This document shows positions 1 to 51,554 of a DNA stretch of 51,554 nt, one piece after another. Source of the stretch: Gemmatimonadota bacterium (GTDB lineage: Bacteria; Gemmatimonadota; Gemmatimonadetes; Gemmatimonadales; GWC2-71-9). Numbering within the stretch: position 1 is the stretch's first letter; each line of letters begins with the position of its first letter. The stretch spans positions 1-51,554 of the forward strand of contig QHVC01000116.1 in assembly GCA_003222205.1 (NCBI GenBank), given 5' to 3'. Made by a program: the position numbers and the translations under genes. The notes under the pieces were generated by a model, which saw nothing but the letters and a program-made list of their open reading frames with translations, did not search any database and had not been told where the DNA came from.

Positions 1-2148
1 CTCTGTGCGCTGTTCCCGGCGGGGCTGCAGGCTCAGGCGACCGGCATCGTGTACGGCACCGTGCGCGATACAACCGGCCACGGAGTGCGGTCGGCGAGCG
101 TGTCGATCACCGGCAGCCGGCTGCGAACCAACACCGGAAGCACCGGAGCCTATCGTCTCGAGGCGGTGCCCGCGGGACCGATCACGCTCCAGGCAGCGGC
201 CCTCGGCTTTCAGCCTGAGTCCTCAGCTGTAACCGTCACACCCAACGACTCCACGAGAGTGGATTTCACTCTGCGGGCCGTCCAAAACCTGGCTCCGATC
301 GTCGTCACCGCCGGCAAACGACAGCAGTCGCTCCAGGACGTCGTCACCAGCGTCGCGCTGATGACCGATTCGGCCATCGCCCGGCGCGCCGTCAACTCGA
401 TCGACGAAGCCGTCGACCGCGCGCCCGGCGTACAGTTCCTGAACGGCCAGGCCAACATCCGCGGCTCGACCGGATACGTGCAGGGCCTGGGCTCGCGCGT
501 CCTGCTGCTCGTCGACGGCGTCCCGGCCAACCAGGGCGACCGCGGCGGCATCAACTGGGATCTCCTTCCCGCCGACGCCGTCGAGCGCGTCGAGGTGGTC
601 AAGGGCGCCGGCTCCGCCTTGTACGGGTCGGCCGCCCTCGGCGGGGTCGTCAACCTCATCACCCGCGACGTCCCCGACGACGCCCACGCCCGCGTTCGCG
701 TCATCGGCGGCGGCTTCGCCGGTCCCCCGCACGACGTCTGGAAGTTCCGCGACTACACCGGGATCGAGGGCGGCGTCGATGTCACCGCAAGCTGGGGGCG
801 CGATCCCTTCCGCGGCGCCGTGGCGGCCGGGACCCGGCACTCCGACGGTTACCGCCAGCAGGACCAGCGCGACCACTGGCAGGTCGCCGGCAAGGGGCAA
901 TACCGGCTCGACCCCGTCACACGGCTCGACGTGTCCGGCGCCTGGGCGAGCGACCAGTATGAGGTGCCGCTCTCGTGGTGCCTGCGGGGCCGCTGCGACG
1001 ACCGCGGGCAGGCGTACCAACCGTTCATGGTGGATACCTCCGGGCTTGGCGACCATACCCGCTCGGACAAGGGGTATCTCACCGCGGTGGTGTCGCGCGA
1101 CCCGTCGCCCACCCTGAGCTGGCTGGCGCGGGCCTCGTGGCTGCGGACCGATTTCACCGACTTCCAGCAGGCGGGCAACGATTTCGGCAAGGCGAACCGC
1201 TTCGGCGGCGAGCTCCGCGGCGTCATCCGCTCCGACCCCCGCCAGGTGGTGACCGTCGGCGGGGAGGTCGCGTTCTCCGACGTCACCAGCGACATCTTCG
1301 GCGTCCACACCCAGGCCGAGTACGCCGCCTACGGCGAGGGTGAGCACCGCCTCGGCGCGGCGCGCCTGACGACCGGCGCACGCATCGACTTCCTGGCGGT
1401 AGACGGCGGTGGGCTCACCGCGGTCGTCAGCCCGAGGCTGGGCGCCGTGCTGGCGGCGGGTCGTGGCGTATGGCGGGCGTCGCTGGGACGGGGCTTTCGC
1501 GCCCCGTCCCTCGCCGAGCGTTTCGTCTCGACGTTCGTCAGCGGTATCCGCGTCATTCCGGATCCCAGCCTCCGGCCCGAGGAGGCGTGGACCGCCGAGG
1601 TCGGCCACGCTAGGGGCTTCGCGGACGACCGGGTGCGCGTCGATGCCGCGCTCTTCTGGACCGAAGCGCGCCGGCTGATCGAGCCGGTTTTCATCGACAC
1701 CCTGGCACAAATCCAGTTCCAAAACCTGGCCCGAGCGCGCTTGGCAGGACTCGATCTCTCCTTGTCAGCGGCGTCGCTGATGCCGCGCCTCTCCGCCACC
1801 TTTGCCTACACGTTTCTCTACGCGCGCGAGTTGGCCCACGACACGACGCCCACCCGCCCGCTCCCCTTTCGCCCCCGCCACCTGCTGACGCTGGACGCCG
1901 ACTATGCGCTGGGCGCGGCCTCCGTCGGCGCGGCGTTCCGCTACAGCAGCCGCTTCGAGCGCGTCGAGCTGTACGAGACGGACCCCCGCGTCGCCGCGAA
2001 GGTCGTGGACCTGCATGCGGGGTGGACGCGGGGGCCCCTCGCCGCACACCTCCTGGTGAGCAACGCCCTGAACTACATCTACACCCTGGTCCCCCGCACC
2101 CTCGCGCCGGTCCGGAAGGTGACCGTCGCGGTCACGTGGACTTATTAG
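1..2148 (+). CDS. TonB-dependent outer-membrane receptor; 5' end truncated by the window edge
   Basis: Frame 1 is open from nt 1. The sequence ...LCALFPAGLQAQATGIVYGTVRD looks like the end of a signal peptide running into a CarboxypepD_reg-like domain (GTVRDTTGHGVRSASVSITGS...YRLEAVPAGPITLQ). Plug-like region: IRGSTGYVQGLGSRVLLLVDGVP...VERVEVVKGAGSALYGSAALGGVVNLITR. A long barrel ends in the aromatic terminus VTWTY. Confidence 0.85.
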   Translation, partial: LCALFPAGLQAQATGIVYGTVRDTTGHGVRSASVSITGSRLRTNTGSTGAYRLEAVPAGPITLQAAALGFQPESSAVTVTPNDSTRVDFTLRAVQNLAPIVVTAGKRQQSLQDVVTSVALMTDSAIARRAVNSIDEAVDRAPGVQFLNGQANIRGSTGYVQGLGSRVLLLVDGVPANQGDRGGINWDLLPADAVERVEVVKGAGSALYGSAALGGVVNLITRDVPDDAHARVRVIGGGFAGPPHDVWKFRDYTGIEGGVDVTASWGRDPFRGAVAAGTRHSDGYRQQDQRDHWQVAGKGQYRLDPVTRLDVSGAWASDQYEVPLSWCLRGRCDDRGQAYQPFMVDTSGLGDHTRSDKGYLTAVVSRDPSPTLSWLARASWLRTDFTDFQQAGNDFGKANRFGGELRGVIRSDPRQVVTVGGEVAFSDVTSDIFGVHTQAEYAAYGEGEHRLGAARLTTGARIDFLAVDGGGLTAVVSPRLGAVLAAGRGVWRASLGRGFRAPSLAERFVSTFVSGIRVIPDPSLRPEEAWTAEVGHARGFADDRVRVDAALFWTEARRLIEPVFIDTLAQIQFQNLARARLAGLDLSLSAASLMPRLSATFAYTFLYARELAHDTTPTRPLPFRPRHLLTLDADYALGAASVGAAFRYSSRFERVELYETDPRVAAKVVDLHAGWTRGPLAAHLLVSNALNYIYTLVPRTLAPVRKVTVAVTWTY

Positions 2149-2206
2149 ATTCCCCGGACCGATGCGCGCCGAATCCCAAAACCGTCACGGAGATCGTGAG
2201 CGCCCG

Positions 2207-2722
2207 ATGACTTCCCGTCTCCTCACCGCCGCCCTCCTGCTCGCCGCCTGTGGCGGGGGCGGTGCGCGTTCACCGATCTGCGGCATCGCGCTGGTGACCG
2301 CGCCGACCCTCATTCACGAGCAGCTCAAGAACGCGCGCGCCATCATCACCGACGTCCCCCGCGGGCTCCCCGACAGTCTCCCGGGCCGGCTCGCCGCCGC
2401 CGGCGATTCCGGAATCGGCAAGGTGAAAGTCAGCTACGCGGAGGGTCGCAAGAGCGCCCTGGCGTTGGGCTGGGAAGGGGCGCTCTTCCCCCGTCACAAA
2501 GACGCCTTTGCCCTTCTCGTGGTCGACGACACCTCCAACCGCGTCGAGGGCGTGCTGCTCTATGACGTGCCGGGACCCGACTCGGTCGTGTACCCGCTCC
2601 TCGGGCACGTCTCGACCAGCGAGCTGAGCTTGCCGTTGTACGGCGTCACCGTGGACTGGGCCGGCATGAGCAACCCGCGTTGCCCGCTGCTCGCGTTCCC
2701 GACGGCCAAGCAGCCCTCGTGA
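2207..2722 (+). CDS. hypothetical lipoprotein
   Basis: Internal ATG of ORF 2162..2722 gives MTSRLLTAALLLAACGGGG, a signal peptide plus lipobox (LLAAC). I recognise no family. Confidence 0.6.
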   Translation: MTSRLLTAALLLAACGGGGARSPICGIALVTAPTLIHEQLKNARAIITDVPRGLPDSLPGRLAAAGDSGIGKVKVSYAEGRKSALALGWEGALFPRHKDAFALLVVDDTSNRVEGVLLYDVPGPDSVVYPLLGHVSTSELSLPLYGVTVDWAGMSNPRCPLLAFPTAKQPS

Positions 2723-3423
2723 GCGTCGCGCTGGTGACGGCGACGCTCCGCACCGACGGCGGGCGCGAGCGCGTGGCGCTCAACACCGCTTACGCCCGCG
2801 CCCTGCTGCGCGCGGGCGTGATCCCCCTGGCCGCTGCGCCGCTGCTCGACCCCGGCCACGCCGCCGAGGCGCTGCGCCCGCTGGATGGGCTGGTGTTGAC
2901 CGGGGGCGAGGACGTCGCGCCGGCCCGCTACGGGGCGGCGCCGCACCCCGCCCTCGGCGAGGTGGACGCGGCGCGCGACGCGATCGAGCTCGCGTTGATC
3001 CGCGAGGCCCGGGCCCAGGCCAAGCCGATCCTCGCGATCTGCCGCGGCATCCAGATCCTGAACGTCGCGTTGGGCGGGACGCTCTATCAGGACCTGCCGA
3101 GCGAGCGTCCCGGTCCCGTCGACCACCGCGACGAGCGCGGGCGCCACGCGCTGCGGGTCGCGCCCGACACCCTGCTCGCCGAGACGGTCGGCGCCGCGGC
3201 CCTCATCGTGAACAGTCGCCACCATCAGGCGATCCGCGACCTCGCTCCATCGCTCGTCGCCACCGCGTGGGCGGACGACGGCCTGATCGAGGCGGCGGAG
3301 TTCGCGACGCCGGGCGAGCCGTGGATGCTCGCGGTGCAATGGCACCCGGAAGACCTGACGGAAGCGGCATTGTTTGCCGGATTCGCGCGGGCGCTCGCCC
3401 GCGCGCCGGCAGCCGCGCGGTGA
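2719..3423 (+). CDS. class I glutamine amidotransferase-like hydrolase (peptidase C26, gamma-glutamyl-GABA hydrolase family)
   Basis: Nucleophile elbow LAICRGIQILNVALGGTLYQDL, then NSRHHQAI and AVQWHPE. GTG at 2719 overlaps the upstream TGA (GTGA). The track's longest start, 2680, is a TTG inside the upstream gene. Confidence 0.8.
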   Translation: MSVALVTATLRTDGGRERVALNTAYARALLRAGVIPLAAAPLLDPGHAAEALRPLDGLVLTGGEDVAPARYGAAPHPALGEVDAARDAIELALIREARAQAKPILAICRGIQILNVALGGTLYQDLPSERPGPVDHRDERGRHALRVAPDTLLAETVGAAALIVNSRHHQAIRDLAPSLVATAWADDGLIEAAEFATPGEPWMLAVQWHPEDLTEAALFAGFARALARAPAAAR

Positions 3424-3842
3424 CGCTCCCCTTTCCCTCCGCGGAGTGGGTCGCCGCCTACGGCGCCGCGATCAACGCCAGCGAGACGTACCGCACCGCT
3501 TCGCTCAACTGGACGTTCGGGGCGGTCGCGCTCGTCGTCGCCGCGCAGCCGGCGATCGGGCTCGCCGAGCCGCTCGCCATCTGGCTGGACCTCGATCGCG
3601 GCGCGTGCCGGGAGGCGCGGCTCACGCCGGCGGCCGAGGCGGACGCCGCCCCCTTCATCCTCACCGCCGAATACGCCCGCTGGAAGCAGATCATCCGCCG
3701 CGAGGTGGGCCCGATCGCCGCGATCCTGCAGCGCAAGCTGGCGCTGAAAGGATCGCTGCCGATCGTCGTGCGCTTCGTCAAATCGGCGGAAGCGCTCGTC
3801 GACGTGGCGACGACGCTGCCGACGCGCTTTCTGGACGAGTAA
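3420..3842 (+). CDS. SCP2 sterol-carrier-like domain protein
   Basis: VTLPFPSAEWVAAYGAAINASETY...FILTAEYARWKQII...LQRKLALKGSLPIVVRFVKSAEAL has the SCP2 pattern. GTG at 3420 overlaps the upstream TGA (GTGA). Confidence 0.7.
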   Translation: MTLPFPSAEWVAAYGAAINASETYRTASLNWTFGAVALVVAAQPAIGLAEPLAIWLDLDRGACREARLTPAAEADAAPFILTAEYARWKQIIRREVGPIAAILQRKLALKGSLPIVVRFVKSAEALVDVATTLPTRFLDE

Positions 3843-3850
3843 CGCGGATC

Positions 3851-5812
3851 ATGACTCAACCTCCCGCGCGTCAGCCTGCCTCCTCCCCGAGCGCCGAGAT
3901 CCTGCCGCGCCTCACCGCACTCGCGCAGGAGCTCGCGGGCGCCGCGCGTCCGGCCGTCGTGATGGAGCGGTTGGCGCGCGCGCTGGTCGAGACCTTCACG
4001 CCGGACCGGCTCGCCATCGTGCTGCTGGAGATGGACCTGAACCGGCTCGTCGTCGCCCATTGCGTGGGGCCCGCCGTCGCCACCGACGACCCGCTGGTGC
4101 AGCTGGCGCTGCGGCGCGGTCCCCTCGTCTTCAGCGGCGATGTCGCCGCCCGGGCGGCCCCGCTCGGCGCGGTCGTGACGGCGCCGGCGCCCGCCGCCTG
4201 GATGGGCGTGCCGATCGCCGCGTTGAACAACACCATCGGCGCCGTCTCCATCGCCGCTGCCCGTCCCGGGGCCTATGGTCCCACCGAACTGGACCTCGCC
4301 ACGGCGATGGTGGCGATGGCCGCCATCGCGCTCGTCAACTCCCGTCTCATGCAGCTGCTCTCCAGCGGCAAGCGCGAGTGGGAGCTGACCGTGGACACCA
4401 TCAGCCACGCCATCTGCATCGTCGACGCCCAGGGCGTCGTGCGCCGCGGCAACCGGGTGTTCGCCGAGCTGGTGCAGGTCCCCGTGACCGCCCTGCCGGG
4501 CCGGCCCTGGATGGGCCTGCTCCCACCCAATTGGGCGGACCTCGTAGCGCGGGCCCTGGCCGGCCCGGGGGGCCCCGCCCTGGAGCTCCGGCAGGGCGAC
4601 CGCATCTACCTCGTGAGCGCCGTGCCGATGGCGGGCGAGGCGGCGGGTGACGCGGTCCTGCTCTTCGAGGACACGACCGACAAGCGTCGTCTCCAGGAGC
4701 AGCTGGTACAGTCTGAGAAAATGTCGGCGATTGGTCAACTGATCGCCGGGGTGGCGCACGACCTGAACAACCCCCTCGCCTCCGTGGTGGGCTTCGCGGA
4801 CTTCCTCAGCGAGTCGGGCGAAGTCCCGCCGAGCCTCGCCGAGCCGCTCCAGGTGATCCGGCAGGAAGCCGAGCGGGCCGCGAACATCGTCCGGAACCTC
4901 CTCACCTTCGCCCGCAAGCAGGAGGGCGCGCGCCGTCCCCAGGCCATCCGGCCGCTGCTCGAAGCCACTCTCGCCCTGCTCCGCAATCAGCTGATGGCGT
5001 TGAAGGTCGAGGCGGAGCTCGAGGTCGAGCCGGGCACCCCCGAAATCGAGATGAACCCCAACGAGATCACGCAGGTGTTCGTGAACCTCGTGAACAACGC
5101 GGCGCAGGCGATCGCCGCAACGGGCCGCCCGGGGCGGGTCCGCGTCACCGCGCGCCCCTGGCTCGACGGCGTCGCGGTGAGCATCGCGGACGACGGCCCG
5201 GGCATCCCCGAGGAGCTGGCGCCCCGGGTGTTCGAGCCGTTCTTCACCACCAAGCCCGAAGGCGAGGGCACCGGCCTCGGCCTCTCGATCTGCCAGGGCA
5301 TCGTCAAGGAGCACGGCGGCCGCATCACCCTCGACCCGGGCCCCAAGGTCGGCGCCACATTCACCGTAGAGCTGCCGCGCGGCACTCGGGCCCCGCGCCT
5401 CACGCCCCCGCCGGCCACCCTCACCGTCCCCCGCGCGCTGCGCCTGCTCGTGGTGGACGACGAGCTGCCCATCCTTCACTACATGCGGGCGACGCTGGAG
5501 AGCTGGGGGCACACGGTGGAGATCGCGAGCGACGGGAGTGAGGCCCTGGAGCGCGCGCTCGCACAGCCGTTCGACGCGATCATCTGCGATCTGCGCATGC
5601 CGCGTCTGGGCGGACGCGAGATGTACCAACAGCTCGCCCAGCGGCACCCCGCGGTGGCGGAGCGGATCATCTTCGCGACCGGCGACACCGTGCGCGGCGA
5701 CACGCTGCGCTTCCTCGAGAGTCTGGGGCGACCGTTCCTCCACAAGCCATTCACCCTGGCCGAGCTCCGCATCGTGCTCGCCGGCGTCGGCGCCGCGGCT
5801 CGGACAACGTGA
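3851..5812 (+). CDS. soluble hybrid sensor histidine kinase / response regulator (GAF-PAS-HisKA-HATPase-REC)
   Basis: ATG at residue 160 of ORF 3374..5812 (MTQPPARQ). H-box AGVAHDLNNPLASVVGFADFL, N-box NLVNNAAQAI, G1 DDGPGIP, G2 GTGLGLSIC. C-terminal receiver LLVVDDELPIL...AIICDLRMPRLGG. No transmembrane segment is apparent. Confidence 0.9.
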   Translation: MTQPPARQPASSPSAEILPRLTALAQELAGAARPAVVMERLARALVETFTPDRLAIVLLEMDLNRLVVAHCVGPAVATDDPLVQLALRRGPLVFSGDVAARAAPLGAVVTAPAPAAWMGVPIAALNNTIGAVSIAAARPGAYGPTELDLATAMVAMAAIALVNSRLMQLLSSGKREWELTVDTISHAICIVDAQGVVRRGNRVFAELVQVPVTALPGRPWMGLLPPNWADLVARALAGPGGPALELRQGDRIYLVSAVPMAGEAAGDAVLLFEDTTDKRRLQEQLVQSEKMSAIGQLIAGVAHDLNNPLASVVGFADFLSESGEVPPSLAEPLQVIRQEAERAANIVRNLLTFARKQEGARRPQAIRPLLEATLALLRNQLMALKVEAELEVEPGTPEIEMNPNEITQVFVNLVNNAAQAIAATGRPGRVRVTARPWLDGVAVSIADDGPGIPEELAPRVFEPFFTTKPEGEGTGLGLSICQGIVKEHGGRITLDPGPKVGATFTVELPRGTRAPRLTPPPATLTVPRALRLLVVDDELPILHYMRATLESWGHTVEIASDGSEALERALAQPFDAIICDLRMPRLGGREMYQQLAQRHPAVAERIIFATGDTVRGDTLRFLESLGRPFLHKPFTLAELRIVLAGVGAAARTT

Positions 5813-6852
5813 AGGTGCTCCAGGTGGATTCCGGGCGCGAGTGGCGCGGCGGCCAGAATCAGGTCCGCCTCCTCTCCCGCGAGCTCGCGCGCGCCGGCGA
5901 CGTCGACCAGGTGCTCGCCACCAAGCGCGGCAGCGAGCTGGCGCGCCGGGCCGCGGGGGAGGGCGTCACGGTCGCCGGACTCCCGTGGGCCCTGGGGCTC
6001 GACCCGCGGGCCGCCTGGTGGCTGCGCCGGCTCGTCACGCACTTTCGACCGCACATCATCCACGTGCACGACAGCCACGCCCTCGCCTTGGCGCGTTGGG
6101 CGCGCGCCTGGCGCCGGCGGCTGCCCCGCCTGCTCGCGCACCGCCGTGTGGATTTCCCCGTGCGACCCGGCAGCGGTTGGCACCGCGCCGACGCCGTCGT
6201 CGCCGTGTCGGAAGGCGTGAAGCGCGTGCTGACGGGCAACGGGCTCCCGGCCGCGCGCATTACCGTCGTCCCCGACGGCATCGACCCCGGCGAAATCCGC
6301 CAGAGCGCGACGCGCCCGCTCGACATTCGGGCGCGGCTGCGGCTGCCGCCCGGGACGCCGCTCGCCGTCAACGTGGCGGCGCTCGTGGATCACAAGGACC
6401 ACCGTACCCTGCTCGGCGCCGCGCGCGCCGCGCGCGCCCAGGCCCCCGATCTCCACTGGGCCATCGCGGGGGACGGCGAGCTGCAGCGTTCCCTCGAAGC
6501 CGAGATCGAGCGGCAGGAGTTGGGCGATCGGGTGCATCTCCTGGGGTATGTAGAGGAAGCGGATGCCCTGATCCGCGAAGGAGACGTGTTCGTGATGTCC
6601 TCGAAGGAAGAGGGGATGGGCAGCGTGGTGCTGCACGCGCTCGCCCTCGAAAAGCCCGTCGTCGCCACCGCCGCCGGCGGTCTGCCCGAGGTAGTGCCGG
6701 CAGAGTGGCTGGTTCCGGTTGGGGACGCCGAGGCCTTGGGAGCGAGAGTGATCCAGGCGCTGCAGCACGTTTCCCGGGTCCCGTTCCCCGAGCGGTTCAC
6801 CGCACGCGCGATGGCGGAGTCGATCTTGGCCCTCTATCGCTCGCTCGCCTAG
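5809..6852 (+). CDS. glycosyltransferase family 4 (GT-B, GT1 clan)
   Basis: MKVLQVDSGREWRGGQNQV at the N-terminus. EX7E region SSKEEGMGSVVLHALALEKPVVATAAGGLPEVV. GTG at 5809 overlaps the kinase TGA (GTGA). Confidence 0.85.
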   Translation: MKVLQVDSGREWRGGQNQVRLLSRELARAGDVDQVLATKRGSELARRAAGEGVTVAGLPWALGLDPRAAWWLRRLVTHFRPHIIHVHDSHALALARWARAWRRRLPRLLAHRRVDFPVRPGSGWHRADAVVAVSEGVKRVLTGNGLPAARITVVPDGIDPGEIRQSATRPLDIRARLRLPPGTPLAVNVAALVDHKDHRTLLGAARAARAQAPDLHWAIAGDGELQRSLEAEIERQELGDRVHLLGYVEEADALIREGDVFVMSSKEEGMGSVVLHALALEKPVVATAAGGLPEVVPAEWLVPVGDAEALGARVIQALQHVSRVPFPERFTARAMAESILALYRSLA

Positions 6853-6863
6853 ATTGCAGGGCG

Positions 6864-8375
6864 GTGATCTACGTCTGCGTGCCGGTACGCGATGAAGCCC
6901 GGACGGTCGGGCTGGTGCTCTGGAAAGTCCGTCAGGTATTCACGGCGTTCCAGCGCGAGTACCAGCTCCTCGTGTGCGACGACGCGTCGTCCGACGGCAC
7001 CGGCGAGGTGCTGACCACCTACGCCAAAGTCCTCCCGCTGACCGTGCTCACCCACCGGGAGCGGCGCGGCTACGCCGCGAGCGTCGAAGAGCTGTTGCGG
7101 CTCGCGCTGCAGCGCACCGACCGCCCCAAGCGCGACTGCGCCATCACGCTGCACGCCGACTTCGTCCACAACCCCGACGCCTTGGACGAGATGGTGAAGC
7201 GGTTGGAGTCGGGGGCGGACCTCGTCGTCGCCGAGCAGCTCGAGCTCGCCGGGGACGTGGCGTGGGAGCTGCGCTGGGCGCGGCGCTGGGCTCCGCGGCT
7301 GCTGCGTGTGGCGGGGGTCCGAGACACCGTCTCCGGCTACCTCGCTCTGCGCCTCGCCCTGCTTCGCCAGGCCCTGCGGGCCGAAGCGACCCAGCCGCTG
7401 CTCACGACCGAGGGCTGGCCCGCCCGGGCGGAGCTGGTGGCGCGACTGGCGCCGCACGCCCGCCGCCTCGACACCCTGCCGACCCGGGCGCGCTACGACC
7501 TCCAGCAGCGGCCCTCCCGCGTGCAGCCGTGGAAGGAGTTCGTGGCCGCCTGGAAGGCGCGCCCGGTGATCCGGGCGGCACGGGCGGTGACCGCCGTGAC
7601 GACGGTGGCCGCGCTGCTGGTGCTCGCGGCCCCGCTCCGGAGCCAGAGCGATTCGGCGCGGGCTGCCTCCGCCAGCCTGCCGGTCCACGCCGTCACGACG
7701 CCGGCCGCCGTTCCGTTCCCCGTCGGCGAGCGGCTGCGCTACGGAGCTAGGTACGGGCCCTTCAGCGTCGGCAAGGCCACGATGGAAGTGGCCGGCCTTG
7801 ACACGGTGGACGGCGTCGAGACGGTGCACTTCATCTTCCGCATCGAGGGCGGGGCGCTCTGGTACCACCTCGATCAGACGATGGAATCGTGGGTGGGGCG
7901 GACGGACTTCCGCTCGCGGCGCTTCCACCAGGACACGGAGGAGCGCGGCCGCATCTGGCACCACTATTACGACATCTTTCCCGATTCGGGGTTCTACCGC
8001 GAGGAGGGGCGCGACACCACCTTCGCCACGGTGCCCGATCCGCTCGACGACGCCGCGTTCCTGTACTGGATCCGCACGGTGCCGCTCGAGCAGGGCAAGC
8101 GCTACGAGTACCGGCGCTACTTCCGCCCCGACCGCAATCCGGTCATCGTGCAGGTCGTCGGCCACGAGCGCCTGAGCGTCGCGGGGAAGAAGTGGAACGC
8201 GATCGTGGTGCGGCCGATGATCCCCAACGGGCGCGGCATCTTCGCGGAGAAGGCCGACGCCCGCATGTGGCTCTCCGACGACGCCCGGCGGGTCATGCTG
8301 GCGCTGCAGTCCAACTTCTCGTTCGGCCAGATCACCTTGAAGCTCAAGGAGTACTCCGTCCCGGAGCACCCATGA
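6864..8375 (+). CDS. GT2 (polyprenol-phosphate-type) glycosyltransferase fused through a hydrophobic segment to a DUF3108 domain
   Basis: In-frame GTG at 6864 gives VIYVCVPVRDEARTV...LLVCDDASSDGTGEVL...ITLHADFVHNPDAL, a GT-A fold. There is no stop before 8375. A hydrophobic stretch AVTAVTTVAALLVLAAPL sits mid-protein. The C-terminal half (GERLRYGARYGPFSVGKATMEV...ARMWLSDDARRVMLALQSNFSFGQITLKL) is DUF3108-like. An alternative internal GTG at 7566 would give a separate secreted DUF3108 protein. Confidence 0.7.
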   Translation: MIYVCVPVRDEARTVGLVLWKVRQVFTAFQREYQLLVCDDASSDGTGEVLTTYAKVLPLTVLTHRERRGYAASVEELLRLALQRTDRPKRDCAITLHADFVHNPDALDEMVKRLESGADLVVAEQLELAGDVAWELRWARRWAPRLLRVAGVRDTVSGYLALRLALLRQALRAEATQPLLTTEGWPARAELVARLAPHARRLDTLPTRARYDLQQRPSRVQPWKEFVAAWKARPVIRAARAVTAVTTVAALLVLAAPLRSQSDSARAASASLPVHAVTTPAAVPFPVGERLRYGARYGPFSVGKATMEVAGLDTVDGVETVHFIFRIEGGALWYHLDQTMESWVGRTDFRSRRFHQDTEERGRIWHHYYDIFPDSGFYREEGRDTTFATVPDPLDDAAFLYWIRTVPLEQGKRYEYRRYFRPDRNPVIVQVVGHERLSVAGKKWNAIVVRPMIPNGRGIFAEKADARMWLSDDARRVMLALQSNFSFGQITLKLKEYSVPEHP

Positions 8376-9328
8376 CCGAGTATCGTGAGGCGGATCTGAG
8401 CCGTCTCAAGACCGTCCCGATCGCGCAGCGCTCCAACAAAGTCGACGCCACCCTCCTCGCTCACCCGCCTGGATCGGATCGCAGCTTCGCCGCGTTTTGG
8501 ACTTCGCTCCCCGACATTCTCGCCGCCCGGGACCTGCGGTTCGTCGTGGACCGCGTCGCCGCCGCGGCCGGCAAACACGGCGTCGTGGTGATGCTGGGCG
8601 GCCACGTGATCAAGGTCGGGCTGGGACCCCTGCTGCTGACCTTGCTGCGTCGCCGCGTCCTCACGCACGTGGCGATGAACGGCAGCGCCGCGATTCATGA
8701 CTTCGAGCTCGCCGCGTACGGCGGCACCAGCGAGGACGTGGCCGCCGGTTTGGACGACGGCACGTTCGGGATGGCCGAAGAGACGGGGCGGGACATGAAC
8801 GCCGCGATCACCGCCGGCGCCAAGGCCGAGCAGGGCGCGGGCGAGGCCCTCGCGGAGTCGCTGCGGCGACGCCAGGCGCTGCCCGGGCGCGACGTCTCAG
8901 TCCTCGTCGGGTGCGCCGAGATGGGCATTCCGGTGACCGTGCACGCCGCGATCGGCGCCGAAATCACCCACCAGCACCCGGCCGCCGATGGCGCGGCGCT
9001 GGGCGCGACGAGCCATCGGGATTTCCGGCGGCTCGCCGCTTCCCTGCCGGCCCTCGACGGCGGCGGCGTGGTCCTGAACCTGGGGAGCGCGGTGGTCATG
9101 CCGGAGGTGTTTCTCAAGGCGCTCTCCATCGCCCGCAACCTGAACGGGGGGAAACCCTCGCACTTCACAGCCGTGGACTGCGACATGCAGCGCCACTACC
9201 GGCCGCGGGTGAACGTGGTGGAGCGGCCCACGCGCGCGGGCGGACGAGGCATCATGCTGACCGGGCATCACGAGCTGTTGTTCCCGTTGCTGTGCTGGGG
9301 CGTGCTGGAGCGCCTCGGTGCCCGCTAG
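8372..9328 (+). CDS. conserved hypothetical protein, deoxyhypusine-synthase-like fold (tentative)
   Basis: ATG at 8372 overlaps the upstream TGA (ATGA). Blocks line up by eye with eukaryotic DHS blocks: VVVMLGGHVIKVGLGPLLLTLLRRRVLTHVAMNGSAAIHDFE, IPVTVHAAIGAEITH, GVVLNLGSAVVMPEVF, ELLFPLLCWGV. The fold call comes from memory, not from a search. Confidence 0.5.
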   Translation: MTEYREADLSRLKTVPIAQRSNKVDATLLAHPPGSDRSFAAFWTSLPDILAARDLRFVVDRVAAAAGKHGVVVMLGGHVIKVGLGPLLLTLLRRRVLTHVAMNGSAAIHDFELAAYGGTSEDVAAGLDDGTFGMAEETGRDMNAAITAGAKAEQGAGEALAESLRRRQALPGRDVSVLVGCAEMGIPVTVHAAIGAEITHQHPAADGAALGATSHRDFRRLAASLPALDGGGVVLNLGSAVVMPEVFLKALSIARNLNGGKPSHFTAVDCDMQRHYRPRVNVVERPTRAGGRGIMLTGHHELLFPLLCWGVLERLGAR

Positions 9329-9767
9329 CCGCGCGGTGTTCGTCGTGCTGCTCGGGCTGGCCGCATGCACGACTCGCCACACCGTGGCGCGCCTCACACC
9401 CCGCACGGCCGCGGGCATCCCGGATCGCGTCGAGGCCATGGCGCGCGAGGCCGTGCGCCTCGACGCCGCCGGCGATCCCAAAGCCGACACGCTGTACGCG
9501 GGGGAGGCGATCGTCGTCGGCAACGCGCGCGTGCGCCTTGGCTTCCCGCGCTTCGCGGGGGTGGGCTACGGCGGCCGGGCCACCGTCGCAAGCGTGACGG
9601 TGACCCTGGAAGGACGGTTCGCGTGGGTGCTGCTGGACTACCGGTGGTTCAACCTAACGACCAACCAAGCCGAGGCAGGACGGGCGACGTTCGTCTTCGC
9701 GGAGAAGCCGGACGGCTGGAAGATCATCCACGTCCACTCGAGCCAGGTATTGCCCTGGGACCGCTAG
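9318..9767 (+). CDS. NTF2-like (SnoaL/DUF4440-type) lipoprotein
   Basis: Signal peptide plus lipobox VVLLGLAAC. C-terminal FAWVLLDYRWF...ATFVFAEKPDGWKIIHVHSS is typical of NTF2-like domains. It overlaps the upstream gene by 11 nt. Confidence 0.65.
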   Translation: MPASRAVFVVLLGLAACTTRHTVARLTPRTAAGIPDRVEAMAREAVRLDAAGDPKADTLYAGEAIVVGNARVRLGFPRFAGVGYGGRATVASVTVTLEGRFAWVLLDYRWFNLTTNQAEAGRATFVFAEKPDGWKIIHVHSSQVLPWDR

Positions 9768-9985
9768 GCGTCCGCGGCGGGGCGTCCCTTGATCATGTCG
9801 CGGACCTTGTCGGCCGTGCTGGGGCTCACAACGCGCAACGCGAGGTAGAACAGGAAGCCGAGCGCGGCGAGATACAACACCGTCATCAGGAGACTGAGCA
9901 GGCCGCCGAGGAGTCCGAACACGATCTTCAAGCCGATCCAGGCGAGGACCGCGAACACCGCGAAGCCGAGGATGCTGCGAAACAT
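9764..9985 (-). CDS. small two-helix membrane protein
   Basis: MFRSILGFAVFAVLAWIGLKIVFGLLGGLLSLLMTVLYLAALGFLFYLALRVV. ATG at 9985 is preceded by GGAGG with a 5-nt spacer (cttcGGAGGcaaccATG on the minus strand), which favours it over the track start at 10006. Confidence 0.6.
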   Translation of the reverse strand: MFRSILGFAVFAVLAWIGLKIVFGLLGGLLSLLMTVLYLAALGFLFYLALRVVSPSTADKVRDMIKGRPAADA

Positions 9986-10035
9986 GGTTGCCTCCGAAGT
10001 GACCATTCCCGATTCCGTACCCGTACGGCCGCCCG

Positions 10036-11184
10036 ATGAGCCGGGTTTCGACCGCTGACGTCGCCATCATCGGCGGCGGCGTGATCGGCGCCGTGTGCGC
10101 CCGCGCGGCTGCCGAACGCGGGCTCCACACCGTCGTGTTCGAGCCGGGCCCCGACCCGGCCGCGGCCTCCGCGGCCTCGGCGGGGATGCTGGCCGCGCAG
10201 ATCGAGCCCACCGACCAGCTGCTGCTCGGCCTCGGCGTCCGGTCGCGGGACCATTACGAGCCCCTGGCCGCCGCGTTGAAAGATACCACCGGAATCGACA
10301 TCGGGTTCTGGCGAGGGGGGATCGCGTCGGTGGCGCTCGCGGACGCCGAGGTGGACCAGCTCCGCGAGTACGTGGCGCTCCAGCGGCAGGCGGGACTGCG
10401 CTGCGACTGGCTGGAGCCCGGGGACGTGCACGAGCGCTGGCCAACCGCGGCGCCGGAATGCGTGGGAGCCCTGTACGCGCCCGAGGACGGCGCCGTGGAT
10501 CCCCAGGCCCTGACTCGCGCGCTACTGGCGGACGCCCGCCGGCTCGGGGCGGCGCTCGTTTCCGAGCCGGTCGAGGAGATCCGCATCGCCGACGGCCGCG
10601 TGACCGGCGTGCGCGCTGCCGGCAGCACCGTCGCCGCCGAGCGCGTGGTACTCGCGGCCGGCGCCTGGTCGCCCCGGCTCAAAGGCCTCCCCCGTGACCT
10701 CCCGATCGAGCCGGTCCGCGGCCAGATGGCGATGACGCCCTGGCCCGCCGACACTCCCCCCGCCATCCTGTACCACATCCGCCACGGATACGTGCTCGCC
10801 CGCGGTGGTGACGCCATCCTCGGCAGCACCATGGAGCACGCCGGTTTCGAGGGGAAGGTCACCAACGAGGGACTCGCTCAGATCTTCCGGAGCGCCGTGC
10901 GCCTGCTCCCGGCGCTCGCGTCTTTGACCGTGAGCCGGAGCTGGGCGGGCCTGCGACCGGTCACACCGGACGGCCGGCCGATCCTCGGCCCCGACCCCGA
11001 CGTGGCTGGCCTGTATTACGCCACCGGCCACGGCCGCAATGGCGTGCTGCTCGCCGCGCTGACGGGCGAGGTCATCGGCGACCTGCTGACGAAGGGTGAA
11101 ACCGACGTGGACCTGGCGCCGTTGAGCCCAACGCGCAGCTTCCCGGAAATTCCCGAACCGGACATCCTGACACCCGACACCTGA
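10036..11184 (+). CDS. thiO: FAD-dependent glycine oxidase (ThiO-type DAO family)
   Basis: Dinucleotide fold DVAIIGGGVIGAVCARAAAERG. C-terminal ATGHGRNGVLLAALTGEVIGDLL is characteristic of ThiO/DAO enzymes. Confidence 0.7.
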   Translation: MSRVSTADVAIIGGGVIGAVCARAAAERGLHTVVFEPGPDPAAASAASAGMLAAQIEPTDQLLLGLGVRSRDHYEPLAAALKDTTGIDIGFWRGGIASVALADAEVDQLREYVALQRQAGLRCDWLEPGDVHERWPTAAPECVGALYAPEDGAVDPQALTRALLADARRLGAALVSEPVEEIRIADGRVTGVRAAGSTVAAERVVLAAGAWSPRLKGLPRDLPIEPVRGQMAMTPWPADTPPAILYHIRHGYVLARGGDAILGSTMEHAGFEGKVTNEGLAQIFRSAVRLLPALASLTVSRSWAGLRPVTPDGRPILGPDPDVAGLYYATGHGRNGVLLAALTGEVIGDLLTKGETDVDLAPLSPTRSFPEIPEPDILTPDT

Positions 11185-11202
11185 CCCCCGGCACGCTTTT
11201 CG

Positions 11203-12204
11203 ATGTACACCACGTGCGCGTTCTGCAACGCAAAGCTCGACGGCGACGGCGGTCCTTCCGGCCTCGGCGTGGGGCGCCGCATCGCCTTCGACGAGTTTAA
11301 GGGGCGGCTGTGGGTCATTTGCCCCAAGTGCGCGCGCTGGAACCTCACACCGCTCGACGACCGGTTGGAACGGATCGAGACTGTGGCCCGCGCGGCCCGG
11401 GAAGCGAAACTCCTCGCCGCCACCGAGCAAGTGGCGCTGCTCCGCTGGCAGGTCTACGACCTCGTCCGCGTGGGGAAGCCGCCCCGTATCGAGCTCGCCC
11501 CGTGGCGTTACGGTGAGCGGCTGAAGGCGCGGCAGCAGGAGCGGCTCAAGTACGTGATCCCACTGACCGTGGCCGCCGTGGGGCTGGGCATCGCGGCCAA
11601 CGTCGCCGCCGGCGGCTCCCTGGGCGTGTTCGTCTGGAACCTGCATCGCCTCGGCGAGGGCTTGTACATCACTGTCGTGGGGAACCGCAAGGTGAACCTC
11701 GCCGAGCCGCCGATTTGCCCCAGCTGCGGCACGCTGCTCGAGCTGCGCGCCAAGCACGTCCAGCACGCGCGCGTGGTACCGGATGCCCACGCGGACATCG
11801 CGGTGATCGTCAGCTGCCCACGCTGCCGCCAGGAGGCCGCGCAACTCACCGGCAGCGACGCGCACGCGGTCCTGCGACAGGGCCTTTCGTATCTCAACGC
11901 GCGTCGCGCGGGGCGACGCCGCGCGGAGGAGGCCGCCCAGGTCGTAGACCACGCGGGCGGACCCGACCGCCTGATCCGGGACGTCGCCCGGCGCGAGCTG
12001 ACGTTGCGGTCGCTGCGCCCCGAGCGACGCCTGGCGCTCGAAATGGCGGTGGACGAGCAGGCCGAGGTGCAGGAGCTGGAACACGAATGGAGGGATGCAG
12101 AGGAGCTGGCCGACATCGCGGACGGGACGCTGAGCTCCAACGCCGAGATCGAGGAGGAATTGCGCAGGCTCAAAGGCAGGGGGGGTAATCAACCAGACGG
12201 TTGA
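11203..12204 (+). CDS. hypothetical membrane protein with two CxxC...CxxC zinc-ribbon modules
   Basis: CAFC...CPKC at the N-terminus and CPSC...CPRC at about residues 172-208. They are separated by a hydrophobic hairpin (KYVIPLTVAAVGLGIAANVAAGGSLGVFVW). The acidic helical C-terminus reads LEMAVDEQAEVQELEHEWRDAEELADIADG. Confidence 0.65.
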   Translation: MYTTCAFCNAKLDGDGGPSGLGVGRRIAFDEFKGRLWVICPKCARWNLTPLDDRLERIETVARAAREAKLLAATEQVALLRWQVYDLVRVGKPPRIELAPWRYGERLKARQQERLKYVIPLTVAAVGLGIAANVAAGGSLGVFVWNLHRLGEGLYITVVGNRKVNLAEPPICPSCGTLLELRAKHVQHARVVPDAHADIAVIVSCPRCRQEAAQLTGSDAHAVLRQGLSYLNARRAGRRRAEEAAQVVDHAGGPDRLIRDVARRELTLRSLRPERRLALEMAVDEQAEVQELEHEWRDAEELADIADGTLSSNAEIEEELRRLKGRGGNQPDG

Positions 12205-12251
12205 GTTTTCCTCTACCCCGCCCCTCTAGTGGCCGCTATCTTCAGTTCCGC

Positions 12252-13169
12252 ATGGCCGCCCCGCTCGTTCAGCTCTCCCCACGCGCTGACCGGCCCCCCC
12301 AAGGGGACCAGCGCAAACCCTCCTGGCTCAAGGTCAAGGCTCCGGGCGGTCCCAACTACCTCGCCCTGAAGCAGATGATGCGCGGCCTCAAGCTCCACAC
12401 CGTCTGCGAGGAAGCGCACTGCCCCAACATCGGGGAATGCTGGGAGCACCACGCCGCCACGTTCATGATTCTCGGCGACGTGTGCACGCGGAACTGCGCC
12501 TACTGCGCCGTCGCGCACGGGACGCCCGCCCCGCTCGACCTGGAAGAGCCCGGGCGGCTGGCTGAAGCCGTGGCCCAGATGGGGCTCAAGCACGTTGTGA
12601 TCACCAGCGTCGACCGCGACGACCTCCCCCACGGCGGTGCCGAGATCTTCGCCGCCTGCATCAAGGAGATTCGGCTGCAGCTGCCGCAGACGTCGGTCGA
12701 AGTGCTCATCCCCGACTTCAAAGGGGACCCCGAGGCGCTGCGCCTCGTGGTCGACGCCCGCCCCGACATCCTGAACCACAACCTCGAGACCATCGAGCGA
12801 CTGTACCGCATCGCCCGGCCCGGCGGACGCTACTCGCGCGCGTTGGAGCTGCTGCGCCGCGCCAGGACACTAGCGCCGGACCTCATGACCAAGTCGGGGC
12901 TGATCTGCGGCCTGGGCGAGGAATGGGACGAGCTGCTCGTCGCGATGCGGGACCTGCGCGCCCAAGACGTGGAGATCCTCACGCTCGGCCAATACCTGCG
13001 GCCCTCGGCCGACCACTTGCCGATCGCCCGCTGGTACACCCCGGACGAGTTCGCGGAGCTCAAGCGTCTCGGCCTGGCGATGGGGTTCCGCCATGTCGAG
13101 GCGGGGCCGTTGGTGCGGTCGAGCTACCACGCGTGGGAGCAAGCGGCCGCGGCCGGCGCCGCGCGCTGA
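12252..13169 (+). CDS. lipA: lipoyl synthase
   Basis: Auxiliary cluster CEEAHCPNIGECW, radical-SAM cluster CTRNCAYCAV, and a C-terminal ...RSSYHA. An alternative TTG start at 12201 would overlap the upstream stop. Confidence 0.95.
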   Translation: MAAPLVQLSPRADRPPQGDQRKPSWLKVKAPGGPNYLALKQMMRGLKLHTVCEEAHCPNIGECWEHHAATFMILGDVCTRNCAYCAVAHGTPAPLDLEEPGRLAEAVAQMGLKHVVITSVDRDDLPHGGAEIFAACIKEIRLQLPQTSVEVLIPDFKGDPEALRLVVDARPDILNHNLETIERLYRIARPGGRYSRALELLRRARTLAPDLMTKSGLICGLGEEWDELLVAMRDLRAQDVEILTLGQYLRPSADHLPIARWYTPDEFAELKRLGLAMGFRHVEAGPLVRSSYHAWEQAAAAGAAR

Positions 13170-13180
13170 GTCGACCCCCC

Positions 13181-14179
13181 GTGGCCACCGCGACCGCCCC
13201 CGCTTCGAAAGACCAGAGCCAGGCCGAGCTGCACCGTCGCATGTTGCGGCAGATGCTGCTCATCCGCCGCTTCGAAGAGAAGGCCGCCGAGGCGTATGCC
13301 CTCGGCAAGATCGGCGGCTTTTGCCACCTCTACATCGGGCAGGAAGCCGTCGCCGTAGGGTCGCTCAACGCGCTCCGCGACGACGACTACGTCATCTGCT
13401 CCTACCGCGAGCACGGCCAGGCGCTGGTGCGCGGGATCCCCGCCACCGCCGTGATGGCGGAGCTGTTCGGCAAGGCGACGGGGTGCTCCCGCGGCAAGGG
13501 CGGCTCGATGCACCTCTTTGACGCCGGGAAGCGGTTCATGGGAGGGCACGGCATCGTGGGCGGTCACATCCCGCTCGCCGCCGGGCTCGGCTTCGCGATC
13601 AAGTACCGCGACGGGGACCAACTGTGCCTTTGCTACTTCGGAGAGGCGGCCGTGAACATCGGCGCCTTTCACGAAGCCCTCAACATGGCCTCCGTCTGGA
13701 AACTGCCCGTCATCTTCTGCTGCGAGAACAACCGCTACGGCATGGGGACGGCGTTCGAGCGCGTCGCGGCGGTCACCGATGTCGTCGAACACGCGTGCAG
13801 CTACGATCTCGCCGCCGAGCTGGTGAACGGGATGGACGCGCTGGCAGTGTACGAGGCCACCACGCGGGCCGTCGACCGGGCACGGAAAGGTGGCCATCCC
13901 ACGCTGCTCGAAGTGCGGACGTACCGCTTCATGGGGCACTCGATGTCGGATCCGCTGCACGGCGTATACCGCACCAAAGAGGAGGTCGAGGAGCAGCGGC
14001 AGCGCGATCCGATCACGCAGATGGCCCACAAGCTCATCGGCGACGGCGTGCTCGACCAGGCCGGGGTCGACGCGCTCGACGCCGAAGTGCGGGCGGAGGT
14101 CGAGGCGGCGGTGCAGTTCGCCGATCAGAGCCCCGATCCCGAGCCCGGCGCGCTGCTCACCGACGTGCTCGCCGAGTGA
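13181..14179 (+). CDS. pdhA: pyruvate dehydrogenase E1 alpha subunit
   Basis: GTG at residue 87 of ORF 12923..14179. MLLIRRFEEKAAEAYALGKIGGFCHLYIGQEAVAVG, and the TPP-binding region GDGA-like YFGEAAVNIGAFHEALNMASVWKLPVIFCCENNRYGMGT. Confidence 0.92.
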   Translation: MATATAPASKDQSQAELHRRMLRQMLLIRRFEEKAAEAYALGKIGGFCHLYIGQEAVAVGSLNALRDDDYVICSYREHGQALVRGIPATAVMAELFGKATGCSRGKGGSMHLFDAGKRFMGGHGIVGGHIPLAAGLGFAIKYRDGDQLCLCYFGEAAVNIGAFHEALNMASVWKLPVIFCCENNRYGMGTAFERVAAVTDVVEHACSYDLAAELVNGMDALAVYEATTRAVDRARKGGHPTLLEVRTYRFMGHSMSDPLHGVYRTKEEVEEQRQRDPITQMAHKLIGDGVLDQAGVDALDAEVRAEVEAAVQFADQSPDPEPGALLTDVLAE

Positions 14180-14183
14180 CGCG

Positions 14184-15164
14184 ATGCCGGTCCTGACCTA
14201 CCGCGACGCTCTGAATCAGGCCCTGCGCGAGGAGATGCAGCGCGACGCCGACGTCTTCCTGATGGGGGAAGAGGTGGGCGTCTACCAAGGCGCCTACAAA
14301 GTGAGCCGCGGGCTGTTGGAGGAGTTCGGCCCCAAGCGCGTCGTGGATACGCCGATTGCCGAGCTGGGGTTTGCCGGGATCGGCGTCGGGGCGGCGATGG
14401 CGGGGCTGCGGCCGGTCGTCGAGTTCATGACCTGGAACTTCGCCCTCCTCGCTCTCGATCAGATCATCAACTCCGCCGCGAAGATGCTCTACATGTCGGG
14501 CGGACAGCTCAAGATGCCGATTGTGTTCCGCGGGCCCAACGGGGCCGCCCTGCAGCTCGGCTCGCAGCACTCCCAGGCATGGGAATCGTGGCTCGCCCAC
14601 ATGCCGGGGCTCAAGGTGGTCGCCCCCGCCACGCCGGCCGACGCCAAAGGGCTGCTCAAGGCGGCGATCCGCGACGACAATCCGGTGATCGTCCTCGAGG
14701 GCGAGATGCTCTACAACACGAAGGGCGAGGTCCCCGAGGGCGAGCACGTGGTGCCGATCGGTCGCGCGGAAGTGAAGCGCGCGGGCAGCGACGTGACGCT
14801 GATCTGTCACTCCAAGACCGTGACGGTCGCACTCAAAGCGGCCGAGCAGCTGCAGGAGCAGAACGTGTCGGCCGAGGTGCTCGATCTCCGCTCGCTGCGG
14901 CCGATGGACGAGCCCGCGATCCTCGAGTCCATCGCGAAGACCAACCGCGCGGTGGTGGTGGAGGAAGGCTGGCCGCACTGCGGCGTGGGCGCACAGGTGG
15001 TGGATATCATCCAGCGGGACGCGTTCGACCAGCTCGACGCCCCGGTCCAGCGCGTCACCCAGGCCGACGCGCCGATGCCCTACAACAAGCACCTCGAGCG
15101 CGCCGCGAAGGCCAGCCCCGAGAAGGTGGTGGCGGCGGCGCGCCGGGTCCTCTACCTCGACTGA
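14184..15164 (+). CDS. pdhB: pyruvate dehydrogenase E1 beta subunit
   Basis: MPVLTYRDALNQALREEMQRDADVFLMGEEVGVYQGAYKVSRGL...DTPIAELGFAGIGVGAAMAGLRPVVEFMTWNF. Only a 4-nt gap follows pdhA. Confidence 0.95.
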   Translation: MPVLTYRDALNQALREEMQRDADVFLMGEEVGVYQGAYKVSRGLLEEFGPKRVVDTPIAELGFAGIGVGAAMAGLRPVVEFMTWNFALLALDQIINSAAKMLYMSGGQLKMPIVFRGPNGAALQLGSQHSQAWESWLAHMPGLKVVAPATPADAKGLLKAAIRDDNPVIVLEGEMLYNTKGEVPEGEHVVPIGRAEVKRAGSDVTLICHSKTVTVALKAAEQLQEQNVSAEVLDLRSLRPMDEPAILESIAKTNRAVVVEEGWPHCGVGAQVVDIIQRDAFDQLDAPVQRVTQADAPMPYNKHLERAAKASPEKVVAAARRVLYLD

Positions 15165-15166
15165 CG

Positions 15167-16435
15167 ATGGCCACCACCGTCCACATGGAGGCGCTCTCGC
15201 CCACGATGGAGGAAGGGCGCCTCGTCAAATGGACAAAGCAGGAAGGCGACGCGGTCAAGACGGGCGAGACCCTGGCCGAGGTCGAAACCGACAAGGCGGT
15301 GATGGAGCTCGTCGCCCGGGCCGACGGCAGTCTCGTGAAGATCCTGGTTCCCGAGGGGAAGACGGTGCCGGTGGGAGCAGCGGTCGCGTACATCGGGGCG
15401 CCGGGGGAGAGCATCCCGGATGCTGGTGGCAAGCCTGCCTCCGCGAGCACCGGGATGCGGGATGCGGGAAGCGTGAAACCGGCGCCTGCCGCGACCCTTC
15501 CCGCATCTGCCACTCCCCAGCCCGTCGCACCAACAGACGCCGCGCGGGTCAAGGCATCGCCACTCGCCCGCCGCCTGGCGCGCGAAGCGGGCGTCGACCT
15601 GCGGCTGGTCACCGGCTCCGGTCCCGGAGGCCGCGTCACGCGGCGCGACCTCGAGGGTGTCGCTGCGCCGGCTCCGTCCCCGGCACCGCCGGCCGCCGCG
15701 GCACCCACGCATCCCGCATCCCCCATCCCGCATCCCCCGAGCGGCGGGGCCGCGTTCGAAGACATCCCCCTCACGCAGATCCGCAAGACGATCGCGCGGC
15801 GCCTCGTCACCTCCCTGGGTCCCATTCCCCACTTCTTCCTCACGACCGAAGTGGACATGGAGCGCGCCGCCGAAGCGCGCGCAGCGCTGAACAAGGAGCT
15901 CGGCGACCAGGGGAAGGTCTCCTTCAATGACATCATCGTGAAGGCGACCGCCCTCGCGCTCACCCGTCACCGCGCGTGCAACGCCTGGTTCCAGGAGGAC
16001 CACATCCGCTACTGGAACGAGGTCCACCTGGGGATGGCGGTGGCGGTCGAGGATGGTCTCATCACGCCCGTGGTCCGCAACGCCGACCAGAAGAGCTTGT
16101 CGCAGATCAGCGTCGAAGCGCGCGCCCTCGCCGACAAGGCGCGGCACCGCCAGCTCAAGCCGGACGAATACACGGGGGCGACCTTCAGCGTCTCCAACCT
16201 CGGCATGTTCGACATCGACCAGTTCACCGCGGTGATCAACCCCCCCGAGGCCGGAATCCTCGCGGTGGGAACCGTGGTGGAGAAGCCCGTCGTTGTGGAA
16301 GGGCAGGTGGTGCCCCGCAAGCGCCTGCGGCTCACGATGAGCTGCGATCACCGGGTGATCGACGGCGCCACCGGGGCGGCGTTCCTGAAGACCCTGAAGC
16401 AGATGCTCGAGAACCCCCTCGCGATGCTGCTCTAG
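15167..16435 (+). CDS. pdhC: dihydrolipoamide acetyltransferase (PDH E2)
   Basis: Single lipoyl domain with ...LAEVETDKAVMELVA. Subunit-binding domain VKASPLARRLAREAGVDLRLVTGSGPGGRVTRRDLE. Catalytic domain ending ...LTMSCDHRVIDGATGAAFL. Confidence 0.93.
   Translation: MATTVHMEALSPTMEEGRLVKWTKQEGDAVKTGETLAEVETDKAVMELVARADGSLVKILVPEGKTVPVGAAVAYIGAPGESIPDAGGKPASASTGMRDAGSVKPAPAATLPASATPQPVAPTDAARVKASPLARRLAREAGVDLRLVTGSGPGGRVTRRDLEGVAAPAPSPAPPAAAAPTHPASPIPHPPSGGAAFEDIPLTQIRKTIARRLVTSLGPIPHFFLTTEVDMERAAEARAALNKELGDQGKVSFNDIIVKATALALTRHRACNAWFQEDHIRYWNEVHLGMAVAVEDGLITPVVRNADQKSLSQISVEARALADKARHRQLKPDEYTGATFSVSNLGMFDIDQFTAVINPPEAGILAVGTVVEKPVVVEGQVVPRKRLRLTMSCDHRVIDGATGAAFLKTLKQMLENPLAMLL
15411..15472. 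repeat. GCATCCC/GGATGC palindrome plus a 3x heptamer array (GGGATGC GGGATGC GGGAAGC), in frame inside pdhC linker 1
   Basis: Read directly: gcatccc|ggatgc at 15411-15423, and three 7-nt units at 15452-15472 encoding ...TGMRDAGS... Confidence 0.8.
15709..15736. repeat. 4x heptamer array GCATCCC GCATCCC CCATCCC GCATCCC inside pdhC linker 2; the reverse complement of the array at 15452-15472
   Basis: Read directly. It encodes ...THPASPIPHPPS... The unit is the exact reverse complement of GGGATGC. Confidence 0.8.
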
Positions 16436-16473
16436 TCGGACAGTCGGACGGTCGGACAGCCTGACTGTCCGAC
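16435..16473. repeat. 8-nt phased array GTCGGACA GTCGGACG GTCGGACA GCCTGACT GTCCGACA, forming a 9-bp perfect hairpin between pdhC and lpd
   Basis: GTCGGACAG (16451-16459), loop CCTGA, CTGTCCGAC (16465-16473). It starts on the last base of the pdhC TAG and ends 1 nt before the lpd Shine-Dalgarno AAGGAGA (16474-16480). Confidence 0.8.
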
Positions 16474-16486
16474 AAGGAGACCGTTC

Positions 16487-17878
16487 GTGGCAAACCAATT
16501 CGATGTGATTATTCTGGGCGGCGGGCCCGCGGGCTACGTCGCCGCGATCCGCGCCGCCCAGCTGGGCCTCGCCACCGCCGTCGTCGAGAAGGAGAAGCTC
16601 GGCGGCGTGTGCGTGAACATCGGCTGCATCCCGACCAAGGCGCTGCTCCACTCGGCCTACATCGCGCGGCTGCTCAAGGACGCCAAGGAGTTCGGCGTCG
16701 AGGTCGGGAGCGTGAAGACGGACTACGGCGTCGCGATGAAGCGCTCCCGCCAGGTGAGCGATCAGAACTCCCGCGGCGTCGAGTTCCTGATGAAGAAGAA
16801 CAAGGTCACCGTGATCAAAGGCGCGGGGCTCCTCCAGCCGGGGAAGAAGGTCAAGGTCGGCAGCGACGTGTACGAGGCGACGAAAGGCGTCATCGTCGCC
16901 ACTGGGTCGCGCGTCAAGGGGATCCCGCAGATCGGTCTCGAGATCAACAAGAGCACCGTGATCTCCTCCGACGAGGCGCTGTTCCTCGAGAAGACGCCCA
17001 CGTCCTTGGCGGTGATCGGCGCGGGGGCGGTCGGGATGGAGTTCGCCGACATCTTCAACGCCTTCGGCGCCAAAGTGACGCTGATCGAAGCCCTGCCGCG
17101 GATCCTGCCGATCGAGGATCCGGAAGCCTCCGACACGCTCGCCAAGAGCTACAAGAAGCGCGGCATCGAGGTGATCGCGGGGGCGAAGGTCACCAAGGCC
17201 AACGTCGGCAAGGACAAGGTCGTGCTGGACGTCGAGGCCGGCGGCGCCAGGCAAACGGTCGAAGCCGCGGTGGTGCTGATGGCGGCCGGGCGCGCCGTCA
17301 ATACGGAGAACATCGGGCTCAAGGAGTGCGGCATCCAGCTCACCGACCGCGGCTTCATCAAGGTGGACCAGCGCCTCCAGACCACGACGCCCGGTTACTA
17401 CGCCATCGGCGACGTGGCGGGCCCCCCGATGCTCGCCCACAAGGGCTTCCGCGAGGGCGCCGTGGTGGCCGAGCGGCTCGCCGGCCACACGCCGCACCCC
17501 ATCCGCTACGACAACGTGCCCAGCGTGACGTACTGCCACCCCGAGGTGGCGAGCATCGGGCTCACCGAGGAGCAGTGCAAGGAGCGTAAGCTCGACTATG
17601 TGGCCGGGAAGTTCCCGTTCTCCGCCAACGGCCGGGCCCGCGGCACCGGCGAGACCGAGGGGCTGGTCAAGATCCTGCGCGACAAGAAATACGGGGAGAT
17701 CCTCGGCGCGCACATCGTCGGGGCGCACGCGTCCGAAATGATCCACGAGCTCGCCGTCGCGCGCGAGAACGAGTACACGGTCGAAGAGATCGACCTCGCG
17801 ATCCACGCGCACCCCACCATGTCGGAGGCGGTCGCGGAGGCGGCGCTCGATTCGCTCGGGCGGGCGATCCACATGTGA
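16487..17878 (+). CDS. lpdA: dihydrolipoyl dehydrogenase (E3)
   Basis: FDVIILGGGPAGYVAAIRAAQLG. Redox-active disulfide GGVCVNIGCIPTKALL. C-terminal HAHPTMSEAV. The GTG start is preceded by AAGGAGA with a 6-nt spacer. Confidence 0.95.
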   Translation: MANQFDVIILGGGPAGYVAAIRAAQLGLATAVVEKEKLGGVCVNIGCIPTKALLHSAYIARLLKDAKEFGVEVGSVKTDYGVAMKRSRQVSDQNSRGVEFLMKKNKVTVIKGAGLLQPGKKVKVGSDVYEATKGVIVATGSRVKGIPQIGLEINKSTVISSDEALFLEKTPTSLAVIGAGAVGMEFADIFNAFGAKVTLIEALPRILPIEDPEASDTLAKSYKKRGIEVIAGAKVTKANVGKDKVVLDVEAGGARQTVEAAVVLMAAGRAVNTENIGLKECGIQLTDRGFIKVDQRLQTTTPGYYAIGDVAGPPMLAHKGFREGAVVAERLAGHTPHPIRYDNVPSVTYCHPEVASIGLTEEQCKERKLDYVAGKFPFSANGRARGTGETEGLVKILRDKKYGEILGAHIVGAHASEMIHELAVARENEYTVEEIDLAIHAHPTMSEAVAEAALDSLGRAIHM

Positions 17879-18324
17879 GCGAGCCCGCCCCGTCTCCCCA
17901 GAAGGATCCCTTCGCCATCGGACTGGGTGCCCTCGCCACCGGCGCGGGGCTCGGCGGTGGCGTCGCCACGCTCGCGCAGGGCGTTGTCGCGATTCTGCGC
18001 GACCGGGTCGACCCGGAGTACTACCAATTCGTCGGTGCCGATCCCCTGCTGGCGGGTCTGGTGGCCGGTATCGTCGTCGCCGCGCTCTTCGGCTGGCGGC
18101 GCAGCACCCCTCTCGAAAACCTGTGGCAGAGCGGCGTGATCGGCGTGCTCTCGGCGGTGGGCGCGATCCTCATCGGCTTCCTCGCCGCGGTCGCCGATCG
18201 GCTCCTGGGGCTCGCGGGCATCGTCGCCTGGGGCCTCGCGAGCGTGACGTGCGGCGTCCTGGGCAGCCGCTGGGCGGTGCGCGCGGCGTCCGCGGGCATT
18301 CAGGAACCGGAGAGCACCCAGTGA
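17875..18324 (+). CDS. hypothetical integral membrane protein (about 4 hydrophobic helices)
   Basis: GTG at 17875 overlaps the lpd TGA, and its own TGA overlaps the lipB GTG (GTGA at both ends). Gly/Ala/Val-rich hydrophobic segments include GLGALATGAGLGGGVATLAQGVVAIL, LLAGLVAGIVVAALFGW, GVIGVLSAVGAILIGFLAAV and GLAGIVAWGLASVTCGVLG. Confidence 0.6.
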   Translation: MSEPAPSPQKDPFAIGLGALATGAGLGGGVATLAQGVVAILRDRVDPEYYQFVGADPLLAGLVAGIVVAALFGWRRSTPLENLWQSGVIGVLSAVGAILIGFLAAVADRLLGLAGIVAWGLASVTCGVLGSRWAVRAASAGIQEPESTQ

Positions 18325-19001
18325 GCGAGCGCGTGCTGGAGGTGATTCACGCCGGCCGCGTGCCGTACGGCGAAGCGCTGGAGTGGCAGCGCCGCCTCGC
18401 CCAGGACCGCATCGCGGGGCGCCTTGCGCACGACGTGCTGCTGCTGCTCGAACATCCTCCGGTCATCACGCTCGGTCGCAACAGTCACGCGGAGCACGTC
18501 CTGGCGGACGGCGCCGGGATCGAGGTGTTCGAGATCGAGCGTGGGGGAGATGTGACCTACCACGGCCCCGGTCAGCTCGTCGGCTATCCCATCATCGACC
18601 TCACGCACCACCGCCAGGACCTGCATTGGTACCTGCGGACGCTGGAGCAGGCCCTGATCGACGCTCTGGCCCGGCTCGGCGTCGCCGCCGAGCGGCATCC
18701 CGGCTACACCGGCGTGTGGACCGGGGGCGGCAAGCGCAAGATCGCCAGCATCGGCGTGCACGTGAAACAGTGGGTGACGTGGCACGGCTTCGCCCTGAAC
18801 GTGACGACGGACCTCACCGCGTTCGATCGCATCGTGCCGTGCGGGATCGCGGGCGTGGAGATGACGTCGGTCGAAAAAGAAAGGGGAACGGTGAAGGGGG
18901 AAGGGGCACTCTGGGATGAGACGGTCAGAGCCGTGATTCAAGGCTTCGAGTCGGCGTTCAACCTGACGGCGCGTCAGGAGCCAGTCACCACCAGCGCCTG
19001 A
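18321..19001 (+). CDS. lipB: lipoyl(octanoyl) transferase
   Basis: GTG at residue 67 of ORF 18123..19001. LLLLEHPPVITLGRNS, ERGGDVTYHGPGQLVGYPI, KIASIGVHVKQWVTWHGFALNV, PCGI. Confidence 0.9.
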   Translation: MSERVLEVIHAGRVPYGEALEWQRRLAQDRIAGRLAHDVLLLLEHPPVITLGRNSHAEHVLADGAGIEVFEIERGGDVTYHGPGQLVGYPIIDLTHHRQDLHWYLRTLEQALIDALARLGVAAERHPGYTGVWTGGGKRKIASIGVHVKQWVTWHGFALNVTTDLTAFDRIVPCGIAGVEMTSVEKERGTVKGEGALWDETVRAVIQGFESAFNLTARQEPVTTSA

Positions 19002-19914
19002 CGGTCAGGCCCACCAGGTGCTCCCGGAATACCCGGCGGGTGTCGTTGGATCCGTACATCTCGTATCGATAGCTCAGGTCTAGCTCCCAAACCCTCAACA
19101 GCATTTGCTGCCACACGACGGCCGCCACCCGGTCGTCGTCTCGCCTCAAGACTTTCGTGGTGCCCAGGTCGACCAGGCGGGACGTGTAGCGCCGGATGCG
19201 ATAGCGCGCGCTCCACGCGATCCGGCCTCCGGGCCACAGCGGCGTCGCGATGTCCAGGCCGCCGGTCCAGCCGCTGTAGCGGTGACGGGTGCTGTCGGCA
19301 TAGTTGTACTCGTAGCGGCCGCTCATCCCGAAGCTCCCGTGCGCCCCCAGCAGCTGCCGAAAGCGCGCGCCCACCCGCGGATCGACAGCGTTCTGGCCTT
19401 GGAGGGGGTCCGGGTACCGCTTGAGGAGGTACTCGCCGTACAGCTGCAGGCGGGTCGACCGGGTGAAGCGGTATTCGATCTCGGGTTGCAAGCTGTATTC
19501 GTTGCGCAGGACGCGGTCCTCGGATGAGCCGTTGAGCTCGACTTCCGCGGTGGCTCCCATCACCCAGTGGGGCCCGGTGCGTCGGTCGATCGACAGGCCG
19601 GCGTCGTGCCCCGGGCGATTCCAGATGGTGGTGTTGGTGTAGCGGCGGAACACTCCGTCGTACCACAGCTCGAGGGTCGTGTCCGAGAACCGCTGGCGGT
19701 AGCGTCCTCCCACCACGACGAGCACGCCGTAGGACTCCGGGCCGAGCGGCGTATGATCGATGTTGCTGTCGTAGACGTTCGAGAGCCCCGTATATGCGGA
19801 CCACGCCTGCGGCGCGGGCACGGTCTGCTGGAGCGCGGCGGGCTGCGCGGCGCCGAGCGTCAACACCACGGCGAGCAAGCCGCTGAGGCTTGGCGCGCGT
19901 GCGGGGTACCTCAC
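18985..19914 (-). CDS. outer-membrane beta-barrel protein of unknown family; last gene of the glycoconjugate operon
   Basis: GTG at 19914 overlaps the kinase TGA (GTGA). Signal peptide VRYPARAPSLSGLLAVVLTLGAAQPAALQ. Alternating amphipathic strands rich in Y/R/G (RYEYNYADSTRHRYSGWTGGLD...). Aromatic terminus LTVRRWW. The 3' end overlaps the convergent lipB 3' end by 17 nt. Confidence 0.65.
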   Translation of the reverse strand: MRYPARAPSLSGLLAVVLTLGAAQPAALQQTVPAPQAWSAYTGLSNVYDSNIDHTPLGPESYGVLVVVGGRYRQRFSDTTLELWYDGVFRRYTNTTIWNRPGHDAGLSIDRRTGPHWVMGATAEVELNGSSEDRVLRNEYSLQPEIEYRFTRSTRLQLYGEYLLKRYPDPLQGQNAVDPRVGARFRQLLGAHGSFGMSGRYEYNYADSTRHRYSGWTGGLDIATPLWPGGRIAWSARYRIRRYTSRLVDLGTTKVLRRDDDRVAAVVWQQMLLRVWELDLSYRYEMYGSNDTRRVFREHLVGLTVRRWW

Positions 19915-20981
19915 GAAGCGGCCCTCCCGGCTCTCCCCGGGCTCCTCACGCGCGGCCTCAGGGCCCCGTCGAGGCGCTGCTCGGACAGCTCGAGCAGTGC
20001 GACGGTGAACGCCCGCCGCTCCGCGAACTGCGTGCTGAGATAGACGTGGCGCGCGAGGGTGAGCAGGGCGTAGGCCCGCACGGTCGGCCGCGCCGAGGCA
20101 CCCGCAAGTTCGACGAAGCGGTCTTCCAGCGCCGCTTCCCGATCCGCGAGCGCCCCCGGATCTCCCTGCGTGCGCAGGCTCTGCTCCGTGATGTGGGCAA
20201 TGCAATTGCCGACGTCGAGGGCCGGGTCGCCCTCGCAGTAGAGATCGAAGTCGAGCAGGTAGAGCCGCTCACCGTCGAGCAGCGCGTGGTCGGGATAGAA
20301 GTCGCGATGGATGCCGCATGGCGGACCCGGCGTCGTCGCCGCGCCGAGGCGATCACAGGCGGCGAGCAGCCGCCGCAGCCGCCACGCCCACTCCGGTCGC
20401 GTCTCCCGCAGTGCCTCCAGGCAGCGATGCAGTATGCGCAGCTCGTCGGCCATGGTGTGCCGGCGCCGAGTCGCCACGCCTGCCTCATGCAGCTTGTGCA
20501 CCGCCTCGGCAAGCCGTCGCGCCAGCGCCACCCCGGTCGGCTCCGCCAGCGCGACGGTCGCCGCGGTGCCTCGCACCTTGCGTTGCAGCCACACCCCGAG
20601 CTCGGGGACCATGCCGACCGGCTCGGGGACGGCGATCCCATCCGGGCTCGCGTCGTCGAAGCCGCGCGCGCGCAGCGCCTGGACGAGGCGGAACGTCCCG
20701 GTATCGGCGCCGCGGGCCCGGGCCTTGGCCACGAGCGTGATGGCCTCTGGGGGCCCGTCGCGGCGCGTCACCTCCAGGTCGTACTCGATTAGGCAACGAC
20801 GCCCGGGTTTGTAGCGCACGGTACGGATCGCGCGCAAGGCGAGTCGAAGGGCGCCCCCGAACGGTCCGGCCTCTGGTGCGCGGAGGCGGCGTTCGACTTC
20901 CTCGGGATCGAGGGCCCGAGCAAGCAACGGCATCGCCGGGTCGGTACGGACGCCGAACGGGTCCAGCGTCACCGCGCTCAT
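19911..20981 (-). CDS. kinase of the APH / Kdo-WaaP lipopolysaccharide-kinase-like fold
   Basis: ATG at residue 112 of ORF 19911..21314 overlaps the methyltransferase TGA (ATGA). Catalytic loop CGIHRDFYPDHALL. Metal-binding LYLLDFDLYCEGDPALDVGN. N-lobe LIEYDLEV...ITLVAKAR. Confidence 0.7.
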   Translation of the reverse strand: MSAVTLDPFGVRTDPAMPLLARALDPEEVERRLRAPEAGPFGGALRLALRAIRTVRYKPGRRCLIEYDLEVTRRDGPPEAITLVAKARARGADTGTFRLVQALRARGFDDASPDGIAVPEPVGMVPELGVWLQRKVRGTAATVALAEPTGVALARRLAEAVHKLHEAGVATRRRHTMADELRILHRCLEALRETRPEWAWRLRRLLAACDRLGAATTPGPPCGIHRDFYPDHALLDGERLYLLDFDLYCEGDPALDVGNCIAHITEQSLRTQGDPGALADREAALEDRFVELAGASARPTVRAYALLTLARHVYLSTQFAERRAFTVALLELSEQRLDGALRPRVRSPGRAGRAAS

Positions 20982-21934
20982 GCCTTCGTCACTCGCAGCC
21001 AGATCTCGAGACGGCCGTGGATCAGATCCCGCCGCTCGACCCCTTCCGCCAGCGAGTCGCCGACGTCCGGACACTCCTCCAGGAGCGCGACGGCGAACGC
21101 CGACGGCTCCTCCGTCCACTCCAGGACTTCGAACGGTCCCGCCCCGATGAGGGAACGCCACTGCCCGAGGGTCAGGCGGTTCAGCGTCTGCAAGCGCGCG
21201 CAGCGTGTGGCGGCCATCGCCGCACCCTCGCTCTCCGTGACGAACCGTCGGAAGTCTTCCAACGTCATCCGGGCGTGGGCCCACGGGATGTCCACAAGCC
21301 CGCGCTTGTGGCAACCACGGAGCCAGAAGTAGGGATCGACGCGCAGATGGATCACACCTCCTGGCCGCACGACGCGCGCCATCTCGGCCAACGCACGCTC
21401 CACGGGCGCGATGTGCTCCATCGCCGACCGGGACACGAGCACGTCGAAGCAGGCGTCGGGGAACGCCAGTCGCGTGGCGTCGGCGCGGACGAAACGGACG
21501 GACGGAGGGGGGCCGGCCGTGGCGTGGGCCCGCCGACGCGCGCGCTCGAGGCGCTCGCGGACCAGCCCCGCCAGCCGGCGCGCGGGCGCCGCCATTTCAC
21601 CGGACTCGAAGAGCGGCAGCCGCAGATCTACGCCCACCGCGCGCCGCACGGCCACCGCGGCGAGGACGAGACAGTTGATCCCGTCGCCGCATCCCACATC
21701 GAGGACGGCCGCGCCGTCCAAGCGGTCGTGACGTCTCGCGACCGCGGCGACCAGGCGACGCGCCCGGGCCAGCTTCTTATCCGCGGCTCGCGCGTAGTCC
21801 TCCGCCGTCCAGTCCGGCCGCGGCGTCACCGACGGCCGGGAGCCGAGCACGCGGTCGCGGAAACCGGGAACGACCCGCACCGGCCGCCCATCCGTGCGGA
21901 CGAACGTCGTCATGCAGCCGCCGCCGCTGGGCAT
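20978..21934 (-). CDS. class I SAM-dependent methyltransferase with a C-terminal extension
   Basis: Motif I AAVLDVGCGDGIN. Post-I/II ...FDVLVSRSAMEHI. Motif III MARVVRPGGVIHL. Alternative ATG at 21913. Confidence 0.8.
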   Translation of the reverse strand: MPSGGGCMTTFVRTDGRPVRVVPGFRDRVLGSRPSVTPRPDWTAEDYARAADKKLARARRLVAAVARRHDRLDGAAVLDVGCGDGINCLVLAAVAVRRAVGVDLRLPLFESGEMAAPARRLAGLVRERLERARRRAHATAGPPPSVRFVRADATRLAFPDACFDVLVSRSAMEHIAPVERALAEMARVVRPGGVIHLRVDPYFWLRGCHKRGLVDIPWAHARMTLEDFRRFVTESEGAAMAATRCARLQTLNRLTLGQWRSLIGAGPFEVLEWTEEPSAFAVALLEECPDVGDSLAEGVERRDLIHGRLEIWLRVTKA

Positions 21935-21949
21935 CGCGCCGGCTCCGCT

Positions 21950-23800
21950 TCAGGTCGTGGCCGCATGGGAGGGTTGCGGGTCTGGGCCCCGGGCGCCGCC
22001 GGCCGTCTGCAGGTGGTAGAGAAGCGCATACCGTCCGTCGGTCTGCAGCAGCTCGGCGTGGGTGCCACGCTCGCGCACGCGGCCGGCTTCCAGGTAGAGG
22101 ATCACGTCCGCCCGGGCCGCGAGCTGCAGGTCATGGGTGATCAGGAACGTCGTCCGCCCCTCGGCCAACCGCTCCAGCGCCTCGATGACCGCCCGTTCGT
22201 TCTCGCCGTCGAGGCCCACTGTCGGCTCGTCGAGGATGAGGAGCGGGGCGCGCCGCACCGCCGCACGAGCGATCGCGATCCGCTGGCGCTGCCCGTTGGA
22301 CAGCGTGACGCCGCGCTCCCCGACGATGGTGTCGTATCCTTGCGGTAACGCCTCGACGAACGCGTGGGCGTTCGCGAGGCGGGCGGCCGCCTCGATCGCC
22401 TCGCGGGACGCGCCCGGCGCACCGTAGGCGATGTTGTCCTGGATCGTCGCGGCGAACAGCAGACTGTCCTGCAGGACCACGCTCGCCTGCGCGCGCAGCG
22501 AGGCGAGCGTGTACTCACGGATGTCGCGCCCGTCGATAAGCACCCGCCCTGCCGTGGGGTCGTACAGCCGCAGGATGAAACTCACGAAGGTGGATTTCCC
22601 GCTGCCGGACGGGCCCACCAACGCGACGTGTTGCCCCGCCTCCACCTCGCAGTCGATCGCTTCGAGCGCGGGCTGGCCCGGCTCGTAGCAGAAGCCGACG
22701 CCGTCGAACCGCACCGCCCCGCGCAAGGCGGGCGCCGGCACCGCCCCCGGCAGGTCGCGCACGTCGGGCGTGCGGTCCAGGAGATCGAGCACCCGCTCGC
22801 CCGCGGCGGACGCTTTCGCGAGGCGGCCCGTGTACTTGACGAAGTCGCGCACCGGGCGAAACGCATTCTTCAAGTACGCGAGGAACACCACGAGGTCGCC
22901 CGGGGTCATCGCGCCGCGCAGCGCCGATCGCGCGCCGAACCACAGCACCGCGGCGGTCGCGATCGCGATGAGCAGGTCCACGGTCCGCTCCAGCGCGGCG
23001 GAGAGGCGGGTCGCGCGGACGCCGGTCGCGAGATTCTTGCGGCTCTGTCCGGTGAAGGCCTGCGCGAAGGTCCCCTCGAGGGAGAGGGCGTGGATCACCT
23101 TGACCGCGCCGATCGATTCCGCGGCCGTCGCGGCCATCGCGCCCTCCTGCTGGCGCTGCCGCCGGGCCGTCTCGCGGATGCGGCGGCTGAGCCGGGCTGT
23201 GGATACCCAGAACAGCGGGCCCGTCGCCAAAGCGATCAGGGTGAGGGGAGCGTTGAGCCACAGCATCACCGCGGCCATGCCGACCAGCGTGAGGGCGTTG
23301 GCGAGCAGCGGCAGGAGCCCCGTGACCGCGACGTCCTGCAGGAACCCGACATCCCCCGTGACGCGCAGCAGCAGGTCACCGCTCCGGGCCCGATTGTGAA
23401 ACGAGAGGGACAGACGCTGGAGCTGGCCGTACAACTCGTTTCGAACGGCGGTCAGGACCCGGTTGCCGATGAGCGCGAAGCCGACCGTGTTGTAGTAGGC
23501 CGCGAGCGCCCGCAGGCCCGCGAACACGATCACGGCCAGCGCGGAGACCGCGAGGAGCGTCGCCGGATCGAGGGCGTCGAGGACCGGGAGCCGGGGCCCG
23601 CGGTGCCGGGTGACCGCGGCGATGCGGTCCAGCACCCACTTCAGCGGCCAGGGCTCGAGCAGCCGCATGCCGATCTCGGCGTACAGGGCGAACATCGACA
23701 CGGTGATCAGGGCGCGCTCGCGGCGCACGTAGGGCCAGAAGCGCCGCGCCAGCCGGCCCAGGCCGGGAAGCGAATCGCGAAGGCTCAGGGGACGTCCCAC
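21950..23800 (-). CDS. fused TMD-NBD ABC exporter (MsbA/PglK-like half transporter)
   Basis: N-terminal six-helix domain. Walker A GPSGSGKST, signature LSNGQRQRIAIARA, Walker B LLILDEPT, H-loop ITHDL. The GTG start abuts the upstream TAG with no spacer. Confidence 0.92.
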   Translation of the reverse strand: MGRPLSLRDSLPGLGRLARRFWPYVRRERALITVSMFALYAEIGMRLLEPWPLKWVLDRIAAVTRHRGPRLPVLDALDPATLLAVSALAVIVFAGLRALAAYYNTVGFALIGNRVLTAVRNELYGQLQRLSLSFHNRARSGDLLLRVTGDVGFLQDVAVTGLLPLLANALTLVGMAAVMLWLNAPLTLIALATGPLFWVSTARLSRRIRETARRQRQQEGAMAATAAESIGAVKVIHALSLEGTFAQAFTGQSRKNLATGVRATRLSAALERTVDLLIAIATAAVLWFGARSALRGAMTPGDLVVFLAYLKNAFRPVRDFVKYTGRLAKASAAGERVLDLLDRTPDVRDLPGAVPAPALRGAVRFDGVGFCYEPGQPALEAIDCEVEAGQHVALVGPSGSGKSTFVSFILRLYDPTAGRVLIDGRDIREYTLASLRAQASVVLQDSLLFAATIQDNIAYGAPGASREAIEAAARLANAHAFVEALPQGYDTIVGERGVTLSNGQRQRIAIARAAVRRAPLLILDEPTVGLDGENERAVIEALERLAEGRTTFLITHDLQLAARADVILYLEAGRVRERGTHAELLQTDGRYALLYHLQTAGGARGPDPQPSHAATT

Positions 23801-24976
23801 CTACGCCGCCACCGGGTCGTGGGTGGCGAGGGCGAGGACCTTCGCTGCAACCGCGTCCCACGTATGTCCCTGGAGCACCGTCGCCCGCGCGGCACGCCCG
23901 AGCCGGTCGCGGAGCTCCGGCTCACGCCGCAACCGAGAGAGTGCGGTGGCCAGCGCCCCAGGGTCCGCTGGCGAGCAGAGCAGCCCGTTGATCTCATGCT
24001 GGATGACCGCCTCAAGTTGCCCGACCCGACTCGCGACGACCGCGCGACCCGCCGCCATGTACTCGTAGACCTTGAGCGGCGAAAAGTAGAAGCGCTTGGA
24101 GTCCGGGTACGGAGCGACGGCCGCGTCCATGGACGTCAGGAGGCCCGGCACCTCGCCTGGCGCCACGACCCCGGTGAGCACGGCGGCGTTCGTCAGCCCG
24201 CGGGCCGCCAGTTCCGCACGGATAGCCGCATCCTCGGGCCCGCCGCCCACGAGCAGCAACCGGGTCGCCGCATCGTCGTGGTGGAGACGGGCGAACGCCT
24301 CGATAAGGACGGACAGGCCGTGCCACGGCTTCATCGAGCCGACGAAGCCCACGGTGAACGTCCCTGGCGGTCCCGGGCTGGCGGGCCGCACATCCGGCCG
24401 GAACCGCTCGGGGGCCACGCCGTTGTGCAGCACATGCACGCGGCCTCCCCCCGGGGCCGATGGCCAGCGCGCGAGCCAGGCGGCGACCTCGGCCGATACC
24501 GCCACCAGCGCGGTCGCCGCCTGAAAGACCCGTGCGGCCACCAGGGCCGCGCCCCCGGCATCGCGCAACCCTCGGTGTACCGCCTGCTCTTCGATGAGAG
24601 GCGCATTCACCTCGAGCAGGCCGGAGATGCCGGCCGCGCGGGCCTGCTCCATGGCGGCGAAGCTCCAGAGCGAGTACCGCTCGTAGACGAGGTCGTACGG
24701 CCCCGCTCGCTCGATCGCCGCGGCGACCTCGTGGTTCAGAGCCGTTACGGCGGCCGCGTGGCCGGCGGGCTCGCCGTCGCGGATCGCGGGCAGCCGGTGC
24801 ATCGACAGCGCGTCGAAGTCGGGCGGCGGCCGCTCGCCCACGCGGGCGGCGAACAGGTCCACGCGAGCGCCCTGGCGCTGGAAGGCACGGATCATCTCTT
24901 GCACGTGGACCGAGCTGCCCTTGCAGCCGAACACCGGGACCCCCGCGTCGGCGCAGACGTAGGCGATCCGCATCAC
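23801..24976 (-). CDS. glycosyltransferase family 4
   Basis: (M)MRIAYVCADAGVPVFGCKGSSVHVQEMIRAF at the N-terminus. C-terminal donor-binding region FYFSPLKVYEYMAAGRAVVASRVGQLEAVI. The start (GTG 24976 or ATG 24973) overlaps the upstream TGA. Confidence 0.85.
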   Translation of the reverse strand: MMRIAYVCADAGVPVFGCKGSSVHVQEMIRAFQRQGARVDLFAARVGERPPPDFDALSMHRLPAIRDGEPAGHAAAVTALNHEVAAAIERAGPYDLVYERYSLWSFAAMEQARAAGISGLLEVNAPLIEEQAVHRGLRDAGGAALVAARVFQAATALVAVSAEVAAWLARWPSAPGGGRVHVLHNGVAPERFRPDVRPASPGPPGTFTVGFVGSMKPWHGLSVLIEAFARLHHDDAATRLLLVGGGPEDAAIRAELAARGLTNAAVLTGVVAPGEVPGLLTSMDAAVAPYPDSKRFYFSPLKVYEYMAAGRAVVASRVGQLEAVIQHEINGLLCSPADPGALATALSRLRREPELRDRLGRAARATVLQGHTWDAVAAKVLALATHDPVAA

Positions 24977-26208
24977 CCCGCCTCCGCGAGCTCGACGGCC
25001 GCCGCGCCCGCCTCGTGGAAGATCGCGCGGAGCCGCGCGGCGGTGCGGCGGATATCGAAGTCCGTTTCCATGCGGCGGCGCGCCTGCGAGGCGACGCGCT
25101 CGCGCAGCGCTGGGTCGGTGAGGAACCGCTCCAGCGCCGCCGCCAGGGCGGCCGGGTCGTGCTCGGGCACAACGAGTCCCGCTTCGCCGGGGTTGAGCAG
25201 CTCCGGGATCCCCGTGACCGCGGTGCCGACGCAGGGAGTGCCGAGCGCCATGGCTTCCAACAGCACGGTCGGCAGGCCGTCGCGGTCGCCGTCCGGCCCC
25301 ACGACGCAGGGTGCCGCGAGCACGGCGGCGCTGCGGACGTGCTCGATCACTTCCCAGCGCGGGCGCGGGCCGACGAGCTGCACGAATCCTTCAAGACGGC
25401 GGCTCTGCACCAGCGCCTGCAACGCCGGCTCGAGCGGCCCGGTGCCGACGATCTCGCAACGGAACGCGAGACCGCGAGCGCGCAGGATGGCGCAAGCCTC
25501 GACGAGGTCCGCGAAGCCTTTCTTCTCTACCAGGCGACCGACGGCGGCGATCCGCGGCGACCGCTCCGCCGGGGACTCGTAGCAGAACTGCTCGAGGTCG
25601 AGGCCGTTGTAGATGCGCTGCACGCGCGCGGCGGCGGCGCCGTAGGCCTGGGTCAGGTAGTCCTGATTGTAATCGCTCACGGTGATGACGGCCGCGGCCT
25701 CCCCGAGCTTGCGGCGTAGATCCTCGGGCCGGACGCTCTCGTGGAAGATGTCCTTGGCGTGGGCGGTGAACGTATAGGGCACCTTCGCCCAGCGACTGGC
25801 CAGGCGGGTGACCGCGGCCGGGGCGCTCGCGAAGTGCGCGTGCAGGTGGCCGATCCCGCGCCGACGCACCTCGCAGGCGAGCACGGCGGCCTGGCAGACG
25901 GTCAGGGCCTCTTCGCCCCGCGCCGCCTCCAGCGCGCTCCACATGCCCGGCAAGGTGGCGGACGCGTCCTCGAGCGCAGCCCACAGGTCCACCGCCTTCA
26001 GGCCCTGCGACGGGAGGTAACAGACCGGCGCCCGCACGCGGGCGATGGCGTCCTGGAAATGGGTGTCGTTGGGCGGGAACAGCGAGAAGATTTCGACCTC
26101 CAGCCCGGCCGCCTCGTGGGCCGCAATCTCGGCGACGACGAACGTCTCGGAGTAGCGCGGGTAGCGCTTGGTCACATACCCGACGCGGAGCGGGGCGTCA
26201 CGCCACAT
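24973..26208 (-). CDS. glycosyltransferase family 4 (WcaL-like)
   Basis: RVGYVTKRYPRYSETFVVAEIAAHEAAGLEVEIFSL has a WcaL-like N-terminus. EX7E region DGDRDGLPTVLLEAMALGTPCVGTAVTGIPELL. Confidence 0.85.
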   Translation of the reverse strand: MWRDAPLRVGYVTKRYPRYSETFVVAEIAAHEAAGLEVEIFSLFPPNDTHFQDAIARVRAPVCYLPSQGLKAVDLWAALEDASATLPGMWSALEAARGEEALTVCQAAVLACEVRRRGIGHLHAHFASAPAAVTRLASRWAKVPYTFTAHAKDIFHESVRPEDLRRKLGEAAAVITVSDYNQDYLTQAYGAAAARVQRIYNGLDLEQFCYESPAERSPRIAAVGRLVEKKGFADLVEACAILRARGLAFRCEIVGTGPLEPALQALVQSRRLEGFVQLVGPRPRWEVIEHVRSAAVLAAPCVVGPDGDRDGLPTVLLEAMALGTPCVGTAVTGIPELLNPGEAGLVVPEHDPAALAAALERFLTDPALRERVASQARRRMETDFDIRRTAARLRAIFHEAGAAAVELAEAG

Positions 26209-27445
26209 GATGGACCTCGGCGCGGAACCGGCGGCGCGGGGACATGCGTGGCCGGAAGCCGAGGAGATCTTCCAGCAATCGCGGCACGCGACTCAGGCCG
26301 TTGAAATCGATGTGCTGCCGCGCCGGTCGCACCGGGGTCCGGCCGCGGGCGAGCCAGTCAGTCAGGGCCGCCGGACTCAACGCTTCCGGGTGCAGCACCT
26401 CCAGGAGCCCCAGCGCCTGCATGCGCTCGGCACGGATGAGTTGCTCGCGCCGCGGCTTCACCCGGGGCACGATCAGAGCGGGCTTGCCGAACGACAGGAC
26501 CTCGCACACCGTGTTGTAGCCGCCCATGGCTACGACCTGATCCGCCGTGCGCAGCAGCCGCGTCGGCTCGCTCATGAACGACACGACGCGTCGGCCGGGA
26601 CGTTGCGCGGCGCGTCGAGCCAGACGCCGCCGCACCGGGTCGGGCATGGACGGCCCCGTGATCAGCACGCCGTTCGTGTCGGGCGGGAGCTCCGCACCCT
26701 CGAAGGCCTGCGCGAGCGCCGCGCCGTCCTGCCCGCCCCCCACCAGGCACAGCGCGAGCCGACCGGGCGATAACCCCAGCGCCGCGATTGTGTCAGGCCC
26801 GCCGTCTTCCTCCCCCCCGAACGTGAGCCTTAGGCGCTGATCGAGGTAGCCGGTGTAGCGCGCCTTGGCTGCCACGTCGGGGGCGAAGGCATACTCGCGC
26901 ACCGGGTCGTACACGGCGGGGTCCCCGTACACCCACACGGCGTCGTAGTAGCGGCGGACGGCTTCCTGGTTCTGTGCGCTGGCCCACTCGCGCTGCAGCG
27001 TCACCGGGTCATCAAGCACATCCCGCAAGCCGAGCACGACCCGCGTGCGGCGCCGGTCGCGCAACGTCTCCAGGACGGGGTCGAGCTCGCGCAGGGCTCC
27101 CCGCGGCACGTTGTCCACGATCAGCACGTCCGGCGCGAAGGCCTCAAGCGCGCCACATGCCGTCTTCGCCCGCAACGTCAGCAGGTCGGCGAGGGAGACC
27201 TCGAGATGCCGGGGGTGGTACTGCCCGTGTTCGTCCTTGCGCAGCGAGGGCAAGGACACACAATCCACGCCGGCGGCTGCGGTCAGGAGGCTCGCCTCCC
27301 GTGCGCCGGCGATCATCAGCACGACGGCGTGCAGCCGGGAGCGCTGGAGCGCCTGCGCCAGCAACAGGTTGCGGCGCATGTGCCCAAGCCCCATTGTGTC
27401 GTGGGAGTAGAATGCAACGCGACACCTGGGAGTCGGCATCGACAT
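26198..27445 (-). CDS. GT-B glycosyltransferase with a MurG/GT28-like C-terminal domain (COG4671-like); first gene of the operon
   Basis: ATG at residue 70 of ORF 26198..27652 (MSMPTPRCRVAFYSHDTMGLGHMRRNLLLAQAL). C-terminal ADQVVAMGGYNTVCEVLSFGKPALIVPR. A second ATG at 27439 is also possible. The 3' end overlaps the next gene by 11 nt. Confidence 0.75.
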   Translation of the reverse strand: MSMPTPRCRVAFYSHDTMGLGHMRRNLLLAQALQRSRLHAVVLMIAGAREASLLTAAAGVDCVSLPSLRKDEHGQYHPRHLEVSLADLLTLRAKTACGALEAFAPDVLIVDNVPRGALRELDPVLETLRDRRRTRVVLGLRDVLDDPVTLQREWASAQNQEAVRRYYDAVWVYGDPAVYDPVREYAFAPDVAAKARYTGYLDQRLRLTFGGEEDGGPDTIAALGLSPGRLALCLVGGGQDGAALAQAFEGAELPPDTNGVLITGPSMPDPVRRRLARRAAQRPGRRVVSFMSEPTRLLRTADQVVAMGGYNTVCEVLSFGKPALIVPRVKPRREQLIRAERMQALGLLEVLHPEALSPAALTDWLARGRTPVRPARQHIDFNGLSRVPRLLEDLLGFRPRMSPRRRFRAEVHHVA

Positions 27446-27732
27446 ATCCCCATCAGGCAATGGGCGACCTAGCAGTCGTCGGCGAGAATCCCCAGGCGGG
27501 CGCCGGATCAGCGAGGATTGTACGCACCGCATCGGTGCGGGCACGCGACCGACTACCAACGAATGGCTGCGACGAGCGACGGAAAACGAAGTCCGCGGTA
27601 GAGCGACATGCACCAGCTTGGCACTACCAACAAAGGACGCCCGTCGTCCCATGGAAGTAACGAGTACCGCGTGGGCGCTTCGGTGACTCCCCTCACCCGC
27701 CTTTGGGTCGGTGGATACTGTAGGAAAAGGAT

Positions 27733-27750
27733 GTCAACCCGCCGTCAACC
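27733..27750 (+). promoter_or_regulatory. direct repeat GTCAACC-N4-GTCAACC (11-bp phasing); candidate winged-helix response-regulator site
   Basis: Read directly at 27733-27739 and 27744-27750, about 80 nt upstream of the Mo-oxidoreductase start. The 7+4+7 architecture matches that of PhoB/OmpR-type boxes. No experimental support. Confidence 0.25.
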
Positions 27751-27828
27751 ACGCCTACGACAGGAAAGGAACCGACCGGGTGCGAGCCGATGACTCGAGG
27801 AGAAGCACGAGATGATGGAGCGCGGGTC

Positions 27829-28461
27829 ATGACCGTCGTTGATCGCGTCCCCCCAGGCCAGGTAGTGACCGCGAAGTGGCCCGTGCTGCACTACGGCAAC
27901 GTCCCGCGCGTCGACACCAGCGCGTGGACGTTCGCAGTCTCGGGCCTCGTGGAGCGCCCGTACTCGATCAGTTACGACGAGCTGCTGACGCTGCCCCGCA
28001 AGACGGTGACGTGCGACATCCACTGCGTCACGACGTGGAGCCGGCTCGACAACACCTTTGAAGGCGTTCCAGTGCGACTGCTGCTCGAGCGAGCGGGGGT
28101 GAAGTCCGAGGCGAGGTACTGCCTGGTGCTCGCTGAGCAAGACTTCACGACGAACCTGCCGCTGGCCGATCTCGACCGATCCGACAACCTGGTCGCCTTC
28201 AAGTGGGGCGGTGAGTGGCTCACCCCCGAGCACGGCTGGCCGGCGCGCCTGCTGGTGCCGCACCTGTACTTCTGGAAGAGCGCGAAGTGGGTGCGCGGGT
28301 TCGAGCTGCTGGCGGACGACATGCCCGGGTTCTGGGAGCAGAACGGGTATCACATGCGCGGCGACCCATGGACCGAAGAGCGCTACGGCGGCCGGGGGCT
28401 GACGCAGCACGAGATCAACAGACTGCGAAACCGTAGCAAAAAGGGGGGCGTGGGGACGTAG
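27829..28461 (+). CDS. sulfite-oxidase-like molybdopterin-binding oxidoreductase (single-domain)
   Basis: WTFAVSGLVERPYSISYDELLTLPRKTVTCDIHCVTTWSRLDNTFEGV, with the Mo-ligand Cys context. HGWPARLLVPHLYFWKSAKWVRGFELL. ATG at 27829; the track start 27790 is also possible. Confidence 0.85.
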   Translation: MTVVDRVPPGQVVTAKWPVLHYGNVPRVDTSAWTFAVSGLVERPYSISYDELLTLPRKTVTCDIHCVTTWSRLDNTFEGVPVRLLLERAGVKSEARYCLVLAEQDFTTNLPLADLDRSDNLVAFKWGGEWLTPEHGWPARLLVPHLYFWKSAKWVRGFELLADDMPGFWEQNGYHMRGDPWTEERYGGRGLTQHEINRLRNRSKKGGVGT

Positions 28462-28507
28462 GGACGTGGGCTGTCGAGCCGCAACGCCCACATCCCCCCG
28501 TCCCTAC
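28450..28507. repeat. 8-nt phased inverted arrays (GTGGGGAC GTAGGGAC GTGGGC ... GCCCAC ATCCCCCC GTCCCTAC) spanning two convergent stop codons; candidate bidirectional terminator or G-quadruplex motif
   Basis: GTAGGGAC (28458-28465) pairs with GTCCCTAC (28500-28507). GTGGGC (28466-28471) pairs with GCCCAC (28486-28491). The + strand at 28443-28470 reads GGGGGGcgtGGGGacgtaGGGacgtGGG, four G-tracts with 3-5 nt loops. Confidence 0.6.
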
Positions 28508-29832
28508 GCCGTTCCTAGTAGCTCGTAAAACCTCCGAAACACCTTGATTCCGTCCCATAGCTGCTTCACGTCCAGCTTCTCATCCGGCGCGTGGAGCCGA
28601 TCGTCGGGGAGGCCGATCCCCGTGAGCAGGATCGGTGCGCCGCCCTTGGCGAGCGCGGGCACGACCGGGATCGAGCCGCCCGCGCGCGCCGGGACCGTCC
28701 CCCGCCCCACCGTCTCTTTGAACGCCTGATCGAGCAGCGCGAAGATGGGATGATCGAGTTTGATCTGCGCAGGGTCGGACCCGTGCAGGAACTCCACGCG
28801 GGCGTCCACGTAGCGAGACGCGAGTTTCTTGACCGCCGCGGCGAGCTGGCGCTGTACGGCCTTGAGCTGCTGATCGGGCACGAGGCGCAGGCTCACCTTG
28901 GCCGTGGCCTCGGCGGGGATCACCGTTTTGGCCCCGGTGCCTGTGAAGCCGCCGGTGATCCCGTGGATCTCGAAGGTCGGCAGGGCCCAGAGGCGTTCCA
29001 ACACCGAATACCCCTTGAGCCCCGTCAGCGCCCTCGCCCGCACCCGGCGTTTCAGGAAGTCCGCGTCTCTGAACGGCAGCTTGCGCCACGTGGCCCGCTC
29101 GGCGCGGGACGGGGGCCGCACTGCCGCGTACAGCCCCGGCACGTGGATTTTCCCGTCGGGCGTCTTGAGACGGGTGAGGAGCCGGCACAGCTCTTCGTGC
29201 GCATTCGGTGCCGCGCCCCCGTACTCCCCTGAATGCAGGTCGGACTTGGCGGTGCGCACGGTGATCTCCGCGTAGCAGATGCCGCGGAGCGTCGAGTACA
29301 CGGCCGGCCAGCCAGGCGCGATGTACGCCATGTCCGCGACCAGCACGGCGTCCGCGCGCAGGCGCTCCGGCTCGCGCTCCAGGACGTCGAAGAGGACCTG
29401 GCTGCCGAACTCTTCTTCGCCTTCGATGAGGAAGCGGAAGTTGACGGGCGGGCGCCCGCTCTCGGCCATCGCTTTGAGGAGGCAGAAGACCTGCCCCTTG
29501 TCGTCGGCGGCGCCGCGCGCGTACAGGCGCCCGTCGCGGAGCGCCGGCTCGAACGGCGGCGACGTCCATTCGTCCAGCGGGTCGGGCGGCTGGACGTCGT
29601 AGTGACCGTAGAGGAGCAGCGTCGGGGCACCGGGCACTTCCGGCCCCCGGCCCCAGACGACGGGATGCGTGTCGCTGCCGAGGAATCGGATGTCGTGGCC
29701 GCCGAGCCCGCGCAGCTCTGCCGCGACCCACTCCGCCGCGCGCCGGCAGTCCGCATCGTGCGCGGGGAGAGTCGAGACGGACGGGATGCGGAGAAACGCC
29801 GAGAGCTCGGCGAGCAGTCGCTCGTGATTCAT
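28504..29832 (-). CDS. M20 family dipeptidase / peptidase
   Basis: ATG at 29832 (MNHERLLAELSAFLRIPSVST...). LLLYGHYDVQPPDPLDEWTSPPFEP...LYARGAADDKGQ. FLIEGEEEFGS. Confidence 0.9.
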   Translation of the reverse strand: MNHERLLAELSAFLRIPSVSTLPAHDADCRRAAEWVAAELRGLGGHDIRFLGSDTHPVVWGRGPEVPGAPTLLLYGHYDVQPPDPLDEWTSPPFEPALRDGRLYARGAADDKGQVFCLLKAMAESGRPPVNFRFLIEGEEEFGSQVLFDVLEREPERLRADAVLVADMAYIAPGWPAVYSTLRGICYAEITVRTAKSDLHSGEYGGAAPNAHEELCRLLTRLKTPDGKIHVPGLYAAVRPPSRAERATWRKLPFRDADFLKRRVRARALTGLKGYSVLERLWALPTFEIHGITGGFTGTGAKTVIPAEATAKVSLRLVPDQQLKAVQRQLAAAVKKLASRYVDARVEFLHGSDPAQIKLDHPIFALLDQAFKETVGRGTVPARAGGSIPVVPALAKGGAPILLTGIGLPDDRLHAPDEKLDVKQLWDGIKVFRRFYELLGTA

Positions 29833-29898
29833 GGCGCGAACAAGATAGACGGCGCGACCTCGGCTAGCCAGCGATGCGGTCAGGCGTAGATTAGCGCC

Positions 29899-31026
29899 AT
29901 GCGGACGACCGCGTCCTACGATCTGTTTCCGGACGCACCCAGCGAGCGGGCGATGGCGCGCGCGCGCTGGCTCGCCCGCGAGGGCCGCGTCGCCGACGCG
30001 GAGGACGCCTACCGCGGCGTCCTCGCTACACACCCCGATCTCAAGGCCTGCTGGGCCGAGTACTTCGAGCTGCTGCGCCGCAGTGGGCGTCGCGACGACG
30101 CCCTGCAGCTCGCCGGCCGGGCGCTCGCGCAATTCGGCGCGACCGGCTTCGCGCTCGCCCTCGAGGGCGCGGCGCTGATGGAGCTGGAGCGCATTCCCGA
30201 CGCCCTGGCGTCGTTGGAACGCGCCGCCGAGGCCGACCCCGACCTCGCGCTCGTGTGGCACGAGCTCGGCGTCGCGGCCTGGAAGCTCGGCGACGGCAAC
30301 CGTGCGCTGCTCGCGCTGGACCGAGCGTTCGCCCTCGAGCCCCACACCGAGACGCTGCGACTCCGGGGCCGCATCCTTCGCGCCGCGGGACGCTACCCGG
30401 CTGCGGAGGTCGCGTTCGAGGGCGCGGCGCAGGCCGCCGAACATCCGGAGCAGCGCGAGGAGGCGGAGCGGGAGATCCTGGCGACTCGCCGCTACGCCTT
30501 CTACGCCCCGCGCCGGCCGGACCAGCTCGCTCCCGCCGAGGAGTGGTTCGCCCAGACCGGCGTCGCGGTGCTCGCGCCCGACCCCGGTCCGGTCGCGCCG
30601 AGCGACGACACGCTGGTGGCGACCCTGCTCGAGGTGGCCGGCGACCGCGGCTGGCAGGTCGGGCAGATCGTCGTGGTGGGACCCTCGTTGCCGGTGTGGA
30701 ACCGACTCGCCGAGGCGTGGGACACGCCGCTCGTCGGCCGGACGGGGCTCGATCCCCGGACCGCACCGCTCGTCGTGGCGCTGCGGCCGCTGCCCGCCGA
30801 CGCGGCGTGGCAGCAGGCCGTGCGGACCGTCGAGGACCACCAGAGCGGCCTCGTGTTCGTCCTGGAGCACCCCGCGGAGCTGACGGCGCCGCCCCAGGCC
30901 GACGTCGTCGGCGTGCTCACCGACTTGGGGGTCCGCCGCGAGCGGATGCCCAACCCCGTGCAGGCGATGACCGAAGTCCAGCATCCGGCGGCCCGGGCTG
31001 CCGGCAGGCGCCTGCATCCCGTCTGA
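29899..31026 (+). CDS. TPR-repeat protein with an uncharacterised C-terminal domain
   Basis: The N-terminal half has about 5 TPR-like helical pairs (AEDAYRGVLATHPDLKACWAEYFELL..., ALASLERAAEADPDLALVWHELGVAAWKLGD..., ALLALDRAFALEPHT...). I recognise nothing in the C-terminal 170 aa. Confidence 0.7.
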   Translation: MRTTASYDLFPDAPSERAMARARWLAREGRVADAEDAYRGVLATHPDLKACWAEYFELLRRSGRRDDALQLAGRALAQFGATGFALALEGAALMELERIPDALASLERAAEADPDLALVWHELGVAAWKLGDGNRALLALDRAFALEPHTETLRLRGRILRAAGRYPAAEVAFEGAAQAAEHPEQREEAEREILATRRYAFYAPRRPDQLAPAEEWFAQTGVAVLAPDPGPVAPSDDTLVATLLEVAGDRGWQVGQIVVVGPSLPVWNRLAEAWDTPLVGRTGLDPRTAPLVVALRPLPADAAWQQAVRTVEDHQSGLVFVLEHPAELTAPPQADVVGVLTDLGVRRERMPNPVQAMTEVQHPAARAAGRRLHPV

Positions 31027-31054
31027 CCCTGCGCCCGAACCCCGGAGATCGTTC

Positions 31055-32314
31055 GTGACCGCGCCCGCCCGTGCCCCGATGTCGGGCAAGGCCATTGCCC
31101 ATAGCCAGTTCGACCGCGCCGCCAACCTCATCAACCTCGAGAGCTACCTGCGGCGCATCCTGCTCGCCCCGTTCCGCGAAGTGCAGGTGGAGGTGCCGGT
31201 GCGGATGGACGACGGCCACATCGAGGTGTTCACCGGCTACCGCATCCAGCACAACGGCGCGCGGGGGCCGTGCAAGGGCGGCATCCGCTACCACCCGGAG
31301 GCCGACCACGACGAGGTGTTGGGACTGGCCACCATCATGACGTGGAAGACCGCGCTCATGGACATTCCCTTCGGCGGGGCCAAGGGCGGCGTGCAGGTGG
31401 ATCCCAAACTGCTGTCGCAACTCGAGCTCGAGCGCTTGACCCGCCGCTTCACGCAGCGCATCGCGATCGTGCTGGGCCCGTACCGGGACATCCCGGCGCC
31501 GGACGTGAACACGAACGCGCAGGTCATGGCCTGGATCCTGGACGAGTACTCCAACCGTCAGGGCTACACCCCCGCGGTCGTGACCGGCAAACCCCTATCG
31601 CTGGGCGGTTCGTTGGGACGGGAAGAGGCGACAGGCCGCGGCGTGATGTACGTGATGGCGGAATACGCCCGGGACTTCGGCATCCCCCTCAAGGGCAGCC
31701 GCGTCGTGATCCAGGGCTTCGGCAACGTCGGGGGCCACCTCGCGCGGCTGCTCGACACGGAGGCGGGGGCCAAGGTGATCGCCGTGAGCGACGTGAACGG
31801 CGGCATCGTCAACGAGAGCGGCCTCGATATCCCCGGCCTGCTGGCGCACGCCGCGCAGAAGCAGCCCGTCTCCGAGTGGAAGGACGGCCGCGCGATCACC
31901 AACGACGAGCTGTGGGAGATCCCGTGCGACTGGCTGGTTCCGTGCGCCCTGGGCGGGGTGATCACCCGGGAGAGGAACGCGCGGTCGATCGACTGCAAGG
32001 TCGTGGTGGAGGGGGCGAACGAGCCGACGACACCCACCGCCGACTCGATCCTCGAGGAGCGGGGCATCCCCGTGATCCCCGACTTCCTCGCCAACGCGGG
32101 CGGCGTGACGGTGAGCTACTACGAGTGGGCGCAGAACCTCCAGCAGTACCGCTGGACGCATGAGCAGGTGAACAAGGAGCTCAAGGCGACGATCACCAAG
32201 GCCTATACGACGGTGCGGGACCTGGCCAAGCAGAAGGCGGCGACGTTCCGGACGGCGGCCTACGCGATCGCGCTGCAGCGGGTCGCGGAGGCGGAGCGGC
32301 TGCGCGGGAACTAG
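31055..32314 (+). CDS. gdhA: glutamate dehydrogenase (Glu/Leu/Phe/Val dehydrogenase family)
   Basis: GPCKGGIRYHP. Catalytic-Lys motif MDIPFGGAKGGV. Rossmann VVIQGFGNVGGHLARLL. Confidence 0.92.
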   Translation: MTAPARAPMSGKAIAHSQFDRAANLINLESYLRRILLAPFREVQVEVPVRMDDGHIEVFTGYRIQHNGARGPCKGGIRYHPEADHDEVLGLATIMTWKTALMDIPFGGAKGGVQVDPKLLSQLELERLTRRFTQRIAIVLGPYRDIPAPDVNTNAQVMAWILDEYSNRQGYTPAVVTGKPLSLGGSLGREEATGRGVMYVMAEYARDFGIPLKGSRVVIQGFGNVGGHLARLLDTEAGAKVIAVSDVNGGIVNESGLDIPGLLAHAAQKQPVSEWKDGRAITNDELWEIPCDWLVPCALGGVITRERNARSIDCKVVVEGANEPTTPTADSILEERGIPVIPDFLANAGGVTVSYYEWAQNLQQYRWTHEQVNKELKATITKAYTTVRDLAKQKAATFRTAAYAIALQRVAEAERLRGN

Positions 32315-33432
32315 TCGTCCGCCGGCAGGCCCGGCCGCGAGTACAGCGCCCGATAGGGATCGTGGTCGGGCTGGGTGAAGACGCGGATCTGGATGGCGCG
32401 GATGGTCTCCGCGAGGTCGGCGTTGTTCTGCAGGTAGATCTCGTCGAACAGGTTCAGGTCCATCCGATACAGCCGCTGGGCGATGACGACCGCGTTGTTG
32501 AGCGGCCCCTGCGCCAGCCAGCGCCAGTCGTACGTCTCCAGCGACTGCCCTACGGGGCCCTTCAGCTGATCGCGTGCCCAGCCGAAGATCACGGTGCGCG
32601 CGCGCCCCAGCTCCGCCGCCCCCAGCGGTTCGGCGTACGCCGAGTCGAGCCGGCGCGCCAGCTCCGCGTAGAACTGGTCGAGCGTGCGCTCGTCGCGCCA
32701 GCGCGCCACCGCGCGGCGCGCGTCGAGCGTGTCGCCGCGGGCGCGGAAGAACCGCTCGGCGCCGCGGTACCCCACGAACGTCGCGAAACTCTCGTCGAAC
32801 GGCGTCTGGCTCGGCACGTACAACGTGTTGTGCGCCAGCTCATGCAGTACCGTCGCCACCAGCTCCATCGTATCGCGATCGACCGCGGTCGAGAGCAGCG
32901 GGTCGCTGAAATAGCCGAGCGTCGAAAACGCCGCCGACGGGCGCAGGTAGGTGTCGTACCCCTCGTCCCCGAGCGCCCCGGCCTCGCGGCGGGCCCGGGC
33001 AAAGTCGAAGAACCCCTTGTAGGGCACCAGGCCGACGATCGGGAAGTGCCAGGTGTACTGCCGCAGCTTGTCCTTGCGGCTCGCCGAGAGCACGAGCAGC
33101 AGCGTGTCGCGGCCCACGCTCACATACGTCGTGTAGGTCTGCCCCGCGGCGAGGCGCAGCGAGTCGGCCGCGAACGCCCGCGCGGCGAGCACCAGGCGGA
33201 GGCGCTGCTTCAGAGCGTCCGACACGGCGGAGTCGGCGAGCAGCTTCGCGATCGGCCGGCGCCGCCACAGGATGCGCGCCTCTTCGAGTCCGGCCCGCGC
33301 CACGTACCGCGCGTCGGCGCTGAACGCCAGCGCCAGCCCGAACACCACGAGCACGCCGAGCATGCCGCCGAGCAGCACGCGCCGGACGATGCGCCCCCAC
33401 GCGGGACGGCGGCGTTCGGTCAGGGCGTCCAT
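32311..33432 (-). CDS. predicted zinc aminopeptidase (COG4324 / 'putative aminopeptidase' family), membrane-anchored
   Basis: ATG at 33432 (MDALTERRRPAWGRIVRRVLLGGMLGVLVVFGLALAF, a signal anchor). LVATVLHELAHNTLYVPSQTPFDESFATFVGYRGAERFF. Confidence 0.7.
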   Translation of the reverse strand: MDALTERRRPAWGRIVRRVLLGGMLGVLVVFGLALAFSADARYVARAGLEEARILWRRRPIAKLLADSAVSDALKQRLRLVLAARAFAADSLRLAAGQTYTTYVSVGRDTLLLVLSASRKDKLRQYTWHFPIVGLVPYKGFFDFARARREAGALGDEGYDTYLRPSAAFSTLGYFSDPLLSTAVDRDTMELVATVLHELAHNTLYVPSQTPFDESFATFVGYRGAERFFRARGDTLDARRAVARWRDERTLDQFYAELARRLDSAYAEPLGAAELGRARTVIFGWARDQLKGPVGQSLETYDWRWLAQGPLNNAVVIAQRLYRMDLNLFDEIYLQNNADLAETIRAIQIRVFTQPDHDPYRALYSRPGLPADD

Positions 33433-34331
33433 CGCAACCCGACGCGGTGCGTCGCGCCCCCCAACAGGTCGAACGCCTGATAGGCGTAATCGAGATGCAC
33501 GTGGCCCAGCTCTACGCCGCCCCCCAGCGAGAATCGCGACGCGTCGCTCGTGGGCGAGCGCGTCGCGTATCCCACCCGCCCCACCAGCCCGACGCCGCCG
33601 GCCACAATCCCTCCTTCCACGCCCTGCACGAGGACCGCCTTCCGCCCACTGGGCCACTGCGCCTCGAGCGTGGACAATAGCCGGAAGGTGCTCTGCGGGT
33701 CCACGTAGTTCATCGTGATCGCGACCCGAGTGCGGCGCGGCAGGCGCGTGCCGCCGCCGAAATCGCCCCCGAGGTTCTGGACGCTCGCCCCCAGCGCGAA
33801 GATGTCGAACACCGCCACGGCGACCCCAAGATCGCCGGCCCAGGCGTCCGCCGCGTAGCCGCCAATCTGCTGCCGCGCGTACTTGGCCGATACCCCCGTG
33901 GCGATCAGCCCGCGGCGGTACACCAGCGACGCGACGCCGAGCAGGTCGGCGGCGGTGAAGGTGGCGCCGGTGGGGACGCCGCGGCGGCCGCCGGTGCTCG
34001 AGTCGGGGACGATGACGGGCTCGCTGCCGTAGTCCAGGGCCTGCGCGCCGGCGCCCCACGTAAACCGGCCGAGGCGCATTCCGAAGGCGGCGGTGGTGAC
34101 ACTCGTGCCGGCGAGGTACGGCTCGTAGGATCCTTCGAGAGCGAGGTGACGGATGGGCGCGAGGCCCGCGGGATTGGCGAACAGCGCCCCCGCGTCGCCG
34201 ACCAGCGCGGCCCCGGCGCCGCCCAGGCCGGCCGAGCGCGTGGAGCCGGGAAGCGCGGCGAGCGGACTCCCCTCCGACTGCGCCGTGAGCGGCGCTGCCA
34301 GGAGGAACAGCCCGACCACCCCGGGCCGCAT
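33420..34331 (-). CDS. PorV/PorQ-family-like outer-membrane beta-barrel
   Basis: ATG at 34331 (MRPGVVGLFLLAAPLTAQS). STRSAGLGGAGAALVGDAGALFANPAGLA matches the G-x-G...NPAGL signature I associate with PorV/PorQ/UPF0164 barrels. Gly/Tyr-rich strands end in ...HRVGLRWTP. Confidence 0.55.
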   Translation of the reverse strand: MRPGVVGLFLLAAPLTAQSEGSPLAALPGSTRSAGLGGAGAALVGDAGALFANPAGLAPIRHLALEGSYEPYLAGTSVTTAAFGMRLGRFTWGAGAQALDYGSEPVIVPDSSTGGRRGVPTGATFTAADLLGVASLVYRRGLIATGVSAKYARQQIGGYAADAWAGDLGVAVAVFDIFALGASVQNLGGDFGGGTRLPRRTRVAITMNYVDPQSTFRLLSTLEAQWPSGRKAVLVQGVEGGIVAGGVGLVGRVGYATRSPTSDASRFSLGGGVELGHVHLDYAYQAFDLLGGATHRVGLRWTP

Positions 34332-34333
34332 GC

Positions 34334-35983
34334 TCAGCGGATCCGGATGATCGTCAGGCGCGGCACGATGCTCGCGGGCAGATAGTTTGCTCCGCCGTCC
34401 CCGAACTGCAGCTGGAACCCGGAGGCCAGCGGCCCCTGCAGAGCGCGGTGATACGCGCCGGACCCCGCGTACAAGACCCCGGTCACGTCCGTGAGGTTCC
34501 CGGCGCTGACCGTCGGCACGAGCGGGTATGGCTTGGGGAATCGGAACGGATCGCTGCTGTTCAGCGCGGCGTACGTGGCGCGGAAGTTCCACGACGAGTA
34601 CTTGAGCGTCGGCGCCGCCGTGAATCCCGGGACCGCAAGGTCCGAGACCCAGTTCGCGAGGGCCCAGCGCGCGAGCAGCGTATCGAACCCCACGCCGGTT
34701 TGCGTCGTGACGTTGTCCGCGCCGGTCTTGCTTGTCTGGTTGAGCTTCAACGGCAGCGAATCCCCGAACTGGTCCACGAGGTACCTCACGAACAGCCAGC
34801 TGGCCCCGATCTCGGCGAGCGTGCCCTGATCCAATTCGATCAGCAGGGGCGAGTTGCCGGGCGCGCTCAAGTACTGATAGGCATCGTATCGGTCTTCCTT
34901 CACGTACCGGACGAACGTCACCGAGTCCCCCGGAAGGTAGCTGCGGCCGATGAGCTCCTCGGCGTATTTCGACAGGCCCTCGGTGAGCCATCCTTCCTCG
35001 GACTGCCCCGGCCGGAACAGCACGTGCTCCGCGAAGCTGATCATGTGCTGGAACTCATGCGTGAACGTGATCGGCACGTCCTGCTTCGCGGCCGTACGCG
35101 AGTGGATGCAGCTCAGCACCCCCGCCGAGTCCGCGACGATGGAGTAAAAGATCTCGCCGTGGTTCACCCGGTTGTCGCGCGCGAACCGCGGGTCGAGATC
35201 GGCGCCGAGAAAGAATCCGGCGATGTAACCCCCGCCGCACACGTTTTTCGGAGTCAGTTGGTTGACCACGTTGGTCATCAGCACGATCACGACGGTGTTG
35301 TTGTCGATGTCCGACACGTTGCCGAACGCCGCCGTATCCAGGGGATAGATGCGCGAATTGAACAGGTCCGTCAGTGTGTCCAGATCCGCCTGATTCAAGC
35401 CGTTGGCCGGAGCGAGGTTGTCGACATACAACGCCATGTGCCCGCGCACCACCTTCGCCGTCGCGTTCACGGTTTTGAACGTGGAGCAATCGATCTTGGA
35501 GCACACGCTGAAGGCCCGGACGTCCCCTGTTGGCGGCGGCCCGGTCAGGGTGAGGGCCGGCAGTGCGGCCGGCGGAGGCGCTTCCTGCGGGGCGAAGCCG
35601 TACCAATGCAGGCGCTCGCCCCGCCGCAGGAACGCATGGAACTGTTGGGCGACGGACAGGGCCGGGGGAGAGAGCGACGCCACGAGCGCCGCGGCCGGGG
35701 GATGGATTGTGTCGCCCAGCAGCTGGAAACTCGAGCTCACCCCGAACGTACCGGCCGCGGATTGCGGCACCAGGAGGTACTCGACCGAGTCGATCGCGGA
35801 CGCGTTGGCGGGAAAGATGATGCACCCCGAATCGCGAATCGGATCCACCGAGACGAACGAGTCGACGGCCAGGGCCACCTGGAAGCCGCGACCCGCCGCG
35901 CACACGGGCAACGGGACCGGCCGCGGCGCCATCGGGTGGTCGCTACACGCCGCCAGCAGCAGCGACGACGCCCCCACCCACAT
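34334..35983 (-). CDS. HExxH zinc-metallopeptidase lipoprotein (M30 hyicolysin-like, tentative)
   Basis: MWVGASSLLLAACSD has a lipobox. The single zinc motif ITFTHEFQHMISFAEH is followed by GWLTEGLSKYAEEL. The M30 assignment is from memory of the HEFQHMI signature only. Confidence 0.6.
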   Translation of the reverse strand: MWVGASSLLLAACSDHPMAPRPVPLPVCAAGRGFQVALAVDSFVSVDPIRDSGCIIFPANASAIDSVEYLLVPQSAAGTFGVSSSFQLLGDTIHPPAAALVASLSPPALSVAQQFHAFLRRGERLHWYGFAPQEAPPPAALPALTLTGPPPTGDVRAFSVCSKIDCSTFKTVNATAKVVRGHMALYVDNLAPANGLNQADLDTLTDLFNSRIYPLDTAAFGNVSDIDNNTVVIVLMTNVVNQLTPKNVCGGGYIAGFFLGADLDPRFARDNRVNHGEIFYSIVADSAGVLSCIHSRTAAKQDVPITFTHEFQHMISFAEHVLFRPGQSEEGWLTEGLSKYAEELIGRSYLPGDSVTFVRYVKEDRYDAYQYLSAPGNSPLLIELDQGTLAEIGASWLFVRYLVDQFGDSLPLKLNQTSKTGADNVTTQTGVGFDTLLARWALANWVSDLAVPGFTAAPTLKYSSWNFRATYAALNSSDPFRFPKPYPLVPTVSAGNLTDVTGVLYAGSGAYHRALQGPLASGFQLQFGDGGANYLPASIVPRLTIIRIR

Positions 35984-37274
35984 CAGGGCTGTTCGCAGAT
36001 CGTGCTCCTTCCTTTAGTTCACCCGCCCGCGCCAGCGCCAGCCGCGCGCACACGGGACCCACCAGCTCGTGTACCCCAATCATCGCGACGATCAGCGCCT
36101 CGAGCGAGACTTTCCACTCGGGGAACGCTCCGCGGGCGGCGGCGGCCAGGCTCAGCGCGATGCCCCCCTGAGAGATAAGCCCCAACCACCCCTCGCGAGC
36201 TAGGGCGGGCGTCACACTCCCCGCCCAGCGCAGGCCGTAGCGGAGGCCCCACACCCGCAGCCCGACCAGCAACACGATCCACCACAGCCAGTCCTGCAGC
36301 GCTCCAATCTGTAACCCGGCGCCCAGGAGCACGAAAAACACCAGATACACCGGGAGCGCGTGTTGGCGCAGACGCTGCACGAGATCGTCGCCCTCGACCC
36401 GAAATACGTTCGCCACGACGATGCCGCCCGTGACCGCGATCAGCAGTGTTTCGAAGTCGAGGAGCCAGGCGATCTGGGTAGCCAGGAACGCCAGCGCGAC
36501 AAGAGCGACCAACGTCCAGCGTCGCGCGAGGTGCAGGTAGCGTGCCACCCCCACCCCGAGCAGGGCGCCGGCGGCGGCCGAGCCGCCGAGGCGCCCCAGC
36601 AGCGCCCACCCCACGCCGACGTTCACCGTGCCCGGGGAGGCGACCGTGCGCCCCACGACGAGGACCAGGCTGAACAGCACGATCACGGCGACGTCCTTGG
36701 CGACCGTCACGGACAGCAGCGCGCGGGCGAACGGCCCGCGGGCGTCGTGCTCCTCGATCATCGCCATCGTGAGCGTGGGGGAGGACGCTGCGGCCAAGGT
36801 CCCCAGCGCGAGCGCGACGGGGATGGCGTCGCGGAACGGCTGGTGCACGGTGATGGGGAACCACGGGCTGACGCTGAGGGTCACGAGCGTGACGAGGACG
36901 AACGGCACGACGATGGAGCCGGCGGTGGCTCGGAGCAGCGGGACCGCGTCCCGGCGCAGAGTGTCGAGCCGCAGCTCCGTGCCGACCGTGAACGCGATCA
37001 GCGCCGCCGCCGCGTCGGCGATGAACCCGAGCGAGCGCACCTCGTCCGCGCGCACGAGCCCGAGCCACGGCGGTCCGACGCAAAACCCGGCGAGCAGGTA
37101 CGCGGTGACGCGCGGCAGCCGCGCCCGCGCCGCGAGGCCCCCCGCGAGGTGCGCGACGAGCACGAGGAAGCCGAGCGCCAGCGTCGCGCGCGCTTCGAGC
37201 AGGCCACCGGCGGTGAGCCGGTGGACCAGGGCCATGATCAGGCCGAGCGCGACGAAGCTTCTGACCCAGCGCAT
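35943..37274 (-). CDS. cation:proton antiporter (CPA family)
   Basis: ATG at 37274 (MRWVRSFVALGLIMALV...). About 12 hydrophobic helices. Only this part of the 1625-aa track ORF 35943..40820 is credible. The 3' end overlaps the next gene's start by 41 nt. Confidence 0.8.
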   Translation of the reverse strand: MRWVRSFVALGLIMALVHRLTAGGLLEARATLALGFLVLVAHLAGGLAARARLPRVTAYLLAGFCVGPPWLGLVRADEVRSLGFIADAAAALIAFTVGTELRLDTLRRDAVPLLRATAGSIVVPFVLVTLVTLSVSPWFPITVHQPFRDAIPVALALGTLAAASSPTLTMAMIEEHDARGPFARALLSVTVAKDVAVIVLFSLVLVVGRTVASPGTVNVGVGWALLGRLGGSAAAGALLGVGVARYLHLARRWTLVALVALAFLATQIAWLLDFETLLIAVTGGIVVANVFRVEGDDLVQRLRQHALPVYLVFFVLLGAGLQIGALQDWLWWIVLLVGLRVWGLRYGLRWAGSVTPALAREGWLGLISQGGIALSLAAAARGAFPEWKVSLEALIVAMIGVHELVGPVCARLALARAGELKEGARSANSPDVGGGVVAAAGGV

Positions 37275-37304
37275 GGGGCAAGAATCTCGATGCGCGAAGG
37301 GCTT

Positions 37305-37333
37305 TTGACAACGCGGCGACGCGCCGGTAATCT
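37305..37333 (+). promoter_or_regulatory. sigma70-type promoter TTGACA-N17-TAATCT for dnaE
   Basis: TTGACA at 37305-37310, a 17-nt spacer, then TAATCT at 37328-37333. The dnaE ATG (37341) begins 8 nt after the -10 hexamer, and the 7 intervening nt (tgcaacg) contain no Shine-Dalgarno sequence. Confidence 0.5.
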
Positions 37334-37340
37334 TGCAACG

Positions 37341-40300
37341 ATGGCGTTCGCGCATCTCCACACCCACAGCGAGTTCTCCCTCCTCGACGGCGCCAACCGG
37401 ATCCCCGACCTGCTCGCCCGGGTCCAGGCGCTGGGGATGGACTCGCTCGCCATCACCGATCACGGCAACCTCCACTGCGCCTGGAGCTTTTACGAGGAAG
37501 CCAAAGCGCGGAGCATCCGGCCGATCCTGGGCTTCGAGGCCTACCTGGCGTTCGGCAGCCGCCACGCCCGCGAGAAGCCCGCCGACGCGCCGGGCATCTA
37601 CTCCCACCTGGTGCTCCTCGCCACCAACCGCACCGGGTACCAGAACCTGATCAAGCTGTCGTCCATCGGGTTCCTCGAGGGCTTTTACCGGCGGCCGCGT
37701 ATCGACCGGGAGGTGCTCGAGCGGCATCGCGAGGGTCTCGCCTGTCTGGCCGCCTGCCTCTCCGGGGAGATCGCCCTGTACCTGCGGCAGGGCAATTACG
37801 AAGCGGCGGCGGCGAGCGCCCGCTGGTTCGCCACGACGTTTCCCGGCGCGTTCTGGCTGGAGGTGCAGGACCACGGCATCCCCGAGGAGCAGGTCGTGCG
37901 CGACGGGATGTACCGGCTCGCCGCGGACCTGGGACTCCCGGTGGTGGCGACGAACGACGCGCACTATCTGATGCGGGAGGACGCCGAAGCCCACGACGTG
38001 CTGCTGGCCATCGGCACCGGCAAGGACCTGGACGACCCCAAGCGGTTCCGGTTCGCCGGGCAGGAGAGCTACGTCAAGTCGGAAAAGGAAATGCGGGCGC
38101 TGTTCAAGGACCATCCCGAGGTCGTGGCGGAGACCGCCCACGTCGCCGAGCGCTGCGAGTTCGATTTCGAGAAGCGCTACTTCCTGCCCCAGTACCCGCG
38201 CCCGCCCGAGTTCGCGAGCGACAGCGATCTGCTCGTCCACCTCGCCCGCCTCGGCGCGCGGGAGCGGTTCGGCGATCCCCTGCCCCCCGAAGTGACGCAG
38301 CGCCTCGACTACGAGCTGGACGTCATCAACCGCACCGGCTACGCCGGCTACTTCCTCATCGTCTACGACCTGGTCAAGGCGGCCCGGGACCGCGGCATTC
38401 CGGTAGGGCCGGGGCGCGGCTCGGCGGCGGGGTCGCTCGTCGCCTACGCGTTGGGCATCACGAAGATCGACCCGCTGCGCTTCGACCTGCTGTTCGAGCG
38501 GTTCCTGAATCCCGAGCGCATCTCGATGCCCGACATCGACCTCGACTTTTGCTTCGAGCGGCGGGGCGAGGTGATCGAGTACGCGCGCGGGCGCTACGGC
38601 CGGGAATCGGTCGGCCAGATCATCACGTTCGGGACGCTCAAGGCGCGCGCCGCCTTCCGCGACGTGGCCCGCACCCTGCGGGTCGAGATGGGCGAGGTGG
38701 ACCGGCTCACCAAGCTCATCCCCTCGGGCCCCGCGGTCGCGTGGAGTCTCACCGAGGCCCGGGAGAAGGTGCCCGAGCTCAAGGCCGCCGCCCACCAGGA
38801 CGAGCGGGTCCGCAAGGTGCTCGAGCTGGGCAGCCGCATCGAGGGGCTGGCGCGGCACGCGTCCGTGCACGCGGCCGGGGTGGTGATCGCCCCGGGCCCG
38901 CTCGCCGACTACATCCCCGTCTGCCTCGACGCCAAGGACCCGAACGCGATCATCACGCAATACGACATGGTGGCGCTCGAGAAGGTCGGGATGTTGAAGA
39001 TCGACCTCCTCGGCTTGAAAACGCTCACGGTGCTGCACGACGCGACGCAGATGGTCGAGCAGCGCCACGGCGCGCGGGTGGACATCGACCGGCTCGACCT
39101 CGAAGACCCCGACGTCTACGCCCTGCTGCGGTCGGGCCGGACGGCGGGCGTGTTCCAGTTCGAGTCGCCGCTCGCCACCGACTGCCTGCGCAACATGCGC
39201 TGCGACCGTTTCGACGACCTGGTCGCCGCCAACGCCCTGCTCCGCCCCGGGCCCCTCGACACGGGCATGCACCTCGTCTTTATCAACCGCAAGCTGGGCC
39301 GCGACCGCGTCAGCTACCCGCACCCCGCGCTCGAGGAGGTGCTCCGGCCCACGTACGGCGTCATCACCTACCAGGAGCAGGTGATGCGGATCGCGAACCT
39401 CTTGGCGGGATACTCGCTCGCCGAAGCGGACGTGCTCCGCAAGGCCGTGGGCAAGAAGATCAAGGAGCTGATCCAGGAGGACCTGGAGCGGTTTGTGGAG
39501 CGCGCGGTGGCGCGGGGCCACGACCGCCGCGTCATCGAGGACATCGCCGCCCAGATCGAGACGTTCGGCCGCTACGGCTTCAACAAGTCGCACGCCGTGG
39601 CCTACTCGGTCCTCTCCTATCAGACGGCGTGGTTCAAGGCCCACTACCCCGCCGAGTTCATGGCGGCGCTGCTGTCGTCGGAGATCGGCAACAGCGACAA
39701 AGTCGTCGAGTACATCAACGAGGCGCGCGAGCTGGGGCTCGACGTGCTGCCCCCCGATGTGAACGAGTCGGGCTTCAAGTTCACCGTCGTGGGCGATGCC
39801 CGCATCCGCTTTGGACTGGGTGGCATCAAGAACGTGGGCGAGGGCGCGATCCAGTCGATCCTCGCGGGGCGCGACGCCGCGGGCCCCTACCGCTCGCTCG
39901 TGGACTTGTGCGACCGCGTGGACCTGCGGCTCTGTAACAAGCGCGTGTTCGAGTCGCTGATCGACGCCGGCGCGTGCGATTCGCTGGGGGGCCACCGCGC
40001 GGCGCTCGTCGCGGCGCTCGACGCGGCATTCGGCGAGGCCCAGGCCCGCCAGACCGAGCGCGACGCCGGCCAAGTCGGGCTGTTCGGCGAGGACACCCCC
40101 GTCCCGCATCCCTCCTCCCCCACCCCCGATGTCACGCCGTGGACCGAGCACGAGCGGCTGCAGCGCGAAAAAGCGGTGCTCGGCTTCTTTATTTCCGGCC
40201 ACCCCCTCGCCAAGTACCGGACGGAGGTGGAGCTTTTTGGAACCCGGACGACAGCCACCCTGGGGCAGTGGAGCGACCAGAAGGTCACGATCGCGGCCAT

Positions 40301-40811
40301 CGTCACCGTGGTGAAGCGCCAGATCTCGAAAAAGACCGGATCGGAATACGCGCGCCTCGTGCTGGAGGACTTCCACGGCACGGCGGAGGCGCTGGTATTC
40401 CCGGAATCGTGGGCGCGGCTCAACGGGGCCATCCGGCCCGATCAGGCGCTGTTGCTCACGGGCGGCTTCAGCGCCCGCGACCGGGGAGAAGAGCAGGCGC
40501 CGTTCATCGTCGAAGCCGTCCGGCTGCTCGACGAGCTGCGAGAGAGCGGCGCCATCGCCGTCGAGCTGCGCTGGTCGGCGGCCGACCCGCCCGATCCCGA
40601 GGCGACCCGCGCGGTCGCCGCCCTGTGCGCCGCTCACCCGGGCCCCGCCCCCGTGCACGTGCGCTGGGCGGACGGCGGCGGCAACGGCGGCGGGGCCCGC
40701 CTGCGCAGCCGGTCGGTGCGCGTGGATCCCTGCGAGGAGCTGCTGGCCGCGCTGCGCGGCGTCCTGGGCGAGGGCCGCGTAGCGCTGGAACGCGCCGAGA
40801 AAGCGAGCTGA
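37341..40811 (+). CDS. dnaE: DNA polymerase III alpha subunit
   Basis: PHP domain [18 protein letters not shown]...LAITDHGNL. Polymerase core ...[23 protein letters not shown]...[13 protein letters not shown]-fold C-terminus. Confidence 0.97.
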
Positions 40812-40812
40812 A

Positions 40813-41760
40813 ATGCCCACCTACTCGCTCGACTTCGAGCGCCCCCTGCTCGAGATCGAGCGCCAGATCGAGGAGCTCAAGAAGCTCGGCGGCGACCACG
40901 GCGACGAGCTGGCCGCGCTCGAGCGGCAGCTCGCCGCGCTCCGCGCCGACGTCTACAAGACCTTGACGCCGATGCAGCGCGTCCAGGTCGCGCGGCACCC
41001 CAAGCGCCCCTACACCCTGGACTACCTGCGCACGGTGTTCACCGACTTCGTGGAGCTGCACGGGGACCGCCTCTTCCGGGACGACCCCGCGCTCGTGGCC
41101 GGCTGGGCGCGGCTCGACGGCCAGACGGTGATGGTGATCGGGCACCAGAAAGGCCGCGATACGAAAGAGAACCTGCGGCGCAACTTCGCCATGGCCCACC
41201 CCGAGGGCTACCGCAAGGCGCTGCGCCTGATGCAGCTCGCCGAGAAGTTCCACGCGCCCGTGATCACGCTCGTGGACACGCCTGGCGCCTATCCCGGGCT
41301 CGGCGCCGAGGAGCGGGGTCAGGCGGAAGCGATCGCCCGGAACCTCCTGGCGATGGCGTCGCTGCGCACGCCGATCATCACCGCCGTCATCGGCGAAGGC
41401 GGATCGGGGGGCGCGCTCGCCATCGGGGTCGCGGACCGCGTCGTGATGTTCGAGAATTCGGTGTACTCGGTGATCTCCCCCGAAGGCTGCGCGGCGATCC
41501 TCTGGAAGGACGCCGGCCAGAAGGAGCGGGCCGCCGAAGCCCTCAAGCTCACCGCCACCGACCTCCTGGACCTCGGCGTGATCGATGAGATCATCTCCGA
41601 GCCCCCCGGCGGGGCCCACTCCGACCCCGACGCCGCCGCCCAGGCTCTGGGCGAGTCGCTGCGGCGCCACCTGCGCCAGCTCGCGCGCGTGCGCATCGAA
41701 AAGCTCCTCAAGCGACGCGAAGAGAAGTACCTTTCGATGGGTGCCTTCATCGAGAAGTGA
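40813..41760 (+). CDS. accA: acetyl-CoA carboxylase carboxyltransferase alpha subunit
   Basis: [17 protein letters not shown]...[12 protein letters not shown]...[31 protein letters not shown]...[21 protein letters not shown]. It starts 1 nt after the dnaE stop. Confidence 0.95.
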
Positions 41761-41761
41761 G

Positions 41762-42619
41762 TTGACCTCCGTCGTCGAAGTGCGGTTCAAGGGAAACCGG
41801 CTGGAGTACTTCACGTGGCCGGCCGCGGAGCCACTGGCCCCCGACGATGCGGTGATCGTCGAGGTCGAGCGGGGCCAGGATCTGGGCCGCGTCTCCGCCC
41901 TGGGCGAGTCCGCCCTGAAGAAGTGCGGGCGCGGCTGTCACGGCTGCACCCTCCAGGAGGCCGTGGAGACCCGAGCGACCCGCCGCATCGTGCGCCGCGC
42001 CGCCCCGGGCGACGTGGCCGTCGCCGACCAGCTGCGCGAACAGGAGCACGACGTCCGCCGCACGGTGCGGGAGCGGGTGCGCGAGCACGCCCTCCCGATG
42101 AAGGTGACGGACGCCGAGTGGCAGTGGGACCGCCACAAGCTCACCATCTACTTCACGGCCGAGCAGCGGGTGGACTTCCGCGCCCTGGTCCGCGACCTCG
42201 CGGGCCTGTTCCGGACGCGGATCGAGCTGCGCCAGATCGGTGCGCGGGACGAGGCGCGGCGGCTGTCGGGCGTCGGGCGCTGCGGGCGGGAGTACTGCAG
42301 CGCGAGCTGGCTGCCGGAGCTGCGCCCCGTGAATCTGTCGGTCGCCAAGGATCAGCACCTGTCGCTCAACCCCGCCCAGATCTCGGGCCCGTGCGGGCGG
42401 CTGCTGTGCTGCCTCCATTACGAGCACGACTTCTACGTCGAGAGCCGCAAGCGCTTCCCCAAGGAGGGGAAGGTGCTGCGCACCACCGGGGGGGCGGGCC
42501 CGGAGAAGGTGCTGGCGGTGGACATCTTCCGCGAGCGGGTGACGCTGCGCAACGAGGAAGGCGCGACCCGGGTCGTGCCGCTCGCCCAGCTCCAGGAGGA
42601 ATCGGGCGGGCGTGCCTAA
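41762..42619 (+). CDS. PSP1 domain protein (YaaT/RicT-like)
   Basis: TTG at 41762 gives (M)TSVVEVRFKGNRLEYF. PSP1 core KLTIYFTAEQRVDFRALVRDLAGLFRTRIELRQIG. Cys cluster GRCGREYCSASW...GPCGRLLCCLHYE. Confidence 0.8.
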   Translation: MTSVVEVRFKGNRLEYFTWPAAEPLAPDDAVIVEVERGQDLGRVSALGESALKKCGRGCHGCTLQEAVETRATRRIVRRAAPGDVAVADQLREQEHDVRRTVRERVREHALPMKVTDAEWQWDRHKLTIYFTAEQRVDFRALVRDLAGLFRTRIELRQIGARDEARRLSGVGRCGREYCSASWLPELRPVNLSVAKDQHLSLNPAQISGPCGRLLCCLHYEHDFYVESRKRFPKEGKVLRTTGGAGPEKVLAVDIFRERVTLRNEEGATRVVPLAQLQEESGGRA

Positions 42620-44156
42620 GTTCTACCTCACGACGGCCATCGATTACTCGAACGGCGACCCGCACCTGGGGCACGCGCTCGAGAAGATCGGCGCCGACTG
42701 CATCGCGCGCTACCGCCGGCTCCGCGGCGACACCGTGCATTTCCTCATGGGGATGGACGAGCACAGCCAGTCGGTCATCCAGGCGGCGGCGCGGGCCCGT
42801 GTCACGCCGCAGGTCTGGGTCGACCGCATGGCCGACCTGTTCGCGGATTTCTGGCGACGCCTGCACTGCAGCCACGACGATTGGATCCGCACGACCGAGC
42901 CGCGCCACGTGCGCGGAGTGACGGCGCTGCTGCGGCGCATCCAGGAGCGCCGTCCCGACGACCTGTTCGTCGCCGACTATGAGGGGCTGTACTGCACGGG
43001 GTGCGAGGAGTTCAAGTCCGGCGCGCAGATCGTCAACGGCCATTGCGTCGAGCATCCGACGCTCGAGCTGGTGCCGACCAAGGAACGCAACCATTTTTTC
43101 CGGCTCAGCGCCTACCGCGACCGCGTGCTGGCGCTGATCACCGGCGGCCAGCTCGCCGTCGATCCGGCGATCCGCCGCAACGAAGTGCTGCGTCTCCTCG
43201 AGGGCGGCCTCCAGGACATTTCGATCTCGCGGGTGCGGCTGCCGTGGGGCATCCCCTTCCCCGATGACGAGCAGCAGACGGTGTACGTGTGGTTCGACGC
43301 GCTCATCAACTATCTCTCGGCCACCACCTTCCCCGACACCGGGTACGAGCGGTTGTGGCCCGCGGATCTGCACGTCATCGGCAAGGGGATCACTCGCTTC
43401 CATTGCGTCATCTGGCCGGCGATGCTGCTCGCCGCGGATCTCCCGCTGCCGCGCCGCGTCTGGGCGCACGGCTACGTGCAGCTCGCCGGCGCCAAGATGT
43501 CCAAGACGGCGGGGACGTCGGTGACGTTGACCGAGGCGATCGACCGCTACGGCGCCGACGCGCTGCGCTACTTTCTGCTGCGCGAGATCGGCTTCGAAAA
43601 CGACGGCGACTTCAGCTGGGAGCGCTTCGAAGCCCGTTACACCGCGGACCTCGCGGACACGCTCGGCAACCTGATCTCGCGCGCCCTCTCCATGGTGGAC
43701 CGCTACCGTGGGGGCGTGGTGCCGCGCGACCCCACGGGCTTCGCCACCCCGCTCGAGACCGACGCGCGCGCCGCCATCGCGCGCTACGCGCGCGCGATGG
43801 ACGCGCTCGCGCTCGCCGACGGCGCCGCGGCCATGATGGACCTCGCGACGCGCGCCAATCGCTACGTCGGCGACACCGCACCGTGGGCGCTGGCGAAGGC
43901 GGGACGCGACGCCGAACTCGACACGGCGCTCGCGAATCTGGTGCGCACCGTCGCGCGCCTCGCCGTCCTCGCTCGACCATTTCTGCCGGTGAAGGCCGAG
44001 GCGGTCTGGGCGCTGCTCGGGACCGGGCGTCCCCTCGATGCCGTGCGGCTGCCGGACCTCGAGACGCTGCCGGTCGAGGGGCTGCGGGTCCACAAGCCCC
44101 CGCCCTTGTTTCCCAAGGCCTCCGCGACGGTTAGCGAGCGGCCCGAGAGCGCGTGA
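42612..44156 (+). CDS. metG: methionine--tRNA ligase
   Basis: HIGH-type motif NGDPHLGHALEKI. Zn knuckle CTGCEEF...NGHCVEH. KMSKT motif AKMSKTAG. Confidence 0.95.
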   Translation: MPKFYLTTAIDYSNGDPHLGHALEKIGADCIARYRRLRGDTVHFLMGMDEHSQSVIQAAARARVTPQVWVDRMADLFADFWRRLHCSHDDWIRTTEPRHVRGVTALLRRIQERRPDDLFVADYEGLYCTGCEEFKSGAQIVNGHCVEHPTLELVPTKERNHFFRLSAYRDRVLALITGGQLAVDPAIRRNEVLRLLEGGLQDISISRVRLPWGIPFPDDEQQTVYVWFDALINYLSATTFPDTGYERLWPADLHVIGKGITRFHCVIWPAMLLAADLPLPRRVWAHGYVQLAGAKMSKTAGTSVTLTEAIDRYGADALRYFLLREIGFENDGDFSWERFEARYTADLADTLGNLISRALSMVDRYRGGVVPRDPTGFATPLETDARAAIARYARAMDALALADGAAAMMDLATRANRYVGDTAPWALAKAGRDAELDTALANLVRTVARLAVLARPFLPVKAEAVWALLGTGRPLDAVRLPDLETLPVEGLRVHKPPPLFPKASATVSERPESA

Positions 44157-44177
44157 CGTGGGTCACCCCCGCCCGTG

Positions 44178-44207
44178 TTGACAGCGGCGCGCGCTCGGGC
44201 CTACTTT
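44178..44207 (+). promoter_or_regulatory. candidate sigma70-type promoter TTGACA-N18-TACTTT upstream of the M23 peptidase gene
   Basis: Read directly at 44178-44183 and 44202-44207. GGAGA (44240-44244) lies 5 nt before the TTG start at 44250. Confidence 0.35.
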
Positions 44208-44249
44208 TGCACTCCCAACGCCTTACCCTAGCCCCTAGCGGAGACGGCA

Positions 44250-45188
44250 TTGCCGAAACAGGCGGAGCGTCGCTGGACGGTCATGCTGGTGCCCCACGGC
44301 TCGGGCGCGTCCCGGGCGGTGGAGGTATCGCAGACCGTTCTCAAGTTCCTGGTCGGGTTCGGCAGCATCTTCGCGCTGCTGATCGTCGTCCTGGGCGGCG
44401 CGGTGCTGTCGCGCGGGATCAGCATCACGCGCAGTCGCGCGCTGGAGCGGGAGAACCGCCTGCTCGCCGACGAGGTCCAGCGGATGCGCGAGCGCATGGT
44501 CGGGCTGCAGGACACGCTCACCAAGATCGGCCAGCGGGAGCAGGAGCTGCGGTTGCTCGCCGGGCTGCCGCCGGTGGACGTCGGCGTGCAGCGAGCAGGC
44601 ATCGGCGGACCCGCCGGCACCTGGTCCGAGCGCGACAGCCTCGCGGCTTCGGGGCCGAACGGCGTGCAGGCCCTCGCCGCGCGCGTCGATGTCGACGCCT
44701 TGAACCGCCGCGCCAACATCCTCGTCCGTTCCCTGAACGAAGCGTACGACTCGCTCGCCAGCCACCAGGCGCGCTTCGCAGCGACGCCCTCGATCATGCC
44801 GACGAAGGGCTGGCTCTCCAGCGCGTTCGCGCTCGAGCGCGTGCACCCGATCCTCCACCTCGCCCGGCCGCATGAAGGCATCGACGTCTCGGCGCCGATG
44901 GGCGCGGAGATCGAGGCGCCCGCCGCCGCCATCGTGACCGAGGTGCGCTGGGAGGACGGCTACGGCAACATCATCACGCTCGACCACGGCTACGGCATCG
45001 TGACCCGCTTCGCCCACTGCTCGAAGATCCTCGTCGCCCGCGGCGCGCGCGTGAAGCGCGGCCAGAAGATCGCGCTCGTGGGTTCGACCGGGCTATCGAC
45101 GGGCCCGCACCTGCACTACGAGGTGTGGGTGAACGGTAAGCCGGTGGACCCGATGCACTACGTGATGCCGGATGCCATAGTAGACTGA
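44250..45188 (+). CDS. M23 (LytM) family metallopeptidase with an N-terminal anchor and coiled coil
   Basis: HEGIDVSAPMGAEIEAPAAAIV...DHGYGIVTRFAHCS...GSTGLSTGPHLHYEVWVNG. N-terminal TM segment FLVGFGSIFALLIVVLGGAVL. Alternative ATG at 44283. Confidence 0.88.
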   Translation: MPKQAERRWTVMLVPHGSGASRAVEVSQTVLKFLVGFGSIFALLIVVLGGAVLSRGISITRSRALERENRLLADEVQRMRERMVGLQDTLTKIGQREQELRLLAGLPPVDVGVQRAGIGGPAGTWSERDSLAASGPNGVQALAARVDVDALNRRANILVRSLNEAYDSLASHQARFAATPSIMPTKGWLSSAFALERVHPILHLARPHEGIDVSAPMGAEIEAPAAAIVTEVRWEDGYGNIITLDHGYGIVTRFAHCSKILVARGARVKRGQKIALVGSTGLSTGPHLHYEVWVNGKPVDPMHYVMPDAIVD

Positions 45189-45218
45189 CGGTCGGACAGT
45201 GGGACGGTCTGACAGGTA
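45187..45218. repeat. 4x 8-nt phased array GACGGTCG GACAGTGG GACGGTCT GACAGGTA (left arm)
   Basis: Read directly. GAC recurs at 45187, 45195, 45203 and 45211. The array starts inside the M23 stop codon. Confidence 0.8.
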
Positions 45219-45229
45219 GGCGAAAAACA

Positions 45230-45260
45230 GGGGCACCGTGGGTGGTGCCCCTTGTGCTTT
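45230..45260. terminator. bidirectional intrinsic terminator hairpin
   Basis: GGGGCACC (45230-45237), loop gtgggt, GGTGCCCC (45244-45251), followed by ttgtgcttt. It is preceded by cgaaaaaca, which gives a U-run for minus-strand transcripts. It lies between convergent genes. Confidence 0.6.
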
Positions 45261-45262
45261 CA

Positions 45263-45294
45263 GTCCGACGGTCCGATCGTCCGACCGTCCTGCC
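45263..45294. repeat. 4x 8-nt phased array GTCCGACG GTCCGATC GTCCGACC GTCCTGCC (right arm, inverted relative to 45187-45218)
   Basis: Read directly. gtccgaccgtc (45279-45289) is the exact reverse complement of gacggtcggac (45187-45197). The array ends at the SusD-like stop codon. Confidence 0.8.
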
Positions 45295-46677
45295 CTATGG
45301 ATTACGGTCGAGGCACTGGTGGTAATTGAAGTTGTTCGTCTCGTCGAACGGCACCGGCATCATCGTCGCATCCCCGTAATTGCCGCCCTTTACGAACGAC
45401 CCGTTCGGGTAGACCTGCGCTTCGGTCCTTCCGTATTGGCGCAGCAGGCGGCGCATATCGCCGAGGCGGTGTCCGGTCGAGAACATCCAGAACGCCCGCT
45501 CCGAGAAGTGGATGTCGACGCGCGCGCTGTCGGTGAGCGGATCGGGCAGCGCCGTCAGCGTGGGCCCCCGCGTCGCCGTGAGGCCCGTCCCGATCGGCGG
45601 GTACAGCGCGGCGTTGGTTCTCAGAGCGTTGATATCCGCGAGCCAGAGCGCGCGGTCCCCCCCGGGCTGGAGCTGCGCCTCGGCCTCGATCAGCCGCGCC
45701 TCGATCCCGGAGGCGACGGGGATCGAGTCGAATTGCCCGTACAGCCCTTGCCGCACGAGGGTCATCGGCACGGAGTTGTCGAAGACACTCGCGCCGCCGA
45801 TGATGCGCGGCAGGCGCGGGTCGTTGGGCGTCACGAAATCGATCCCGACGCCGCCCTCCCGTCCTGGCGTCATCGTGTAGCGGCGCGCGCTGTTGTTGAG
45901 CGCCCACGTCTGGTTCGTCGTGGACGTCGTCGAGTGATAGGCGTAGAACTTGAAGGTCGTCGGCACGCCCGCCACCGCCGCGGCCGCGGCCGCGAACTGG
46001 CCGAGATCCACCAGCGCCCGACCCTTAATGACGTCGGCCAGCCGCGTCACCTTGCGGGCCGCCAGAGAGTCGCGGGGCGGCGCGAGTGCGGCCTGCGCCA
46101 GCGCCGAGTCGGCGTTGTCGACCGCGAGCTGGAGAACGGCGGCATTCGTCATCGGATCGCCGAAGATGATTGTCGAGCCCTCGATGTCGCTCAGCGGAGT
46201 GCCGTTGCAATACTGCTCGCCGATCAGGACCTCCACGTAGGCGGTCAGCGCGAACATGGACCCAACCGCCGCCGTCGAGTCCGGGAGATAGGTGCGCAGG
46301 CCCTTCGTCGCTCGCTCGCCTTCGACGCGTACGCGATTCAAGGCGCGATACGGACCCGCGTTGAACGTGTTCTCCGGCTGGAACACACGCTGATCTTGAT
46401 TGTTGCGCTGCACGAACGTATCCCCCGACCGCCACTCGTCCGTCAGCAACCCCGAGAAGACAAAGAGCGCGTCCGGGCCCTGGATGCCGTTGACGGCCTG
46501 CGACAACCGCAGGAACACCCCGTTGCGGAGCGCGATCGCGCCCGCCGCGGAGTTGGCGTCGAGAATGATGTCCGGGTCGATCACCTTCAATGCGTCGCTA
46601 CAGCCCTGGAGGGGGAGGACTACCAGCACCACCACGCCCGCTCCTGAGAGCCACCGCCGGATGCCGTGCGCATGCAT
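45295..46677 (-). CDS. RagB/SusD-family outer-membrane lipoprotein
   Basis: ATG at 46677 (MHAHGIRRWLSGAGVVVLVVLPLQGCSD, with a lipobox), preceded by GGAG with a 7-nt spacer. It lies immediately downstream of a SusC-type gene. Helical, TPR-like composition (ALRNGVFLRLSQAVNG..., AEAQLQPGGDRALWLADINALR). Confidence 0.75.
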   Translation of the reverse strand: MHAHGIRRWLSGAGVVVLVVLPLQGCSDALKVIDPDIILDANSAAGAIALRNGVFLRLSQAVNGIQGPDALFVFSGLLTDEWRSGDTFVQRNNQDQRVFQPENTFNAGPYRALNRVRVEGERATKGLRTYLPDSTAAVGSMFALTAYVEVLIGEQYCNGTPLSDIEGSTIIFGDPMTNAAVLQLAVDNADSALAQAALAPPRDSLAARKVTRLADVIKGRALVDLGQFAAAAAAVAGVPTTFKFYAYHSTTSTTNQTWALNNSARRYTMTPGREGGVGIDFVTPNDPRLPRIIGGASVFDNSVPMTLVRQGLYGQFDSIPVASGIEARLIEAEAQLQPGGDRALWLADINALRTNAALYPPIGTGLTATRGPTLTALPDPLTDSARVDIHFSERAFWMFSTGHRLGDMRRLLRQYGRTEAQVYPNGSFVKGGNYGDATMMPVPFDETNNFNYHQCLDRNP

Positions 46678-46709
46678 AACGAAGCTCCTCGTCTGAGGTC
46701 GGTCCCGCC

Positions 46710-49700
46710 CTAGAAGCTCACGTTCATCCGGAGAATCCAGTACGCCGGCGGCGGCTGGGTCTGGAAGTCCGTCTGCAGGCCGGCGTCGATGTAGCCGCTC
46801 TCGGGGTCGATCCCGGAGTACTTGGTCCACCGCATGAGGTTCCGCCCCGAGGCGGTGACCGACACCCGGCTGGCGCGCATGGCGTGCGCGAAGGCGGCCG
46901 GCAGCTCGTAGGTGACGGCGAGCTCGCGCCAGCGGATCGCGTCGGCGGGCTCGAAGAAGCCCCACTGCGTGCGGGCCGGGTGGTCCCGGAGCGCGACGAC
47001 GCGGGCCTGCTCCCACAGCGGCGCCGTCGGATCGATCTCCCCGCGGCAGTTCAGCCGGGACTCGCAGCGGATGCGCTCGGTGCCGTTCAGCTGCCAGCGC
47101 CCCCCCTTGTAGTCGAACAGGGCGCTGACCCGGAGCTTCCGCCTGAACAGGTCGACGCCGGTCATCAGCGTCGCTTCGGTCGGCGGCAGGCTCGGCCCGA
47201 CGAAGACGGCCGAGTCGCCGACCGTCACTTCCCAGGCCTCGATGCGCCCGTCCCCATTGACGTCGCGGTAGCCGAGAATGGGACGTTGCCAATACCCATC
47301 GATGGGGTAGCCGCGGCGTTCCTGGATCGTGGTGCCCACGATCGGCGGCACGCCGCCCATGTCCTCGATCACATTGCTGTTGTGCGACGCGTTGAAGGTC
47401 ACGTCCCACCCGAGCGACGGGCGGTTGAGCAGGATGGCGTTGACCGACAGCTCCACGCCCGCGTTGCGCACGGCCCCGAGGTTCTCGAACCGCGTCGCGC
47501 TCGCGCCCACGGAGGGCGCCACCGTCCGCGCGATGAGGGCGTCCTTGGCCCGCTTGTGGTAATAGGTGAATTGCAGGTTGACCCGGTTGTCGACGAGCGC
47601 GGCGTCGAAGCCGAGCTCGATCTCAGTGGCCCGTTCGGGTCGCAGGGCGGGGTTCCCGATCGAGCTGAACACGATGGCGGCCTTGTTCTGGCCGTCCAGG
47701 GTCGCCGTCGTGGGCGCGTAGAACGCGATCGCGTCGGTCGACCCCGGCTGCTGTCCGGAGGCGCCGATCGCGCCGCGGAGCCGCAGGTTCGACAACCAGG
47801 AGACCGCCGGGAAGGACGGCTCGTCGGAAATCACATACGACACGCTCAGCTTGGGGTAATACGCCGCCTTGAAGTTCTGGCCGAAGGCGCTGTTGTCGTC
47901 CCCGCGCAGGGCGGTGGTGACGTAGACGCGCTCTTTGTACGCCACCTGCTGCTCGACGAACACGCCCAGGGTCTTGGTCTCCGTCGTCGCCTCGTTCGCC
48001 GACAGCGTCGCACCGGGCGTGACCGTGGTGGCGCCCGGCGGCAGGTCTTGCCCGAACGCGCCGTTGCGTTCGAAGACGCTGTGGAAATACTGCAGGCCTG
48101 CCGTCGTCTTGCCCCGCACGTGCGCGGCCAGGGAATACGTCGCCGCCAGGTTCCCGTCGAAGGTGTAATCGTGGAACCCGGTGCGGTTATCGATCTTGTA
48201 CCCGAGGGTATCGAGCCCGAACGGCGTGCATTCGAAGCGCTTGCACAGATCCAGGTCCACCCGGCTGGTGAAGTCGATCCCCGCGATGGCGCGCCCCGTC
48301 AACCAGGCGTTGGGGTGCCAGTTGACCGTTCCGCTCCCGATGAACCGGTTGATGTCCTGGCTCACCACCTCCGAAAACATCTCGTCTGGCGTGAACAGCC
48401 GGTAGCCGTAGATCGGGATCGTGTCGTTGATGAACCGCCAGTTGTTGAAATGGCCCGGTCCGCCGAGCGCGTTTGAGAGCAGGCCCGTGGTGTTGTTGTC
48501 CGTCTGGGGCAGTCGCTCGCTGCTGGTGATGAACCCGCTCGAGATCGTGACGTCCAAGGTGCGGCTCACCGTCGCCTGGGCGTTCGCGCGCAGGCTCGTC
48601 CGCTTCCGGGCATTCGGCCGGTAGTAGTCGTAGGGGACGGTGGGGACCTGCCACCGAGTCACGAAGCGGCTCCACCCGACGTCGGGCATTTTGAGCAGGC
48701 CGATCTCGTCTTCGAATTCCGCCGACATGAAGTAGCGCGTGGCGTCAGACCCGCCCGAGGCCTGCACGCCCGTCTGCCCCCGCCACCCCGTGCCGAGCGG
48801 GGTGGTTCGCGGATCATCGAACAGGTTGAAGTGCGACACGCTGTCCTGGCGGCACACCCCGGCGGCGGCCTGACTGAGCAGGCACTGCACGCCGTTGGTG
48901 TTCAGCGACCCGGTCGTCCAGCCACGATACGCCGTGGGCCAGGTGTTGTAGTCCTGCAGGACGCCGAGCTCCGAATAGACGTTCCACCGCGTCGGCCCCG
49001 ACAGGCCCCGCTTGGTCTTGATGACGATGACCCCGTTGACCGCGTCGGTCCCGTACAGCGTGGACGCTGAGGGACCCTTCACGATCTCGATCGACTCGAT
49101 CTCCTCCGGGTTGATGTCGTTGACCCGGCTGGGGTTGGTCCCGCCGATCCCGATGCTCGACGAGCCGGTCGCGCTCTCCATACGGATGCCGTCGATGTAG
49201 TAGATCGGCTCGTTCGACAACGAGAGACTGTTCGCTCCCCGAATGCGCACCCGCGCCTCCGCCCCGGTGAGCGGGCTCTCGAACACCGATACACCCGCCG
49301 CCCGGCTGGTGAGCAGGTCGTTGATATCCGCGATCGGCGCATTGGGGACCAGGCTGTCGGTGTTGAGGGTGCTGATCTGATTGCCCATCTCGCGCTTCGC
49401 CTGGTCGCCCGTCGCGGTGACGACGATCTCGTCGAGGGAGAACGGATGCAGCGCCAGCACGACGTCCTGCGCGGCGATCTCTCCGGCGGTGACGGTCACC
49501 GGCCGCACCACGGCGCCGTACCCGATGGCGCTCACCCGCAAACTCGCCTGCCCCGGGCGCACGCCGGCGAGCACGTAGCGGCCGTCGGCGTTGGTTTGGG
49601 TGATCAGCGCGGTCCCGACCACGGCGACGCGGGCGCCCCCGAGGGGTTGCCCGCGTTCCTGATCGGTCACGCGGCCGGCGATCGTCCCCAGCTGCGCGCG

Positions 49701-49781
49701 CGCCGCGGGCGGAGCGGCGAGGAGCGCCGCCGCGAGGAGCCCCATCCAGACCAGTCTCGGACGAAAAGTGGCAACGTTCAT
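46710..49781 (-). CDS. SusC/RagA-type TonB-linked outer-membrane transporter
   Basis: ATG at 49781 (MNVATFRPRLVWMGLLAAALLAAPPAARAQ), preceded by GGAGG with a 9-nt spacer. CarboxypepD_reg domain GRVTDQERGQPLGGARVAVVGT...DGRYVLAGVRPG. Plug IRGANSLSLSNEPIYYIDGI...IEIVKGPSASTLYGTDAVNGVIVIKTKRG. Terminal ...RMNVSF. Confidence 0.9.
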   Translation of the reverse strand: MNVATFRPRLVWMGLLAAALLAAPPAARAQLGTIAGRVTDQERGQPLGGARVAVVGTALITQTNADGRYVLAGVRPGQASLRVSAIGYGAVVRPVTVTAGEIAAQDVVLALHPFSLDEIVVTATGDQAKREMGNQISTLNTDSLVPNAPIADINDLLTSRAAGVSVFESPLTGAEARVRIRGANSLSLSNEPIYYIDGIRMESATGSSSIGIGGTNPSRVNDINPEEIESIEIVKGPSASTLYGTDAVNGVIVIKTKRGLSGPTRWNVYSELGVLQDYNTWPTAYRGWTTGSLNTNGVQCLLSQAAAGVCRQDSVSHFNLFDDPRTTPLGTGWRGQTGVQASGGSDATRYFMSAEFEDEIGLLKMPDVGWSRFVTRWQVPTVPYDYYRPNARKRTSLRANAQATVSRTLDVTISSGFITSSERLPQTDNNTTGLLSNALGGPGHFNNWRFINDTIPIYGYRLFTPDEMFSEVVSQDINRFIGSGTVNWHPNAWLTGRAIAGIDFTSRVDLDLCKRFECTPFGLDTLGYKIDNRTGFHDYTFDGNLAATYSLAAHVRGKTTAGLQYFHSVFERNGAFGQDLPPGATTVTPGATLSANEATTETKTLGVFVEQQVAYKERVYVTTALRGDDNSAFGQNFKAAYYPKLSVSYVISDEPSFPAVSWLSNLRLRGAIGASGQQPGSTDAIAFYAPTTATLDGQNKAAIVFSSIGNPALRPERATEIELGFDAALVDNRVNLQFTYYHKRAKDALIARTVAPSVGASATRFENLGAVRNAGVELSVNAILLNRPSLGWDVTFNASHNSNVIEDMGGVPPIVGTTIQERRGYPIDGYWQRPILGYRDVNGDGRIEAWEVTVGDSAVFVGPSLPPTEATLMTGVDLFRRKLRVSALFDYKGGRWQLNGTERIRCESRLNCRGEIDPTAPLWEQARVVALRDHPARTQWGFFEPADAIRWRELAVTYELPAAFAHAMRASRVSVTASGRNLMRWTKYSGIDPESGYIDAGLQTDFQTQPPPAYWILRMNVSF

Positions 49782-49822
49782 CGGTCGAACCCTCCACATC
49801 GAGAGCGCATGAACCAGATCGA

Positions 49823-50332
49823 CTACTGAGCCTGTACTTGCCCGCGGATCGCCCCGCCGGGGTTGACCCGCGTATGGACGTTGACGTAGACGCCGCCCGA
49901 GCGCATGAGCGCGATGAGCGAGTCCAGCCGGGCCTTGGGGTCGGCCCCATACCCTGCCGGGAGCTGCGTGAGCTGGCTCGCCTTCAGCTGGCTCCCCACG
50001 AGCTCCCCCGTAAACGCCAAGCCTTTCGTCGGCCCGGCGTACAGCGTTACGATGATCGCGCCACCGACCCCAGCTGCGCCTTCGTGCATGTGCGCCACCG
50101 TGGGACTGTCGATCCCCGCCACGTCTAGCCGATAGATGAGGAAGGTGTCGAGCGTTACCGCGAGCTGTACGGAGCCCGTCGCGCTGGTGGTCACGGGTGG
50201 GACTTCGTTCGAGCCGGCGAGTGTCGCTTGAAACTCCTGGACCGGCGGCGTGGGGAACTCAACTGCCTTGCAGGTCGTGAGCCCTCCCACGAGGCTGGTC
50301 GCGATCAGCATGCATCGTCTGGTCAAACGCAT
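49823..50332 (-). CDS. CHRD domain lipoprotein
   Basis: ATG at 50332 (MRLTRRCMLIATSLVGGLTTC). FQATLAGSNEVPPVTTSATGS...VAHMHEGAAGVGGAIIV...GGVYVNVHTRVNPGGAIRGQV matches the CHRD pattern. Confidence 0.75.
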   Translation of the reverse strand: MRLTRRCMLIATSLVGGLTTCKAVEFPTPPVQEFQATLAGSNEVPPVTTSATGSVQLAVTLDTFLIYRLDVAGIDSPTVAHMHEGAAGVGGAIIVTLYAGPTKGLAFTGELVGSQLKASQLTQLPAGYGADPKARLDSLIALMRSGGVYVNVHTRVNPGGAIRGQVQAQ

Positions 50333-50570
50333 AACTCCCCCGTGACACGTATTGGAACGCGCAATGGCGCAGCATCCCCCCGACTGCGGTCGAGACATTA
50401 CCGAGGCGTTCTACATCGGAGGCCCACCCGAGCAGTTAGACGGGGAGGGAGCAGGCGAGGAACAGTGCAGCCGGCGGCACGCTGCGAGGATCCGCCACAT
50501 ACCCGTAGGGCTTAACCTACTGCTGCGGGGAGACCTGGCAAGCCGCCGGTTCCCCCCCCTCGTTCTGCGC

Positions 50571-51137
50571 CTATTTCGTGAAGTTCACCCGCGGCACCGT
50601 ATCCGCCCCCGGCGTCGTCACCTCGAAGTACGTCCGCGCCGTCTTGCCGATCACCTTCGCCGTGAGCACCTGGGGGAAGCGGCGGATGTAGGCGTTGTAG
50701 CGGTTCACCGCCTCGTTGTAGTCCTGGCGCGCCACGGCGATGCGGTTCTCGGTCCCTTCCAGCTGGTCCTGCAGCGTCCGGAAGTTCTCGTTGGCTTTGA
50801 GCAGCGGGTAGTTCTCGGCGATCGCCAACAGGCGGCCGAGCGGCGCGGTGAGCGCCGCGTTCGCATCGGCCATCTGCCGCAGGTCCCCGCTCTGCACCGC
50901 GCCGGCGAGGCGGGCCCGCGCGTTCGCCACCTCGACGAAGATGCCTTCCTCGTGACGCGCGTAGCCCTTCACCGTCTCCACCAGGTTGGGGATCAGGTCG
51001 GCCCGGCGTTGCAGCTGCACCTTGATCTGCGACCCGGCCGCGTTCACCTGCTCGTCGTAAGTCTGGATCGTGTTGTAACCGCAACTGGCCACTGCCAGCA
51101 TCATGGCCCCCGGCAGGATCGCTCTCAGTAAACGCAC
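50571..51137 (-). CDS. lemA: LemA family protein
   Basis: N-terminal anchor ILPGAMMLAVASCGYN. QVNAAGSQIKVQLQRRADLIPNLVETVKGYARHEEGIF...ENYPLLKANENFRTLQDQLEGTENRIAVARQDYN. Confidence 0.88.
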   Translation of the reverse strand: MRLLRAILPGAMMLAVASCGYNTIQTYDEQVNAAGSQIKVQLQRRADLIPNLVETVKGYARHEEGIFVEVANARARLAGAVQSGDLRQMADANAALTAPLGRLLAIAENYPLLKANENFRTLQDQLEGTENRIAVARQDYNEAVNRYNAYIRRFPQVLTAKVIGKTARTYFEVTTPGADTVPRVNFTK

Positions 51138-51153
51138 GGGTCCCCCCTCAGCA

Positions 51154-51216
51154 GGTTATCGGTTGTCGGTTGTCGGTTATCGGTTACCGTAAACCGAAAA
51201 CCGTGAACCGAAGACC
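51154..51216. repeat. 9x 7-nt phased array: GGTTATC GGTTGTC GGTTGTC GGTTATC GGTTACC | GTAAACC GAAAACC GTGAACC GAAGACC
   Basis: Read directly. The CGGTT-containing half switches to the AACCG-containing half at about 51188, giving dyad symmetry. The array fills most of the gap between a stop codon (51217-51219) and the lemA start (51137). Confidence 0.8.
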
Positions 51217-51554
51217 TCACAACGAATCCACGAATTGCGCCGTCTTGGCCACGGCCGCGAGATACGCCGCCGCCCGCGGGTCCGCCGCCGTGAGCCGCAG
51301 CCGCCCGGCGCCCGCGGCGTGGGCCGCGAGGTCCGCGAGCGGCTCCGCCGCGAAGCCGATCGCCGCTGCCGCTTGCGTCAGGACTTCCGCGGGCGGCGCG
51401 GGCACGGGACGGTCCCCAGGGATCAAGCGCAGCGTCGCGCGCCACATGGTAAAGAAGCCGGCGAGGCTCCCCGCGATCATACGGGTGAGGGCGGGGCCGT
51501 CCTCTCGCGTCGCGGCGTAGGCCTGCCGCAGGCGCACCAGTTTGCCCTTGAGCT
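51217..51554 (-). CDS. hypothetical protein, C-terminal part only (5' end beyond the window)
   Basis: The frame stays open upstream of the track's GTG to the window edge (...LKGKLVRLRQAYAAT...). Codon usage and amino-acid composition are better than in the two overlapping alternative ORFs. No confident family. Confidence 0.45.
   Translation of the reverse strand, partial: LKGKLVRLRQAYAATREDGPALTRMIAGSLAGFFTMWRATLRLIPGDRPVPAPPAEVLTQAAAAIGFAAEPLADLAAHAAGAGRLRLTAADPRAAAYLAAVAKTAQFVDSL

Follow-up and report, generated by a model that had tools for sequence, protein, structure and literature searches.

A putative glycan make-and-export cassette in a seven-gene block of a Gemmatimonadales bacterium

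The window (the whole stretch of DNA that was analysed, 51,554 nucleotides) carries seven minus-strand open reading frames running from 27445 to 18985, named G1 to G7 in this order, with ends exactly where the first-pass annotation had placed them. The junctions are also as described there: G1 and G2 overlap by 11 nt, G2 and G3 by GTGA, the TAG of G3 abuts the GTG of G4, 15 nt separate G4 from G5, and the last two pairs overlap by ATGA and GTGA. Third-position GC (0.85-0.92) and the frame plot back the frames as well as the short starts of G1, G6 and G7; the start of G1 furthermore agrees with the N-termini of its homologues, and the short G7 with homologues of 309-313 aa. The block lies between a LipB gene that converges on it and ends at 19001 and a molybdopterin oxidoreductase gene that diverges from it and starts at 27790. 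These neighbours are housekeeping genes, and the host is a soil Gemmatimonadales bacterium.

The genes overlap or abut and have one upstream non-coding region in common (27446..27789, minus strand, 344 nt), which lies between G1 and the divergent molybdopterin-oxidoreductase gene and in which the coding signal (codon-position GC) is lost. We infer that it presumably serves the operon as promoter and 5' leader. Blocks of this region are conserved with locus L006 and partly with locus L004; it carries a tandem GTTGAC motif, and its sequence matches neither the sigma-70 consensus nor an Rfam family.

Profile searches (Pfam and NCBIfam) bear out the family assignments that had been proposed, and the logic of making, decorating and exporting from the cytoplasm holds as well. 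G1 (26198-27445, minus strand, 415 aa, ATG start) is a cytoplasmic GT-B glycosyltransferase of the GT1/GT28 clan, COG4671-type. Its earlier description as MurG-like holds for the donor-binding C-terminal domain only (Pfam Glyco_tran_28_C, 31.9 bits against a cutoff of 22): the murG equivalog scores 21 bits against a cutoff of 250 bits, and the whole-protein AF2 model (pLDDT 86.9, GT-B fold) is closest to GT1 natural-product glycosyltransferases, the best Foldseek matches being OleI/OleD, CalG and Gtf enzymes at a TM-score of only about 0.6. G2 (24973-26208, minus strand, 411 aa) is a WcaL/EpsE-like GT4 glycosyltransferase that matches Pfam Glycos_transf_1 (113.9 bits) and Glyco_transf_4 and, over its full length, the NCBIfam models EpsE (176 bits) and WcaL (156 bits), both under cutoff; identity to E. 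coli WcaL is 33% over 413 aa. G3 (23801-24976, minus strand, 391 aa, GTG start) is the second GT4 enzyme (Glyco_trans_1_4, 99.7 bits, and Glyco_transf_4; best NCBIfam match stp3 with 123 bits, under cutoff), and its closest relatives in the PDB are the SPS Tll1590, MshA and PimA. Transmembrane segments were not found in G1, G2 or G6, and membrane-anchoring segments are absent from G1-G3.

G4 (21950-23800, minus strand, 616 aa, GTG start) is a polytopic protein with multiple transmembrane segments, a fused TMD-NBD ABC exporter of the ABCB/type IV half-transporter kind (ABC_membrane 140 bits, ABC_tran 115 bits), which presumably works as a homodimer. The label MsbA/PglK-type is correct insofar as G4 is a generic ABCB half-transporter, but it is too specific: all equivalog cutoffs are missed (MsbA_lipidA, the top NCBIfam match, 431 against 602; HepA 359 against 725), the match to PglK is confined to the NBD, and in the PDB Sav1866 (336 bits) scores above MsbA (294 bits). 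In comparison to Wzm/Wzt systems the exporter is of another type and a carbohydrate-binding module is absent.

Two decorating enzymes follow. G5 (20978-21934, minus strand, 318 aa) is a class I SAM-dependent methyltransferase (Methyltransf_11, 73 bits), and G6 (19911-20981, minus strand, 356 aa) is a cytoplasmic APH-family kinase with a protein-kinase-like fold. The earlier term WaaP-like is not supported for G6, as APH is the sole family matched (63.5 bits) and a match to the WaaP/Kdo family is absent in Pfam. In an alignment of 16 orthologues the catalytic HRD...D and DxD columns show no variation. Sequence similarity to WbdD was found for neither G5 nor G6, and the PDB search with G5 did not return WbdD.

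G7 (18985-19914, minus strand, 309 aa, GTG start) has a signal-like N-terminus and is predicted to be an outer-membrane beta-barrel with a signal peptide: the AF2 model (pLDDT 84.6) is a confident barrel of 14 strands, with the oligosaccharide channels CymA and OmpG as best Foldseek matches (TM about 0.57). Nothing in Pfam scores above cutoff for G7 itself, and members of its family weakly match SlipAM, OMP_b-brl, Phenol_MetA_deg and DUF481. Most homologues measure about 490 aa and carry CarboxypepD_reg, so that G7 is a short form without the usual N-terminal domain of its family.

Comparison with other genomes shows that the conserved unit is not the seven-gene block but G1-G2-G3-G4, usually followed by G6. 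Other Gemmatimonadales MAGs keep the full seven-gene order (L006, L009 and L032, as well as L013 up to the end of its contig); G5 and G7 are lineage-specific add-ons, and the block is a locally extended form of a cassette of four to five genes. G1-G4 are colinear in 62 out of 65 informative loci with full-length genes (about 55-60% identity, median span 5.56 kb). G2 follows G1 in 62/65 loci, G3 is colinear in related loci, G4 comes after G3 in every cassette, and in most of the loci G6 is placed behind G4. For G1, G3 and G4, the values of identity to the window are correlated with one another (r 0.91-0.94; for G3 with G1 and G4, 0.93-0.94). Given this synteny, a chance arrangement of the seven genes is ruled out.

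G1 is the signature gene of the cassette: its relatives form 955 representative clusters at E<=1e-30 and occur, with a patchy distribution, in 431 of 185,579 species-level genomes. Horizontal transfer has carried the cassette into one archaeon and at least six bacterial phyla (among the hosts are Cyanobacteria, Planctomycetota, Acidobacteriota, Chloroflexota, Gemmatimonadota and Ca. Methanoperedens), and one MAG holds two paralogues. Accessory genes are swapped between loci: the number of kinases varies from zero to two, a methyltransferase or extra GT4s may be present, and one planctomycete locus has a double sulfotransferase instead of kinases. Such swaps fit a variable decoration of the exported glycan. 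G5 homologues with 50-55% identity lie at a different position in two Vicinamibacterales cassettes (L086 and L087), and in cassette-linked cases a G5-type gene always accompanies a G6-type kinase, which supports reading G5 as a lineage-specific decorating enzyme. G6 would be the common anionic-decoration enzyme; kinases are nonetheless missing from most planctomycete and some Gemmatimonadales cassettes, and phosphorylation is therefore dispensable for export. Fusions also link the parts to one another: G6 with an extra GT4 in L086 (GT4::G6, 45% identity, full length) or with a second APH kinase in some other loci, and G1 with response-regulator, kinase, GT4 and nucleotide-sugar partners (REC::G1, APH::G1, G1::GT4, NDP-sugar dehydrogenase or epimerase::G1).

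The reported absence of canonical parts is confirmed among the window ORFs tested, where Wzm/Wzt, Wzx/Wzy/WaaL, Wza/Wzc, a phosphoglycosyltransferase and nucleotide-sugar genes were not found (six window ORFs have no Pfam match). Likewise, no cassette contains an initiating phosphoglycosyltransferase or Wzx, and none contains or adjoins a phosphoglycosyltransferase, polymerase, ligase or OPX component; a lipid-linked polymer would therefore need several unlinked host functions. Over 1.54 Mb of cassette loci, the lack of phosphoglycosyltransferase and Wzx genes has one exception, in 5 Nostoc loci, where a WcaJ-like gene lies at a distance.

An inner-core or O-antigen LPS module, in which G1 and the GT4s would build the core on lipid A with the kinase as WaaP and G4 as MsbA flippase, finds some support in the waa-like composition (GT4 resembling WaaG, kinase resembling WaaP or WaaY, MsbA-like ABC) and in the top NCBIfam rank of MsbA_lipidA for G4. 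We reject it as barely credible, and the refutation is largely in hand: none of the equivalog cutoffs for MsbA, PglK and murG is reached, a WaaP-family match was not found, kinases are dispensable, and the spread is patchy, including Chloroflexota and an archaeon, with two paralogues in one MAG. The presence in the archaeon and in Chloroflexota also speaks against any acceptor that is confined to diderm bacteria.

It might be argued that the product is a membrane glycolipid, with G1 glycosylating a diacylglycerol-type lipid, the GT4s extending it, G4 flipping it and the kinase yielding a phosphoglycolipid of the outer leaflet or outer membrane, after the model of synthesis by MGDG synthase, YpfP or LafA/LafB and flipping by LtaA or MsbA. 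The GT28-type donor domain of G1, lipid-acting relatives among the GT4s (PimA, PimB') and the frequency of lipid flipping among ABCB exporters would agree with this, and operons pairing glycolipid synthesis with flipping are known (YpfP-LtaA). We nonetheless consider it quite improbable, given that G1-G3 have no membrane anchors, that porin-like outer-membrane partners do not move lipids, that the whole G1 model is closer to GT1 small-molecule enzymes than to MurG or MGD, and that an intact cassette in Ca. Methanoperedens, with its archaeol-based lipids, speaks against a diacylglycerol acceptor.

Judged by the order of the genes and the sizes and annotations of their proteins, the cassette probably equals sll1722-sll1726 of Synechocystis (a hypothetical protein, a 413-aa WcaL-like glycosyltransferase, a 379-aa glycosyltransferase, a 610-aa ABC protein and a 329-aa phosphotransferase, in the same order), and the score of G2 against E. 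coli WcaL (140 bits) is equal to the published value for sll1723. That cluster is reportedly needed for EPS production and for tolerance to light and H2O2 and is regulated by stress; a link to Cd tolerance exists for its ABC component, knock-down of Sll1725 reportedly raising Cd sensitivity (PMC3566033, PMC6971039, PMC4759255, PMC3564720, PMC12691841). The block had been put forward as an undescribed envelope system; since its layout is that of a genetically studied EPS/stress cluster, it is probably not wholly undescribed, although sll1722-sll1726 is itself a little-studied exopolysaccharide cluster.

The Cd phenotype could also point to detoxification, G4 being chiefly a metal (Cd) or xenobiotic pump and the GT1-like enzyme and kinase inactivating a toxin, following the logic of macrolide OleI/OleD-OleB and Mph. 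Besides this phenotype, the closeness of the G1 model to OleI/OleD and CalG, the antibiotic kinases in the APH family, a sensor pair adjoining cyanobacterial cassettes that resembles heavy-metal sensors (below cutoff) and a patchy, transfer-driven spread in soil organisms would fit. Nonetheless it seems very improbable: three glycosyltransferases in fixed order, with extra GT4s in variants, better fit biosynthesis, the reported loss of EPS in the Synechocystis mutants can account indirectly for metal sensitivity, and outer-membrane barrels and fusions with NDP-sugar enzymes indicate glycan production.

Our best reading, to which we assign a probability of roughly 0.55, takes the block as the seven-gene form, found in Gemmatimonadales, of a cassette for making and exporting a decorated extracellular glycan that is widespread and moves horizontally, with sll1722-sll1726 probably the same cassette: a putative stress-related, ABC-exporter-dependent pathway towards a phosphorylated, methylated extracellular glycan. 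The structure of the genes, the families and folds of their proteins, the synteny, the fusions and the swaps of accessory genes are observed; the order of reactions, the acceptor, the sites of phosphorylation and methylation and the roles of G7 and the product are inferred, as follows. The soluble, cytoplasmic GT-B enzymes G1, G2 and G3 would use common nucleotide sugars to assemble a short glycan or repeat, with G1 likely taking the first or regulated step. The acceptor would come from outside the cassette; the likeliest candidate is a polyprenyl-(di)phosphate sugar, with priming left to a housekeeping enzyme whose gene lies elsewhere, as in the pathway of E. coli O8/O9a. Still in the cytoplasm, G6 would phosphorylate the glycan, after which G5 would methylate the phosphate or a sugar hydroxyl. 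G4, probably as a homodimer, would then carry the product over the inner membrane, and the G7 barrel is proposed as its passage across or out of the outer membrane. The product would probably be part of an anionic extracellular matrix that is helpful under stress.

In diderm lineages unrelated outer-membrane or periplasmic partners adjoin the cassette: the G7 family in Gemmatimonadales and Vicinamibacterales (27-37% identity to G7 in the latter), an OprB/Som porin in 34 cyanobacterial loci, an HlyD adaptor in 7 planctomycete loci and, as another neighbour, a 1214-aa CarboxypepD_reg barrel; among the Chloroflexia and archaeal loci that were examined, no such partner was seen. In cyanobacteria, vertical inheritance rather than a functional tie could account for the neighbouring porin. 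Alternatively, G1-G3 might make a soluble anionic product, a free phospho- or methyl-phospho-oligosaccharide without lipid carrier, exported by G4 in the manner of cyclic glucans by NdvA/ChvA and then kept as periplasmic osmoprotectant or diffusing out via the porin-like channel (G7, or OprB in cyanobacteria). This is unlikely, even though it would fit the near absence of phosphoglycosyltransferase and Wzx genes over the cassette loci and a cassette that is self-contained across bacteria and one archaeon; the outer-membrane partners are porin-type, with G7 closest to OmpG and to the cyclodextrin channel CymA, enzymes that act on small phosphorylated acceptors (SPS, MshA and GlgM) are among the best solved relatives of G2 and G3, and the GT4::kinase fusion would suit a kinase supplying the phospho-acceptor. 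Conversely, the EPS loss described for the Synechocystis mutants suggests a polymer, amphipathic substrates are more usual for ABCB exporters, a glucan-type synthase or cyclase is absent, and the HlyD adaptor beside planctomycete cassettes fits direct trans-envelope export.

The seven genes G1 to G7 lie on the minus strand of the window, from 27445 down to 18985. ORF lists of the window are crowded with spurious frames because its G+C content is about 70%, and the genes were picked out by means of codon-position GC and a frame plot. All seven proteins are intact when translated from the starts proposed in the first-pass annotation, and translation, codon-position GC and frame plot together confirm its gene ends and junctions. 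G1 (26198-27445, a translated ORF) is overlapped by G2 (24973-26208) over 11 nt, followed by G3 (23801-24976) through a GTGA overlap. The TAG of G3 abuts the GTG of G4 (21950-23800), a 15-nt gap precedes G5 (20978-21934), and G6 (19911-20981) and G7 (18985-19914) are entered through an ATGA and a GTGA overlap. Pfam and NCBIfam profile searches also bore out the family calls.

Upstream of G1 the coding signal is lost over 27446-27789 (codon-position GC, frame plot), and beyond 27789 a molybdopterin-oxidoreductase gene runs in the opposite orientation to G1. This 344-nt non-coding region has a lower G+C content, carries a tandem GTTGAC...GTTGAC motif and shares sequence blocks with the Gemmatimonadales locus L006 (and partly with L004). 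Neither a sigma-70 consensus or sigma-70-like promoter nor a convincing terminator was found in it; a regulatory RNA was rejected, as the region gave no match in Rfam. At the other end a plus-strand lipoyl-transferase (LipB) ORF ending at 19001 converges on G7. The two 3' ends overlap by 17 nt (18985-19001, including the G7 stop codon), so that a terminator would not fit between both transcription units. Housekeeping genes occupy the rest of the window (lipoate synthase, a 2-oxoacid dehydrogenase complex, DnaE, AccA, MetRS and peptidases), together with two TonB-dependent receptors; no other polysaccharide genes were detected there.

To place the genes in a wider context, relatives of G1 were sought in one genome per species and found in 431; 80 loci were fetched and searched with the seven window proteins using tblastn. 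Full-length copies of G1 to G4 are all present in 65 loci, and in 62 of these the four genes are colinear (median span 5.56 kb). Outside Gemmatimonadales identity to the window copy is about 55-60% for each gene, and the identities of G1, G3 and G4 to the window covary (r 0.91-0.94). Bacterial hosts include cyanobacteria (Nostoc, Anabaena, Coleofasciculus, Lyngbya, Crocosphaera and others), Planctomycetota, Vicinamibacterales and other Acidobacteriota, Chloroflexia, Anaerolineae and Gemmatimonadales. The archaeon Ca. Methanoperedens nitroreducens has an intact cassette of six genes (L022, 9926-17679), G1 to G4 and a pair of APH kinases, with an H+-pyrophosphatase gene on one side and hypA on the other. 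The G+C content is 52.9% in the cassette and 43-45% in the flanks, which indicates acquisition from bacteria.

The first-pass annotation described a self-contained seven-gene unit. The order holds: tblastn recovers all seven genes in the same order in L006, L009 and L032; in L013 it can be followed until the contig ends. The unit, however, dissolves into a mobile core of four to five genes with lineage-specific decoration and outer-membrane modules. Most loci have a G6-type kinase after the exporter; it is absent from most of the planctomycete ones and from some in Gemmatimonadales. In several loci there is another, longer APH kinase as well, which in some cases is fused to the G6-type one. 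Within cassettes G5 occurs only in window-type Gemmatimonadales loci and in one Vicinamibacterales variant (where it closes the cluster, preceded by the G6 orthologue with an additional GT4 fused to it), and G7-type barrels are found in Gemmatimonadales and Vicinamibacterales cassettes. The MAG 'Gemmatimonadetes bacterium AG17' holds two cassette types (L010 and L073 are the two loci). One is of the window type; the other has a G2 that is divergent and a CarboxypepD_reg barrel of 1214 aa, so that one organism may make two related products.

The envelope-crossing modules next to the core differ between diderm lineages. Cyanobacteria have an OprB/Som porin there in 34 loci, as a rule with two-component sensor genes, a pair, lying upstream, and an HlyD-family adaptor is present in 7 planctomycete loci; one Gemmatimonadales type has the 1214-aa CarboxypepD_reg barrel and others have G7-type barrels. 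In the Chloroflexia and archaeal loci examined no envelope-crossing partner was noted. Decoration varies likewise: depending on the locus there are zero, one or two kinases, a methyltransferase, or two or three extra GT4s (L008, L014). In the kinase-free planctomycete locus L023 the gene after the exporter (10125-12065) encodes a protein of 646 aa with a pair of sulfotransferase domains, a possible swap of phosphate for sulfate. Replacement of the kinase by a sulfotransferase as a planctomycete rule was rejected, since L023 is the only such locus.

Fusions join G1 to a GT4 (G1::GT4), an APH kinase (APH::G1), a response-regulator receiver domain (receiver::G1), a UDP-sugar dehydrogenase and an epimerase/dehydratase (both N-terminal to G1); others are GT4::G6-kinase and long-kinase::short-kinase. 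The set comprises L086 7766-9979, L051 15249-17759 and proteins P0333, P0407, P0321, P0466, P0347, P0396 and P0430. These proteins tie the cassette parts together, and the receiver::G1 fusions suggest that the first step is under the control of phosphorylation.

Turning to the individual proteins, the first glycosyltransferase had been called MurG-like. For its C-terminal donor-binding domain this stands: G1 matches Pfam Glyco_tran_28_C with 31.9 bits (cutoff 22) and residues 182-320 of E. coli MurG with an E-value of 4e-5 (phmmer). The rest does not follow, as the GT28 N-terminal acceptor domain (Pfam Glyco_transf_28) is not matched, the TIGR01133 murG model gives 21 bits against a cutoff of 250, and MurG is missing from the Foldseek top 50, which are mostly GT1 enzymes. 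The AlphaFold model of G1 (pLDDT 86.9) has a GT-B fold with GT1 natural-product glycosyltransferases as best structural neighbours (TM about 0.6, 15-19% identity). Given this model and these neighbours, G1 is a member of the GT1/GT28 clan, and the name MurG is not justified. Its relatives run into thousands (955 representative clusters at E<=1e-30). A detoxification cassette, in which sugar transfer would serve to inactivate harmful compounds, is an unlikely reading of such genes, because the core is fixed at three glycosyltransferases.

G2, a GT4, can be aligned end to end with the NCBIfam EpsE and WcaL models and stays below both cutoffs (156 against 537.6 for WcaL, TIGR04005). With 33% identity to E. 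coli WcaL it counts as WcaL-like, not as WcaL. G3 is a second GT4 (Pfam, NCBIfam). Transmembrane segments and signal peptides are absent from the glycosyltransferases, the kinase and the methyltransferase, which would agree with a glycan that is finished and capped in the cytoplasm ahead of its export.

G4, the sole transporter of the seven genes, is a polytopic protein in which ABC_membrane and ABC_tran are fused. An MsbA/PglK-type exporter, as assigned before, is not what the scores describe: G4 falls below the cutoffs of the NCBIfam models for MsbA, HepA, the glucan exporter and PglK. MsbA_lipidA (TIGR02203) is the top model at 431 bits (cutoff 602), the second MsbA model (NF008381) gives 352 (cutoff 867), HepA 359 bits (cutoff 725) and the glucan exporter 324 bits (cutoff 733), the last two over full-length alignments. 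PglK (NF050066) gives 138 bits (cutoff 1000) over residues 362-572 only, i.e. the NBD, and among solved structures Sav1866 is a better match than MsbA (PDB sequences). MsbA and PglK have fold and domain order in common with G4, but the cassette also occurs in organisms without lipid A. A reading of the genes as an LPS-core locus with MsbA and WaaP was rejected on the equivalog scores and on this distribution. HepA (Anabaena heterocyst envelope polysaccharide) and NdvA/ChvA (cyclic glucans) are fused ABCB-type exporters like G4, and they export carbohydrate, not lipid A; their neighbours differ, as the cassette has neither the HEP-island glycosyltransferases nor an NdvB-type synthase. The absence of a separate Wzm/Wzt pair was noted correctly: the window contains no ABC2-type permease.

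Decoration would fall to G5, a class I SAM methyltransferase (Pfam), and G6, a kinase of the APH family with catalytic residues that do not vary among its orthologues. The kinase had been described as WaaP-like; its only Pfam match at E<=0.01 is APH (PF01636, 63.5 bits), the WaaP/Kdo LPS kinase family gives no Pfam match, and NCBIfam returns weak LxmK and homoserine-kinase matches alone. The weak LxmK-like match prompted a RiPP/glycocin reading, which was discarded because the operon has no intergenic space for a precursor gene and G4 lacks a peptidase domain. One further observation concerns G5: at L088 (10001-11756) a G5-like methyltransferase gene (55% identity) has a truncated APH fragment and IS transposase genes as neighbours. 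Glycosyltransferase and ABC genes are missing there, and it looks like the remnant of a decayed cassette.

The seventh protein, G7, has a signal-like N-terminus with a hydrophobic segment and is modelled by AlphaFold (AF2) as a 14-strand barrel (pLDDT 84.6). It has no matches among PDB sequences, and its Pfam matches are all sub-threshold (SlipAM, OMP_b-brl, Phenol_MetA_deg and DUF481). The best Foldseek matches are CymA (E 6e-9, TM 0.56-0.58) and OmpG, at an identity of about 12%. Both are monomeric 14-strand oligosaccharide channels, though they serve uptake and not export. The architecture is common to the G7 model and these channels, whereas there is no common sequence family, and the N-terminal CarboxypepD_reg domain that most G7-type barrels bear (the window copy does not) is missing in CymA and OmpG.

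Overall, the folds, topology, synteny, fusions and accessory swapping observed here are best accounted for by an ABC-exporter-dependent pathway that makes a decorated extracellular glycan. The three cytoplasmic GT-B enzymes G1 to G3 would assemble the glycan, G6 would phosphorylate it and G5 methylate it while still in the cytoplasm, a G4 dimer would export it, and G7 would give passage through the outer membrane; what is inferred here is the acceptor, the order of these reactions, the modification sites and the role of G7. A candidate acceptor is a polyprenyl-(di)phosphate sugar, whose priming would fall to an unlinked housekeeping enzyme. This acceptor is favoured because it is the one class common to bacteria and archaea, because the donor domain of G1 is MurG-like, and because the E. 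coli O8/O9a clusters likewise have no primer gene. A tblastn search of the cassette loci (1.54 Mb) with the E. coli proteins WecA, WcaJ and WzxC found neither a WecA-type phosphoglycosyltransferase nor a Wzx; the one kind of gene it did find was WcaJ-like and lies some 9 kb upstream in five related loci of Nostoc.

The O8/O9a system for a polymannan O-antigen, with the GT4 mannosyltransferases WbdA/B/C, the methyltransferase-kinase terminator WbdD, Wzm/Wzt and a WecA encoded elsewhere, resembles the cassette in its cytoplasmic GT4 assembly, a priming phosphoglycosyltransferase outside the cluster and, on the reading proposed here, decoration before ABC export. WbdD has, from N to C, a methyltransferase followed by a kinase of protein-kinase-like fold, which is the gene order G5-G6. 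The analogy would be one of logic alone, based on this shared adjacency and order: WbdD is absent among the PDB matches listed at E<=1 for G6 and for its family profile (phmmer and profile search) and among the best 60 of 62 matches at E<=1 for G5 (phmmer), and WbdD homology of G5 and G6 was rejected for this reason. The cassette differs further in its ABCB/type IV half-transporter (against Wzm/Wzt with a carbohydrate-binding module), optional kinases, an attached outer-membrane barrel and a first glycosyltransferase of the GT1/GT28 clan.

Two other products are serious alternatives to a polyprenyl-linked glycan. The first is a soluble oligosaccharide, the kind of compound that passes the channels resembling the G7 model. 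The second is a membrane glycolipid, for which YpfP-LtaA of Staphylococcus offers a parallel: there, too, a GT28-family cytoplasmic glycosyltransferase lies beside a transporter that moves its product outward. LtaA is an MFS and not an ABC protein, however; there is one glycosyltransferase instead of three, there is no kinase, methyltransferase or barrel, and the diacylglycerol acceptor is unlikely to apply in the archaeal host of the cassette.

The sll1722-sll1726 cluster of Synechocystis sp. PCC 6803, the likely counterpart of the cassette, was matched to published descriptions. As cited in PMC3566033 and PMC6971039, Foster et al. (2009) describe its five genes as presumptive glycosyltransferases with a role in making EPS and in withstanding light and H2O2; the cluster is reported to be required for EPS production and stress tolerance. 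Entries in the PMC7133116 supplement, with consecutive accessions, give sll1722 as hypothetical (about 50 kDa), sll1723 as a 413-aa WcaL-like glycosyltransferase (140 bits to E. coli WcaL, a value that G2 equals), sll1724 as a 379-aa glycosyltransferase, sll1725 as a 610-aa MsbA/CydC-like ABC protein and sll1726 as a 329-aa phosphotransferase. The window has the order G1-like, WcaL-like GT4, GT4, ABCB exporter and APH kinase, with G5 inserted before the kinase, and cyanobacterial loci L001 and L003 have the order of sll1722-sll1726 itself. Order, sizes and names in Synechocystis equal those of the cyanobacterial cassette loci, while the methyltransferase and adjacent barrel of the window are missing from the cluster as described. 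Compared by gene order, sizes and annotations, sll1722-sll1726 is probably a cassette orthologue. Tracing the literature by family, domain names or accessions of the cassette yielded nothing useful.

According to published accounts, the sll1722-sll1726 genes are stress-responsive: ethanol and salt induce them, they are de-repressed when lexA is mutated, and the early phase of iron limitation represses them. Knock-down of Sll1725 is reported to increase Cd sensitivity. A 2004 study, as cited in PMC7550737, gives sll1722 as myo-inositol-1-phosphate synthase. This assignment looks doubtful, because the probable orthologue G1 has a confident GT-B glycosyltransferase model, with nucleotide-sugar-binding motifs. 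In a published table of E. coli MurG matches sll1722 was not found.

The cassette probably has its counterpart, then, in a cyanobacterial EPS cluster known genetically and biochemically uncharacterised. If so, a compact and easily transferred gene set would explain part of the extracellular glycan production of soil and mat organisms (cyanobacteria, Gemmatimonadota, Acidobacteriota, Planctomycetota, Chloroflexota and a methane-oxidising archaeon). The phenotypes reported for sll1722-26 (loss of EPS; sensitivity to light, peroxide and Cd) would obtain the biochemical framework they previously lacked: the predicted product is anionic, variably decorated and crosses the outer membrane via a dedicated small barrel. 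Besides sll1722 as inositol-phosphate synthase, Sll1725 as a direct Cd pump would come into question. It might further be argued, with a chance of roughly one in four, that the cassette represents a new class of glycan export: self-sufficient, self-priming secretion of a small anionic oligosaccharide or glycoconjugate without phosphoglycosyltransferase, polymerase or Wzm/Wzt, using interchangeable kinases, methyltransferases, sulfotransferases and outer-membrane channels, and horizontally transferred across at least six bacterial phyla and an archaeon. Such a class would not be a variant of the known ABC-dependent polysaccharide routes.

Some minor observations concern the remainder of the window. 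The TonB-dependent receptors (49-2148, plus strand; 46710-49799, minus strand) carry N-terminal CarboxypepD_reg domains, the type present on most G7 homologues and absent from G7 itself. ORFs of 200-500 aa without a Pfam match lie at 5479-6768, 6849-8369, 8117-8896, 8897-9523, 11203-12204 and 45238-46647; some of these may be shadow frames of high-G+C DNA. Between the E3 dehydrogenase and LipB there is a 149-aa ORF (17875-18324) that is coding-like (GC3 0.88) and has no Pfam match. The LipB ORF as listed (18123-19001) overlaps it, and therefore the true start of LipB is probably near 18320.
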